Of a stretch of 64,000 bases of DNA, positions 1 to 64,000 are shown one piece after another. The number at the start of each line of letters is the position of its first letter. Positions within the stretch are counted from its first letter, which is position 1. Both the position numbers and the translations under genes were made by a program. The stretch is from Azolla caroliniana (taxonomy: Eukaryota; Plantae; Polypodiophyta): NCBI GenBank assembly GCA_043228905.1, contig JBHGNT010000012.1, forward strand, positions 9,300,001 through 9,364,000, written 5' to 3'. The notes under the pieces were generated by a model that worked only from the letters and a program-made list of their open reading frames with translations, made no database searches and had not been told where the DNA came from.

Positions 1-1022
1 TCATTGGGACCCAATACATAGTGAGGGAAAGAACATTGACAATTACTTAAATGATGTGTATAGACCTGAAGGACATTAGGAATCTGACCTTTATGGTCTG
101 CAGCTTTAGCTTTGTTGTCGTGCTCTTTCCGTTGGAGCTTTCGACATTGATCTTTTGTATGACCCTTCTTTTTGCAGAATACACAAAAAGGATGTTGTCG
201 CTTACAATCGCGATCCAGGAATTCGTTGGGTGTCTTGCGTTTCCCAACAAATTGCGACTGCTTAGTCCCGGGCGCTTCGTTGGGTTTGTTATGGTCCTTC
301 TTCGAAGTGCGTTGATAGCGAAGAACTATTTCAACGGCCTCTTCGAAGGATTTTGGATCCTTATCGTGCACTATCCAGTGATAGTCCGAATTGGGGATGC
401 CATTGACAAAACAAGCTATCAACCAATTGTCCCCTTCTAGACCCGATTTTTGGATTTGGGTTCTAGCATGGTGAACATAGTCTTCTAGCGAGGAAAATTT
501 CCTGCTAGAGAGGTTCATTAAAGCTTGTGCTGCCTCGGTTCGAGAGGGAGGTTGCAGAAATTGGCCCTTAAAAACCGTGACAAAATCTGTCCAGGTATCG
601 GGCAATTTCCCCATAGTACGGAGGCCACGCCACCAGGCGGCGGCCTTACCCCCGAGTTCTCGACCGACATATGCAATCTTCGTACTATCTGGCGTGGGAT
701 AGAGCTCAAAATGAGACTCCCATCGTCCCAGCCATGTGCAGATTGCTTCTTCGGTTCTTTCCTTTTTGTCTCCCGTAAATGGCTTAACGACAAATGATGG
801 TTCACCTTGTCGCTCATCAGGTCTATTAGTCTCACGTTGTAGACTAATGACACGTGCCTCAAGAGCACTCTGAGATTGCCGAAGTTCGGTCATCTGTTGA
901 GCGGTGAAACTAAGGTATTGGGTTATTTGTGCCAAATACATCTCAGTGGACATTTGTCCAGGAGGATTCCCCTGAGTTCCTTCCGCTTGAGCGGATGACA
1001 TCGGGTCGTTAATTTGAGCCAT
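1..1022 (-). CDS. gag: Gag(-pol) of A1, partial; frame open to the window edge
   Basis: Manual translation MAQINDPMSSAQAEG...[13 protein letters not shown]...[14 protein letters not shown] (CCHC knuckle). No stop before position 1. Confidence 0.9.
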   Translation of the reverse strand, partial: MAQINDPMSSAQAEGTQGNPPGQMSTEMYLAQITQYLSFTAQQMTELRQSQSALEARVISLQRETNRPDERQGEPSFVVKPFTGDKKERTEEAICTWLGRWESHFELYPTPDSTKIAYVGRELGGKAAAWWRGLRTMGKLPDTWTDFVTVFKGQFLQPPSRTEAAQALMNLSSRKFSSLEDYVHHARTQIQKSGLEGDNWLIACFVNGIPNSDYHWIVHDKDPKSFEEAVEIVLRYQRTSKKDHNKPNEAPGTKQSQFVGKRKTPNEFLDRDCKRQHPFCVFCKKKGHTKDQCRKLQRKEHDNKAKAADHKGQIPNVLQVYTHHLSNCQCSFPHYVLGPN

Positions 1023-2709
1023 TAAAGATTATTTCTGGAAAAGAAATAGGATAAGGTCAGAGATATAGTCATAACATCATGTCGTGATGTAAACATATCA
1101 TGGGCGAGCATTAATCGATATCATTATCTCACGTCAATACCCCTCTAGACGTATGAGATAAGGTTCAAGATCAGGTTACTATGGTAACACAAAGGTGTTT
1201 TAAAAACCATGGGGGTGACAAATAAATGTCTTTCCCTGATCTCTATATCAATTTTTTCATGGTGGCTCCCCGAGGCTCAACCATGTATGTTCGCGTCATG
1301 AATAGTTTATACACGAAAAAAATGTTAACAATAAACTATGTTTCGGTGCCCACATAAGTGGTTTCGGCTCTTTAAGTCCTATTACGAGGACCCCGAGGTG
1401 CACTTAGACCTTAAGTCTAAACATGTGTTATAGTCATATGTATCAAGGATGTTGTATGGTCTTGGTCATATTTGAACTCGAGACCTCGAGAACAAATACA
1501 TTAAACACTTGAGCCAACCAAGTAAGTTGCTCTTCTCGAATGCTTAATGTTTGATGCGTATAAGAGATATGCGAGGCAATTGATCATATACGTTTTTTTA
1601 AAAGAACATATATGTCAAGGGTCCTTATTTCGCCCTCATTTACCAAAACTATGTTGATACGTTACCTAACCTCAAGTCTCGTAATTACGATGGCATATGC
1701 CAAAGGGCAACCTAATGGTCAAGCCAAATGAGCCCTCGTTTCGTAGTAGGCTCACGTGGGCCATCACATGGTCACGTCATTACGAATGCCTCTCGTAAGA
1801 ACGAGCTCATGGTGGCATCGTATCCATGTAACGAGGGAGGGATGTTGGATACGTGCGTCATTGGAGCGACCTCACTTGAAGTGGGTCAAGCCCTACGTAC
1901 TCAACATCATTATGGCTATTGCGTTTCTTTACGTAACGAAATCGAGGTCATCAACGGGGTTGTCAACAATAAAAAATTGTTGAAAAAGGAATGGTGACAA
2001 CGCCATTCTCACAAAAATGTGAGGACGGCCACCAACATCCTTTTCCCGACCATGACAACTTTCGACATAATCACGTAATAACGAATATACACATATGTTT
2101 ACTTTTCACATATATACGATCAAATACGTATATATGTGACCACATATGCCTATATTAAACATATCGTTATATTAAATAGCCACAAATGATGTGATCGAGA
2201 TACGTACTCGAGGTATATACCTCTACGCACACGAAACATCCACAAATAAGAGATCATCGTAATACGCAATGGAGGTATTGACCTCTTACGCATACGAGAC
2301 CAAACGCATATCGTTTACAACAAATTAAGGTATTAAACTCATACGCAAACGTAACATATGTTCGTGAACGTAATACGTAATTGAGGTATTAACCTCGTAC
2401 GCATACGACACTCATCACATATTATTAATATGTCAAACGAGGTATTGACCTCGTGCACATATGTAAACGTTTTAGATAATCAATTAAAGACCACTACAAC
2501 ATCATTGATTTAATGAAAAAAATTACATATAAACTAAACACATGATTAGATGGGAGAAGAGAGAATAGAAAGAAAAATTAAGGAAAGAGTTACCGAAGTT
2601 CTTTGTTGATCGTTGTCTGGATCAAGGCCAACCGCACAACGATCGATCAGCATCAATCAAAAGACAAATGAAAAACAAAGAAACATTAGTAAAAAAATCT
2701 GATACCAAA

Positions 2710-3164
2710 TATTATAGATCATAGTACTAATGTAAGCTTAAGATAAGGATAAAGAAATGAAAGATAGAAAGGAGAAAGAGAAAGAAGGGTGCCGATCCAC
2801 CCGACCACCCCCGAGCGAAGGGATCGAGACGGACTCGAGCCTCGATCGGCGTCCCATACCACCGCCGTGGCGTCGAGTCGTACCTGGTGCTGGCGCGCTC
2901 GCTACAAGAGTTGACCCACCACACGAGCAGAGTCTCGATGTAGTGAAAAGATGATCAAATGAGGGTAGCTAGGCCTCTTATTTATAGCGATACCCAAGGC
3001 CCCCAGGCAAGTTCACACTTGACCTAATGGGTTGTCTCAATCCCGAGGATTAAAAGTAATCCTCCCCTTCTTTACACTCTCATTTAACCCTCACACTTAT
3101 CCACGTGTATAGAATACTACGGTAAATTCTTACCACGGGATATTATATGGTCATGCCCGTAACA
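2710..3164 (-). repeat. 5' LTR of A1
   Basis: About 455 bp, homologous to the LTRs at 3536, 9327, 19642 and 26487. Contains a TATAAATA box. Confidence 0.95.
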
Positions 3165-4250
3165 GGTACCATGTACACGTGTTCCTCAAGTTCTCCTTGC
3201 AGGAAGGCATTCTTTACATCCATTTGATGTAAATGCCACCCCTTTACCGCGGCTACTGCAAGCAGGACACGGGCAATTGTCATCTTCGTGACAGGCACAA
3301 AGGTCTCATCGTAGTCGATGTCGTGTTGTTGTGCGTAACCCTTTGCTACTAGCCGGGCCTTGTAGCGGTTGGGAGAGCCGTTGGTGTTGTACTTGACCTT
3401 GTACACCCACCTGCATCCAATCGGCTTTACACCCTTCACAACGTCAACTAGGTTCCAACTTTCATTTTCCACTAATGTGTGCATCTCTTCATCTCTTGCG
3501 GCACGCCAAATTGCATCCTTCACCGCTTCTGTGTATGTTACGGGCATGACCATATAATATCCCGCGGTCAGAATTTACCGTAGTATTCTATACACGTGGA
3601 TAAGTGTGAGGGTTAAACAAGAGTGTAAAGAAGAGGAGGATTACTTTTAATCCTCCAGATTGAGACAACCCATTAGGCCAAGTGTGAACATGGCTGGGGG
3701 CCTTGGGTATCACTATAAATAAGAGGCCTAGCTACCCTCATTTGATCATCTTGTTGACTACGTCGAGACTTTGTCTTGTGGTGGGTCAACTCTTGTAGTG
3801 AGCACGCCAACACCAGGTACGACTCGATGCCACTATGGTGGTATGGGACGCCGATCGAGGCTCGAGTCCCTCTCGATCCCTTTGCTTGGGGGTGGTCGGG
3901 TGGATCGACACCCTTCTTTCTCTCTCTCCTTTCTATCTAGATCTATATTCTATCCTTATCTAATGCTTACATTAGTCCATGTCTCTAAAAGTTGGTATCA
4001 GAGCTCATTTTCTAATGTGTCTTTTGTTGTGTTTTGTGTTCTTGACTAATGGCGATTGATCTACGTGCGGTCGGCCTTCATGCAGACAAGGATCAACAAG
4101 GGAACTTCGGTAATCTTTCTTGTTTTTTTTTGTCTATTTTTTCTTCTCCCATCTAATCATGTGTATGGTTAATATGTAGATTTTTTTCATTAATTCAATG
4201 ATGTTGTAGTGGTAATTCATTGGTTGTATAAAACGTTTGCATATGTGTAT

Positions 4251-4493
4251 GAGGTCAATACCTCATTTGACGTATATTGAATATGTGATGAGTGTCGTAT
4301 GCACACGAGGTTAATACCTCAATTGCCTATTACGTTCACAAACATATGTTACGTTTGCGTATGAGGTCAATACCTCGATTCGTTGTAAATGATATGTGTT
4401 TTGTCTCGTATGCGTAAGAGGTCAATACCTCAATTGCGTATTACAATTAACCCTTATTTTTGGATATCTCGTGTGCGTAGAGGTATATGCCTC
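4251..4493 (+). repeat. Spaced palindromic motif array GAGGT-N4-ACCTC x5 in the A2 leader; also at 2210-2452 (A1) and 20361-20603 (A3)
   Basis: Motif starts at 4251, 4307, 4363, 4418 and 4480 (spacing 56, 56, 55, 62). The sequence between motifs is diverged. Confidence 0.85.
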
Positions 4494-5688
4494 GATTATG
4501 TATCTTGATTACGTCATTTTTGGCTATTAAATATAACGATTTGTTTAATATAGGCATATGTGGTCACGTGTATATGTAGTTGATTGTATATATGTGATAA
4601 TATACATATGTGTATATAGGTTATTATGTGAATTTAAATCGAATGTTTTCCTTTTCTGGGAAAGGATCTTGGTGGCCATCCTCACATTTTTGTGAGAATA
4701 GCGTTGTCACCATCCCTTTTTTCAACAATGTTTTTATTGTTGAAATCCCCGTTGGTGACTTCGATATTTCGTTACGTAAAGAAACGCCTATAGCCATAAT
4801 GATGTTGAGTACGTAGAGCTTGACCCACTTCATGTGAGTTCGCTCCTATGACACACGTATCCAACATCCCTCCCTCATTACATGGATATGATGCCACCAT
4901 GAGATCATTCTTACAAGAGGCATTCATAATGATGTGACCATGTGATGGGCCACGTGTGCCTACTATGAAAAGAGGGCTCATTTGGCTTGACCATTAGGTT
5001 GCACTTTGGCATATGCCATCGTAATTACGAGACTTGAGGTTAGGTAACGTACTAACATGGTTGTAGTAAATGAGGGCGAAATAAGGACTCTTGACATATA
5101 TGTTTCTTTTAAAAAACATATATGGGCACATGCCTTGCATATCTCTTATACGCATGAATCATTAAACATTCAAAGAAGAGCAATCTACTTGGTTGGCTCA
5201 AGTGTTTAATGTATTTGTTCTCGAGGTCTCATGTTCAAATATGACCAAGAACATACAACATCGTTGATACATATGACTATAACACATGTTTAGACTTAAG
5301 GTCTAAGTGCACTTTGGGGTCCTCGTCATAGGACTTAAAGAGCCGAAACCACATATATGGGCAAAGAAACATAGTTTATTGTTAACATTTTTTTCGTGTA
5401 TAAACTATTCATGACGTGAACATACATAGTTGAGCCTCGGGGAGCTGCCATGAAAAAATCGATATAGAGATCAGGGAAATACATTAATTTGTCACCCCCA
5501 TGGTTTTTAAAACACCTTTGTGTTAGCATAGTAACTTAATCTTGAACCTCATCTCATACGTCTAGAAGGGTATTGACGTGAGATAATGATATTGATTAAT
5601 GTTCGCCCATGATATGTTTACATCACGACATGATGTTATGACTATCTCTCTGACCTTATCCTATTTCTTTTCCAGAAATAATCATTTA

Positions 5689-8600
5689 ATGGCTCAAAAT
5701 AATGACTCGATGCCATCCGCTCAAGCGGAAGGAACTCAAGGAAATCCTCCTGGACAAATGTCCATTGAGATGTACTTTTCGCAAATAACCCAATACCTTA
5801 GTTTCACCGCTCAACAGATAACTGAACTTCAACAATCTCAAAGTGCTCTTGAGGCACGTGTCATTAGTTTACAACGTGAGACTAATAGACCTGATGAGTG
5901 ACAAGGTGAACCATCGTTTGTCGTTAAGCCATTTACGGGAGAAAAAAAGGAAAGAATCGAAGAAGCAATCTGCACGTGGCTGGGCCGATGGGAGTCTCCT
6001 TTTGAGCTCTCTCCCACGCCAGATAGTACGAAGATTGCATATGTCGACCGAGAACTCGGGGGTAAGGCTGCCGCCTAGTGGCGTGGGCTCCGTACTATGG
6101 GGAAATTGCCCGATACCTGGACAAATTTTGTCACGGTTTTTAAGGGCCAATTTCTGCAACCTCCCTCTCGAACCGAGGCAGCACAAGCTTTAATGAACCT
6201 CTCTAGCAGTAAATTTTCCTCGCTAGAAGACTATGTTCACCATGCTAGAAGCCAAATCCAAAAATCGGGTCTAGAATGGGACAATTGGTTGATAGCTTGT
6301 TTTCTCAATGGCATCCCCAATTCGGACTATCACTAGATAGTGCACGATAAGGATCCAAAATCCTTCGAAGAGGCCGTTGAAATAGTTCTTCGCTATCAAC
6401 ACACTTCGAAGAAGGACCACAACAAACCCAACGAAGCGCCTGGGACTAAGCAGTCGCAATTCGTTGGGAAACGCAAGACACCCAACGAATTCATGGATCG
6501 CGATTGTAAGCGACAACATCCTTTTTGCGTATTCTGCAAAAAGAAGGGTCATATAAAAGATCAATGTCGAAAGCTCCAACGGAAAGAGCACGACAACAAA
6601 GCTAAAGTTGCAGACCATAAAGGTCAGATTCCTAATGTCCTTCAGGTCTATACACATCATTTAAGTAATTGTCAATGTTCTTTCCCTCACTATGTATTGG
6701 GTCCCAATGATTTACTACGTGCAAACGGGTATATCAATGGATCTCCCGTACAAATTTTATTTGATTCGGGAAGCTCACACAATTTTGTGAATGATCGTTT
6801 GGTTCAGATATGGGGAATCCAACCCACCGTATGTGATCACACCTACACGGTGCACTTGGCTGATGGAAGAGTACAATACATCAACGGGGCGATTCATTCA
6901 TTAGGAATTTCTATTGATACTTATATAGAGGAAGTAGACTTCCATGTAATGAATCTTTGTACCACGCATGTAATACTAGGTTATCCCTGGTTCTATAATA
7001 AAAGCTCTTCTTTATCTATTGATTGGGTTCATCATTCAATTACATTTGTACTGAACGACTATACTCATTTTATTCAATGTGTAAAAAAACAATCCCTCTC
7101 GATTGTTTCCTCTCCATCAATATCCGAGTTGTCTTGTTCTACTTTATTTGATTGTGTACTTGCTCCAGACATTCACATTTAGAATATCGATAATGTCTTG
7201 GTTCAATTAACATATTTTGAACAACAACAACTTGATGAAATTTTAAATGATTTTCGTGATGTTTTAACGAGTGAACTACCATATAGGTTACCTCCTAAAC
7301 GTAATATAGACCATCATATAGATATTGTACCTGGCGTTGCACCAATAAGTATACCTCCTTATTTCTTAAGTCGATCCGAAGAGGATGAGGTATCTAAGCA
7401 ACTCAAGGACTATTTATGAATGGGTTACATACATTATAGTAAATCTCCATGGGGTGCACGAGTTCTCTTGGTTAAAAAGAAAGAGGGCACTTGGCGTATG
7501 TGTATTAATTACCGAAGCTTGAATAAAGTGACGATCAAGAATTCGTATCCATTGCCCCGGCCTTATATTAAGATGGTAAACCAATAACATTTGAGAGTAA
7601 GAAACTTGATTCTACTCAATGTTGGTATATCGTTCAAGAAAGGAATTATTTGCAGTTATACATGCGCTCAAAACATGGTGCCATTATCTTTATGGAAATC
7701 GCTTTGTGGTAACTACGGACCACGAGTCCTTGAAATATTTTTGTGACCAACAAGGCCTGAAAGGTCGTAAGGCACGATGGGTTCATCTCATCCAGGACTT
7801 TGATTTTTCCATACGATATCGTAAAGGTTCCATGAACACTGTCGCTGATGCATTAAGTCGCATCCGTGAAGTTAACATGCTTAGCTTCACTAAAATATCA
7901 TCTGATCTTTATCGTCAACTTCGAGGAAAGTATCCTGATGATAGTTATTTTGCAAAATACTGGGCAAGAGTTGAGTCTGGAACAGACACCACCACATCCT
8001 CGAAGGAATACTTCCACATTGCTAACGGTCTGCTCTACTGTAATGGGAAGGTTTGTGTTCCAGATTTACCGAGGTCAAAAAGACGATTCCTTTTTAATGC
8101 CATGATGCACCCTCAGCAGGGCACCCTAGAATACATCGTACACTCGTTCTCATCTCCACTCAATTTTATTGGCCTAGATGCGTCCTGACATACATAACTA
8201 TGTGACTAAATGTCACCAATGTCAGGTTAACAAAGCCGAGCGACTTAAAGCCGCAGGAATTTTACATCCCTTGGACATTCCTAATAATAAGTGGGAAAGT
8301 ATATCCATGAATTTTATTGTTAGCCTTCCTCGCACCCAAAAAGGCCATGATGCCATCTGGGTTGTGGTTGATAGACTAACTAAAATGGCCAGATTTATTG
8401 CTACTAAAACCATGGTAACAGCTCCTAAATTGGCTTACCAATTCGTTGACGAGTTATTTCATTTTTATGGGTTACCAATGGATATCGTGAGTGATCAAGA
8501 TCCAAAGTTTACTAGTGACTTCTGGACGCAAGTCTTCAAGAAGTTAGAAACTACATTGAGCATGACCTCCACGGATCATCCTCAATCCGATGGAGAGACA

Positions 8601-9340
8601 GAACCAGTAAATCAAATTATTGAGGACACGCTTCGAGCATACGTTGGTACAAAACCAACCAAATGGGAATGTTACCTCCCAATTTTGGAGTTTGCTTATA
8701 ACAGCTCCAAGCATACGTTGACGGGATATAGTCCTTTTATGTTGATGTATGGTTTTTAGCCACGAACCCCGATTGATGTTAATATACATCATGATGAGTT
8801 GCAAAGTACACAAAACTTTCTTCGGGATATGCAAGATATGTTGCATATTGCATGAGATAATATAAAAATAGTTCAAGATAGAGCACGTTTTTATGCCGAT
8901 CATTATAGGCAACCTCATGTATTCAACCTTGGACAAAAGGTATTTTTACAGTCAAACGGTTTTTTGGACCATTTACAGTCCTCAAACGCATTGGGTCATC
9001 AGCCTATCATCTTGCTCTTCCCTATGGTGTTGGAATTCATCCAGTCTTTCATGTGAGTCGTCTAAAAGAACTTCTAGGTTCCGGTGACAATACAGTTACA
9101 ACTGAAACTCTGGTCACTTCTGAAGATTTATCTTCTAAACCACATGTACTAGAAAGAATTCTCGATGTTAAAACAACAAAATTACGTAATAAAGAAATCC
9201 GAGAATTTAAAATAAAATGGATGGCTAAATCAATAAAAGATGCCACATGGGAACGCGAAAATACTCTCAGAACTAACTTCCCTAACTTTCCATTGCAAGA
9301 GTGCAATGTTTTAAAGAGGGGGAGTATGTTACGGGCATGA
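5689..9340 (+). pseudogene. pol: A2 gag-pol pseudogene (gag, PR, partial RT/RNase H, IN, chromodomain)
   Basis: CCHC knuckle, [15 protein letters not shown] (DIVSDQD...), chromodomain ERILDVK...EFKIKW...DATWE. Several stops. About 0.7 kb of RT core is missing at ~7560 relative to A3. Confidence 0.93.
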
Positions 9341-12300
9341 CCATATAATATCCCGTGGTGAGAATTTACCGTAGTATTCTATACACGTGGATAAGTGTGA
9401 GGGTTAAACAAGAGTGTAAAGAAGGGGAGGATTACTTTTAATCCTCAGGATTGAGACAACCCATTAGGCCAAGTGTGAACATGACTGGGGGCCTTGGGTA
9501 TCGCTATAAATAAGAGGCCTAGCTACCCTCATTTGATCATCTTGTTGACTACGTCGAGACGCTGTCTTGTGGTTGGTCAACTCTTGTACCGAGCGCGCCA
9601 GCACCAGGTACGACTCGACGCCACGACGGTGGTATGGGACGTTGATCGAGGCTCGAGTCCATCTCGATCCCTTCGCTTGGGGGTAGTCGGGTCGATTGGC
9701 ACCCTTCTTTCTCTCTCTCCTTTCTATCTATCTATCTATATTCTATCCTTATCTAATGCTTACATTAGTCTATGTCTCTAAAAGCGTAGCTCTCCGGCTC
9801 ACGCACTTTTGCTACTCGCGTCATGTACGCATAATGATGCGCCAGGTACTCGTTGTATCCGAACCGCACCACGGGGTTCTTCTGGCGGGTAGATCGGCGT
9901 AATTGGATATTAGCCGATTTTGAGGCACTCTTGGCCAATACAGACTTTGCTTCGGGTTTAGGGTTTCTTTATTAGTGCCATACTCCAACATCTTCTTCTT
10001 TCCCTTCTCTTCGCACGTAAGCTGTCATCTTGACTTCCGGCACGGGGATTGCACGGGCGAGTCTCCACTACTCGCCAGCTCTACGTCTGACTTGTCATGC
10101 CGACTCAGTCGCTCATTCGGCTCTGTTAGCCTGAATGAGATCGGTTTCTCTTCAGGAGCTCCGATGTTTTCTTCGTCTTGAGGCATTTCAGCCTTGCTGA
10201 CCTCTTCGTCAGAGATCGGAATGGAGTCGTTAGGGGTTGGTGGCGAAGGCAAGTACCATGATGCGGACTCATCAAACACAACACCACGACTTATGCGAGC
10301 TTGTTTGGTTTGGGGGTTATAACACTTACAACCCTTCTATTCGTCCGAGTAGCCAACCAAGATACACTTCTCGGCTTTGGTGTCCAGCTTCCTCTGTTTC
10401 TCCTTCGGCACATGCACATACGCGATGCTACCGAAAAGCCTCAAGTGTGCCAAGTTCGTCTTCTTCTTGAAGTACAACTCATGCAGAGACACTCCTCCAT
10501 TGGCAGATGCCCGATTCCTGAGGTAGATAGCTATTCTGATTGCTTCGGCCTATTAGAACTTCGGCACATGCTTCTCTTCAAGCATTTCCCTTGCCGCCAC
10601 TTCTATCGTTCGATTCTTCCTGTCGGCCACGTCGTTCTGCTGCGGCGTGTATCTACACGAGAATTCGCTCCTTCTATAGATAACTTGAGAACTGGTCGGA
10701 GAAGTACTTCTTCCCGCCATCGGACCTTAGACACTTGATCTTTCGCCCAGTTTCCCTTTCTGCAAGGCTCTTCACCGTCAGGAAACACACGAAGACTTCG
10801 CTCTTTTTCGCGATCAAGTACACCTAAGTGTGTCGAGTGAAGTCATCGATGAAGGTTACAAAGTAACGGATTCTTCCAATGCTCACGTTCTATGCCGATC
10901 CCCATACATCCAAATGGATCACATCGAGTGTATTTCAACTCCGATTACGCTCGTTGGGGAATGGAAGTCGGTGTTGCTTCCCGAGCTGGCAAGCTTCGCA
11001 GACTTGGTCGTTCCAGCCACTAAATTTCGGCAATCCGAAAACAATGTTCTTCGTTTGCATTTCACGAAGCAGCTGGAAGTTAACATGGCCGAACCGCTTG
11101 TGCCATAGGTTGATGTCCGCCTCAACCTTCTGTCCTTTCACAAACAACACGGTTCCGACCTCATTGGTGTTGAGGATGAACATCCTCCCTTCTCGACGCC
11201 CTTGCGCAATCACTTTGCCTTGTTCTTCAATGTAGCAACCAAGATGCGTGAATCGAACTTGCATCCCCTGGTCGAAGATCTGTCCAACCGACACCAGGTT
11301 CTTCGTTATTGTCGGGACGTGTAGCACGTTCATGAGTTTCCGTTTTTGCCCGACTTGGCTGAGGGGAACTTCTCCGACATGTTCGATGGTATGTGGAGTG
11401 TTGTCTCCAGTTTCGACCACTCCTTGTTTTTCCAGTTTCTCCAAGTACGAGAACCATTCCTCGTGACTCATCATATGATTTGACACTCCGGAGTCAACAT
11501 ACCACACCTCGTTTGGTTTCGAGGTGTTCACCGCCATCGAGTTGGCCTTGTGCTTCATTATGAAGGCTAGGCCTGATCCATTTTTGGCGCGTTCGGAGCA
11601 ATCGGCGTAGTGCGATCGCTGTCGATTTCCTTGTTCGGTCCGCCAAGATCCGGATGCGGTTTTCTCCGAATCGGCGCATTGCTTCCAGCACTTGCTCTCC
11701 CTATGGCCTTTCTTGCCACATTACCAGTATTCCGTGACGGGTTTTCCTTGCCAGTTTCCGGCGCCGCCTCGACTCCCCCTACTTCCGGAGTGTTCAGAAC
11801 TACTGTTGGCATTACGATCATGCCTTCCATCTTGCTCCTATCGGCTGCCTCCATTGCGTGCCAGCTCGCCTCGTCCTCCACGACCACGAGGGCTATCTTC
11901 CTCCGTATACAACATCTTGCTATTAGCGTGCGTACTCGTCGATGCACCCGCGTGGTTCTCCTCTACACTAGGAGCATCGACTGTAAGTTAGCCATGTATT
12001 CTCCCTCATACAGACCGCAGTTCGGAAAGCTCTGAACTTCGACGCTAACCCTCTGAGGCAGACATGCACCATTTCATCCTCCTCGACGTTTACATCAACA
12101 GAGGCCAGAGAGTCGCAGATATCCTTGATCTTGGAGGTGTAGTCCGCCACTGACATATCGCGTTGTCGAACATTGCTCAGCTCTTGCTGGACTTGGAGCT
12201 TTCTGGTTGTGGTGCTCACGGTGAAAATCTTTTTCAGATTTCCCTAAGCATCCTTCGGCGTCTTCACATCCCGAATGTAGCTTAGAAGTTGATCACTCAC

Positions 12301-12599
12301 TGAGGATGCAAAGCAGTAGACAACTCTGCTTGCCGCCTGCTCCCAAGCCAGGAAATCTCTGTGTGTCGATTCGGGTGTTGCATCATTAGCTCCATCAACA
12401 TAACTCCAATAACCATGCTCGAGTAGGTACTAGTGCATCTTGTACGACCAAGATGCGTAGTTGTTTCTATCGAGCTTCTCTGTTGGAAGCGAGCTAGCCA
12501 TTCCTTTGTCCATTCTTTTCGTCTTCTATTCTTTCACCATTATTAGGGTTTGTCTGTTTGTCGGTAGTAGAGGATCTCAACCATTGCGCTCTGATATCA

Positions 12600-12980
12600 T
12601 GTAAAATAATATGTGCGGTAGCTAAACAGACACAACCGGGTAACAACAGACACAGACAAAGAAGATGAGGAAGGTTTAATGGAAAGCTTAATCAACACTA
12701 TGTGCGCAGGAGAGACAGAGAGTGCATAACATAGAAAACTCTATTCCAAAACAATACTCTTAAACTCTGTACATAGGATGTGCTCAAAGAGCACTTTTAT
12801 ATAAGTCCATACGGACTGACAGAAGTACTGACACATACTTCAATGCTCATCAATGAGCCTCTACAGTAACACCCAAAATATATTCCTCTGCAGAATATCT
12901 GTCCAACGGCCTCCCGGTTTACGCACCCAGTCTACGCAATGGTTTACGCACCCAATGTTGAGCTTGTATCTCACTCAACA
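12600..12980 (-). repeat. 5' LTR of Copia C1
   Basis: Reads TGTTGAG...TTTACA on the minus strand, followed directly by PBS TGATATCAGAGC (one mismatch to the iMet type). The partner LTR is outside the window. Confidence 0.8.
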
Positions 12981-14039
12981 TATTTGAGGGTTGTTAAATC
13001 ACATAAGGTCAATAGGTAGAATCAATATAATATATATTTGAGAGGTGTTAAATTGTGTGAGGTGAATAGGTAGGAAAGGTCAAAATATGGAGGTAAAAAT
13101 AATTGACAATGTTAAAAATATGGATGTAAAGCTACATATGAGGGTAGTTAGATGAGGTCTGAAGCCACTCTGACAACGTGGTCACGGCCCGCTTATGCTT
13201 TTGGCGAAAATGGTGGAACACGCCAATCGTAACGCAAGGAGGAAACGGTCTGAACTAGAACTAACAACCCCCATGCTAGTTGTTTATTACTCACCTCTCA
13301 CCCTCTCTCCGTTGAAGGCCACAAGATCAGGCCACAAAATTACCAAAAAAACTCATTGCACGTTGGAGGTGAAGAAGGTAGTGATGCCCATAGATGTCGA
13401 TCTTCTATTGTTGCACAAGAAATCGCCAATGGAGGAAGTAAGGAAGGATTGAATCATGTTCTCAAAGTTTAGCTCCATGCAATCTTTGATTCTTCCCATT
13501 TCCTTCCCTCTTCTCACTCTCAAAATGTGAGTGTATGTATATACATTTATTATGACACTCTATCCACACTAGAAGAAGATTAAGAAAAATAACATTTGAG
13601 CATCCATGGCCCATCCACACTTACATAAAAAGAAGATTTGGTCATGTGACGCAATTTATATCCGTTCCAACGACTGGCCCATAGCTCCAATTTTTCTTTC
13701 ACTACTATAGAATAAGGGCATACAAATTTACATTACTATGCCCATGAATAACCTTGTCGGTTCTATACCTCACTAAATTTGTAAATGCAATGCAGTAAAA
13801 AAATATCACTTTTACTAAAAATTGAAAATTTGTTTTAAATGTGTATGTGTAAAAAAACTACAAATAAATCAAATTAACAATTTAAAATTGTGGTTTTCAA
13901 AAGCATGTAGATTTGTGCAAGTATATACATTTGTATGTATGTAGCTTCGTCTCGTGGTCTTTCGATGCCAAATTAAAGACCATCTACTATAAGATTATGG
14001 GAGTAAACATAAAGATAAATGCTTCGTTCTCTAGGAACC

Positions 14040-14940
14040 TCAACTCATTCCATAGTCATTTCTTGTGCCCTTTCCATGCAGAATAGAAGATAATCCAAAA
14101 ATATGATGGAACCAAACAAAACAATTTGTGCTTCATTCTCCAGGAATCTCAATCATTGGAAGATCCTATAGTAGCAGTGGTTCCATATATGCCATGTTGC
14201 AAGGCCTTCAAGTGTGGTCCATAATGACTTCAACTTTGTTGACTTTGTTGACTATGTTTGTCAAGAAGATGGAGAATTAGTTGTCGTGATTGTTCCCCGC
14301 TCTAGTTGCATGAAGGGGCCTAATTTGTTGAATTGGGGAAATCATGATTCTTGGTCCATCATGAGGCATTGGGCCCTCACCCATGAGACCTCCCCATAAC
14401 CTCCAATACAGGCTAGTATTCATAAAGTTCGTTTCCTTACTTCCAGTGCGTGTATGCAAGACCACGTGCAGTGCTAAGATGATTTAGTTCCTTTAGTTGG
14501 GTCCAGTCCACATTTGTTGCTCCATTCCCTGGTTGGAAGGGCACAACGGCTAAGTAGCCAGGAAAATGATTTTGTTTTTTACGGGAGATAGGCAATCCAT
14601 AAATTTTTCTAGAACCTATCCAAGAATTGTCATGCACTTTGTGTGATGCCCACCGATTTTGAATTAGGTTTATAGCTGCCAACTTTTGGACTAGTAGGCA
14701 GCTTCTTATGCTCATAGTATAGGTGAAGAACTGCTTTTTCTTCTAATTAGGCATGTTCCCGTGATATACTAAAGGATCCCAATCGAGATTTTCTAGTAGG
14801 AAATTGTCGTAAATCCATGCCTTATAATCTTCCTCCCAGCTCTCTAGTTCAAGGTCGACATGCCATTTCTTTTCCATGCATGTGATGATTCGAATGGGGT
14901 ACCAGTTCACTTCCGCTTCATTTGAAGAATCCAGGTGCAT
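14040..14940 (-). pseudogene. Decayed non-LTR retrotransposon (L1-like LINE) ORF2 C-terminus, zf-RVT region
   Basis: Manual translation gives KNLWIAYLP*KTKSFSWLLSRCALPTREW (zf-RVT-like) and, downstream, SLWTTLEGLATWHIWNHCYYRIFQ (W-x-IW-xx-R/C motif of plant L1 ends). Boundaries are approximate. Confidence 0.62.
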
Positions 14941-16109
14941 TTACAAAAAATCACCATTCACTTTCCTGTCTTTTATGGTGACCATTTCACCATCTCTCAT
15001 GAGGAAACCAAGCCACGTATCATTTGTAGTTTGTGCCGTGTTGGGTTCACTATCTCATTCTCTGTCAGTTGTAATTTCGTAACGTGTCGTGAGTCTCCAA
15101 TCTCGAAGCATCTCCAGTCTCAAAGCGTCCAACTATTAGGGTGAAAGCATGGGAATGGGAACAATTAGCAGTGTCCTGGACATAACTAATTAGCTATGCA
15201 AAAAGTTGAATGTGATTTAGTTGCTAGCCACTGCATCTACATCTAAGGCATTGTTGTTTCTGATAGTCATCACCGCCACCACACTCGCTTACTTGCAACA
15301 ACTGTTCCCGATGGCGGTTGCAATCGTCGTCTTCTCATTAGCGTTCACTCCATTGCAAACGATCGCTTACCGCTATTGTGTGCTCTGGCAACCGGTGGGA
15401 TCATTCTTTACAATTACCCTCTTGCATGTGGTATAGTCATTTATGTCTCATGTTCTAATTAGTTAGTTGATGCAGATGTCAAACCAGATGGAAGGGGAAG
15501 GAGGGTGTTTATCAACAACCATCATGGATCATCATCAAGAAAGGGTTTTGGCTATTACTACACAACAAGCAATACGAAAGTATTGGGTAGGAAAAAGAAA
15601 AAGGAAACATCTACAAATGTTAAAGGATAAGGTAGACACCTCAACTGAAGGTAAGGATAGTATTGGTTGTGATGTAGATTTGAATATCACGGAGAATGGA
15701 AGTTTGGAAACTAGCATCATAGAGAGGAAGGTTGTAGACTATTTCAATAATTTGATCAAGCACATTAGGAGACAAGAAGGTAATACTTAATGGAATATTA
15801 AATGATCCATCGATAAAAGATAGAGTTGATTTTGATGGTCTCAATGGAGATGTAACAAATGTACTAGTAAATAATCACAGTAATAGTTTAGTCAACATGA
15901 GCAAGTGAGAAGATGCTCTTGTCTTAAAAAGGTCTAGTTTTAATGATGTTAGTTAATAGTGATGTTGAACATCTTAACATCAATATGCTATCTAAGGTAA
16001 TTGGTGTTAGTTAATTTCAGGTGGTGACGGAAGTAGTCTGTTAAAGCTAACCACAAGATGTAAGCCAATGACACCAATAACATCAGAAATCAAGGACATA
16101 ATCACCACA

Positions 16110-16309
16110 TTTGTATAATGAGAGTAAGGGTTCACCCAATAAGAAGTATTTGTGCGTCTGTGAACTCCTGTGGTTTTGTCTCTCGAGGTTTTCCACGTTA
16201 ACATCCGGTGTCGTCTCATTCCTGTGTAAGTGTATCAATATCTACATTCCGTTTTGTTTCTTCCATTGTACGTTTGGATCTCAGTTGTGGCCGAGAACGA
16301 TTCCTTACA
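16110..16309 (+). repeat. Relic LTR 3' end related to the C2 LTR, opposite orientation
   Basis: Diverged reverse complement of 16370-16540 (GGTTTTCCACGT..AACAT...TTCTTCCAT...TTCCTTACA). Left boundary uncertain. Confidence 0.7.
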
Positions 16310-19300
16310 TGACATTGTCGGTGAGCTGTGGCACAAGAGGTTGTGTCACATGAGTGAGAAAGGGATGTTTGTACGGAATAATGCTCGGCGACAACCGAGT
16401 CTTAATCGCTCTATGGAAGAAACAGAACAAAAATAAAGATTAATGCAATTACACACAATGAAACGACGTTGTATGTTTACGTGGAAAACGCCTTGACACA
16501 AAACCACAAGAGTTCATAGACTCCGAACAGGATGACTATAGGGCAGAGGTACTACAATGTGAAACTCAGAGGCAACGACCTTGAGCTCTGTCTTCGGCGT
16601 TTGCCAGCTAGCGGTTACAATAGAAAAGCTTTTTGTATCTCTCTCTCTCTTTTTCTCTCTCCCTCTCTCTATACAACAATAATGATAACAACTACTACTA
16701 CCATATTTGCCCTAAGTTATATTTATACTAATATAACTTACAGGCTATTTTTGAATGTGGCCTCAACAGCCCATAAGAAACATATTTACAAATCTATCTC
16801 TCTTCATGGTTCATACCGGATCCGGCCAGACCCCTTCGGGGTCCATCCGATCTGGTTTCTGGATATCCTTTTGGTCACTCCAACCTGGTTCACCTTCTTC
16901 TTCGGCTTCTCCAATCTCCATCTGGAGGGACCGATATCTCAACAATCTTCCCCTTCACTCCGGTATGGAGTCGGCATCAGTCTGATCCGTCACCAGCACA
17001 CGTCCATCTTGTCGGTTGACAACACCTTGATCAACATATCTGACCCGTTCTCCTCCGTATGGATCTTCGTTAGCGAAAATTCTTTATCTTCTACCTTCTG
17101 CCAGAGCTAGTGACATCTCCTCTGGATGTGCTTAGTCCGGGAGTGGTAGGCCGCATTCTTTGCAAGGTGCAAGGTATTCCTCTTGCTGGATTCCCAGTTC
17201 TTTGATGAAGTCCTTCATCCAAATTACTTCCTTGTCGGCTTCCACGACGGCCATGTACTCAACTTCTGTTGTCGACAGTGCTACGGATTTCTGCAGCCTC
17301 GAGCACTACGATTCAGCTCCCCCTGCATATGTCATGACGTATCTAGATGTAGACCGATTGGTATTTTCATCAGCCGACATGTCAGAATCGATGAAGCTTT
17401 CCAATAAGGGTTTATCGAAGCCGAATTGGAGGCACATAGTAGAGGTGCCTTTCAGGTACCGGAGTATCCACTTGATAGCGGCCCAATGTTCTCTTCCCGG
17501 ATTGCTCATGAAACGGCTGACCACGCCGACTGCATATCTAATATCGGCAATGTAGACACCACAACGTACATGAGGCTTCCAATTGTAGAGGCATATAGTA
17601 TCTTAATCATTTCGGACTTGTCTACCTTTGTCTTCGGGTTTTGCTTTCCAGATAGTTTCCAATTTTCTGGAAGTGTCGATCTGACTGGTTTAGCATCCGA
17701 CATGTTGAACCTTTGAAGCACCTTTTCATGTACTTCTCCTGTGACAGTCACAACAGTTTCTTCTACCGGTCCTGGATTATGTGCATCCCCAAAATCTGTC
17801 TCACCGGACCAATATCTTTCATTGTGAATGACCGGCTCAAGGCCTTCTTCAGAATTCCAATTTTGATACGGTCTCGTCCGATTATCAACATGTCGTCCAT
17901 GTATAACAGTAGTATCAGGAAGTCTCCTCTATCAAACTTCTTCACGAATACGCAGTGCTCAGTCTGTGTCTTGTGGTATCCTTGATCGATCATGAAGGAG
18001 TCAAACTTCTGGTACCATTGTCGGGGGCCTTGCTTCAGTCTGGACAAGCTCTTCTTTAACCGGCACACCAAGTTCTCCTTCTCTTTCTTGACAAATCCGT
18101 CTGGCTATTGCATGTAGATCTCTTCTTCGAGGTCTCCATGTAGGAACACCATCTTGATGTCTAGTTGCTCTATCTGTGGTTCATGCTCGTCGCTATGCTC
18201 ATCACTGTCCGGATGGATACCATCTTGACTACCGTAGCAAATATCTCGTCTAAATCCACTCCTTTCTTATGTTGAAATCCCTTCACCATGATCCGGGCTT
18301 TGTATCTTGGTGGATTTCCTGCATCTCCCGGTTTCAGCTTGTACACCCACTTGTTTCGGAATGCGCTCTTTCCTTTCGGCAACTCTGTTAGTTCATATAT
18401 TTAGTTCTCATGCAAGAAATCCATCTCATCCGGCATGACACTTAACCACTTGCGGTTGTGGGTGTCTTTCTCTGCTTCTTCGAGGCTTTCCGGATCCCCC
18501 TCGTCAGCTAGAAAGACACACTCTGCATCTGGAAATCTCCAGGGAGCTCTTCTCTCTCTGAGAGGATGTCTCCGTCCTTGGTTTTCACAACCTGCTCCTC
18601 CATCAGTTCTTCATCTGAATCCAATTAAGCGGCCTTGTCCGGTCCCGGTCTCCAATTCTACTTCTTCAGTGGATTCGGTTCTTTGTTCAAATCCGGCAAG
18701 TTCATCATGGTCTTCGGCTGACATCTCGCTTCCGACTGGATGTCTCCTTGCATCTTCCAACCGATCTCTATCGGTCGACCGGAATCCATTGTCTTCTTCA
18801 CTGACTCCCAGTCGGCAATGGTCTTGTCTTCCATGAAGACAATGTCTCGACTCCTGAAAACCTTATTGTCCACCAAGTCCCAAGGAATATGCATTGTCGA
18901 GACTTTGGGTCCAACTTCTCTCTCTTGTCCTTTGCTACATGCACGTTGGTGATACAACCGAATGCCTTCACATGTTGATATGAAACATCTTTACCAGTCC
19001 ATACTCTCTGTGGTGTGTCTCCATCCAAGGATGCTAAGGGTGATCTGTTTATCACATAGGTTGTCATCATCAACGCCTCAACCCAAAACGTCTTGGGCAG
19101 CTTAGCATGTGCCAACCTGCTCCGGACTCTCTCTATCACAGTATGGTTCATCGTTTCGGCCAATCCGTTCAGCTCCGGTGTCTTTGGCACGGTGAGTTTG
19201 AATCGGATTCCCTTCGACTGGCAGTACTCCTCAAACTGCCCCTACTATTCACCTCCATTGTCCGCTCTAACTGACTTCAGCTTCCAGCCATTTTCTCTTT

Positions 19301-21387
19301 CCACTCTTGCGTGGAACTCCTAGAAGACGGATAATACCTAGTCCTTCGTCGTTAGCAGTGAGACCCACAACTTCCAACTGTGGTCATCTATGAACGCCAC
19401 GAAGTACTGCGACCCAGCATGTGACTTCGTGTCCACATGGCATACATCGGTATGCGCAAGCTCTAGTGGTTCTTTCCATCCTGTCAGTGGTCTCGACCGA
19501 AAAGAGGTCTGGTTCTGCTTGCCAGCCAAATTCTCAGTGCACTTCTCAAGTTGCACATCTTTCACCTCTGGAATGAGGTTATCTTCAGCAAGTCTCCACA
19601 TTCCTTTCTAGCTCATGTGGCGCAAGCTCTTGTGCCACAGCTATTACGGGCATGACCATTTAATATCCCGTGGTGAGAATTTACCGTAGTATTCTATACA
19701 CGTGGATAAGTGTGAGGGTTAAACGAGAGTGTAAAGAAGGGGAGGATTACTTTTAATCCTCGGGATTGAGACAACCCATTAGGTCAAGTGTGAACTTGCT
19801 TGGGGGCCTTGGGTATCGCTATAAATAAGAGGCCTAACTACCCTCATTTGATCATCTTTTGACTACACCGAGACTCTGCTCTTGTGGTGGGTCAACTCTT
19901 GTAGTGAGCGCGCCAACACCAGGTACGACTCGACGCCACGGCGGTGGTATGGGACGCCGATCGAGGCTCGAGTCCATCTCGATCCCTTCGCTCGGGGCTG
20001 GTCGGGTGGATCGGCACCCCTCTTTCTCTTTCTCCTTTCTATCTATCATTAGTTTATCCTTATCTTAAGCTTACTTTAGTACCTAGATCTCTAATATTTG
20101 GTATCAGAGCTATGTACTAATGTTTCTTTGTTTGTCTTTTGTCTTTTGATTGATGGTGATCGATCGATGTGCGGTCGGCCTTGATCCAGACAACGATCAA
20201 CAAAGAACTTCGGTAACTCTTTCCGTAATTTTTTATTTTTTTTCTATTCTCTCTTCTCCCATCTAATCATGTGTTTAGTTTATATATCATTTTTCTTCAT
20301 TAAGTCAATGATGTTGTAGTGGTCTTTAATTGATTATCTAAAACGTTTACATATGTGCACGAGGTCAATACCTCGTTTGACATATAAATAATATGTGATG
20401 AGTGTCGTATGCGTACGAGGTTAATACCTCAATTACGTATTATGTTCACGAACATATGTTACGTTTGCGTATGAGCTTAATACCTTGATTTGTTGTAAAG
20501 GATATGTGTTTGGTCTCGTATGCATAAGAGGTCAATACCTCAATTGCGTATTACGATGATCTCTTATTTCTGGATGTTTCGTGTGCGTAGAGGTATATAC
20601 CTCGATTACGTATCTCGATCACATCATTTGTGGCTATTTAATATAATGATATGTTTAATATAGGCATATGTGGTCACGTATATATGTGATAAGTAACCAC
20701 ATGTGTATATTCGTTATTACGTGATTATATCGAAAGTTGTCCTTGTCGGGAAAAGGATATTGCTGGCCGTCCTCACATTTTTGTGAGAATGGCGTTGTCA
20801 CCATCCCTTTTTCAACAATTTTTTATTGTTGACAACCCCATTGATGACCTCGATTTCGTTACGTAAAGAAATGCCTATAGCCATAATGATGTTGAGTACG
20901 TAGGGCTTGACCCACTTCAAGTGAGGTCGCTCCAATGACACACGTATCCAACATCCCTCCCTCGTTACATGGATACGATGCCACCATGAGCTCGTTCTTA
21001 CGAGAGGCATTCGTAATGACATGACCATGTGATGGGCCACGTGGGCCTATTACAAAACGAGGGCTCATTTGGCTTGACCATTAGGTTGCACTTTGGCGTA
21101 TGCCATCGTAATTACGAGACTTGAGGTTAGGTAACGTACCAACATAGTTTTGGTAAATGAGGGCGAAATAAGGACCCTTGACATATTTGTTCTTTTAAAA
21201 AAAAACATATATGATCAAATGCCTCGCATATCTCTTATATGCATCATTTGAGAAGAGCAACTTACTTGGTTGGCTCAAGTGTTTAATGTATTTGTTCTCG
21301 AGGTCTCGAGTTCAAATATGACCAAGCCCATACAACATCCTTGATACATATGACTATAACACATGTTTAGACTTAAGGTCTAAGTGC

Positions 21388-21977
21388 ACCTCGGGGTGCT
21401 CGTAATAGGACTTAAAGAGCCGAAACCATATATGTGGACAAAGAAACATAATTTATTGTTAACATTTTTTTCGTGTATAAACTACTCATGACGCGAACAT
21501 ACATGGTTGAGCCTCGGGGAGCCGCCATGAAAAAATCGATATAGAGATCAGGGAAAGACATTAAATTGTCACCCCCATGGTTTTTAAAACACCTTTGTGT
21601 TACCATAGTAACCTAATCTTGAACCTCATCTCATACGTCTAGAGGGGTATTGACGTGAGATCATGATATTGATTAATGTTTAGACCTCGGGGTGCTCGTA
21701 ATAGGACTTAAAGAGCCGAAACCATATATGTGGACAAAGAAACATAATTTATTGTTAACATTTTTTTCGTGTATAAACTACTCATGACGCGAACATACAT
21801 GGTTGAGCCTCGGGGAGCCGCCATGAAAAAATCGATATAGAGATCAGGGAAAGACATTAAATTGTCACCCCCATGGTTTTTAAAACACCTTTGTGTTACC
21901 ATAGTAACCTAATCTTGAACCTCATCTCATACGTCTAGAGGGGTATTGACGTGAGATCATGATATTGATTAATGTTT
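21388..21977 (+). repeat. 296-bp tandem duplication in the A3 leader
   Basis: 21388-21681 is repeated at 21684-21977 and appears identical. Single copy in A1 and A2. Confidence 0.95.
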
Positions 21978-22066
21978 GCCCATGATATGTTTACATCACG
22001 ACATGATGTTATGACTATCTCTCCTCTCTGACCTTATCCTATTTCTTTTCCAGAAATAATCATTTA

Positions 22067-25000
22067 ATGGCTCAAAATAATGACTCGATGCCATCCGCTC
22101 AAGCGGAAGGAACTCAAGGAAATCCTCCTGGACAAATGTCCATTGAGATGTACTTTTCGCAAATAACCCAATACCTTAGTTTCACCGCTCAACAGATGAC
22201 CGAACTTCGGCAATCTCAGAGTGCTCTGGAGGCACGTGTCATTAGTCTACAACGTGAGACTAATAGACTTGATCAGCGACAAGGTGAACCATCATTTGTC
22301 GTTAAGCCATCTACAGGAGACAAAAAGGAAAGAACCGAAGAAGCAATCTGCACGTGGCTGGGCCGATGGGAGTCTCATTTTGAGCTCTATCCCACGCCAG
22401 ATAGTACGAAGATTGCATATGTCGGCCGAGAACTCGGGGGTAAGGTTGCCACCTGGTGGCGTGGGCTCCGTACTATGGGGAAATTGCCCGATACCTGGAC
22501 AAATTTTGTCACGGTTTTTAAGGGCCAATTTCTGCAACCTCCCTCTCGAACCGAGGTAGCACAAGCTTTAATGAACCTCTCTAGCAGGAAATTTTCCTCG
22601 CTAGAAGACTATGTTCACCATGCTAGAACCCAAATCCAAAAATCGGGTATAGAATGGGACAATTGGTTGATAGCTTGTTTTCTCAATGGCATCCCCAATT
22701 CGGACTATCACTAGATAGTGCACGATAAGGATCCAAAATCCTTCGAAGAGGCCGTTGAAATAGTTCTTCGCTATCAACACACTTCGAAGAAGGACCACAA
22801 CAAACCCAACGAAGCGCCTGGGACTAAGCAGTCACAATTCGTTGGGAAACGCAAGACACCCAACGAATTCATGGATCGCGATTGTAAGCGACAACATCCT
22901 TTTTGCGTATTCTGCAAAAAGAAGGGTCATATAAAAGATCAATGTCGAAAGCTCCAACGGAAAGAGCACGACAACAAAGCTAAAGCTGCAGACCATAAAG
23001 GTCAGATTCCTAATGTCCTTCAGGTCTATACACATCATTTAAGTAATTGTCAATGTTCTTTCCCTCACTATGTATTGGGTCCCAATGATTTACTACGTGC
23101 AAACGGGTATATCAATGGATCTCCCGTACAAATTTTATTTGATTCGGGAAGCTCACACAATTTTGTGAATGATCGTTTGGTTCAGATATGGGGAATCCAA
23201 CCCACCGTATGTGATCACACCTACACGGTGCACTTGGCTGATGGAAGAGTACAATACATCAACGGGGCGATTCATTCATTAGGAATTTCTATTGATACTT
23301 ATATAGAGGAAGTAGACTTCCATGTAATGAATCTTTGTACCACCGATGTAATACTGGGTTATCCCTGGTTTTATAATAAAAACTCTTCTTTATCTATTGA
23401 TTGGGTTCATCATTCAATTACATTTGTACTGAACGATTGTACTCATTTTATTCAATGTGTAAAAAAACAATCCCTCTCAATTGTTTCCTCGTGTCCATCA
23501 ATATGTGAGTTGTCTTGTTCTACTCTATTTTATTATGTACTTGATTCGGACATTCACATTTATAATATCGATAATGTTTCGGTTCAATTAACATATTTTG
23601 AACAACAACAACTTGATGAAATCTTAAATGATTTTCGTGATGTTTTTCCGAGTGAACTACCAGATGGCTTATCTCCTAAACGTAATATAGACCATCGTAT
23701 AGATATTGTACCTGGTGTTGCACCAATAAGTATACCTCCTTATCGCTTAAGCCGATCCGAAGAGGATGAGGTATCTACGCAACTCAAGGACTATTTACGA
23801 ATGGGTTATATACGTTATAGTAAATCTCCATGGGGTGCACCAGTTCTCTTGGTTAAAAAGAAAGAGGGCACTTGGCGTATGTGTATTAATTACCGACGCT
23901 TAAATAAAGTGAGGATCAAGAATTCGTATCCATTGCCCCAGCCTGACGATCTAATTGACCGTCTCCAGGGAGCTCGGTATTTTACGAAACTTGATCTCAG
24001 TACGGGCTACCATCAAATACGAATAAGTGAGGACGATGTTCCTAAAACGGCTTTTGGTATGCGCTATGGCCATTACGAGTTTTTGGTTATGTCTTTTGGT
24101 TTGACCAATGCTCTGGCTACTTTTCAACAAGAAATGAATGACATTTTCCGAGAACAACTTAGAAAATTTGTCGTTATTTTCTTGGATGATATTTTAGTTT
24201 ATAGTCGTACATTAAAAGAACATGCTAGACATGTCCGCTTTGTTTTACAAACATTGCGTGACAAACAGTTTTATGTGAAGATCTCAAAATGTGAGTTCTT
24301 CAAGAAATCAATTACTTATCTAGGACATCTCATAACCGAACGAGGAGTTGAAATTGATCCTTCTCGCATTGAGAAAATCAAGCTTTGGCCCAGTCTTCGG
24401 AATATTCGAGAAGTTCGATCATTCCTTGGTTTTGTCGGGTTTTTGCAAAAATCTCTTCGTAATTATTCCCAATTGACGACGCCGTTTACTGATCTTTTAA
24501 AAGGTCAAACGAGTAAGTCTACAAAACCTATTGTGTGGAATGCTACACTAGACCACGCCTTTAAGGAACTCAAGGACCTAGTTTGCAAGGCTCCTTCACT
24601 TCTTTTACCTGATCCTTCAAAACTATTTGAGGTTGAAACCGATGCAAGTGATTATGCTATAGGTGTTCTCTTGTCTCAGGATGGTAAACCAATAGCATTC
24701 GAGAGTAAGAAACTTGATTCTACTCAATGTCGGTATACCGTTCAAGAAAAGGAATTATTTGCAGTTATACATGCGCTCAAAACATGGCGCCATTATCTTT
24801 ATGGAAATCGCTTTGTGGTAACTACAAACCACGAGTCCTTGAAATATTTTTGTGACCAACAAGACTTGAAAGATCGTAAGGCACGATGGGCTGATCTCAT
24901 CGAGGAATTTGATTTTTCCATACGATATCGTAAAGATTCCATGAACACTGTCGTTGATGCACTAAGTCGCATCCCTGAAGTTAACATGCTTAGCTTCACT

Positions 25001-26500
25001 GAAATAACATCAGATCTTTATGATCACCTTCGAGGAAAGTATCCTGATGACAGTTATTTTGCAAAATACTGGGCAAGAGTTGAGTCTGGAACAGAGACCA
25101 CCACATCCTCGAAGGAATACTTCCACATTGCTAACAGTTTGCTCTACCGTAATGGGAAGGATTGTCTTCCAGATTTACACGAGGTCAAAAAGACGATTCT
25201 TTTTTAATGCCATGATGCACCCTCAGCAGGGCACCTTGGAATACATCGTACACTCGTTCTCATCTCCACTCAATTTTATTGGCCTAAGATGTGTCCTGAC
25301 ATACATAGCTATGTGACTAAATGTCACCAATGTTTGGTTAACAAAGCCGAGCGACTTCAAGCTGCAGGACTTTTACATCCCTTGGAAATTCCCAATAATA
25401 AGTGGGAAATATATCCATGGATTTTATTGTTAGCCTTCCTCGCACCCAAAAAGGTCATGTTGCTGTCTGGGTTGTCGTTGATCGACTATCTAAAATGGCC
25501 AGATTTATTGCTACTAAAACCACGGTAACAGCTCCTAAATTGGCTTACCAATTCGTTGACGAATTGTTTCGTTTTTATGGGTTACCAATGGATATCGTGA
25601 GTGATCGAGATCCAAAGTTTACTAGTGACTTCTGGACGCAAGTCTTTAAGAAGTTAGAAACTATGTTGAGCATGAGCTCCACGGATCATCCTCAATCCGA
25701 TGAACAGACAGAACAACGAAATCAAATTATTGAGGACATGCTTCGAGCATATGTTGGTGCAAAACCAACAAAATGGGAACGTTATCTCCCAATTTTGGAG
25801 TTTGCTTATAACAGCTCCAAGCATACGTCGACGGGATATAGTCCTTTTATGTTGATGTATGGTTTTTAAGCCACGAGCCCCGATTGATGTTAATATACAT
25901 CATGATGAGTTGCGAAGTACACAAAACTTTCTTCGGGATATGCAAGATATGTTGCATATTGCACGAGATAATATAAAAACAGCTCAAGATAGAGCGCGTT
26001 TTTATGCCGATCATCATAGGCAACCTCGTGTATTCAACCCTGGACAGAAGGTATTTTTACGTGTACCTCACAATTCTAAGACATTGTCTACGGGAAAGTG
26101 CGCTAAGTTAGCCCCACGGTTTTGTGGACCTTTTACAGTCCTCAAACGCATTGGGTCATCAGCCTATCGTCTTGCTCTTCCCAATAGTGTTGGAATTCAT
26201 CCAGTCTTTCATGTGAGTTGTCTAAAAGAACTTCTAGGTTCTGGCGACAATACAGTTACAACTAAAACACTGGTTACTTCTAAAGAATTACCTTCTAAAC
26301 CACATGTACCAGAAAGAATTCTCGATGTTAAAACAAAAAAATTACGTACTAAAGAAATCCGAGAATTTAAAATAAAATGGATGGATAAATCAGTAAAAGA
26401 TGCCACATGGGAATGCAAAAATACTCTCAGAACTAACTTCCCTGACTTTCCATTGCAAGAGTGCAATGTTTTAAAGAGGGGGAGTATGTTACAGGCATGA
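22067..26500 (+). pseudogene. pol: A3 gag-pol (gag, PR, RT, RNase H, IN, chromodomain) with a few stops and frameshifts
   Basis: [20 protein letters not shown], RNase [27 protein letters not shown] motif, C-terminal chromodomain. Breaks at 22712, 25205, ~25405 and ~25867. Confidence 0.95.
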
Positions 26501-27406
26501 CCATTTAATATCCCGTGGTGAGAATTTACCGGAGTATTCTATACACGTGGATAAGTGTGAGGGTTAAACAAGAGTGTAAAGAAGGGGAGGATTACTTTTA
26601 ATCCTCGGGATTGACACATCCCATTAGGTCAAGTGTGAACTTGCTTGGGGGCCTTGGGTATCGCTATAAATAAGAGGCCTAGCTACCCTCATTTGATCAT
26701 CTTTTGACTACATCGAGACTCTACTCTTGTGGTGGGTCAACTCTTGTAGCGAGCGCGCCAGCACCAGGTACGACTTGACGCCACGGCAGTGGTATGGGAC
26801 GCCGATCGAGGCTCAAGTCCGTCTCGATCCCTTCGCTCGGGGGTGGTCGGGTTGATCGGCACCCTTCTTTCTCTTTCTCCTTTCTATCTATCATTAGTTT
26901 ATCCTTATCTTAAGCTTACTTTAGTACCTTGATCTTGTTATTCTCTGACCGGACAAGGCCTAACACAAGGTGTCACGGAGACACTTCACCAAAGGGTGAT
27001 TACGGCATAGGATTAAGATTCAACGATTACACTGACTTACGTAGGTTACACGATTAGAGTGCTTTAGTTAATTACACGCGTAAGATATAACAGTAATTAC
27101 AGAACGGAAATCAACACAGAAGTATAAACACCATATGCTCTATTAATTATCCGCTGCGATTACAATGGGGTCCGGGCCTTTAAATAGGTTTCCGGCCCGT
27201 AGTACAAAACGGTGCCTATCGCACCTATCCGGGATCCGTCCGGATCTGGAACGGCATACCATTTCCAGTCCGTCCGTCCACACTATTCTTATTTACAACC
27301 ATACTTAATTAATTCCTTCACTCCGTATTTTGGACTTCTTGCCGGCCGGTAACACATGGCACGCCCGTGGGACAGTACCTTGTACGTCGAACCCTTCTCG
27401 GCCCCT

Positions 27407-30400
27407 TCATTGTTCACCCAAATTGTCCAAAATACTTTGTTCCAGAGTTTCCACTTGTTCTTCCGGTTGTGGTTGTTGCGGCTGTGCTTGCTGCTGCTGC
27501 TGTGGTTGCGGTTGGGACTGAGGCTGCTCCGGCTGCTCCATAGGCGGCTGCTCCGTTTGTTTCTCTGACTCCTGCATCTCTATAGGCGGCTGCTCCGTTT
27601 GTTTCTCTGGCTCCGGCATCTCCGTTTGACTGCTTCCGGTCCGGTCTCCTTCCAGTAACGGTTCCTCATCACTGAGATTGACCGTTACTGGTTCTCGTAC
27701 TTTCTCTTCCCGGATCCGGGACCTCTCGTAGCTTTCAAACTGGATCTGCGCCTCTAGCCTGTCGTCGTCCAGCTGAGCTACAAGTTATCGGACTTGTCCT
27801 AGTTGGTCCTCTGCCAAGGCTTGAAAGTCTTCGGCCAGCTCATCTCTTATGCCGGTGAAGTCTTCGGAAGTCAGCATATAGCAATCCTCTCCCTCCTTCC
27901 GCCGGTTCTCTACGTCGGCCCGGAGCAATTGGAGTTCCGCCGCGTTCGTGGCCCACTTGGTCCACCATTTGACGGAACCGTTGTCAATCAAGCTCTTGGT
28001 CTGGTTCAACCAGGCCCGCATGATATCCTGGATGCGACTTGCTCCCATTTGCGCTCTACTTTCCACCACTTGTCGCTCCTCCTTCAACTGCTTGATGAGA
28101 TTAGCCGTATCCTCCGCCTGCTCTCTGTAGCGCGTCAGCTGTCCTTGATATGTTGTCTGCAGCCTCTGCAGTACCTCCGCCGCTCTTTCTTTTTCCGCCT
28201 GCTGTTGCCTGAGGAGCTCTGTCTGAACCTTCTCCGCCTCTTCCAACCGTCTTCTGCTTTCCGCTTGTTCCTTAGCGTAAGCCGTTGCGGTCCGATCAAC
28301 TGCTTGCCGGAGCTCATCCGTCCGTTCCTTGTGCTCCGTTTGCAATCGTTTATACTCCCGGTGCAAGTGCTCAAATTCCTCCGTTTTTTGTTTGAGCTTG
28401 CCGTTGATCTGGCGATGGTTCCGGTCCTCCCGGTCCTTTACCTGCCGGAGTTCCTCTTTCAGGCGCTCTACTTCTGTTTCGGCGTTTCTCCGGAGCCTGT
28501 CCTTCTCTTGCAGCATTTTCTCCTTTTCCTCCTTGAGCCGGTCGTACGCTTGGTGGCCTTTTCGTAAGCTCTCCTCGGCCCGGCGTAGATTCTCAGCAGT
28601 CTTTTTGAGTTCTGCCTCCGCTGCCGTCTTCAACTCTCTTTCGCGGCTCCTCAGCGCTTCTTGGGCAGCTAGCTCATCCTTTAAATCCGCAAGTTCTTGG
28701 GCTTGTGCCGCATTTCTCTCCGGAACGGTTTCCGTTGCCGGGGTCTGATTGCTATGTACAGGTTGATCTGACGCTTTATTCTGTACATTGCCCGGAGTCA
28801 CCGGTGCTTGGACTTGTGTTGTCAAAGCCAATTGAGCCATTTCCCTTGTGACCCTGTCCAAGTCTTGTTCAAGGCTCCGGATTCTGGACCGGGCCGTCTC
28901 TAGATCTACGGTTGTGACGAGCAACCGTTCGTTGTGCGCTCTCTCCTCCGCTTCTATGTACTCGACCGCTCCGGCGATCTGCTCGCCTCCCCCCGTAGCC
29001 ACATGCTACTGGTGCCTTGCTGCTGTACTGGTCGGGTCGGCTCGTTCACTGTGGAATTGTCTGGCCTGAGTGCCTGTATCTGCCGTTCTGGTTCTACTCC
29101 TTGGCCGCCGTGTGTGCTGGTTGGGCTCGCCGGCTGTTGAGTTCCGGTTCTCGCCGTCTCCGGAGCCGTTGGAATGACTTCTGGTATAGAAATCGACAAG
29201 GCCGGTTCTGTACGCACCGGTTCCGGTTCCTCCCTTGTGGTTTGCTTAGGTTGAGTTGGGGGCGTTTCTTCCTCTTGCGGGTACGAACGCTCCCCCGCTG
29301 TCCCGGCGGTCCTACTTCTTGACCGTCGTTGGAGGTGCTCTTCTGGCTCCTCCGTTTCCTCTTCCTGGGTAACGGCATGTTTCTGTGCGCTCAAGGGTTC
29401 CGGTTCCTTCTGTCCCGGTCGCCGTATGGTTATCTTAACGGGTCCCACCGGTGACACCTCCTCCGGTTCTGGGAGCCGTTTCTTCCCTTTCGTCGCCTTT
29501 GACACCAGTAGCTGTTGTCGTTTGGACGCGGGTTTCGAAGTGCTTCCTTCCGATAATCTTGGCCGCTTCTTTGGCTGAACGGTCTCGACCGGTGGCACGA
29601 GCAATGTTATCCACTGAGCTACGGCATGCCACAGCTTCCGGCCCTCCTTGCCGTCCTTCCCTCGTACCATGTCGATTGCCGCGCACAAACCGTCTGCAAT
29701 CAACACCGGCCAGTCCACCTTGATCCCTTCATAGGTGGCTATGATCATCCCTGCCCGATTTTTTGGCATGACAGGGGGTCGGGGGTACACGTGGCCGTAC
29801 TCATGGAGCACTCGAGCTATCTCCCTGAATAGCGGATCTTCGCCGCCCTGCGTTCGATAGCCTTTGCCGGCAACAGAGTACTCACCGAAATATCGGATGA
29901 GTTGCTCCGAGGTTGGGTTATCAATCTGAAAAATACCTCCCTCCGGAAGGCCTGTTAGCGCACGGATCGCTTCCTCGGTGATGACTTCCGTGTCGAGCTC
30001 CTTGATGACCCGGTCGGCTTCTTTGTGCGGTGGTGCCTCCATAATGGTCAAGAACCCATCCAGTCCGTGTTGCCTGAACCATTTCCTGGCCGCTTCCGAC
30101 AGCGTTTGTGGTTCCATGTCTGCTTCGAGGTCGAGGAAAGATGGCGAGGTAGAGTGGTGATGAGAGTGAGAGCGAGAGAGAGAGCGTTCTGAACGCGGGG
30201 GTTCTCTGAGTGCAGGTTCGCGTTTGCTAAGCTTCCACTGCCTTGGTGCTTCTGTGCTTCTTGGCTCGCGAAAAAAAAAGGTCTCCATGCGTTCTTCCTT
30301 TTCTCTGTGCGTCTTGGCGCCTTTTTCGAGCATGCGCACGTCGTGTACCAATTTAGTATTAAGTAATGTGGCGGCTCTTAAATGCCCACTACGTACCTTT

Positions 30401-30417
30401 TCGCTCCTTGCTTTCAC
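27407..30417 (-). CDS. B extra ORF in the env position, ~1000 codons, one frameshift (~28990) and one in-frame TAA (27785); function unknown
   Basis: ORFs of 487 aa and 405 aa overlap. 27407-27619 is in frame with the 405-aa ORF. Globular N-terminal part, E/P-rich linker, long heptad-like coiled coil, Q/P tail. Start codon uncertain. Confidence 0.8.
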
Positions 30418-30487
30418 GTCCGTTCATTCCTCGATTTTTAATGATTTTTTTTTTTTTTTTTTTTTTTTTAAATGACGGTGTGTGCTC

Positions 30488-33400
30488 TTACACATCCGTA
30501 GGTCCCTTCGGACCCTTACCGTTTTCCTTACGGGTTGCCGTGCCTTCCTTCGCCTCTGCTACGGGTTCCCCGTCGTCTTTTTCTTCTATGCGTACCGTTC
30601 CCGGTATAGTGCCGGTGGGCTGCATAAACGGGTTATTTGGCATTGGTCCTTTATAGGGCTTTAGTCTAAATCCGTTGACCCACTTGCCTAGTACTTCACC
30701 GGCAAGTGTCCCTAACTGATAGGACCTGTTGTATTCCCGTGTCAGCCAATACGGGCCTGTCCATCTAAACCGGAGTTTACCCGGCATCTTGCCCATCCTC
30801 GTTTGGAATACCAGCACCGGCTTTCCGATTTCAAACATCTTTTCATTACCTTTCCGGTGACGGTCAACGAACGCTTTCCGTCGTCGTTGCTCCAGTTCCA
30901 AGTGTAGGATGCTGGCCAGCCGTTGCTCCTCCAGTTCGCATAGTGCTGCTAGCCGCATTTCCTCCGACTCCTTTTCATTCAGCCGTTCCCGTAGTTGGAT
31001 CCGTAAGCTTGGTACCTGAAATTCCACCGGCATGACCGCCTCTAAGCCGAACGCTAGCCGGAACGGCGTTGTCCGGATACTTGTTTTGTATGCCGTTCGG
31101 TACGCCCATAGCGCGCTATGGAGCTTTGTATCCCAGTCCGTCCGGTTTTCATTGACGATTTTGCGGAGAATGTTCTGGAGCGTTTTGTTGGTTGACTCTG
31201 CTAACCCGTTCGCTTGTGGGTAGTACGGTGTGCTCCGTTTATGGATCACGGCATAGAACGTTGTTAAGCTTTCCACTACCTGGCCGAGGAAGTGCCCTCC
31301 TTGGTCGCTGATTAATTCAATCGGACATCCATATCGGCACCAAATGTTCTCGTACAGGAATTTTGTTGTGGATGACGCGGTATTGTCTCTCAAGGCCTTA
31401 GCCTCCACCCATTTAGTGCAATAATCTGTTGCCACGATGACATAACGATTACCCGTTCTCATTGCCGGTGGCTTGAACGGTCCGACAAAATCCAACCCCC
31501 ACTTCTGGAATGGCTCTAGTGGAAGTACCGGTTGGTGTGGCATCCGTGCTTGCTCCGTCGGCTGGCCCATTCGTTGGCATAGGTCACATTCCTTAGCATA
31601 CTTGACGGCGTCTTTTAACGTCGTGGGCCACCATAAGCCGCTCTGCCATACTTTCCTTGCCGTCGCTTCCCCGGCATAGTGTCCTCCGACAACCCCACAG
31701 TGTGCTTCCCGTAAGATTACTTGTTTCTCGTCACTACGGACTGCCCGTCTCCATATTCCATCTGCTCCTTTGTGGTAGAGAGTGTCCCGTAACAGACAGA
31801 AATTGCGGCTCTGTACCGCCAGTCGTTTCCTCTCGTCCCGGTTCATTTCCTCCGGTGGCAGGCCCGTGCTTAGGAACTGGTGCATGTTTGTCAGCCACCT
31901 ATCTTCTGATGCCACCGTGTCGTCCGCTGCCGTTTCCGGGGTGATACGGAATAACTCTGCGTCCGGGAATTCATCCGATACTCCGTCGCCTGATTCTCCG
32001 GACTCTAACCGGCTCAAGTAGTCTGCTACGGCATGCTGGATACCGGGCCGGTGGAAAATCTCGAATTCGAACTCCTGCAACAGCAAGGTCCAACGGGCCA
32101 ACTTACCGGTCAAGGACGCCTTGGATACTAAGTACAGGAGCGCCGAGTGATCCACATGGAAGGAGAACTTCCTTCCCAATAGGTAATGACGAAACTTTGT
32201 TACACTGTAGATCATGCCCAGGGCCTCCCGTTCCGTCGTTGAATAGTTCTTCTCTGCTTGGGACAGCTTCCGGCTGGCGTAATATACCGGTTGGTACCAT
32301 TTAGGCTCCGTAAGTTGCATTAAGGCGCTGCCGATAGCGATGTCGGAAGCGTCAACGAACACATGAAATTCCTTGCTCCAATCCGGAGGCTGCACGACGG
32401 GTGCTTGCGACAAAAGTACCTTCAGGGCATTGTATGCCTTATCCTCCGTATCCGTCCATTGGAACGGTGTCCGATGTACCGCGGTGTGTAATGGTGTAGC
32501 CAAGTCAGCCAAGTGACGGAGCATCCGGCTGTGCCACCGGATCTGTCCTAAGAATCGGCTTAGTGCTTTGGCCGTTTTCGGCGCCGGTGCCCCTAGTATC
32601 GCGTTTACTTTGTCCGGGTCGACCGCAATGCCCTCCTTACTTACAATGTGTCCCAGTAAGATTCCACTTGAAACCCCAAAGATGCATTTTGCTGGGTTTA
32701 AGCTTAGCCGGTATAACCTACATTTTTCAAGGCATAACCGTAGGTGCTGCAAATGGTCTTTTCCCCGGCTATAGACTGCAAAATCATCCAGGAAAACCTG
32801 CATGAAGGCAGGAATGTATTCGCCGAAGATCTCCATGATGATTCGCTGGAAAGTTGTTGGTGCCGTTTTAGGCCGAACATCATTACTTCGGCCACAAACA
32901 CCCCCCATTCGGTGACGAACGCTGTCTTCTCCTGGTCGTCAGGGTGCATCCGGATTTGATTGTATCCGCTGAACCCGTCTAAAAAACTATAAACTTCATG
33001 GCCGGCGACGGCATCCAGTACTCCATCCGTGAACGGAAGAGGGAATGCATCCGTAATTGTGGCTGCATTTAGTTTCCTGTAATCTACACACACGCGGATT
33101 TTACCGTTCTTCTTTGGGACGACGACGATGGGGCTCAGCCACGTCGCTTTCTTTACCGGCCGGATGAAGCCCACTCTCAGGAGTTTGTCGATTTCCTCCT
33201 TCACTTTGGTGGCGTAGTTGGGGTTCATTCGGTATCGTCTTTGCGCCACTGGTTTCGCGTCCTTGCCTAAGTGGATCTGATGCTGATATAATTGAGGGTC
33301 CAGCCCTCGCATGTCTTCGTATGACCAGGCGAATACGTCGCGAAACTCCGTGAGAAGTTTGATCATCGCCGCTTTATCTTCTGGCTTCATTTCTTTGGCG

Positions 33401-36362
33401 ATGTGTACCGGCTTTGATTCGTCCTTACTTCCTAGGTTCACTTCGTCGAGCTGGGATGTTTTTACCCGTTGGGAAACGGCCATTTCCCGTTCCAACGCTT
33501 CCTGTGCCTGCCGTAATTCCCGAATCGAATCTTTGTCTGGTTCGGCTTCGGTGTCGTCCCGCTGCGGCAAGTATGGCGCTACGGCTTCAGCTACGTCAAT
33601 CTCGAAGAGTGGTACGATCTTCGGGTGTTCCTCCAAGTACTGGGCTTCTTCGTCGTCTGCCAACCCTTCAAGCATGTTCACGCATTCCGCATACAGTGGT
33701 GTGCATTCCTTACCGTTGCTCGTCCGTGGTTGTGTCGGTACCCGGACCTTGGCTTTTCCGCGCCGGAAGGTAATCATATTTTTCCGCCAATTTTGCTTGA
33801 TGTGTGTTGTTTTCAACCATGGTCTGCCCAGCAACAGTGGGTACGCGCCTTGCGCCTGTAGCTGCAGCACTACAGCCGAGATGTGAAATGTGTGACCTCC
33901 TATGGTGACCTCCAATTTCCGTATTAAGCCCGTCGGCCGTACAGAGCTCGTATCCGCCATCCGTAGCCAGAACGGACATGGCTCCCATTCATGTATACCC
34001 AAGGCATCACACGTGCGGAGGCTTATTACGTTCACCCCGGAACCTCCATCGATTACGGTGCCGGGAAGTTCGTGCCCTTTGACAATAGCTGTAATCACCG
34101 GACTACTAGTGTCCACCACCGTCGGTCCCTCCTCCGGATTCGAGAAGAGGACTGGTGCCGGTGGGGCTATACCGTCTGTCATGACCGTTTTTAGTCCTTC
34201 CGTAAATCGCGGCACGAGCTGCAAGAGTCTTCCTAATGGCAACGTGATCTGACATTCTTGCAGTGCTTGCCATGTCTCATTTTCTGCGTGGCTACCGCCG
34301 GCACTCCCTATGGTATTCGCCTTTTGCCGTTCCGCATCCGCGACGTTCCTTTCATTGGCTTCCTTCACCCATTCCGTCGCCTGTTTTCGTATGGCCTCTT
34401 GTGTTTCCCACTCTTTGGCCATGCCTTTCGACCGTGTGGTTACTTGCTGTAAATCCGCCACTTCCGGAACCACCATATTAACTGCTGGTCGTTTATCGTA
34501 GCTCTTTGCCGGGCACTGGTTACTGTAGTGGCCTTCCTGTTTGCAGTAGTAGCAGTACTCTTTACGGGTATTGCTGGATTCAGCATTGCTGGTAGCCGGA
34601 GTCGGTCCCGTAGTGAGTGGTGCGTTCTGTGCCGGTTGGCTCCTTGGGGTTCCATGTTCCGGGTCCCTAGGGTGACCACCTTTCTTGAAATTACGTTTCT
34701 TATTATTCTTATTTTTATTTCGGTAGTCCTGTCGTGGTGGGTCGTAAAATCGGCCGTAGTCCTCCTGGTGCCTTCGGTAACCAGGGGAATGGTCTCTGTC
34801 GTATTGCTCGTGTCGTCTGTTGGACTCCCGATAACGGTCCGATCGCTCATACCGGTCGTAGTTATCATGCCGATTCCCGTGCCGGCCATCATTCTCTTGT
34901 CTGTCTCCGTACCGGACATCCTGTGCCGGTCGGTACCGGTTCATTCTTTGCCAACGATCGTCATCTTCGTCTCGGCTGCTTCTTGGCTCGATCCGTCGGA
35001 CGGGTGGTGCTTGTCGGTTTAACAGGTTATACTCGCACCGGTCCGTTGTATGACTCTTGGATTGACAAATCACACACTGGGTTCGCATGGTGCATTCCAC
35101 TGCCGAGTGTCCGGCATTCAAGCAGATTGTGCATTGAATTGCCTGCCGGAACCGGAGATCTTCCTCGGTGGGTAGCGCCCGTTGCAGTGTTCCCAGTGTC
35201 AGCCATGAGCTTGACTTTTCCATTTCTCTGACCCGGTCAATGACCTGGTCAATGGTGCTTCCTCGAAAGTCGATTACCGTACACACCGTGCGTAACGGTT
35301 CCCGGAGTGCGTTTAAAAATATCGTCTGTAATTCCTCCTCCGGGGGTGCACGGGCAAGCTGGCTATGCATTCGTTGGAAACGGATGACGAATTGCGGAAT
35401 GCTTTCCCCTGCCTCCTGTTGGATCGTATAAAACAGGCCCACCATTGTCGTTTGGTCGACCTCCTTGTGGAAAAATTGCAAGAATTTCGCTTTTAATTCT
35501 GCAAAGGTTGTGATGGTCGCCGGGTCCTGCGTCCGCCGCCATCGTGTTGCTTTGCTGGTCCTTCCAACGTGACCCCGAATTTCGCTATCTTCGAGCGTTC
35601 TTCTTCCTCCGGTGTCATTCGCTGGGACGTGTGATTTGCTTCCCATGTCTGCTCGAAGGCATGAACATGCGCTTCCGCGTCCGGATCATCGCGATACTTT
35701 GAGTATTGGAACGGCATGTCGTCGTCCAGTATTAGGCCGCGGTTTAGTGGCGTTTGTTGATATCTTTCCGGTTTCCTCTCCGGTTCCACTTCCGGTTCTT
35801 TTGCCGGTGCTTCTTCCGGTTCCTTTTCCGGTTCTTTTTCCGGTTCTTTCACCGGCTCTTCTTCCGGTACCTTTGCCGGCTCTTTCGTTGGTGTCGGTGG
35901 CTTTGTTTCTTCCACTTCCGGTGTTGGTGGGTTGACGGCTTCCGTTTGCGGTTCCGGATAGCCCTGGTCGAACGGTTCCGGTTCTGGAGTGGGCACGGTA
36001 TCCGACCCGTCGTCCTCCGGGCCGCCGGGGGTATCGTTGCTGCTCCGGTAGTTCGTGTGCACGCTGTATCCCCCTTCGGAATCCGATTCGTAGGCTGAAA
36101 AGGCTTCTGCCTCGTTTTCTCCGCTTGCCAGCGCCTCGAGGAGGCGTTCGGTTTCCCGGAGACTACTTAGACTGCTTCCGTCGTCCTGGTCGCGAGTTTG
36201 TTGTAACCGAAGAGATTCCTCCGTGACTCTCCGGATCTCGTTGGAGAACGAACGATCCGAGCGAATTTCGTGCGCTGCTTGCTGGAAAGTCTCACGCCGT
36301 CTTTGTCGTTCGGCGAGGCGTCGAGCTCGGTCTGTAACCAGGTCGTGCGTTGGTCTCGTCAT
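30488..36362 (-). pseudogene. pol: B gag-pol, with frameshifts at ~35550 and ~32865
   Basis: Three CCHC knuckles, PR VIDGGSGVNVI, RT FLDGFSGYNQ/FLDDF, RNase H FVDASD, IN WGLDFVGP...LISDQG...GLAES, GPY motif. No chromodomain. Confidence 0.95.
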
Positions 36363-38400
36363 CCATTAAGCCGTCGTTCGCTGCGCGAAAGCAGGAATCG
36401 TGGTCGCCAAAACTGTGTTATTCTCTGACCGGACAAGGCCTAACACAAGGTGTCACGGAGACACTTCACCAAAGGGTGATTACGGCATAGGATTAAGATT
36501 CAACGATTACACCGACTTACGTAGGTTACACGATTAGAGTGCTTTAGTTAATTACACGCGTAAGATATAACAGTAATTACAGAACGGAAATCAACACAGA
36601 AGTATAAACACCATATGCTCTATTAATTATCCGCTGCGATTACAATGGGGTCCGGGCCTTTAAATAGGTTTCCGGCCCGTAGTACAAAACGGTGCCTATC
36701 GCACCTATCCGGGATCCGTCCGGATCTGGAACGGCATACCGTTTCCAGTCCGTCCGTCCACACTATTCTTATTTACAACCATACTTAATTAATTCCTTCA
36801 CTCCGTATTTTGGACTTCTTGCCGGCCGGTAACAGATCTCTAATAACAACTCACCGGCAATGTCAGATACCATGTTCACTTCTTCCCGGCAGATCCAGGC
36901 ATGCATGAGGCACAAGGTGTTGATCTTTCGGGCTCGGGCCACGATCAAGCTTCCTTTGTTGAATTTCATGACTCCATTCTAGATGCTACCCATGTAGCCT
37001 TCATCATCCAGTCGACCGCCTGATATCAAGTTCAACCGAATCTCTAGAATGTGTAAGACATCTTTCAACCGGAGCTTGCACCCGGTTGACATAGTCAGCC
37101 ATACGTCTCCTATGCCGACAATTCGACATGTTCTCCATCCGTACACAACCATGCTTTGTAAGATGAGAAGCATTTCCGATTAGGGGCTAGATGGAACGAT
37201 GCTCCAGAGTCGACCACTGACATCATTTCGTTGCTTTCAAGATGCAACTCACTCTCCTCGGTGATTAGCAATAGTTTCTCTTCACTTGTCCCAATTGCCG
37301 ACGTTAGTTTTCTCTCCGAAATCTTCTTTAGTTCTGGATTTTCATCTCCCCCTTTGGCTTTCCGGAAGTGTCAGAAATTCTTCTAGAAGTGTCCCAACTT
37401 TTCGCAATAAAAGCAACTGGGCCTCTCTCTTGACTTCGACCTCATCCCCGACTTCTCCCGGTTCTGGGGACTTCGATTCCGGCCTCTTCCCCGGTTATTG
37501 TTGTCTTCCGTGACTAGGGATTTCGGGTTGGTTCTAAACTCCCGATCCTTCCGGCAAGCTTCTTTGTTTAGCAAACTTGACTTCACTCTCACCAGGGATA
37601 AGTTCTTTCCTTCCAGTCCGGCATTGCCCAGAGTGACAACCAACGTCTCCCAGCTATCTGGACAGGATCCAAGCAATAACATTGCCAGTACCTCGTTGGC
37701 TAACGGTACTTCGAGCAAGGTAGTTTGGTTTATCAGCCCTTGGAATTTCTTCATATGCTCTGCCATGCTGGCGTCGTCTTGATACCGGAGCCTCACTATC
37801 TTCCAGAATACCGAGACCCGATTTACGACATTCTTGTTCTCCCACATCGTGCCAATATTCTCTTAGAGCTCATTGGCCTTGTTCTCTTCATTAAAGTTAT
37901 TGTACGGGCTCATGTCGATGAAGAATCGAATGTATACCGTCATTTTCATTTACATTACCTCTGAGGTCGCGTCATCGATCTTGTCCGGTCTTTTGTCCCC
38001 AAACTGTACCAGCAGCCAAAGATCTTTTACCACTAACATGTCCCTCATCTTCGACTTCCACACTAGGTAGTTGGAGTTGGTGAGCTTGACCATGCTACTG
38101 AATGACTCTTCCATTTTTCTTTCCTTTGTTGTTTGCTCATATACTAGTTTGTACGGAATAGTGTTGGGGCACAACCGAGTCTCAATCGCTCTATGGAAGA
38201 AACATAACAGAAATAAAGATTAATGCACTTACACAGAATGAGACGACTTAGTATGTTTACGTGGAAAACCTCTTGAGGCAAAACCATGGGAGTTTGCAAA
38301 CTCTGAACAATAGGGCAGAGGTAGTATAATGTGAGACTCAAAGGCAACAACCTCGAGCTCTGTATTCGCCAGCCGGTGATTACAACAAAAAAGCTTTATG

Positions 38401-38434
<34 letters not shown>

Positions 38435-38750
38435 CAACAATAATGATAACAACAACTACTACCATATTTGCCCTTAGTTATATTTATACTTATATAACTT
38501 ATGGGCTATTTACGAATGTGGCCTCAACGGCCCATAAGAAACATATTACAAATTTGTCTTCCTTCACGGTTCATACCGGATCTGGCCGGACCCCTTCCGG
38601 GTCCATTCGATCCGGTTTCCAGATATTCTTCTGGTCATTCCGACCCAGTTCACGTGCTTCTCCGTCTTCTCCTATCTCCATTTGGAGGGACCGATATCTC
38701 AACATGTGGAGACTTGTTGATGATAATCTCATTACAATGGTGTAGAACGT

Positions 38751-39660
38751 TGTTGCGAAATTTCGCATGCGTGTGTCCCTTGAACGGGATCGCCGGGGCC
38801 TTGGACCAGGGAGACAAAAGTAGAGAGGAAGCCAGAGATTAAGACAAAGACATGGGGAAATATGTAACATAAGTTTTGATATAAATTGGGGTTTTTGTTT
38901 TTATTTTTTTACAATTGTTAGGATTGACACCATGATTTCGGTGGTTATTACAATAATCGGTTATAAATAAACCAAAGGGGCTAAAATAAACCAGCGAAGG
39001 CGAGTCTAGTGGGCTCCGAGCTTGACTACTTCCCACGACTATGTTGCCTCGATTCGGAGTAGTTCTCGTGCCACTACAACCTCCCTTACGCCACCGGCCA
39101 CCAATTTGACTACCACCGAGATGCCGAAGAAGCCATTGTGGAAGGAATCCAAGCCCTAAACTCTCTTGAATAAGAAGTAGAATAGAATCTAAACTCATAA
39201 GCCCTAAAAACCTAAGTCCTCTAGTATGTTGAGGAGAAAAGAAGAAGCTCTCAAACCCTAACCCTAGAAGGAAAAGATGAAAGAGAAAGGGATAAGGAGA
39301 AAGGGAGGCTATAAAACCCTAACCCTAGAAGAAGAGGAGAAGAAGATGAAACCCTAGTGGTACACCCCTAAGCCAAAATGGACAACCCCCAAATAAGCCC
39401 TATCGCTCTCTTATAGAGGAAAGAGCTTATTTTAACATTACATGCTTTTTATTTCCATTGTCACAAAAAAGGAAGGGTACAAGGAAGGGTAACAAAATAC
39501 TCATTGGTTTGCACGAAGAGAGATCTCTATATATACTTATTAGGCCTAACCACTAGGCTACTATAAATTGTCTATTATTGTTATTTTTCATTTATATATG
39601 ACTTTATGAGATGTGTGTGGAACCTCGCTTTTTCTCACAGTGCACACGCCACACCACGAA
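38751..39660. mobile_element. Possible old solo LTR related to the D/E/F LTR ends
   Basis: Starts TGTTGCGAAA...CGGGATCGCCGGGGCC, like TGTCGTGAAG...CGGAACCGCCGGGG. Ends near CACCACGA. No TSD found. Confidence 0.4.
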
Positions 39661-40830
39661 TCGGCAAGTTCCATGTTGTGTGACTGCAATGAACTGTTGT
39701 ACTGGCTCTAGTCTCAGTTCTTGCTCCCCCAGAGCCATTGTATGTCCTTTTAACCATTGTCGAGTTCTTCATCCATTGAGTCAGCCACATTGGGTAGCTA
39801 CTTCCCAAGCTATTCTAACCATTTTCGACAGGATCCGTGTTGTGTGAGTGCAGCGAACTGTTGTACTAGCTCCGGTCTCAGGTCTTGCTTCCCCCTGAGC
39901 CATTGTGCAAGCGGCTCTTGTTTCTCTGGTGTTTGCCCCAGTCGGCGTTCTTCTTGTTGGTGCTTCCCTAGAAGAACCGGTGATGTATGTCCTTTTAACT
40001 CTGGTTCCGGTTGAACCGTCTTCACTGTTGTTGATCTTCCAGCTGGCTCCTTCTATGGTCTAGTCTCCACCACCGTCGAGCGGGGAATCGGTGTACTGTC
40101 CTTCTTTGGACCCGATCGTTCCCCCTGCTGCTCATTGTCGCGCTTCCTTGGGCAATGCTAGAGGGTTTCGATTGGTTCGTCTTCACCCTCCTCTCTAGCT
40201 GTTTCCTGATTTTACCCTATGTATTAGTTCCTCCGTTTACCCTATGTATTAGTTCCTCCGTTTACCCTATGTATTAGTTCCTCCTGGTCTCTTTCATGGC
40301 GGCGTAACTTAATCTTCATCGGCTTGGCTGTTTTCTCTAGAACTTGTTCGGTCGTTTCTTCTCGCCGAGATTCCGGAACTAGTTCGACCCTCCAGGACAA
40401 TTCCCCTATTGTCCATCCGGGCGTTTTTTCGGCTTGATGGCATGGGTCGGTGGTAACACTACCGTAAGCCATTGTGCTAATCCGCCCCATGCCTTCTTTC
40501 CATCCATTACCACAACCACTGGCCAATCCACTCTGAGGCCTTCGAATTTGGCGATGATGAAGCTGGCCCTGTTCTTCGGCATGGTGAGTGGTCATGGATG
40601 AACAAATCGGCATTCGAACAGCACTAGAGCCACTTCCTGGAATAGGAGATTTTCGTTGCCCTATGTCTAGTACGACTTGCTTGCTATTGACAACTCCCCA
40701 ATATAATTGGTCAGTATTTCTGCTTCAACCACCTAGATGAATCCCTCAAGGTCGTGCTTGTTAAGCTAATCCCTAAAGGCTTTTGATAGTGCGATAGATT
40801 CTGTATTTTCTTCGTCAACTTCGTTGCTAC
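39661..40830 (-). pseudogene. Decayed orphan homologue of the B extra ORF
   Basis: Reads LSKAFRD*LNKHDLEGFI, MPKNRASFIIAKFEGLRVDWPVV, AQWLTVVLPP and PMKIKLRR, against LSEAARKWFRQHGLDGFL, MPKNRAGMIIATYEGIKVDWPVL, AQWITLLVPP and PVKITIRR in B. Confidence 0.85.
40211..40284. repeat. 25-bp tandem repeat x3
   Basis: TTTACCCTATGTATTAGTTCCTCCG repeated three times. Confidence 0.95.
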
Positions 40831-40861
40831 AGGTGGGTGCTTGTGCTTTGTGAGAGTCATG

Positions 40862-40929
40862 ATATAACAAGACTCGAACCCATGACCTTATGTTAGATGG
40901 GTCGAGCTCTTGACCATTACACTATCTAT
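40862..40929 (-). other. tRNA-like or SINE-head relic with Pol III A and B boxes
   Basis: Minus strand TAGTGTAATGG ... GGTTCGAGTC at tRNA-like spacing. No intact cloverleaf. Confidence 0.55.
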
Positions 40930-41331
40930 TGTAATACATAAGATATTATTTTTATTTAACTTTTACTATAGAAAATTAATGTATATTCCAGATTTCTCTG
41001 GAACATTCGAGAAGCTTCAAGACTACTCATGAGAACACTATAAAAGGAGGCACAAGGCATTATTTCGAACCAAATCGGTTCAACGCCAGTCTTAAGCCTC
41101 CTAGCCTTCCTTGTATATTCTTCTCACATAATATATCATTGTCATCATCATTTTCTCTCCCTCGATCTCTCACTCTCTCTCTCTCTCTCTCCTTCTCTCG
41201 AGTGTTCTACACCCTCTATTCCTCTTAGTACTAATATTCCTCTCTTAGTACTAATATTCCTCTCTTAGTACTAATTTCTTCTCTGTCTCAGTACTATTCC
41301 TAATAGTTTCAACCGATTTCCCTCCTTCCGT

Positions 41332-41704
41332 TGTCGAGGTATTCCTCGCGGATGCGTGGAATGAGGCGGGACCTCGGGGGTCCTGTACCGAAGAGCAAGA
41401 GAAAAAGGAGAAGAGACCCACTACGTGCGAGAGTAGATTCACAGGGACACGGCCCTTCGACACAAGGACGCGAGTGGGACAGCGACACAGAGAGACACGA
41501 ATGTATGTGTGTATTAACAAAGAAAAACGACAAAACACGATGTCGGATACAACCGAACAAGCCGGCGAACAGATGCCGATACCTGTTCGTAAACACACAG
41601 GAAGGAAGGAGTAGGTTGGAGGTGCTGCCAGAAGCACTCGGGCATTCCTCAGAGCAGCGCGAGCCTCCCGAAACCTGCACAAAAGGAAGCTATGGAGCTT
41701 GCGA

Positions 41705-41742
<38 letters not shown>

Positions 41743-44700
41743 CCCTCGCGCACAAACCGACAGCACTTCGTCCTCGACTCTCCGCGATCCCGCGCCCCTC
41801 CTCGTCTCCCTCCTTTTATAGGCAAGAAAGGAGCCGTTTCCCCTTTACTTCCTACCTACCGAATCTGCCTGCCTAGGATCTCCTGTGGACAACATTCGAG
41901 AAGAGTCGGTTCCTACGCTCCTGTGCACCGATTCCGCTTGTGGACGGTTTTCTTCACGACATCCGCCCCCACCTAACCGCGCATCCACCGGCCTGCGCCA
42001 AATTGAGTTGGGACGGAGAAAACCGGTCCAGCCTTCATTCCCCGCTCGTCAGTTCTTCCTCGGTTTCGGATCGTTCGTCGTCGCGGTCCAGGTCAACCGG
42101 ATCCGGCTCGTCGTCGTGACGCTTCTTGAACGCTTTGATCCGCTTCCCCACTACCGGTATCGCCATTCTCGTACCGTCGAGTTCCGCTAGATGGTACGTC
42201 CCGTTGTCGTTGGCGCTTTGTACCACGTAAGGCCCAAACCACCTTCTTGCGAACTTCCATGTCGCTCGGTGCTGGTTGTCAAGGCTGTTGTCGTAGAGTA
42301 GCACCCAGTCGCCTTCCTCGATCTTCTTCGGTCGGAGCCGGTGCGTTCGGTCGAACCGGGCTTTGTTCCTCATCCTTGCTTCCCGAAGCTTTTCCGCAGC
42401 CTGCTCCACGTCCTCCGGTCTTCGCTCGAGCTGTCGTATACGCGCCGCCAGCAGTTCCTCCCTGCTCATCTCGTCTCTCCAGTCCACGGTTGCCCACGAG
42501 GAGATCGTACGTTCCATCGGCATGACCGGCTTCTGCCCAAACATGAGTTCTGCCGGCATGAATCCGGTTACCGAACTGTGCGTAGTTCGGTCCGCCCACA
42601 ACGCGTAAGGCAGCAGCCGCAGCCAGTTCCCGACTTGACCTCCGCATGCCCGAACTAACGCCTTGACGATCGGTCCGTGTCCGCGCTCCACCTTCCCTTT
42701 CGCCTCCGGATTATACGCAGTGGTAAGCGAGAGCTTGACTCCTAGCCGGTCGAACAGCTCCTCGGCCTCTTCGGCATCCAACTCCCCGCGATCAGCCACG
42801 ATCTTCCCGACGCACCCATACCGGCATATCACGTCCTCAATCAGGAACCGACATACGGCCGAGGTCGTTTTGTTCTGAAGGGCCCGGCCTTCTACCTGGT
42901 TCGTCAGATCTTCCCGAGCCAGGACCAGATACCGCATTTGTCCTACTCCCATCGGCATCATCACCAGGTCTACCATCCATTTGAAGTGGATGGTCGGAGG
43001 GTACGTAGGGTGAAGCTCGTCCCGATGTCGGACCACGGAGTGCATCTAACAGCTCTCGCAAGTCGTCACGAACCGATTCACATCCCGGTACAGTCCCAGC
43101 CACCAGTACTTCCCCTTTATCTTCTCGAACGTGGCCCACGTTCCACGGTGTCCAGCCCAAGGGCTGTCGTGGTAGGCCGTCAGCAACTCCTCCTGTTCTT
43201 CCTTCATCGCCACCACCCGGAGCGGGACGTCGTTCCTCTTCTTCGGGTGCTTCCATAAGTATCCGTCCCGGAGAAAGAATCGGTAAGCTTTCTTCCGGAT
43301 CCGGTTGGCCTCGTCCTTCGTCCATGACGCATCCGGCGTCATTGTCCTCAAAAATCCCCCGATCTGGAGCCACTCGCCATCGTACCTGCTCTCGTCGAAG
43401 TCGTTAAGTGCCGGAGTGCTCGTCCCATCGGTTGTTACGTACGCCGCCTCGAAGAAGTTCACGCCGACTTCTTCGTCCTCTGAAACCATGCCGCCCTCGT
43501 CATCAAACCTTTATTGTCGTATTTGTCGGCCTTTACTGCCGAAACGATACCCCAGAGTTCGCGTTTAACCTGGGCGTACCCTCGCTGTCGTTCACTGAGA
43601 ACCTTCGCGCCGAATCGGATCGGGAACCGAATGCCGTTCTTGTCCTCTTGGTTGACGACCCATCCGATCCCGGTCGGACTCGTATCCACTGTTATGTATA
43701 CCGGGGTACCCTTCCCGTAGACAGCCTTCCGGAGCGCCGGTGCTGCCGCAAGAGCTTCCTTCAGCTTCCGGACTGACTCCGTGTGCTCGTCTCGCCACTC
43801 GAATTTTCGCGCTTTCTTCAGCAACCCGTATAGCGGCTCCGCAACGTGGGCGTAATGCGGGATCCATATGTAGTAGAACGTGCATGCCCCCAAGAACCTC
43901 TGAACTTCCGTAACCGAGCTACAATCGGTCTTCATCGCGGAGATGGCTTCTACCTTTGCCAGAGATGGCTTCCGGCCATAAGGTCCACATAGGTGTCCGA
44001 CCACCAGGATTTCCGATTGCCCGAAGGCTGATTTCTCCCCGGAGAAGGTGAGCCTCGCATCCTCTAGCCTCTGTAGCACCTTCTCGCAGTCGTCGATGTG
44101 TGTCGCCACGAATCGCCGGCATCCGTCCGGCCTGACTGTCTCGTCCTTCTCCTCCACCGGGCACCCCTTGATCGGGATGTCGTCTAGAAACGGCATGGTG
44201 ATGTCCGGGATGCAATCCCTCAATACCTTGTTCATTGCATTCACCATGTGGGCTACCGAGTTGGTCCCTCCTTGTGGCAGGGTACACATTCGCACTAGGC
44301 CGAGGGGGGTTCGCATCGTCGTAATGTCTCTACTCTCCACGGCTAGCTGGAACTGGTCGTACCCCGAGTACAGATCACCGACCAAGTAAATCGACCTTCC
44401 GGCGAAGGCCTCTGCGAACTCGTCTATGGTCGGTCTGATTCCTGCGTTCCGAATGGTCACTCCGTTGACCGGCTGCAGGTCCTGAATGAAGCGCAATGTT
44501 CCGTTTTTCTTTGGTACGGTAAACCATCGGTTCGAGTATGGGGCACTCGACGGTTCGAGAATGCCCATATCGACTTTTTGCCTCAATAGCTCCATCAACT
44601 TCGGGATGTGGGCTCTCGGTACTGGAATCGGCTTGAGATTCCACGGCACATGTGGTACCGTGAATATCACCATCGGCTCCACAATCGTCGGGTCTACGCA

Positions 44701-47700
44701 CCCGATCTCTTCCGGCGAAAACGCGAAAGCTTTCCCGTGCCTTCCGAGCATTCTCCGAAACCGGTCTTCCTCCGCCGGTAGTAGGAACCCGCCCCCACCG
44801 ATCTTGAGCTCCCGGAGCGTCCCGTCGGTGAAGGTGTGTCCTATGCAGGCCGGATCTCGTAAACTGGGGTCCGACGCAACCCCTCTGATTCGGGACTCGC
44901 TGCCCTCCGGTAAGGATGCCGCGACGGGCCTTACCTTCCGGTCCACAGTCTTGTACTTCGTGCTAACTCGGGCCGTCCGATCCGACCCGAGCCCCCGACT
45001 GAAGTTCGCGATGACTTTGTACATCTCTTCAGAACATACCGGAATCGTCCGGTCTTCATTAAGGTCTTCTCCGGCTACCTCCCCCAGCATTCCCAAGGTG
45101 TCGTCGAAGGAGACCGCCTCCACGGCTCCGCTGATTTCCTCGTCCGGGCTGAGAACTCCGCACGCTCGAAGTCGCACTTCCGCCCTTGTCTTTTCTCGGC
45201 CGACGATGCCGACTATCATACACCCTCCGTTGTTGGAGAAGCAGAATTTCCTACTTATCGTACAGGGTTCCTTCGGTTTCGGTTCTATCGTACAGTCGTG
45301 GGGTCTTTCCCGAGTGTCCGGGCTGTCTCGGCCCCATGCCTTGGCAGCCCTCTCTAAAAATCCTCCCGGTTCTCGCCACCGAGGGATTCGCGGTTTCTCT
45401 CGTGGTTCGGCCGCACCGTCAGAAATTGAACCGAATGGCGCCCGTCCTGGCTTTTGACCCTCGCGTAGGCCGAACCGTTGTCCAGCACCTTGGTCTCCAT
45501 TCGCGCCGCCGTGATGTACGGTTCCCCTAATATGACCGGGTGCGAGGACGTCTCCTGTACGAAGAAGTGCTGGTCAATCTCGACGTCGCCGATCTTGACT
45601 CGCACGTTCGGGCAGGCCCCGTGCAGTTCCTCGGTGGCGCGCGTCGCCGCCCGTATCTTCCACCCGTGCTTGGTGTTGATCGGCCACTTTCCCTTCTTAT
45701 AGAAGTCCATGGACATCAGGTTTATTTCCGAACCATGGTCCACCAATGCCACCACCGGTTCCTAAACATCTCCGATCTTTACCGGGGTCTCCGTGGTCGC
45801 TCGGGCCCAGTGCGGCCTTGAATAGTGGCTCTCCACCCACTCATCTTTCAGCGCCATGTCGTCGATGTGCGTCGTCCGCACCTCCACCGGTCTTTCCGGT
45901 TCCGTCTCCGTCGACAGCCTCTTCCGTTTCACCAGGTCCACAATGGAGTCGTGGAACTCCCTCTTTGCGATCCCTAGCACCTCTCGCAATGACAGCTCCA
46001 CTTTGCTGTCGAGGATCCGTTCTTCTAGGACCTTTCGTAGGTCCGTAGTCCTTTCTATTTCCGTCCCCAGTCGGTATCCGCCCTTCCTGGGGTTATCTTG
46101 CGCGCTGGACCCACCGGCATCGTTCCGTCGTTGCCCGAATCGGGTCTCGTACCGTTGTGAGGGCCCGGCCGCTCCGGCTTTCCCCACTCGTTTGTCTTCT
46201 ACCAGAGCCTCGTAGTTCCGGCAGGCGGCTTCTACGAAGCCCGTCTTCTCCTCGACCGGATCACTCCACCCAGTTATTTCCCGGACCCGTCTCTCAGCGC
46301 GGTCCGTTTCATCTTTCCTTAGCCGTGCGCCGGCAAGACCTTCCAGCATTGCCAACCAGAATCCGTCTTTGCCCTCTGTTCGGGCCTCGCTGCCCCCGAC
46401 CCGAATTCCGGCCGACGCCGAGTAGTGGATGGCCTCTACGTGTCGGGCCGCTGCCTCTTCCATCAGTCTCTTCATACCTCCTCGCCCGTCGTTTCGGTTC
46501 AGGGCCTCCTGGTGTCGCCGGCGTGCACCCGGCCTTCCCACAGGTACACCACCCGGTTCCTCAACGCCTCTGCGAAATCGCCGCAGTCCTTCCGAATGTG
46601 GCCGACCTCGCCGCACCACATGCGCCTGTTCCCCGCTGTCAGCCGTCCGTCACAAGCCGGTTCGCCGCCTTCCCTTCGAGTCTGGGCGATCTGGAGATCC
46701 TTTATCGCCCGCGTCAACTCCTCCAGCGCTGCTCCTCCGGACGAGCCATTGACCATGCCAGTCGAAGCCGGACCAGTTTCGAGCCATTCCCGGGTTTCTT
46801 CCCTTCGCACTTGCGGTGCCGGTTCAAGCCTCCTTGCTGTGACAGAGCCCGCACCGGCCGCCCCGTTGTCAGCCCATTCTCGCCGTTTGTCGAAACGGCC
46901 ACAGACTCTCTTAACCGCAGCCCAGTCGGTTGTCAGCCCGTCTTCGGTTTCCACCAAGGAGCCGACTTGATCTCTGTCCCGCTCGTCCACCGACTTGACG
47001 AACAATAGGACCCGGCTCGTATCCAGAACGGTTCGGTCAAGCGCCGAAAGGCGCGCAAAGCGTTCTTCGAACTCCCGGAGGAGTGCCGACACCCATTCCA
47101 TGAAGTCCCGTTTCGAAAGCCGGAGCGCGTCGTCCAGCCCGTATTTTTCTAGGAGTCGGCCTTCGAACTCTTCCCAGGTATGGCTCTCCGCCCGCACCTC
47201 GAGCACCTCCGCATGGATGCTCGGCATCACCACTCGAGGAAACCCGGCAAGACGCCTCTCTTCCGGAATGTCCCGCATCAGCATTTCTGCCCCGTAGGAC
47301 GCCAAATACTTCGTGGCATCCTTTCCGCTGAACCGGCCGATCGTACCAACGACCGCCTCAATGGCTCTGTCGAGGGCGCCGGTGCCCTCGCGTGCACTCA
47401 ATATCCGATCCACGGCCGAAGCCATGGCCTCTACAAGATCCGACCCCTTCATCTTCTGCTCTTCTGCCGCCTCCTTCACGTCGGGTTCACCAAAGATGTC
47501 GAGGTATTCCTCGCGGATGCGTGGAATGAGGCGGGACCTCGGGGGTCCTGTACCGAAGAGCAAGAGAAAAAGGAGAAGAGACCCACTACGTGCGAGAGTA
47601 GATTCACAGGGACACGGCCCTTCGACACAAGAACGCGAGTGGGACAGCGACACAGAGAGACACGAATGTATGTGTGTATTAACAAAGACAAACGACAAAA

Positions 47701-47869
47701 CACGAAGTCGGATAAAACCGAACAGGCCGGCGAACAGATGTCGATACCTGTTCGTAAACACACAGGAAGGAAGGAGTAGGTTGGAGGTGCTGCCGGAAGC
47801 ACTCGGGTATTCCTCAGAGCAGCGCGAGCCTCCCGAAACCTGCACAGAAGGAAGCTATGGAGCTTGCGA

Positions 47870-47903
<34 letters not shown>

Positions 47904-48122
47904 CCCTCGCGCACAAACCGATAGCACTTCGTCCTCGACTCTCCGCGATCCCTCGCCCCTCCTCGTCTCCCTCCTTTTATAGGCAAGGAAGGAGCCGTTT
48001 CCCCTTTACTTCCTACCTACCGAATCTGCCTGCCTAGGATCTCCTGTGGACAACATTCGAGAAGAGCCAGTTCCTACGCTCCTGTGCACCGATTCCGCTT
48101 GTGGACGGTTTTCTTCACGACA
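41332..48122 (-). mobile_element. Gypsy element D (tRNA-Trp / DHG-protease lineage)
   Basis: LTRs 41332-41961 and 47497-48122 (TGTCG...CGACA). 4-bp TSD CCGT. PBS TGGTGAACCCGACGTGAA at 47475-47492. PPT GGTGGGGGCGGA. Confidence 0.96.
42035..47452 (-). pseudogene. pol: D gag-PR and RT-RNase H-IN, several lesions
   Basis: ALVDHGSEINLM, RT GDLYSGYDQ/PFLDDIPIKG, RNase H ITVDTSPTG (about 0.2 kb deleted at ~43510), IN HHCC and KIVADRGE...GKVER, GPY motif. Confidence 0.94.
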
Positions 48123-48211
48123 CCGTCTCCTCCTTTCCTCCTCTTCCTTATATCTTCTTACATATCCCCTTTTTTTCCCTTCATATTAATCCTCTTATCC
48201 TCCCTAGTATA

Positions 48212-50048
48212 ATGGAAACTATTGGCGCTCAGGAATACCAATCTGTTTTCTCGGAGCTCCAGTGCTTAAAAGAGAAATTTGTAGCACTAGAACAAGAAAA
48301 TCACCGTTTGTTGGGGGATCTTCAACAAATAGCATTGGAAAAACAACAACATGGGGAGCTGACGTTACGTGTACAACAACTTGAAGCGACTATTGTATCA
48401 CTACAACAATAAGGATCAAGCACTCAAGGGATTCACAAAGAACCCAAGATCGGTCTTCCTGCAAAATTTGATGGGACTCGATCATAGTTTAGAGGTTTTC
48501 GGAATCAAATACATTTAGTGATTCAAATGCATCCTTCTCGATATCCCACCGATGCACCACAAGTGGGACTAGTAGGCACTCTACTTAGTGGCTCAGCATT
48601 GGCATGGTTCGCTCCATTGTTAGAAAAGGAATCTCCATTACTAAACAATTTTGAAGAATTTATAAGTGAGTTTAAAGCCTGTTTTGGAGATACTAACAGC
48701 ATAAGGACATCAATCAACAAAATCTGACGATTACGCCAAGGTGATCGTCCAACCTCCGCATACGCTGCAGATTTCCACCTACTCACCGCCGATATTCTTT
48801 GGGATGATCAAGCATTGATGGAGAAATTTCATTATGGTTTATGCAATGATGTCAAGGATTTACTCTTGACCTTCCCCGAAGAACCAAAGTCATTAACAAA
48901 AGCAAGCAGTCGCGCGGTGAGATGCGACAACCGCCTTTTCGAATGACGTTTGGAACAACAATTCCAAATGCCAAGGGCAAGATCAGAGCCCACCTACGCC
49001 TCAGTGGTAGCGAAACCTTTTCCGAGGGAGGCATATAATGCGTCTCTCCAGTGAATACTCCAATTCCGATGGAGATTGACACTACACGTCGTCGCGGACC
49101 ATTATCGGAAGAAGAAAAGCAACAACGTCAAGCAAATCGACTATGTCTTTGTTGTGGTGGACCATGGCATATTGCAGTAAATTCTCCCCATAGACCAAGA
49201 AGACAGATAAACCAAATAGTTGCTAGTTCTAATTGTACTAAACCTCAGTCTATTTCAGTAGGAATATTACTAATAGCCCAAATCTAGCGAACAAATTTGA
49301 TGTTCTTCGTCAGTTAGAAGAAGAATTACACGACTAAGTCTAGCCAAAATAGGAGCCCTTTGGTTGGACAACCCTAGATCTGTGCAGCCCATTAGTGGTT
49401 CCATTCCCTCTAAGCAAGTTAGCAATTTGTTCGTAGCCCAAGTAACAGTTAGTACTAAAGGTACCCCTCCAGTCCATGTCTTAGCAGTTCTAGATTCCGG
49501 AGCTAATTCTTGCTTCATGGATACGAATCTTTCCCAAGCTCATCAGATATCTCTCAGAAAACTCTCATGTCCAGCCTCTGTAGTAGTCATTGATGGTCGT
49601 CCCATTGCTTCCGGAAATATCATAGAAGAGTCAGTGCCCGTTAATATTGTCCTAGATAATCTAGCGTGTGTAGTATCATTTAATATAATTAGTATCCCAG
49701 AACATCCCATTGTTTTAGGATTACCATGGTTTGAATTACATAACCCAGACATAGATTGGAGAACAAGAGAAATCCGGAATCGACAAGCCCAAGGATCTAC
49801 TCATAAGATTGCAACCATTTCGCTACATCAGTTGCGGGAAGAAGGACGCAAGGAAGAAATGTTTCTCTTCAGAATATCCGTAAAACCCTCCGACACCACT
49901 AAAGAGGAGTCCACCGTTCAACTTCCAAAGAAGTATCATCATTATGCCGATGTGTTTGATAAAGTACAAGCCAATACGCTTCCTCACCATCGACCGTATG
50001 ATTACCCCATCGATTTACAACCGGGAAAAGACCCACCATGGGGATCGA
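48212..50048 (+). pseudogene. gag: G gag-protease, PEG10/sushi/Tcn1-type capsid
   Basis: PAKFDGTRS...LLSGSALAWF...PIPMEID...LCLCCGGPWH, PR VLDSGANSCFM, LGLPWFELHNPDIDW, LPHHRPYDYPIDL. Multiple stops. Confidence 0.9.
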
Positions 50049-50112
50049 TGTCGTATTGTTACGCTCACGCGTAGGGAATAAGGCGGGACCGCGGGGGCCC
50101 TGAACCAAGGAA

Positions 50113-50147
<35 letters not shown>

Positions 50148-50278
50148 CTCGCAGAAACATAGAGAGACAGAAAATGAAAGAATCGAATCCAATAACAATA
50201 TAGATTACAGAGCTCGCAATGTTACAACCGGCAAGCCGGCGACAGACTCAACACAGACAAACACCTGCACTGAAATTG
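50049..50278 (-). repeat. Truncated LTR, probably the 3' LTR end of H, fused by deletion to the protease of F
   Basis: TGTCG start and AGGCGGGACCGCGGGGGCCCTG resemble the D LTR. It interrupts G at PPWGS, then switches to F coding sequence at ~50278. Confidence 0.75.
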
Positions 50279-53200
50279 CACCGTAAGGAATTGAACAGAT
50301 CTTTGATTGTCAAGGCTCTTGACTCACGCGAAGGCCGCTCCGTTATCGAACACCTTAGTCTCCATCCGGGAAGATGTGATATATGGTTGTCCTAGGATGA
50401 CGGGATGTGAAGCCGAGTCTTGCACGAAGAAGTGTTGATCCATCTCCACATCTCCGATTGTGACTTTAACATTGGGGCAAGCTCCATACAGGTCTTCCGT
50501 GGCCTTCGTTGCCGCTCGTATCTTCCATCCGTGGTTTGTGTTGATCGGCCATCTTCCTTTCTTGTAGAATTCGGTCGACATGAGGTTGATCTCCGAACCA
50601 TGGTCAATCAAGGCTACCACGGTCTCCTTCTTCTCTCCGATCTTCACCGGCGTCTCCGTTGTCGCTCTTGCCCAATGAGGCCAAGAGTAATGGATGTCCG
50701 CCATCACTTCTTCTTCCTCCTCCTCTTCGGATCTTGCCATGGTTATGGCACTTGTTTTCACCTCTTCTTCATCCGATTGTTGCCACTTCCGCTTAATCAA
50801 GTCCACGATAGTATCGTGGAACTCCTTCTTAGCGATCCCAAGTAGCTCTCTCAAAGTAAGGTCGACATGACTGTCTAAAACCTTCTCCTCAAGGACCTTC
50901 CGCAAGTTGGTTGTTTGTTCTATGTCCGACCTTAGCTTGTAAGTCGGCGCCACTCGTTCCTTTCCTTTCTTCACAGATTCATCGACTTCCATCCGAGAAG
51001 GTTGGCTCGATCCACCGGGCTTCATGCTTGTTTCTCCTATCTCTTTTCGTGGCGTAGGTTGGGCTTGTCCTTCTTTCCCTTCATTCCTTGTATTGTGACG
51101 CTTTGAGATGCCATCTTCTTCACCGGTTCTTTTCCTCTTCTCTTCGACAAGAGCCTCATAGTTGTCGCACACAACCTCCGCAAAGCTTGTGTTATCGTCG
51201 ACTGGATCCGACCATCCAGTTACTCGTCGCACATTCCAATCAGCATGTTTGAGATCCTCCAAATCCATTTTTCCTTTCTTTTCACACTCGAATACCGTTG
51301 GCCAAAACCCAATTCCCGGCTTGATCGTCTTTAGATTCTCTCTTCCGACTCGTATTCCCGCCGATGTGGCGTAGTGCATGGCTTCCACATGCCTTGCATC
51401 TTCCTCTTCCATGATCTTTTTCAGCCCGCCTCTTCCAAAGTTCACTCGTAGCGGCTTTCGGGTCTCGCTCGAGTGAATCATGTTGCCGTCCAAATAGACG
51501 ACATTCTTGCGAATCGCGTCTTGCAAGTCAGTGCACTCCCTTCGTGAGTGCTCGAAGTTGTCGCACCACACACATCTATATGCTTCTTTTCCCTTTGGCC
51601 CACGTCGACCTAAGTTGGCCAACGATACCGCTTCAAACTTCTTGGAGGGCTCTTCGATTATAGATTCCTCCATCGCTTTCTTGTCGACATTGTTGATTGG
51701 CTTGTTAGACTCAATCGTCACAGGTGCATTCCTCCTCCATGATTGTGGATTCTCCATATCAGTTTCCTCTTGCCATTGTCGACGCTTATCAAGACGGCTA
51801 CAAGCCTTCTTCACCGCCGCCTAGTCCGCCACCAAGCCATTTGGTTGTGTTTCATCCTCCAAAAAGTTACCCAATTCACGCCGATCTTTGGCATCCACTG
51901 CCTTCAGGAATAGTAGGACTTTATCTCCATCGAGAACTCGTTGATCAACACTCGGAAGTCGGTTATACTTCTGGTCGAATTCGACATATACTCCAGACGC
52001 ACACATATTCTTCCCTTTCTTCTTGATCCAAGACATTAGCATATGTCGAGTCATCCGTGATGCGTCTTCAAGCATGTATTCGGCGAGAAGCGCCTTTTCG
52101 AACTCCGCCCAAGTTGCATGATCGCTTTGGATCTCCATGATGCGCTCGCGGATCTGTGGTTCCACCACACGTTTGAAGCTAGAAATTTGTTTGAGATCGT
52201 TGACATCCCTTTGTTGCATCTCGTTCCGATAGGTAGCAAGAAGATCCGTGATGTTCTTGCCACCAAATCGTCCAGCTATCTCGACCGTACGATCAACAAC
52301 TTTGTCGATTAAAGCTTCTCAATCTCTCACCTTCAGCATGTATTCCACTATGGACACCATACCTTTTGTTAATTCCTCTCCTTGAGTTCCGCTTGTTGAA
52401 GCCATTGTTGCACTTGATATCCTTCCTACCGCCTCTTTCACATCGGGTTCACCACGTAATTATGTCGTGAAAATCCGTCACTATGTGCGGATCGTGAGGC
52501 GGAACCGCTGGGGTTCTTGACTAGAAGGATTTAGTGCAACACGTACAACACAAGCAAGTTTTAAGCATAAGACAAGTGGGAGAGACAAATCATTTTTTTA
52601 TTGCAAAAGAAAATCGATTCTTTATAATTTCAGAATCGTGTTAGATTGGGTTGGGTATGGAAATGAGAGATTAGTTTTTCAAAGAAAGGAGCCAACAACC
52701 ATGCAAGGAGTGGTCCGATATGAATACGAGAGATAATTTTTTACAAGAAAGCTCAAGTAAACAAAGCTAAGAGTTTGATATCAATATGTGAGATAATTTT
52801 CTTCTCGAATCCGAGAGGGAAGAAGAAAGAAGGGGGGGGGGGGGGGGGGGAAAGAAGGAAAAAAAACTAGGAGGGAAAAAATGGGACATATATCGAGCTC
52901 CTCATTGATCCTCCTCCCCAACTTTACTTTGCATGCCCACTTTTAGTCGGAAGGCCTCTATTTTTAGTTGCATGGCCTCTGCTTTTAGTCGCATGCTTCC
53001 ATTTTTAGATGCATGCCTTTTTACTTTTCGTTGCATGGCCTTGGCTTTTGGTTGCATGCGATTGTCCATATAATTCGGCCAAATGACACAATCATCCATA
53101 AAGTTTAGCCCGTGTGCAATCCATACGTGCGTCGCAACCAAACTGTAGACGCGTCAGCGCGCAAAAGTCTCGACCACGTAGTAGTGTATGCATCCACGCA

Positions 53201-53786
53201 TGCGCACGTCCCGACCGCGCCGTAGTGTACGCATCCACGCGGGCGCGCGTCCAACCCGCATCGTATACGCATCCGCGCACAAAAGTCTCGTCCGCGCCAT
53301 AGTGTACGCACGTTCGCATACACGCATCCACACCGCACATACGCGTCCGTCCGAAACATCCACGCATGCACGCGTGCACACAAACGCGTCTGCACGCTCG
53401 TCCACATAGTAGTGTACGCATCCACGCATGCGCACGTCATGTAGACGCGCGTACGCCCATAGCGTGCACACCACATAGTGTAGCCCAAGTCACCTTAAAT
53501 ATCCTATGTTCCACACATTGATAGAATGAATATGTTTTGGTTTCCCTTATATATTGTAGGTTCCAATGTTGTCCTATCTATGTGGGATATCTCACAATTT
53601 TGTCTTTTCTTTTCTTTTCTTCAAACGTCACACTCACATAACTTGATACTTGTTTATCCGTTTTATGCGTAGTAAAATATGCTATGAAGCTCTTTAACAC
53701 ATCTATCTTTCCATATCCATATATTAAGCTAATCCTAAATAATGATTTTATTAGATTTCATATCGTGTGTGAAAAACCACACGACA
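50278..53786 (-). mobile_element. Gypsy element F (same lineage as D and E): 5' LTR, PBS, gag-PR; 3' part deleted
   Basis: LTR 52463-53786. PBS 52437-52454 (tRNA-Trp, one mismatch). gag from 52405. ALIDHGSEINLM. Right flank GCGC lies inside the H integrase. Confidence 0.9.
53110..53480. repeat. CpG-rich minisatellite-like array in the F LTR
   Basis: Repeated TAGTGTACGCATCCACGC-like units. Also ~21-bp TTTTAGTTGCATGGCC repeats at 52920-53060 and a G run at ~52832-52850. Confidence 0.85.
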
Positions 53787-54781
53787 GCGCAGCTTCGCCG
53801 TCGCCCGTTCTACATCCTCCTGTCTTCGCTCGAGCTACTGGATTCCCCCCGCTAACAGCTCCTCCCAGCTCATCTCATCTCTCCAGTCCACCGTGGTCCA
53901 TGAGGAGATCGTTCGCTCCATCGGCATGACTGGCTTCTACCTGTACATCAGCTCCCCCGGCATGAACCTAGTTACTGAACTATGCGTAGTTTGGTCTGCC
54001 CACAATGCATAGGGTAGGAGCCGCGACCAATTCGCGACTTGGCCTCCGCATGCCGGTACCAACGCCTTTACGATTGGCCCGTGTCCGCGTTCTACCTTCC
54101 CGTTTTCCTCCGGGTTGTACGCCCTAGTGAGGGAGAACTTGACCCCTAGCCGGTAGAACAGCTCTTCAGCTTCCTGCATGTCCAGCTCCCCTCAATCTGC
54201 AATGATCTTCCCTACGCATCCATACCGGCACAACACCTCAATCAGGAATCAGCACACCGCCGCAGTCATCTTATTCTGCAATGCATGGCACTCCATTTGG
54301 TTCGTCAAGACTTCTCGCGCTGTCGTGAAGATCCGTCACTACGTGCGGATCATGAGGCGGAACCGCCGGGGTTCTGGACCGGAAGGATTCAAAATCGGTA
54401 CAAGCTTTGGCGCAAGCTTTAGCAAGAAAGTACTTAAGATAGATTGGGAAAGAGAGAAGTTGAGATTACACGATTGAGAGAGATTGATTGAACTTTTAAC
54501 TTTAGATTTAAGAAACAAGTTACACAATCAATTTGATAACGAATTTCTTCCTCTTAATTTTCATAAAAAAAAACCGTGTTTTTTCTCCTCCCCCTTCCCT
54601 CTTTTATAGATGCTCTCATGCATATGATGCATGTGAGGGTACAAGTCATGCATAAATTGCATGTTTGCCATTTGGCGCTTATGTATTACATGTGGTGCAT
54701 GATAACCATGTCACTCATTTTAGCTCTCATGTATGAGAATTTACATGTAAAAGTACAATGATAGAAATATAATTTCAACTA

Positions 54782-54853
54782 CATAGCATGGCTTAATGGT
54801 AAGCCAATTGACTCCTAACTTGGAGGTGCAAGGTTCGAATCCTTACTTGCCCT
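54782..54853 (+). promoter_or_regulatory. tRNA-like Pol III type-2 promoter inside the E LTR; second copy at ~59701-59772
   Basis: A box TGGCTTAATGG at 54789, D stem GCTT/AAGC, loop CTCCTAA, B box GGTTCGAATCC at 54832 with T stem AAGG/CCTT. Confidence 0.72.
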
Positions 54854-55482
54854 TCTTGTATATGTAAATATGTATATATATTTATATATTTATTTATCTA
54901 GTCGCCGGTTACCGGTGCCTCGCCGGATACCGGTGCTGCCGCCGGATGTCGTCGCCGGTTACCGGTGCCGCCGCTGGATGCCGTCGCCGAATTGCCGCCA
55001 GATCACCGGCTCCATTGCCGGTCCGGTTTTGGTTGGCCAAAACCCTTTACGAGTAGCTAGCCCACCTCCACTCTTAGTTCAAGTTACCTTGAACTCTCTA
55101 TGCTCCACACATAGACACAAAGATAATATTTTTTGCTCCACCTTATATATGATGAGAGCTGTATTTGTCGTGCCTATGTGGGATATCTCACAATTTTCTC
55201 TTTTCCTTTCACAAACTTTATACCCTCATATCTTGACATTTAGTTGTCTGTTTCTCGTGTAATAAAGTGCATTTGAAACCTCCATCATTTTGTACTTAGA
55301 TATTAAATTTATTTAAAATGTTATCTTCACAATTATTGTACTATGTGATTGATACTCGATTTCGTACGTTTTATGGGATTTTCACACTATTGCCGAAAAT
55401 CTTCACGACATCCACCCCCACCAAACCGCACGTCCTCCGGTACGTGCCAAGAAGAGAGAAAGTGAGATTTCGGCTGCGATGA

Positions 55483-56985
55483 TCAATTAGATTCCTCCAT
55501 GTCTTCATTTACATCCGCCCCATTATGTTCATCGTCGAGGTAGTCGAGGTCGGGATCCTTGTCTTGTCTTTTCTTGAAAATCTTTACTCTTTTCCCCGCA
55601 ATGGGTACGGGCTTCCGGCCGTATGCTCCACTCAAGTGACCTACCACCAAGATCTCCGGTTTCCCGAATGCGGATTTTTCTCCCGAAAATGTCAAATTCG
55701 CATCTTCGAGCCTTTGAAGCACCTTCTCGCAATCTTTCATATGATCCGCAACAAACTTTCTACAACCTTCCTTATCTTTCGATTCATCTTTCTCCTCATC
55801 CGAACATCCTTTTATCGGAATATCATCCAAGAATGGCATCGTGATGTCCGGAATGCAATCTTTCAAGACTTTATTCATGGCATTCACCATATGAGCCACC
55901 GAGTTCGTTGCGCCTTGGGGTAAGGTACACATCCGCACAAGCCTGATCGGAGTCCTCATGGTTGTAATGTCCCGACTGTCGATCGCCAATTGGAATTGGT
56001 CATATCCGGAGTAGAGATCGCCAATGGAGTAGATGGACCGGCCTGCAAACGCTTCGGCAAATTCGTCCACGCTCGAACCGATTCCGGCATTTCGAATTGT
56101 CACCTTGTTGACGGGTTGAAGATCTTGGATGAATCGCAATGATCCATTCTTCTTCGGCACCGTGAACCACCTATTGGAATAAGGAGCATTCGACGGTTCT
56201 AGAATTCCCATACTCACCTTCTCCTTTAAGAGCTCGATCAGCTTCGGAAGGTGTGCTCTCGGAACCGGTATCGGTTTCAAATTCCAAGGCACATGAGGCA
56301 CCGTGAAGATCACCATCGGCTCTATAACCTTTGGGTTGGCGCATCCGATTTCTCGTGGGAAGAATGCGAAAGCCTTCCCATGTCTCTCAAGCATATCGCG
56401 AAACATTCGCTCCTCTTCAGGGAGAAGGAAATCCTCCTTTCCAACTCGTAGCTTCCCCTTCGTCTCTTTGGTGAAGACATGACCTATCTCTTAAGCTTGG
56501 ATCGTTAGCGACTTCCTTCATCTTTTGCCAACTATCTTCCGGTAGCGGAACCGCAACTGGCTTGATCTTTTTATCCACCGTTTTATATTTCGTGTTGATG
56601 TTAGCTTCCTTCATCGAGATGCCACGACGATATTCATCGATGATAGCGTACATGTTGACGGAGTTAACCGAAATCACGCGTTGGTTGTGAAGATAGCTCA
56701 AGTCCATGACGTCCTCGATTTCGCCGATGGTGTCGTTAAATGAGGCTTCTTCCATGATATGAGTCACGAACTCTCCTTCTTCTATTATGTTCTCTTCTTT
56801 CAGCATCTTCTCGAATTCTTGTATCCGGCGCTTGTACTTCTTGTCGGGTAGTACTAGTTTACATGCGCCACTAGGTGTGACACATGTTGCTTCTCCTTGC
56901 AATCCACGCACTCTTCTTTCTTGTGGGGTCTTGTGATTGCTCGGACTATTTGTGCCCCATGCTTCAATAGTCCGCTCTAAAAATC
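55483..56985 (-). pseudogene. pol: E pol remnant: RT fused to the IN C-terminus
   Basis: The -1 frame is open from the slip site. Frameshift at ~56485. RT PFLDDIPIKG, then junction GAYGRKP|VPIAGKRVKIFKKR at ~55607. Confidence 0.9.
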
Positions 56986-59178
56986 CGAGGATTCGCCTCC
57001 GAGACTATCTCGATTCCTTTCATGATTGGCTCGCACCGTTAGGAATTGGACCGATCTTTGGTTGTCAAGACTCTTTATTCGTGCGAAGGCTGCTCCATTA
57101 TCAAACACTTTGGTCTCCATCCGAGATGATGTGATATAAGGTTGCCCTAGGATGACAGGATGTGACGCCAATTCTTGTACGAAGAAGTGTTGATCCATCT
57201 CCACATCCCCGATCGTGACTTTGACATTGGGACAAGCTCCGTACAAATCCTCCGTAGACTTTGTTGCCGCGCGAATCTTCCATCCGTGGTTTGTATTGAT
57301 TGGCCATCTTCCCTTTTTGTAGAAGTCGGTTGACATGAGGTTGATCTCCGAGCCGTGGTCGATCAAGGCTACCACGGTCTCTTTCTTCTCCCCGATCTTC
57401 ACCGGCGTCTCCGTTGTCGCTCGTGCCCAATGAGGTCGAGTGTAGTGGCTGTCCACCATATCTTCATCGATTTCGTCTCTTGCCATCGTTATGGCATTCG
57501 TTTTTGCTTTTTGCGGCTTCTCTTCTTCCTCGTCCGATTGTTGTCTCTTTCTCTTTACAAGGTCCACGATCGTGTCATGGAACTCCTTCGTAATGCCAAG
57601 CAATTCCCTCAAGGACAAAGTTACGTGGCTATCAAGAACTTGTTCTTCGAGAATCTTCTTTAGGTCCGTCGTCTGCTCTATGTCCGGCCTTAGCTTATAG
57701 GTAGGTATGGTCCTTGTCCTCCGAGCGGGGTCTTCGACACCAACCTTCACGGGCCGAACCGTTTCTTCAACTCGTATGCTCGGCTCCCCTTTTCGGGTTG
57801 CTTCTCGTTCCTCCGTTTGTAAAGGTCGACTCGTCTCCGCATCGTCCTTCTTTTTCGCGTTCCTTGTTTCATGTCTTTTTGATGGCCCTTGCTCTTCTAT
57901 TCTCTTTCTCTTTTCTTCGACGAACACCTCGTGGTTGTCGCACATCACCTCTGCGAGTATGGTGTTGTCGTCCACCGGATCCAACCACCCAGTTATGCTT
58001 TGCACGCTTCGGTCCGCAAGCTCTACCTCGTTCGATGTGACTTTTCCCTTCTTCTCATATTCGAGAACGGAAGTCCAAAACTTTGCTCCCGCTCTAGCAC
58101 CTTCAGTCTTGTCTTTCCCGACTCTTATTCCGGCCGACGCAGCATAGTGCATCGCATCCACATGAGTCGCATCGGCATCCTCCATAGATTTCTTCATTCC
58201 TCCTCTTCCGAAATTCACCCGTAGGGGTCTTCTAGTCTCGCTTGAGCAGATCATGTTGTCCTCTATGTATACGATATTTTGTCGAATCACCTCTCGAAGG
58301 CTCGCACAATCCCTTCTCATGTGGTCCATGCTATCGCACCACACGCATCTAAAGGGTTCTTTTCCTTTAGGGCCCCGACGATTCATGTTGGTTAGCGTGA
58401 CCTTCTCGAACTTCTTCACTAGCTCTTCAATGATGTCCTCATCAATCTTCTTTTCTTCCACGTTACTTTGTCTTGGCGGCTCAGCTACTTTCGGCGGTCT
58501 TGCTTTCTTCGTGGTAGTCGATCCCGTCAAGTCGGTGTCATCAACCCATTGGCGACGCTTGTCGAGCCTATTGCATGCCCGCTTCACCGCTATCCAGTCC
58601 ACTACGAGCCCATTTGCTTGGGTATCATCTTCGAGAAGAGTCCCCAACTCCCGTCTATCCTTTATGTCCACGGCCTTCAAGAGGTACAAAATATTGTCCT
58701 CTTCAAGCAACACTTGATCCGTATTGGGGAGACAACTAAACATCTGGTCGAATTCGTCGTACACCCTCGAGACGCTCATCTTCTTATTCTTCTTCTCTAT
58801 CCACTTCATCAGGGCATGTCGAGTCATCCTCGTTGAGTCTTCAGTCACGAACTCCGCTAGTATCATTTTCTCGAACTCGGACCATGTTGTCTTACCTTCT
58901 TGAAGCTCGATGACGCGTCTTTGGATGTTGTTGGCGACAACTCTCTTGAAGCTTGCGATTTGACGTGCCTCGGACACGTCCCTCTGATTCATCTCCCTTC
59001 TATATGCATCAAGGAACTTCGTAACGTTCCTTCCATCGAATTGGCCCTCGAGCTCTACGACACGATCGACAGCCTTCTCCACGCTCGCGTCGTTGTCCTG
59101 AGATCTCATCATTTGCTCGACGATTAGCATCATCCTTTCGAGCTCTCCCGCTTGGTTGCTTGAGGACGCCATCTCCAA
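56977..59178 (-). CDS. gag: E Gag-protease, intact 733-aa ORF
   Basis: FDGRNVTKFL capsid motif, CVWCDSMDHMRRDC knuckle, ALIDHGSEINLM protease. Ends at the slippery site GGATTTT-TAG. Confidence 0.92.
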   Translation of the reverse strand: MEMASSSNQAGELERMMLIVEQMMRSQDNDASVEKAVDRVVELEGQFDGRNVTKFLDAYRREMNQRDVSEARQIASFKRVVANNIQRRVIELQEGKTTWSEFEKMILAEFVTEDSTRMTRHALMKWIEKKNKKMSVSRVYDEFDQMFSCLPNTDQVLLEEDNILYLLKAVDIKDRRELGTLLEDDTQANGLVVDWIAVKRACNRLDKRRQWVDDTDLTGSTTTKKARPPKVAEPPRQSNVEEKKIDEDIIEELVKKFEKVTLTNMNRRGPKGKEPFRCVWCDSMDHMRRDCASLREVIRQNIVYIEDNMICSSETRRPLRVNFGRGGMKKSMEDADATHVDAMHYAASAGIRVGKDKTEGARAGAKFWTSVLEYEKKGKVTSNEVELADRSVQSITGWLDPVDDNTILAEVMCDNHEVFVEEKRKRIEEQGPSKRHETRNAKKKDDAETSRPLQTEEREATRKGEPSIRVEETVRPVKVGVEDPARRTRTIPTYKLRPDIEQTTDLKKILEEQVLDSHVTLSLRELLGITKEFHDTIVDLVKRKRQQSDEEEEKPQKAKTNAITMARDEIDEDMVDSHYTRPHWARATTETPVKIGEKKETVVALIDHGSEINLMSTDFYKKGRWPINTNHGWKIRAATKSTEDLYGACPNVKVTIGDVEMDQHFFVQELASHPVILGQPYITSSRMETKVFDNGAAFARIKSLDNQRSVQFLTVRANHERNRDSLGGESSDF

Positions 59179-61094
59179 GTATTAATCTCGACTTGATCCT
59201 TCCTACCGCCTCTTTCACGTCGGGTTCACCACTTAATTATGTCGTGAAGATCCGTCACTACGCGCGGATCGTGAGGCGGAACCGCCGGGGTTCTGGACCG
59301 GAAGGATTCAAAGTCGGTACAAGCTTTGGCGCAAGCTTTAGCAAGAAAGTACTTAAGATAGATTGGGAAAGAGAGAAGTTGAGATTACACGATTGAGAGA
59401 GATTTATTGAACTTTTAACTTTAGATTTAAGAAACAAGTTACACGATCAATTTGATAACGAATTTCTTCCTCTTAATTTTCATAAAAAAAAACCGTGTTT
59501 TTTCTCCTCCCCCTTCCCTCTTTTATAGATGCTCTCATGCATATGATGCATGTGAGGGTACAAGACATGCATAAATTGCATGTTTGCCATTTGGCGCTTA
59601 TGTATTACATGTGGTGCATGATAACCATGTCACTCATTTTAGCTCTCATGTATAAGAATTTACATGTAAAAGTACAATGATAGAAATATAATTTCAACTA
59701 AATAGCATGGCTTAATGGTAAGCCAATTGACTCCTAACTTGGAGGTGCAAAGTTCGAATCCTTACTTGCCCTCCTTGTATATGTAAATATGTATATTTAT
59801 TTATTTATCTAGTCGTCGAACGCCGGTTACCAGTGCCGTCGCCGGATATCAGTGCCTCGCCGGATGTCGTCGGATCACCGGCTCCATCGCCGGTCCGGTT
59901 TTGGTTGGCCAAAACCCTTTACGAGTGAGTAGGTAGCCCACCTCCACTCTTAGTTCAAGTTACCTTGAACTCTCTATGCTCCACACATAGACACAAAGAT
60001 AATATCTTTTGCTCCACCTTATATATGATGAGAGTTGTATTTGTCGTGCCTATGTGGGATATCTCACAATTTTCTCTTTTCCTTTCACAAACTTTATACC
60101 CTCATATCTTGACATTTAGTTGTCCGTTTCTTGTGTAATAAAATGCATTCGAAACCTCCATCATTTTGTACTTAGATATTAAATTTATTTAAAATGTTAT
60201 CTTCACAATTATTGTACTAAGTGATTCATACTCGATTTCGTACGTTTTATGGGATTTTCACACTATTGCCGAAAATCTTCACGACAGCGCCAGCACCAAG
60301 TACCGCATCTACCCTATCCCCATCGGCATCGTCACTAGATCCACCATCAACTTGAAGTGGATGGTCGGTGGGTAAGTCGGGTGCAGCTCACCCCGATGTC
60401 GGACTATGGAATGCATCTGACAGCTTTTGCAAGTCGTTACGAACCGATGCACGTCCCGGTATAGTTCCAGCCACCAGTACTTCTCCTTCAGCTTCTCGAA
60501 CGTGGCCCATGTCCCCCGGTGCCCGGCCCAAGGACTCTCGTGGTACGCCATTAGCAATGCTTCCTGCTCCTCCTTCTTTGCCACCACCCGGAGTTGGGCT
60601 CCGTTTTGCTTCTTCGGGCGCTTCCATATGCTTCCGTCTCGCAAGAAGAACCGGTACGCTTTCTTCCATATCCGGTTAGCCTCTTCCCTTGTCCATGCCG
60701 CTCCCGGTGTCATCGTCTTCAGGAACCCACCGATCTGAAGCCACTCCCCATCGTAGTTGCTCTCGTTGAACTCGTTCAGCACCAGAGTGCTCCCAGCCTT
60801 TGCCACTATGTGAGCCGACTCGAAGAAGTCCTCACCAACTTCTTCATTCTCTGAAACCATGTCGTCTTCATCGTCGAACCGTGCTCTTGAAAGCATATCG
60901 GCCATGGTGTTGTCCTTACCGAAGATGTGTCGTATCTCCGGATTTAGAGACTTGATGTACGCGATCCACCTGAGCATTGCCAGGTCCGGAGTCGCGCATC
61001 CGGAAACCATACCGAGAATTGGTAGGCAGTCTGTCTCGATTATTACTTCCGTCCCGATTAGATAATCCTTGTCGGCCTTGACTGCCGAAATGAT

Positions 61095-61790
61095 ACCCCA
61101 CAGTTCGCACTTGACCTGGGCGTATCCTTGTTGTCGCTCGCTCAATACCTTCGCCCTGAATCGGATCGGGAACCACACGCCGCTCTCGTCCTCCTGATTG
61201 ATTACCCATCCGATCCCGGTCTGGCTCGTGTCTACAGTTACGTAGACGGGGACCTTCTTGCCGTAGATCACCTTCCGGAGAGCCGGTGCCGCGGTAAGCG
61301 CCTCTTTTAATCTCCGGATCGATTCCGTATGTTCGTTACTCCATTTGAATTTTCGCCCTTTCTTAAGCAATCCGTAGAGCAGTTCCACGACGTGTGCGTA
61401 GTGCGGGATCCAAATGTGATAGAACGTGCATGCCCCCAGGAACCCCACAGTTCGCACTTGACCTGGGCGTATCCTCGTTGTCGCTCGCTCAATACCTTCA
61501 CCCTGAATCGGATCGGGAACCGCATGCCGCTTTTGTCCTCCTGATTGATTACCCATCCGATCCCGGTCTGGCTCGTGTCTACAGTTACGTAGACGGGGAC
61601 CTTCTTGCCGTAGACCGCCTTCCGGAGAGCCGGTGCCGCGGTAAGCGCCTCTTTTAATCTCCGGATCGATTCCGTGTGTTTGTTACTCCATTCAAATTTT
61701 TGCCCTTTCTTAAGCAATCGGTAGAGCAGTTCCGCGACGTGTGCGTAGTGCGGGATCCAAATGTGATAGAACGCGCATGCCCCCAGGAAC
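61095..61790. repeat. 347-bp tandem duplication in the H RT/RNase H region
   Basis: 61095-61441 is repeated at 61442-61788 with several substitutions. ACC microhomology at the junction. Confidence 0.93.
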
Positions 61791-64000
61791 CTCCACACCT
61801 CCGCAACCGACTTGCATTCTTCCTACATCGCGGAGATGGCCTCTACCTTTGCCGGAGACGGTTTCCAGCCGTAAGGCCCGCACAGGTGACCGACCACTAG
61901 GATCTCTGGCTGCCCGAAATCCGACTTCTCTCCGGAGAGGGTGAACCGTGCACCCCCTAGCCTTTGCATACCTTCTCGCAGTCGTCAATGTGGTGCACCA
62001 CGAGTCTTCGGTATCCTTCTGGCCCAACCGTTTCATCCTTATCCTCCACCAGGCACCCCTTTATCAGTATATCGTCCAGAAACAACATGGTGATGTCCGG
62101 GATGCAGTCCCTTAGCACCTTGTTCATCGCATTCACCATGTGCACCACTGAGTTTGTCCCTCCCTGCGGAAGGGTACACATCCACACTAATTCGAGAGGT
62201 GTCCGCATCGTCGTGACATCCCTACTCTCCTTGGTTAGTTGGAACTGGTCGTACCCTGAGTATAGATCCCCAACCGAATAGATCGACCTCCCGGCGAAGG
62301 CCTCCGCAAACTCGTCGATCGTCGGTCCAACTCCTGTGTTCCGAATGGTCACTTTATTGACCGGCTACAAGTCCTGAATGAAGCGCAACGTGCCGTTCTT
62401 CTTAGGCACAGCAAACCACCAATTCGAGTATGGGGCATTCGACGATTCAAGGATGCCCATCTCCACCTTCTGCTTTAGCAGCTCCATCATCTTCGGGATG
62501 TGAGCTCTGGGTACTAGAATCGGTTTGAGATTCCACGACACATGTGGTTCCGTAAAAATAACCATCGCCTCAACGACCGTCGGGTCTACGCACCCAATCT
62601 CTCTAGCGAGAATGCGAACGCCTTCCCGTGCCTCCCAAGCATTCTCCGAAACCGTTCCTTCTCCGCCGGAAGTAGAAAGCCACCCCCACCAACCTTGAGC
62701 CCCCGTAGCGTTGTGTTGGTGGACCGGTGTCCTATTTCAGCCGGATCCCGTAGACTTGGGTCCGACGCGACCCCTTTCATCCGTAACCCGCTACCCTCCG
62801 GCAAGGGTGTTGCGACTGGCCTCACCTTCCAGTCCACAGTCTTGTACCACGTATGCATGTAGGTCGTCCGATCCGACTTAACCCTTTCCCCGAAGTCAGT
62901 AATGACTTCATACATTTCCACCGAGTTAACCGGGATCATCCTGTCTTCACTGAGGCCTTCTTCGATCACCTTCCCAATTTCCCTGAGGGTGTCGTTGAAA
63001 GAGACCGCCTCCACGGCGCCGCTAATTTCCTCATCGGGGGCGAGGACTCCACGTATCCTGAGTCGTTCCTCCGCCCGCTTCTTCTCCCAGCCAATGATGC
63101 CGGCTATCGTATAACCTCGGCTATCGGAGAACCAAAACTTCCGACCTATGGTACATGTTTGGGGATCCTCCGAGGTGTCAGGACTATTGCGGCCCCATGC
63201 CTCGATAGCCCTCTCTAAAAATCCCCTCTGCTTTTGCCGCCGAGGGTCTCACGGTTGCGCTCATGGTTTGGTCGCACGGTCAAGAATTGGACGGAGTGTC
63301 GTCCATTTTGGCTCTTCACACGTGCGTACGCTAAACCGTTATCCAGCACTTTCGTCTCCATACGTGTTGTCGTAATGTACTGCTCTTCGAGTATCACCAA
63401 ATGCGAGGATGTCGCCTGCACGACGAAGTGCTGGTCGATCTCGACATCACCGATTTTCACCCACACATTCGGGCAGGCCCCATGTAGCTCCTCTGTGGCG
63501 CGTGTCGCCGCTCGTATTTTCCACCCATGCTTGGTGTTGATCGGCCACTTGCCTTTCTTGTAGAAGTCCATAGACATCAGGTTGATCTCCGAACCATGGT
63601 CTACTAATGCTACCACCGGCTCCTGGACGTCCCCGATCCTAACCGGGGTCTCGATAGTGGCTCTTGCCCAGTGCAACTTTGAATAGTGGCTTTCTGCCAA
63701 CTTGTCTTCCAGGGCCATGTCTTCTAGGTGCGTCGTTCGCACCTCCACCGGCCTCTCCGGCTCCGGCTTCGTCGAAAGTCTTTTCCGCTTCACCAAGTCC
63801 ACGATGGAGTCATGGAGTTCTTTCTTGGCGATCCCAAGTACTTCCCTCAGTGACAGCTCTACCTTGATGTCGAGGATTCGCTCCTCAAGGACCTTCCGTA
63901 AGTCCATCGTTCTTTCTATCTCGGTGCTCAACCGGTAGCCGGCTTTCTTTGCTTTATCCAGTGTGCTGGCAGCATCGGTGTCTCTTCATCCCTCCCCGTT

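Follow-up and report, generated by a model that had tools for sequence, protein, structure and literature searches.

Three Ty3/Gypsy LTR retrotransposons (D, E, and H) on the minus strand of a 64,000-nucleotide stretch of the Azolla caroliniana genome (the window; contig JBHGNT010000012.1, positions 9,300,001 to 9,364,000) raise the question of how their polymerase is made, as in each of them the ORF that bears the protease (PR) ends with GAT TTT TAG (DF*) and the reverse transcriptase (RT) is encoded in another frame. All three are decayed. Element D runs from LTR to LTR over 41332-48122 (6.8 kb), with LTRs at 47497-48122 and 41332-41961 that are about 96.6% alike and a primer binding site (PBS) at 47476-47492. 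Its PR domain (45354-45761), which contains a D-H-G motif, forms the end of ORF1, and gag is broken 5′ of this domain by a stop and a frame break. ORF2 of D (43459-45359) lies in the −1 frame and consists of a leader of ~180 codons, RT (with an FLDD motif), and RNase H (RH), with a break before the integrase (42035-43510). Element E (54321-60286 from LTR to LTR, 6.0 kb with its deletion) has inserted into the integrase of H; its pol carries breaks and an internal deletion, whereas its ORF1 (56977-59172) is an intact Gag-PR reading frame of 731 amino acids, with Pfam identifying DUF4100 in ORF1. The target duplications found on both flanks, ACGG for D and GCGC for E, fit a 4-bp NCGN pattern. 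A fourth copy of the family (5′ LTR, gag, and PR; 50278-53786, minus strand) is truncated ~60 nt before the junction and therefore lacks the cassette described below. E and this truncated copy sit at GCGC sites ~530 bp apart inside the integrase of H (53786-60287), a nested insertion into kin.

The original prediction had proposed that Pol of these elements is reached by a −1 ribosomal frameshift at the end of ORF1, using a slippery heptamer followed by a stem. The sequence GGATTTTTAGAG is matched exactly three times in the window (45352-45363, 56975-56986, and 63213-63224), each time on the minus strand, so that the G_GAT_TTT_TAG named as the end of the Gag-PR ORF is found at all three sites. 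In D (all coordinates on the minus strand), the heptamer G_GAU_UUU occupies 45357-45363 in the ORF1 (0) frame, and the UAG stop of ORF1 (45354-45356) makes up the first half of a 6-nt spacer. The spacer leads into stem 1 (5′ arm at 45343-45350 pairing with the 3′ arm at 45320-45327, with 7/8 pairs formed in D), the loop of which holds the 5′ arm of stem 2, UGGGG (45332-45336), complementary to a downstream CCCCA (45299-45303). Similarly, the cassette of E (56924-56986) comprises the heptamer at 56980-56986, the stop at 56977-56979, stem 1 at 56966-56973/56943-56950, and stem 2 at 56955-56959/56924-56928, and that of H (63160-63224) has the heptamer at 63218-63224, the stop at 63215-63217, stem 1 at 63204-63211/63181-63188, and stem 2 at 63193-63197/63160-63164. 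The stems 5-6 nt past the heptamer are as first described, but they constitute only stem 1 of what is predicted, from covariation, to be an H-type pseudoknot formed by the UGGGG loop and CCCCA, which extends in D as far as 45299, beyond the limits within which the cassette had been drawn. From the heptamer, the −1 frame in D, E, and H reads GFLER(A/T)(A/I)(K/E)AWG(R/T)(D/N)SP; GFLER is a conceptual −1 translation, and tandem slippage would give a junction of D-F followed by L-E-R. That this frame is open into pol holds for D (632 codons), but in E (187 codons) and H (210 codons) it breaks where RT begins or close to that point. As D, E, and H are homologous (nucleotide identities of 77% for D/H, 71% for D/E, and 69-71% for E/H), their three cassettes are not independent. 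Furthermore, the hairpins alone are modestly stable (z −1.6 to −2.3), so the window by itself is no proof of a signal, and the case against chance rests on relatives.

These were obtained from a metagenome scan, of which the best 80 of 167 loci were used, 76 of the 80 coming from one assembly-accession series. Eight stop short of the junction, and among the other 72, examined for the heptamer, it is found in 69 (66 with the full cassette, two that are cut short, and L078, found by hand). It is absent from L050 and L069, which have no intact site, and from L065, a decayed locus of low coverage that has lost the cassette to a deletion and whose PR continues in frame into ORF2 over ~30 codons. 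Past the heptamer, the frame that stays open for at least 100 codons is −1 in 59 of the 66 full junctions and −2 in two, never frame 0, with the remaining five broken early. Where ORF2 extends over at least 900 codons (33 loci), 31 are in −1, two in −2, and none in frame. The −1 offset recurs across clades in which PR is only 60-70% identical. G_GAU_UUU_UGA and the −1 frame recur in L081, an independent locus taken from a genome bin, whose stem 1 hairpin is longer and whose stem 2 is only partial; L081:1-3841 is a member of this plant retrotransposon family within a cyanobacterial genome-bin contig, probably a contamination. In L047-L049, a look-alike heptamer is present upstream of the true site.

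The heptamer in 69 junctions (the 66 loci and the three window copies) is G_GAU_UUU in 59, G_GAU_UUC in 4, G_GUU_UUU in 3, G_GGU_UUU in 2, and G_GUU_UUC in 1; the predominant form departs from the X_XXY_YYZ consensus. The ORF1 stop follows directly in most of the 54 distinct junctions (TAG 19, TAA 17, TGA 6), the heptamer being kept while the stop varies, and in some clades it comes 1-5 codons later, as in those of L054, L067, L073, L074, and L076, where it is situated 5 codons past the heptamer, inside stem 1. Upstream, the ORF2 frame is closed by a stop at a median of 18 nt from the heptamer (3-210, n = 48; within 6 nt in 9/48), which pins the site of the shift. At the protein level, 64 of the 120 homologues listed, out of 232 found, end in DF, and 24 more end in PL or PF a few residues past DF or GF. 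Distant representatives with a D-S-G or D-T-G motif often end at or just past DF/NF: of the 87 that reach the end of the domain, 57 terminate no more than 30 residues later and 30 continue. PR and RT in a single frame, a layout that the original prediction held to speak against it, occurs in none of the 33 loci with a long ORF2 but does occur in one distant relative, the single-member P0243 (1374 amino acids), in which DUF4100, PR, RT, and RH follow each other in one frame with DF at the equivalent place. The two-ORF layout is thus not universal, and P0243 represents a lineage or a copy without the frameshift. A scan of viral contigs yielded no relatives, and Rfam holds no family matching the cassette. 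Among the matches listed for contigs of four sequencing runs aligned on E, the runs not being established as RNA, there was neither an indel at the slip site nor a joint at the junction.

Stem 1 (8 bp) lies 6 nt past the heptamer, inside the canonical range of 5-9 nt (PMC7618472), and is 97.7% paired across the 54 distinct junctions, with 6 of its 8 pairs changed on both sides. Stem 2, scored in one fixed register over the same junctions, reaches 75% pairing, and 5 of its 6 pairs have changed on both sides. Compensatory changes are thus present in both stems. For the pairing of the whole structure, 0/500 shuffles reach the observed value, and slid controls are at most 47% paired. Stem 2 measures 5-8 bp, its register differs between clades by as much as 2-3 nt, and it takes clade-specific forms (UGCGGGG/CCCCGCA, GCAGGGA/UCCUUGC, AUGAGGGU/ACCCUCAU, GCGAGA/UCUCGC, and CAAGG/CCUUG). 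In 24 clade representatives, which were picked across the tree by the analyst and scored in windows set after the structure was seen, stem 2 scores 16.0 with its own partner versus 12.9 ± 0.5 with permuted partners (0/20000), and three control windows are null. The UGGGG loop is invariant in D, E, and H, and the codon phase of CCCCA in E differs from that in D and H. Synonymous change is suppressed as well: over 19 non-independent pairs, four-fold sites diverge at 11/121 (0.09) in the cassette versus 331/780 in PR and 284/718 in RT (~0.4 each). The entire cassette comprises ~65 nt, of which a compact and local pseudoknot takes up ~52 nt.

The predicted programmed −1 recoding between PR and RT receives strong comparative support from the frame of 31 of the 33 loci with a long ORF2, the covariation of both stems, and the suppression of synonymous change. 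It is, on the basis of these sequences, very likely that the family makes its Pol through −1 frameshifting at G_GAU_UUU, with the predicted H-type pseudoknot that begins 6 nt past this site as the stimulator. Two loci (L060 and L062) would shift by −2 instead. Most ribosomes would terminate at the ORF1 stop and release Gag-PR. A minority would be halted by the pseudoknot while Asp- and Phe-tRNA occupy GAU UUU, and these tRNAs would slip to GGA UUU, upon which translation would enter Pol and yield Gag-PR-Pol. PR would then be produced at the level of Gag, and RT and integrase at a fraction of that level, consistent with the notion of abundant Gag-PR and little Pol.

L060 and L062 group together as one clade, with an SH-aLRT of 99 in a quick tree that left out L053 and L066 and had L058 out of frame. 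In each, ORF2 lies in the −2 frame and is intact, at 1152 and 1099 codons; the two ORF2s share 82% identity, and 43% of their four-fold sites differ. Both have AG_GUU_UUU as the site, a spacer of 5 nt, one base shorter than elsewhere, and both stems, and the −1 frame past the site stops after 0 codons in L060 and 5 codons in L062. At least five members of the P0024 cluster share the L060-type end of ORF1, and the junction of L060 is matched exactly and without a gap by a 444-nt contig of a further public run (X1); an assembly slip at L060 is therefore unlikely. AG_GUU_UUU is the −2/−1 site of arteriviruses (PMC7618472), and the optimal spacer for −2 shifting has been reported to be 1-2 nt shorter than that for −1 (PMC7618472; PMC3458567). 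In L060 and L062, the pseudoknot, one base nearer to AG_GUU_UUU, would accordingly drive a −2 shift. We consider it somewhat more probable than its opposite that this seed-free plant clade reaches Pol by a pseudoknot-driven shift after PR and that the L060/L062 branch switched from −1 to −2 through AG_GUU_UUU and the shorter spacer while retaining the pseudoknot, and a similar degree of belief attaches to −2 shifting itself, a reading for which DNA is available from two loci.

The same frame would be reached by a +1 shift, either at UUU_N or at the stop, and L062 has UUU_U, which permits +1 re-pairing. L060, on the other hand, would require re-pairing from UUU to UUG, the site matches the arterivirus −2/−1 sequence, and the pseudoknot is intact and displaced by one base in the direction reported to favor −2, so that a +1 shift in these two loci appears unlikely, if still worth considering. 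The −2 shift, if it occurs, would be a natural and selected case in which a pseudoknot stimulates −2 shifting to produce an essential polymerase, and would put the mRNA-tension model to an evolutionary test. This model, which relates the shift to spacer length and under which the shorter spacer of L060 and L062 is expected for −2, has so far been shown on engineered U6A constructs (PMC3458567). As the −1 and −2 sister clades differ by the slip site and one spacer base, it becomes testable on natural sequences, and the compact cassette is available in dozens of natural versions. A distant homologue from Calypogeia fissa, P0291, has an ORF1 that ends with KVFY, resembling the QVFY/QVFD of the −2 clade, and possibly represents a second −2 origin.

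A different route to Pol would be a spliced mRNA in which PR is joined to RT in frame, as in Ogre (PMC6317226), the junction being intronic. Eleven long Riccia proteins and several gene models of Physcomitrium and Adiantum do fuse PR to Pol over the junction, and a run containing AG/GT is ~80% conserved inside the 3′ arm of stem 1. The fused models, however, lack the junction and join at many differing points, and in the stretch that starts 30 nt 5′ of the heptamer and extends to the 3′ arm of stem 1, no GT exceeds 47% conservation. Moreover, the −1 frame is free of stops from the heptamer onward, with a third-position bias that is evident from codon 61 and weaker over codons 21-60, and an intron would leave the heptamer and two covarying stems unexplained. 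We read the fused plant proteins, considered at the protein level, as probable products of introns introduced by gene modeling; the frameshift cassette would explain why annotation invents introns in these elements. Splicing is, on these grounds, very improbable as the source of Pol.

Equally improbable is a fresh start of translation, by termination-reinitiation or from an internal start, with the RNA structure serving that process or packaging/dimerization. This explanation weighs most for the −2 clade, in which an AUG in the ORF2 frame is found 5 (L060) and 2 (L062) codons before AGG, and stop codons do adjoin the site in nearly all copies. Yet the two AUGs are at different positions and originate in ORF1 codons for Asp/Asn. 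Among the −1 majority, the position of the first ORF2 AUG is not conserved, ranging from codon 1 to codon 109, and in the nine junctions mentioned above a stop closes the frame no more than 6 nt upstream. Reinitiation, furthermore, needs no slippery heptamer at a fixed spacer. The last alternative, that the frame offset reflects mutational decay or an assembly error in the U run and that active elements have a single ORF, could appeal to the homopolymeric site, to the three window copies being broken elsewhere, and to the single ORF of P0243, but it is scarcely credible and already largely refuted by the frame counts, as none of the 33 loci with a long intact ORF2 is in frame 0, the identical offset recurs across divergent clades, and the run X1 contig reproduces L060 over the junction.

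D, E, and H most likely belong to the Phygy clade of Ty3/Gypsy non-chromoviruses, as judged from the NCGN target duplication and from their relatives, of which the named ones are from mosses, liverworts, and ferns (Physcomitrium, Riccia, Adiantum, and Calypogeia); in a quick protease tree, predicted P. patens proteins and L072 form a group (98). One PBS motif is common to the three window copies and 37 of 81 loci. In REXdb, Phygy has a PBS for tRNA-Trp, to which this conserved motif may correspond; a scan with the motif for the source tRNA gave six unrelated chance matches, none with a tRNA. The family may have an affinity to Ylt1 and fungal elements. Pfam searches of the window ORFs and two intact ORF2s revealed no chromodomain, archaeal-type RNase H (aRH), or extra ORF. 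The absence of these features and the 4-bp NCGN duplication are shared with Phygy as described by Neumann et al. (2019, PMC6317226). In Additional file 5 of that survey, the CDS organization of Phygy is entered as “ND” and the clade is specific to P. patens, whereas here Gag-PR overlaps RT-RH-INT in the −1 frame and relatives occur in Riccia, Calypogeia, and Adiantum. The 6.8 kb of D, and the 6.0 kb of E with its deletion, are below the Phygy range of 7.7-10 kb, which refers to P. patens copies and thus to another host (PMC6317226). The publications found to name Phygy are, judged by their titles, classification or genome papers. If correct, the proposed mechanism would replace the “not determined” under which Phygy gene expression is listed.

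Drosophila Ulysses may be a precedent for PR in ORF1, and in Rous sarcoma virus, an alpharetrovirus, PR is the last Gag domain. In Rous sarcoma virus, too, a pseudoknot accompanies a −1 shift where gag ends (PMC5009743), but this virus uses another slip site and belongs to an unrelated lineage, making the layout convergent. A separate Gag-PR ORF is already known in plants, a point missed by the original prediction: in Ogre and Retand (Tat), PR is likewise encoded with Gag and there is a break before RT, although that break consists of an in-frame stop or a spliced spacer (PMC6317226). No plant lineage in the table of the same survey has GAG-PROT overlapping RT in another frame, and Tcn1 and Selgy overlap before PR (PMC6317226). 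A 2003 survey, as summarized in a review, found only +1 arrangements in plant elements (PMC5009743). The recoding proposed here, if true, would make this a plant LTR lineage that shifts by −1 between PR and RT, a layout absent from the reference table (PMC6317226). Titles and abstract openings, in a search that took in few subscription papers and to which supplements may bear, gave no description of the cassette, and it was likewise absent from term searches in PMC7466625, PMC11871058, PMC10508981, and PMC2864245.

The heptamer itself is known from plant viruses. GGAUUUU was cited in the original prediction as the slippery site of the dianthovirus RCNMV, which is confirmed in print, and it is a tested −1 slip site in RNA2 of the umbravirus PEMV as well (PMC3111606, PMC4737148). 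PEMV also has a stop close 3′ of the site (PMC3111606, PMC4737148, PMC5009743). In RCNMV and PEMV, however, the stimulator is a stem-loop with pairing several kb away, in contrast to the local pseudoknot of ~52 nt found here. The site of L060 and L062 is shared with arterivirus nsp2, in which −2 similarly gives the long product and −1 soon stops (PMC7618472). Shifting in PRRSV involves no RNA structure and needs a CCCANCUCC motif and trans-acting proteins (PMC7618472), unlike L060 and L062, which have a pseudoknot at 5 nt and in which the −2 product would be the essential Pol. A CCCANCUCC motif 10 nt downstream without RNA structure is not what L060 and L062 contain; with a pseudoknot in place of this motif, they are therefore not members of the arterivirus type, though they may work alike.

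The assignment of the ORF1 end as PR is supported by structure prediction. The last 150 residues, modeled from 74 sequences, adopt a predicted retropepsin fold (pLDDT 89), with Ddi1 and retroviral proteases as the top Foldseek matches (E 1.6e-6). The catalytic motif reads D-H-G in 194/213 matches and D-S/T-G in 12 (window 45354-45761, 56980-57429, and 63215-63700, together with homologues), departing from the canonical D-[ST]-G with the Asp retained. It is tempting to speculate that a putative protease made at the level of Gag may tolerate, or need, the weakened D-H-G site. Two intact ORF2s contain RT, RNase H, and integrase, and no protease, according to Pfam. The catalytic motif of RT is F-L-D-D in 43/44 matches and F-I-D-D in one (window 43459-45359; L001-L081), versus Y-x-D-D.

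Apart from this family, the window contains a young LTR element of another Gypsy lineage (26936-36837; LTRs 99.3% alike), with two extra ORFs past the integrase (28954-30423 and the coiled-coil-like 27785-29005), neither of which is matched in Pfam. The regions 1-9784 and 19641-26935 hold three single-ORF Gypsy copies that are related to each other (88-96% alike), and an exact tandem duplication of 294 bp is situated there at 21388-21977. A copia fragment is present at 10935-11720.
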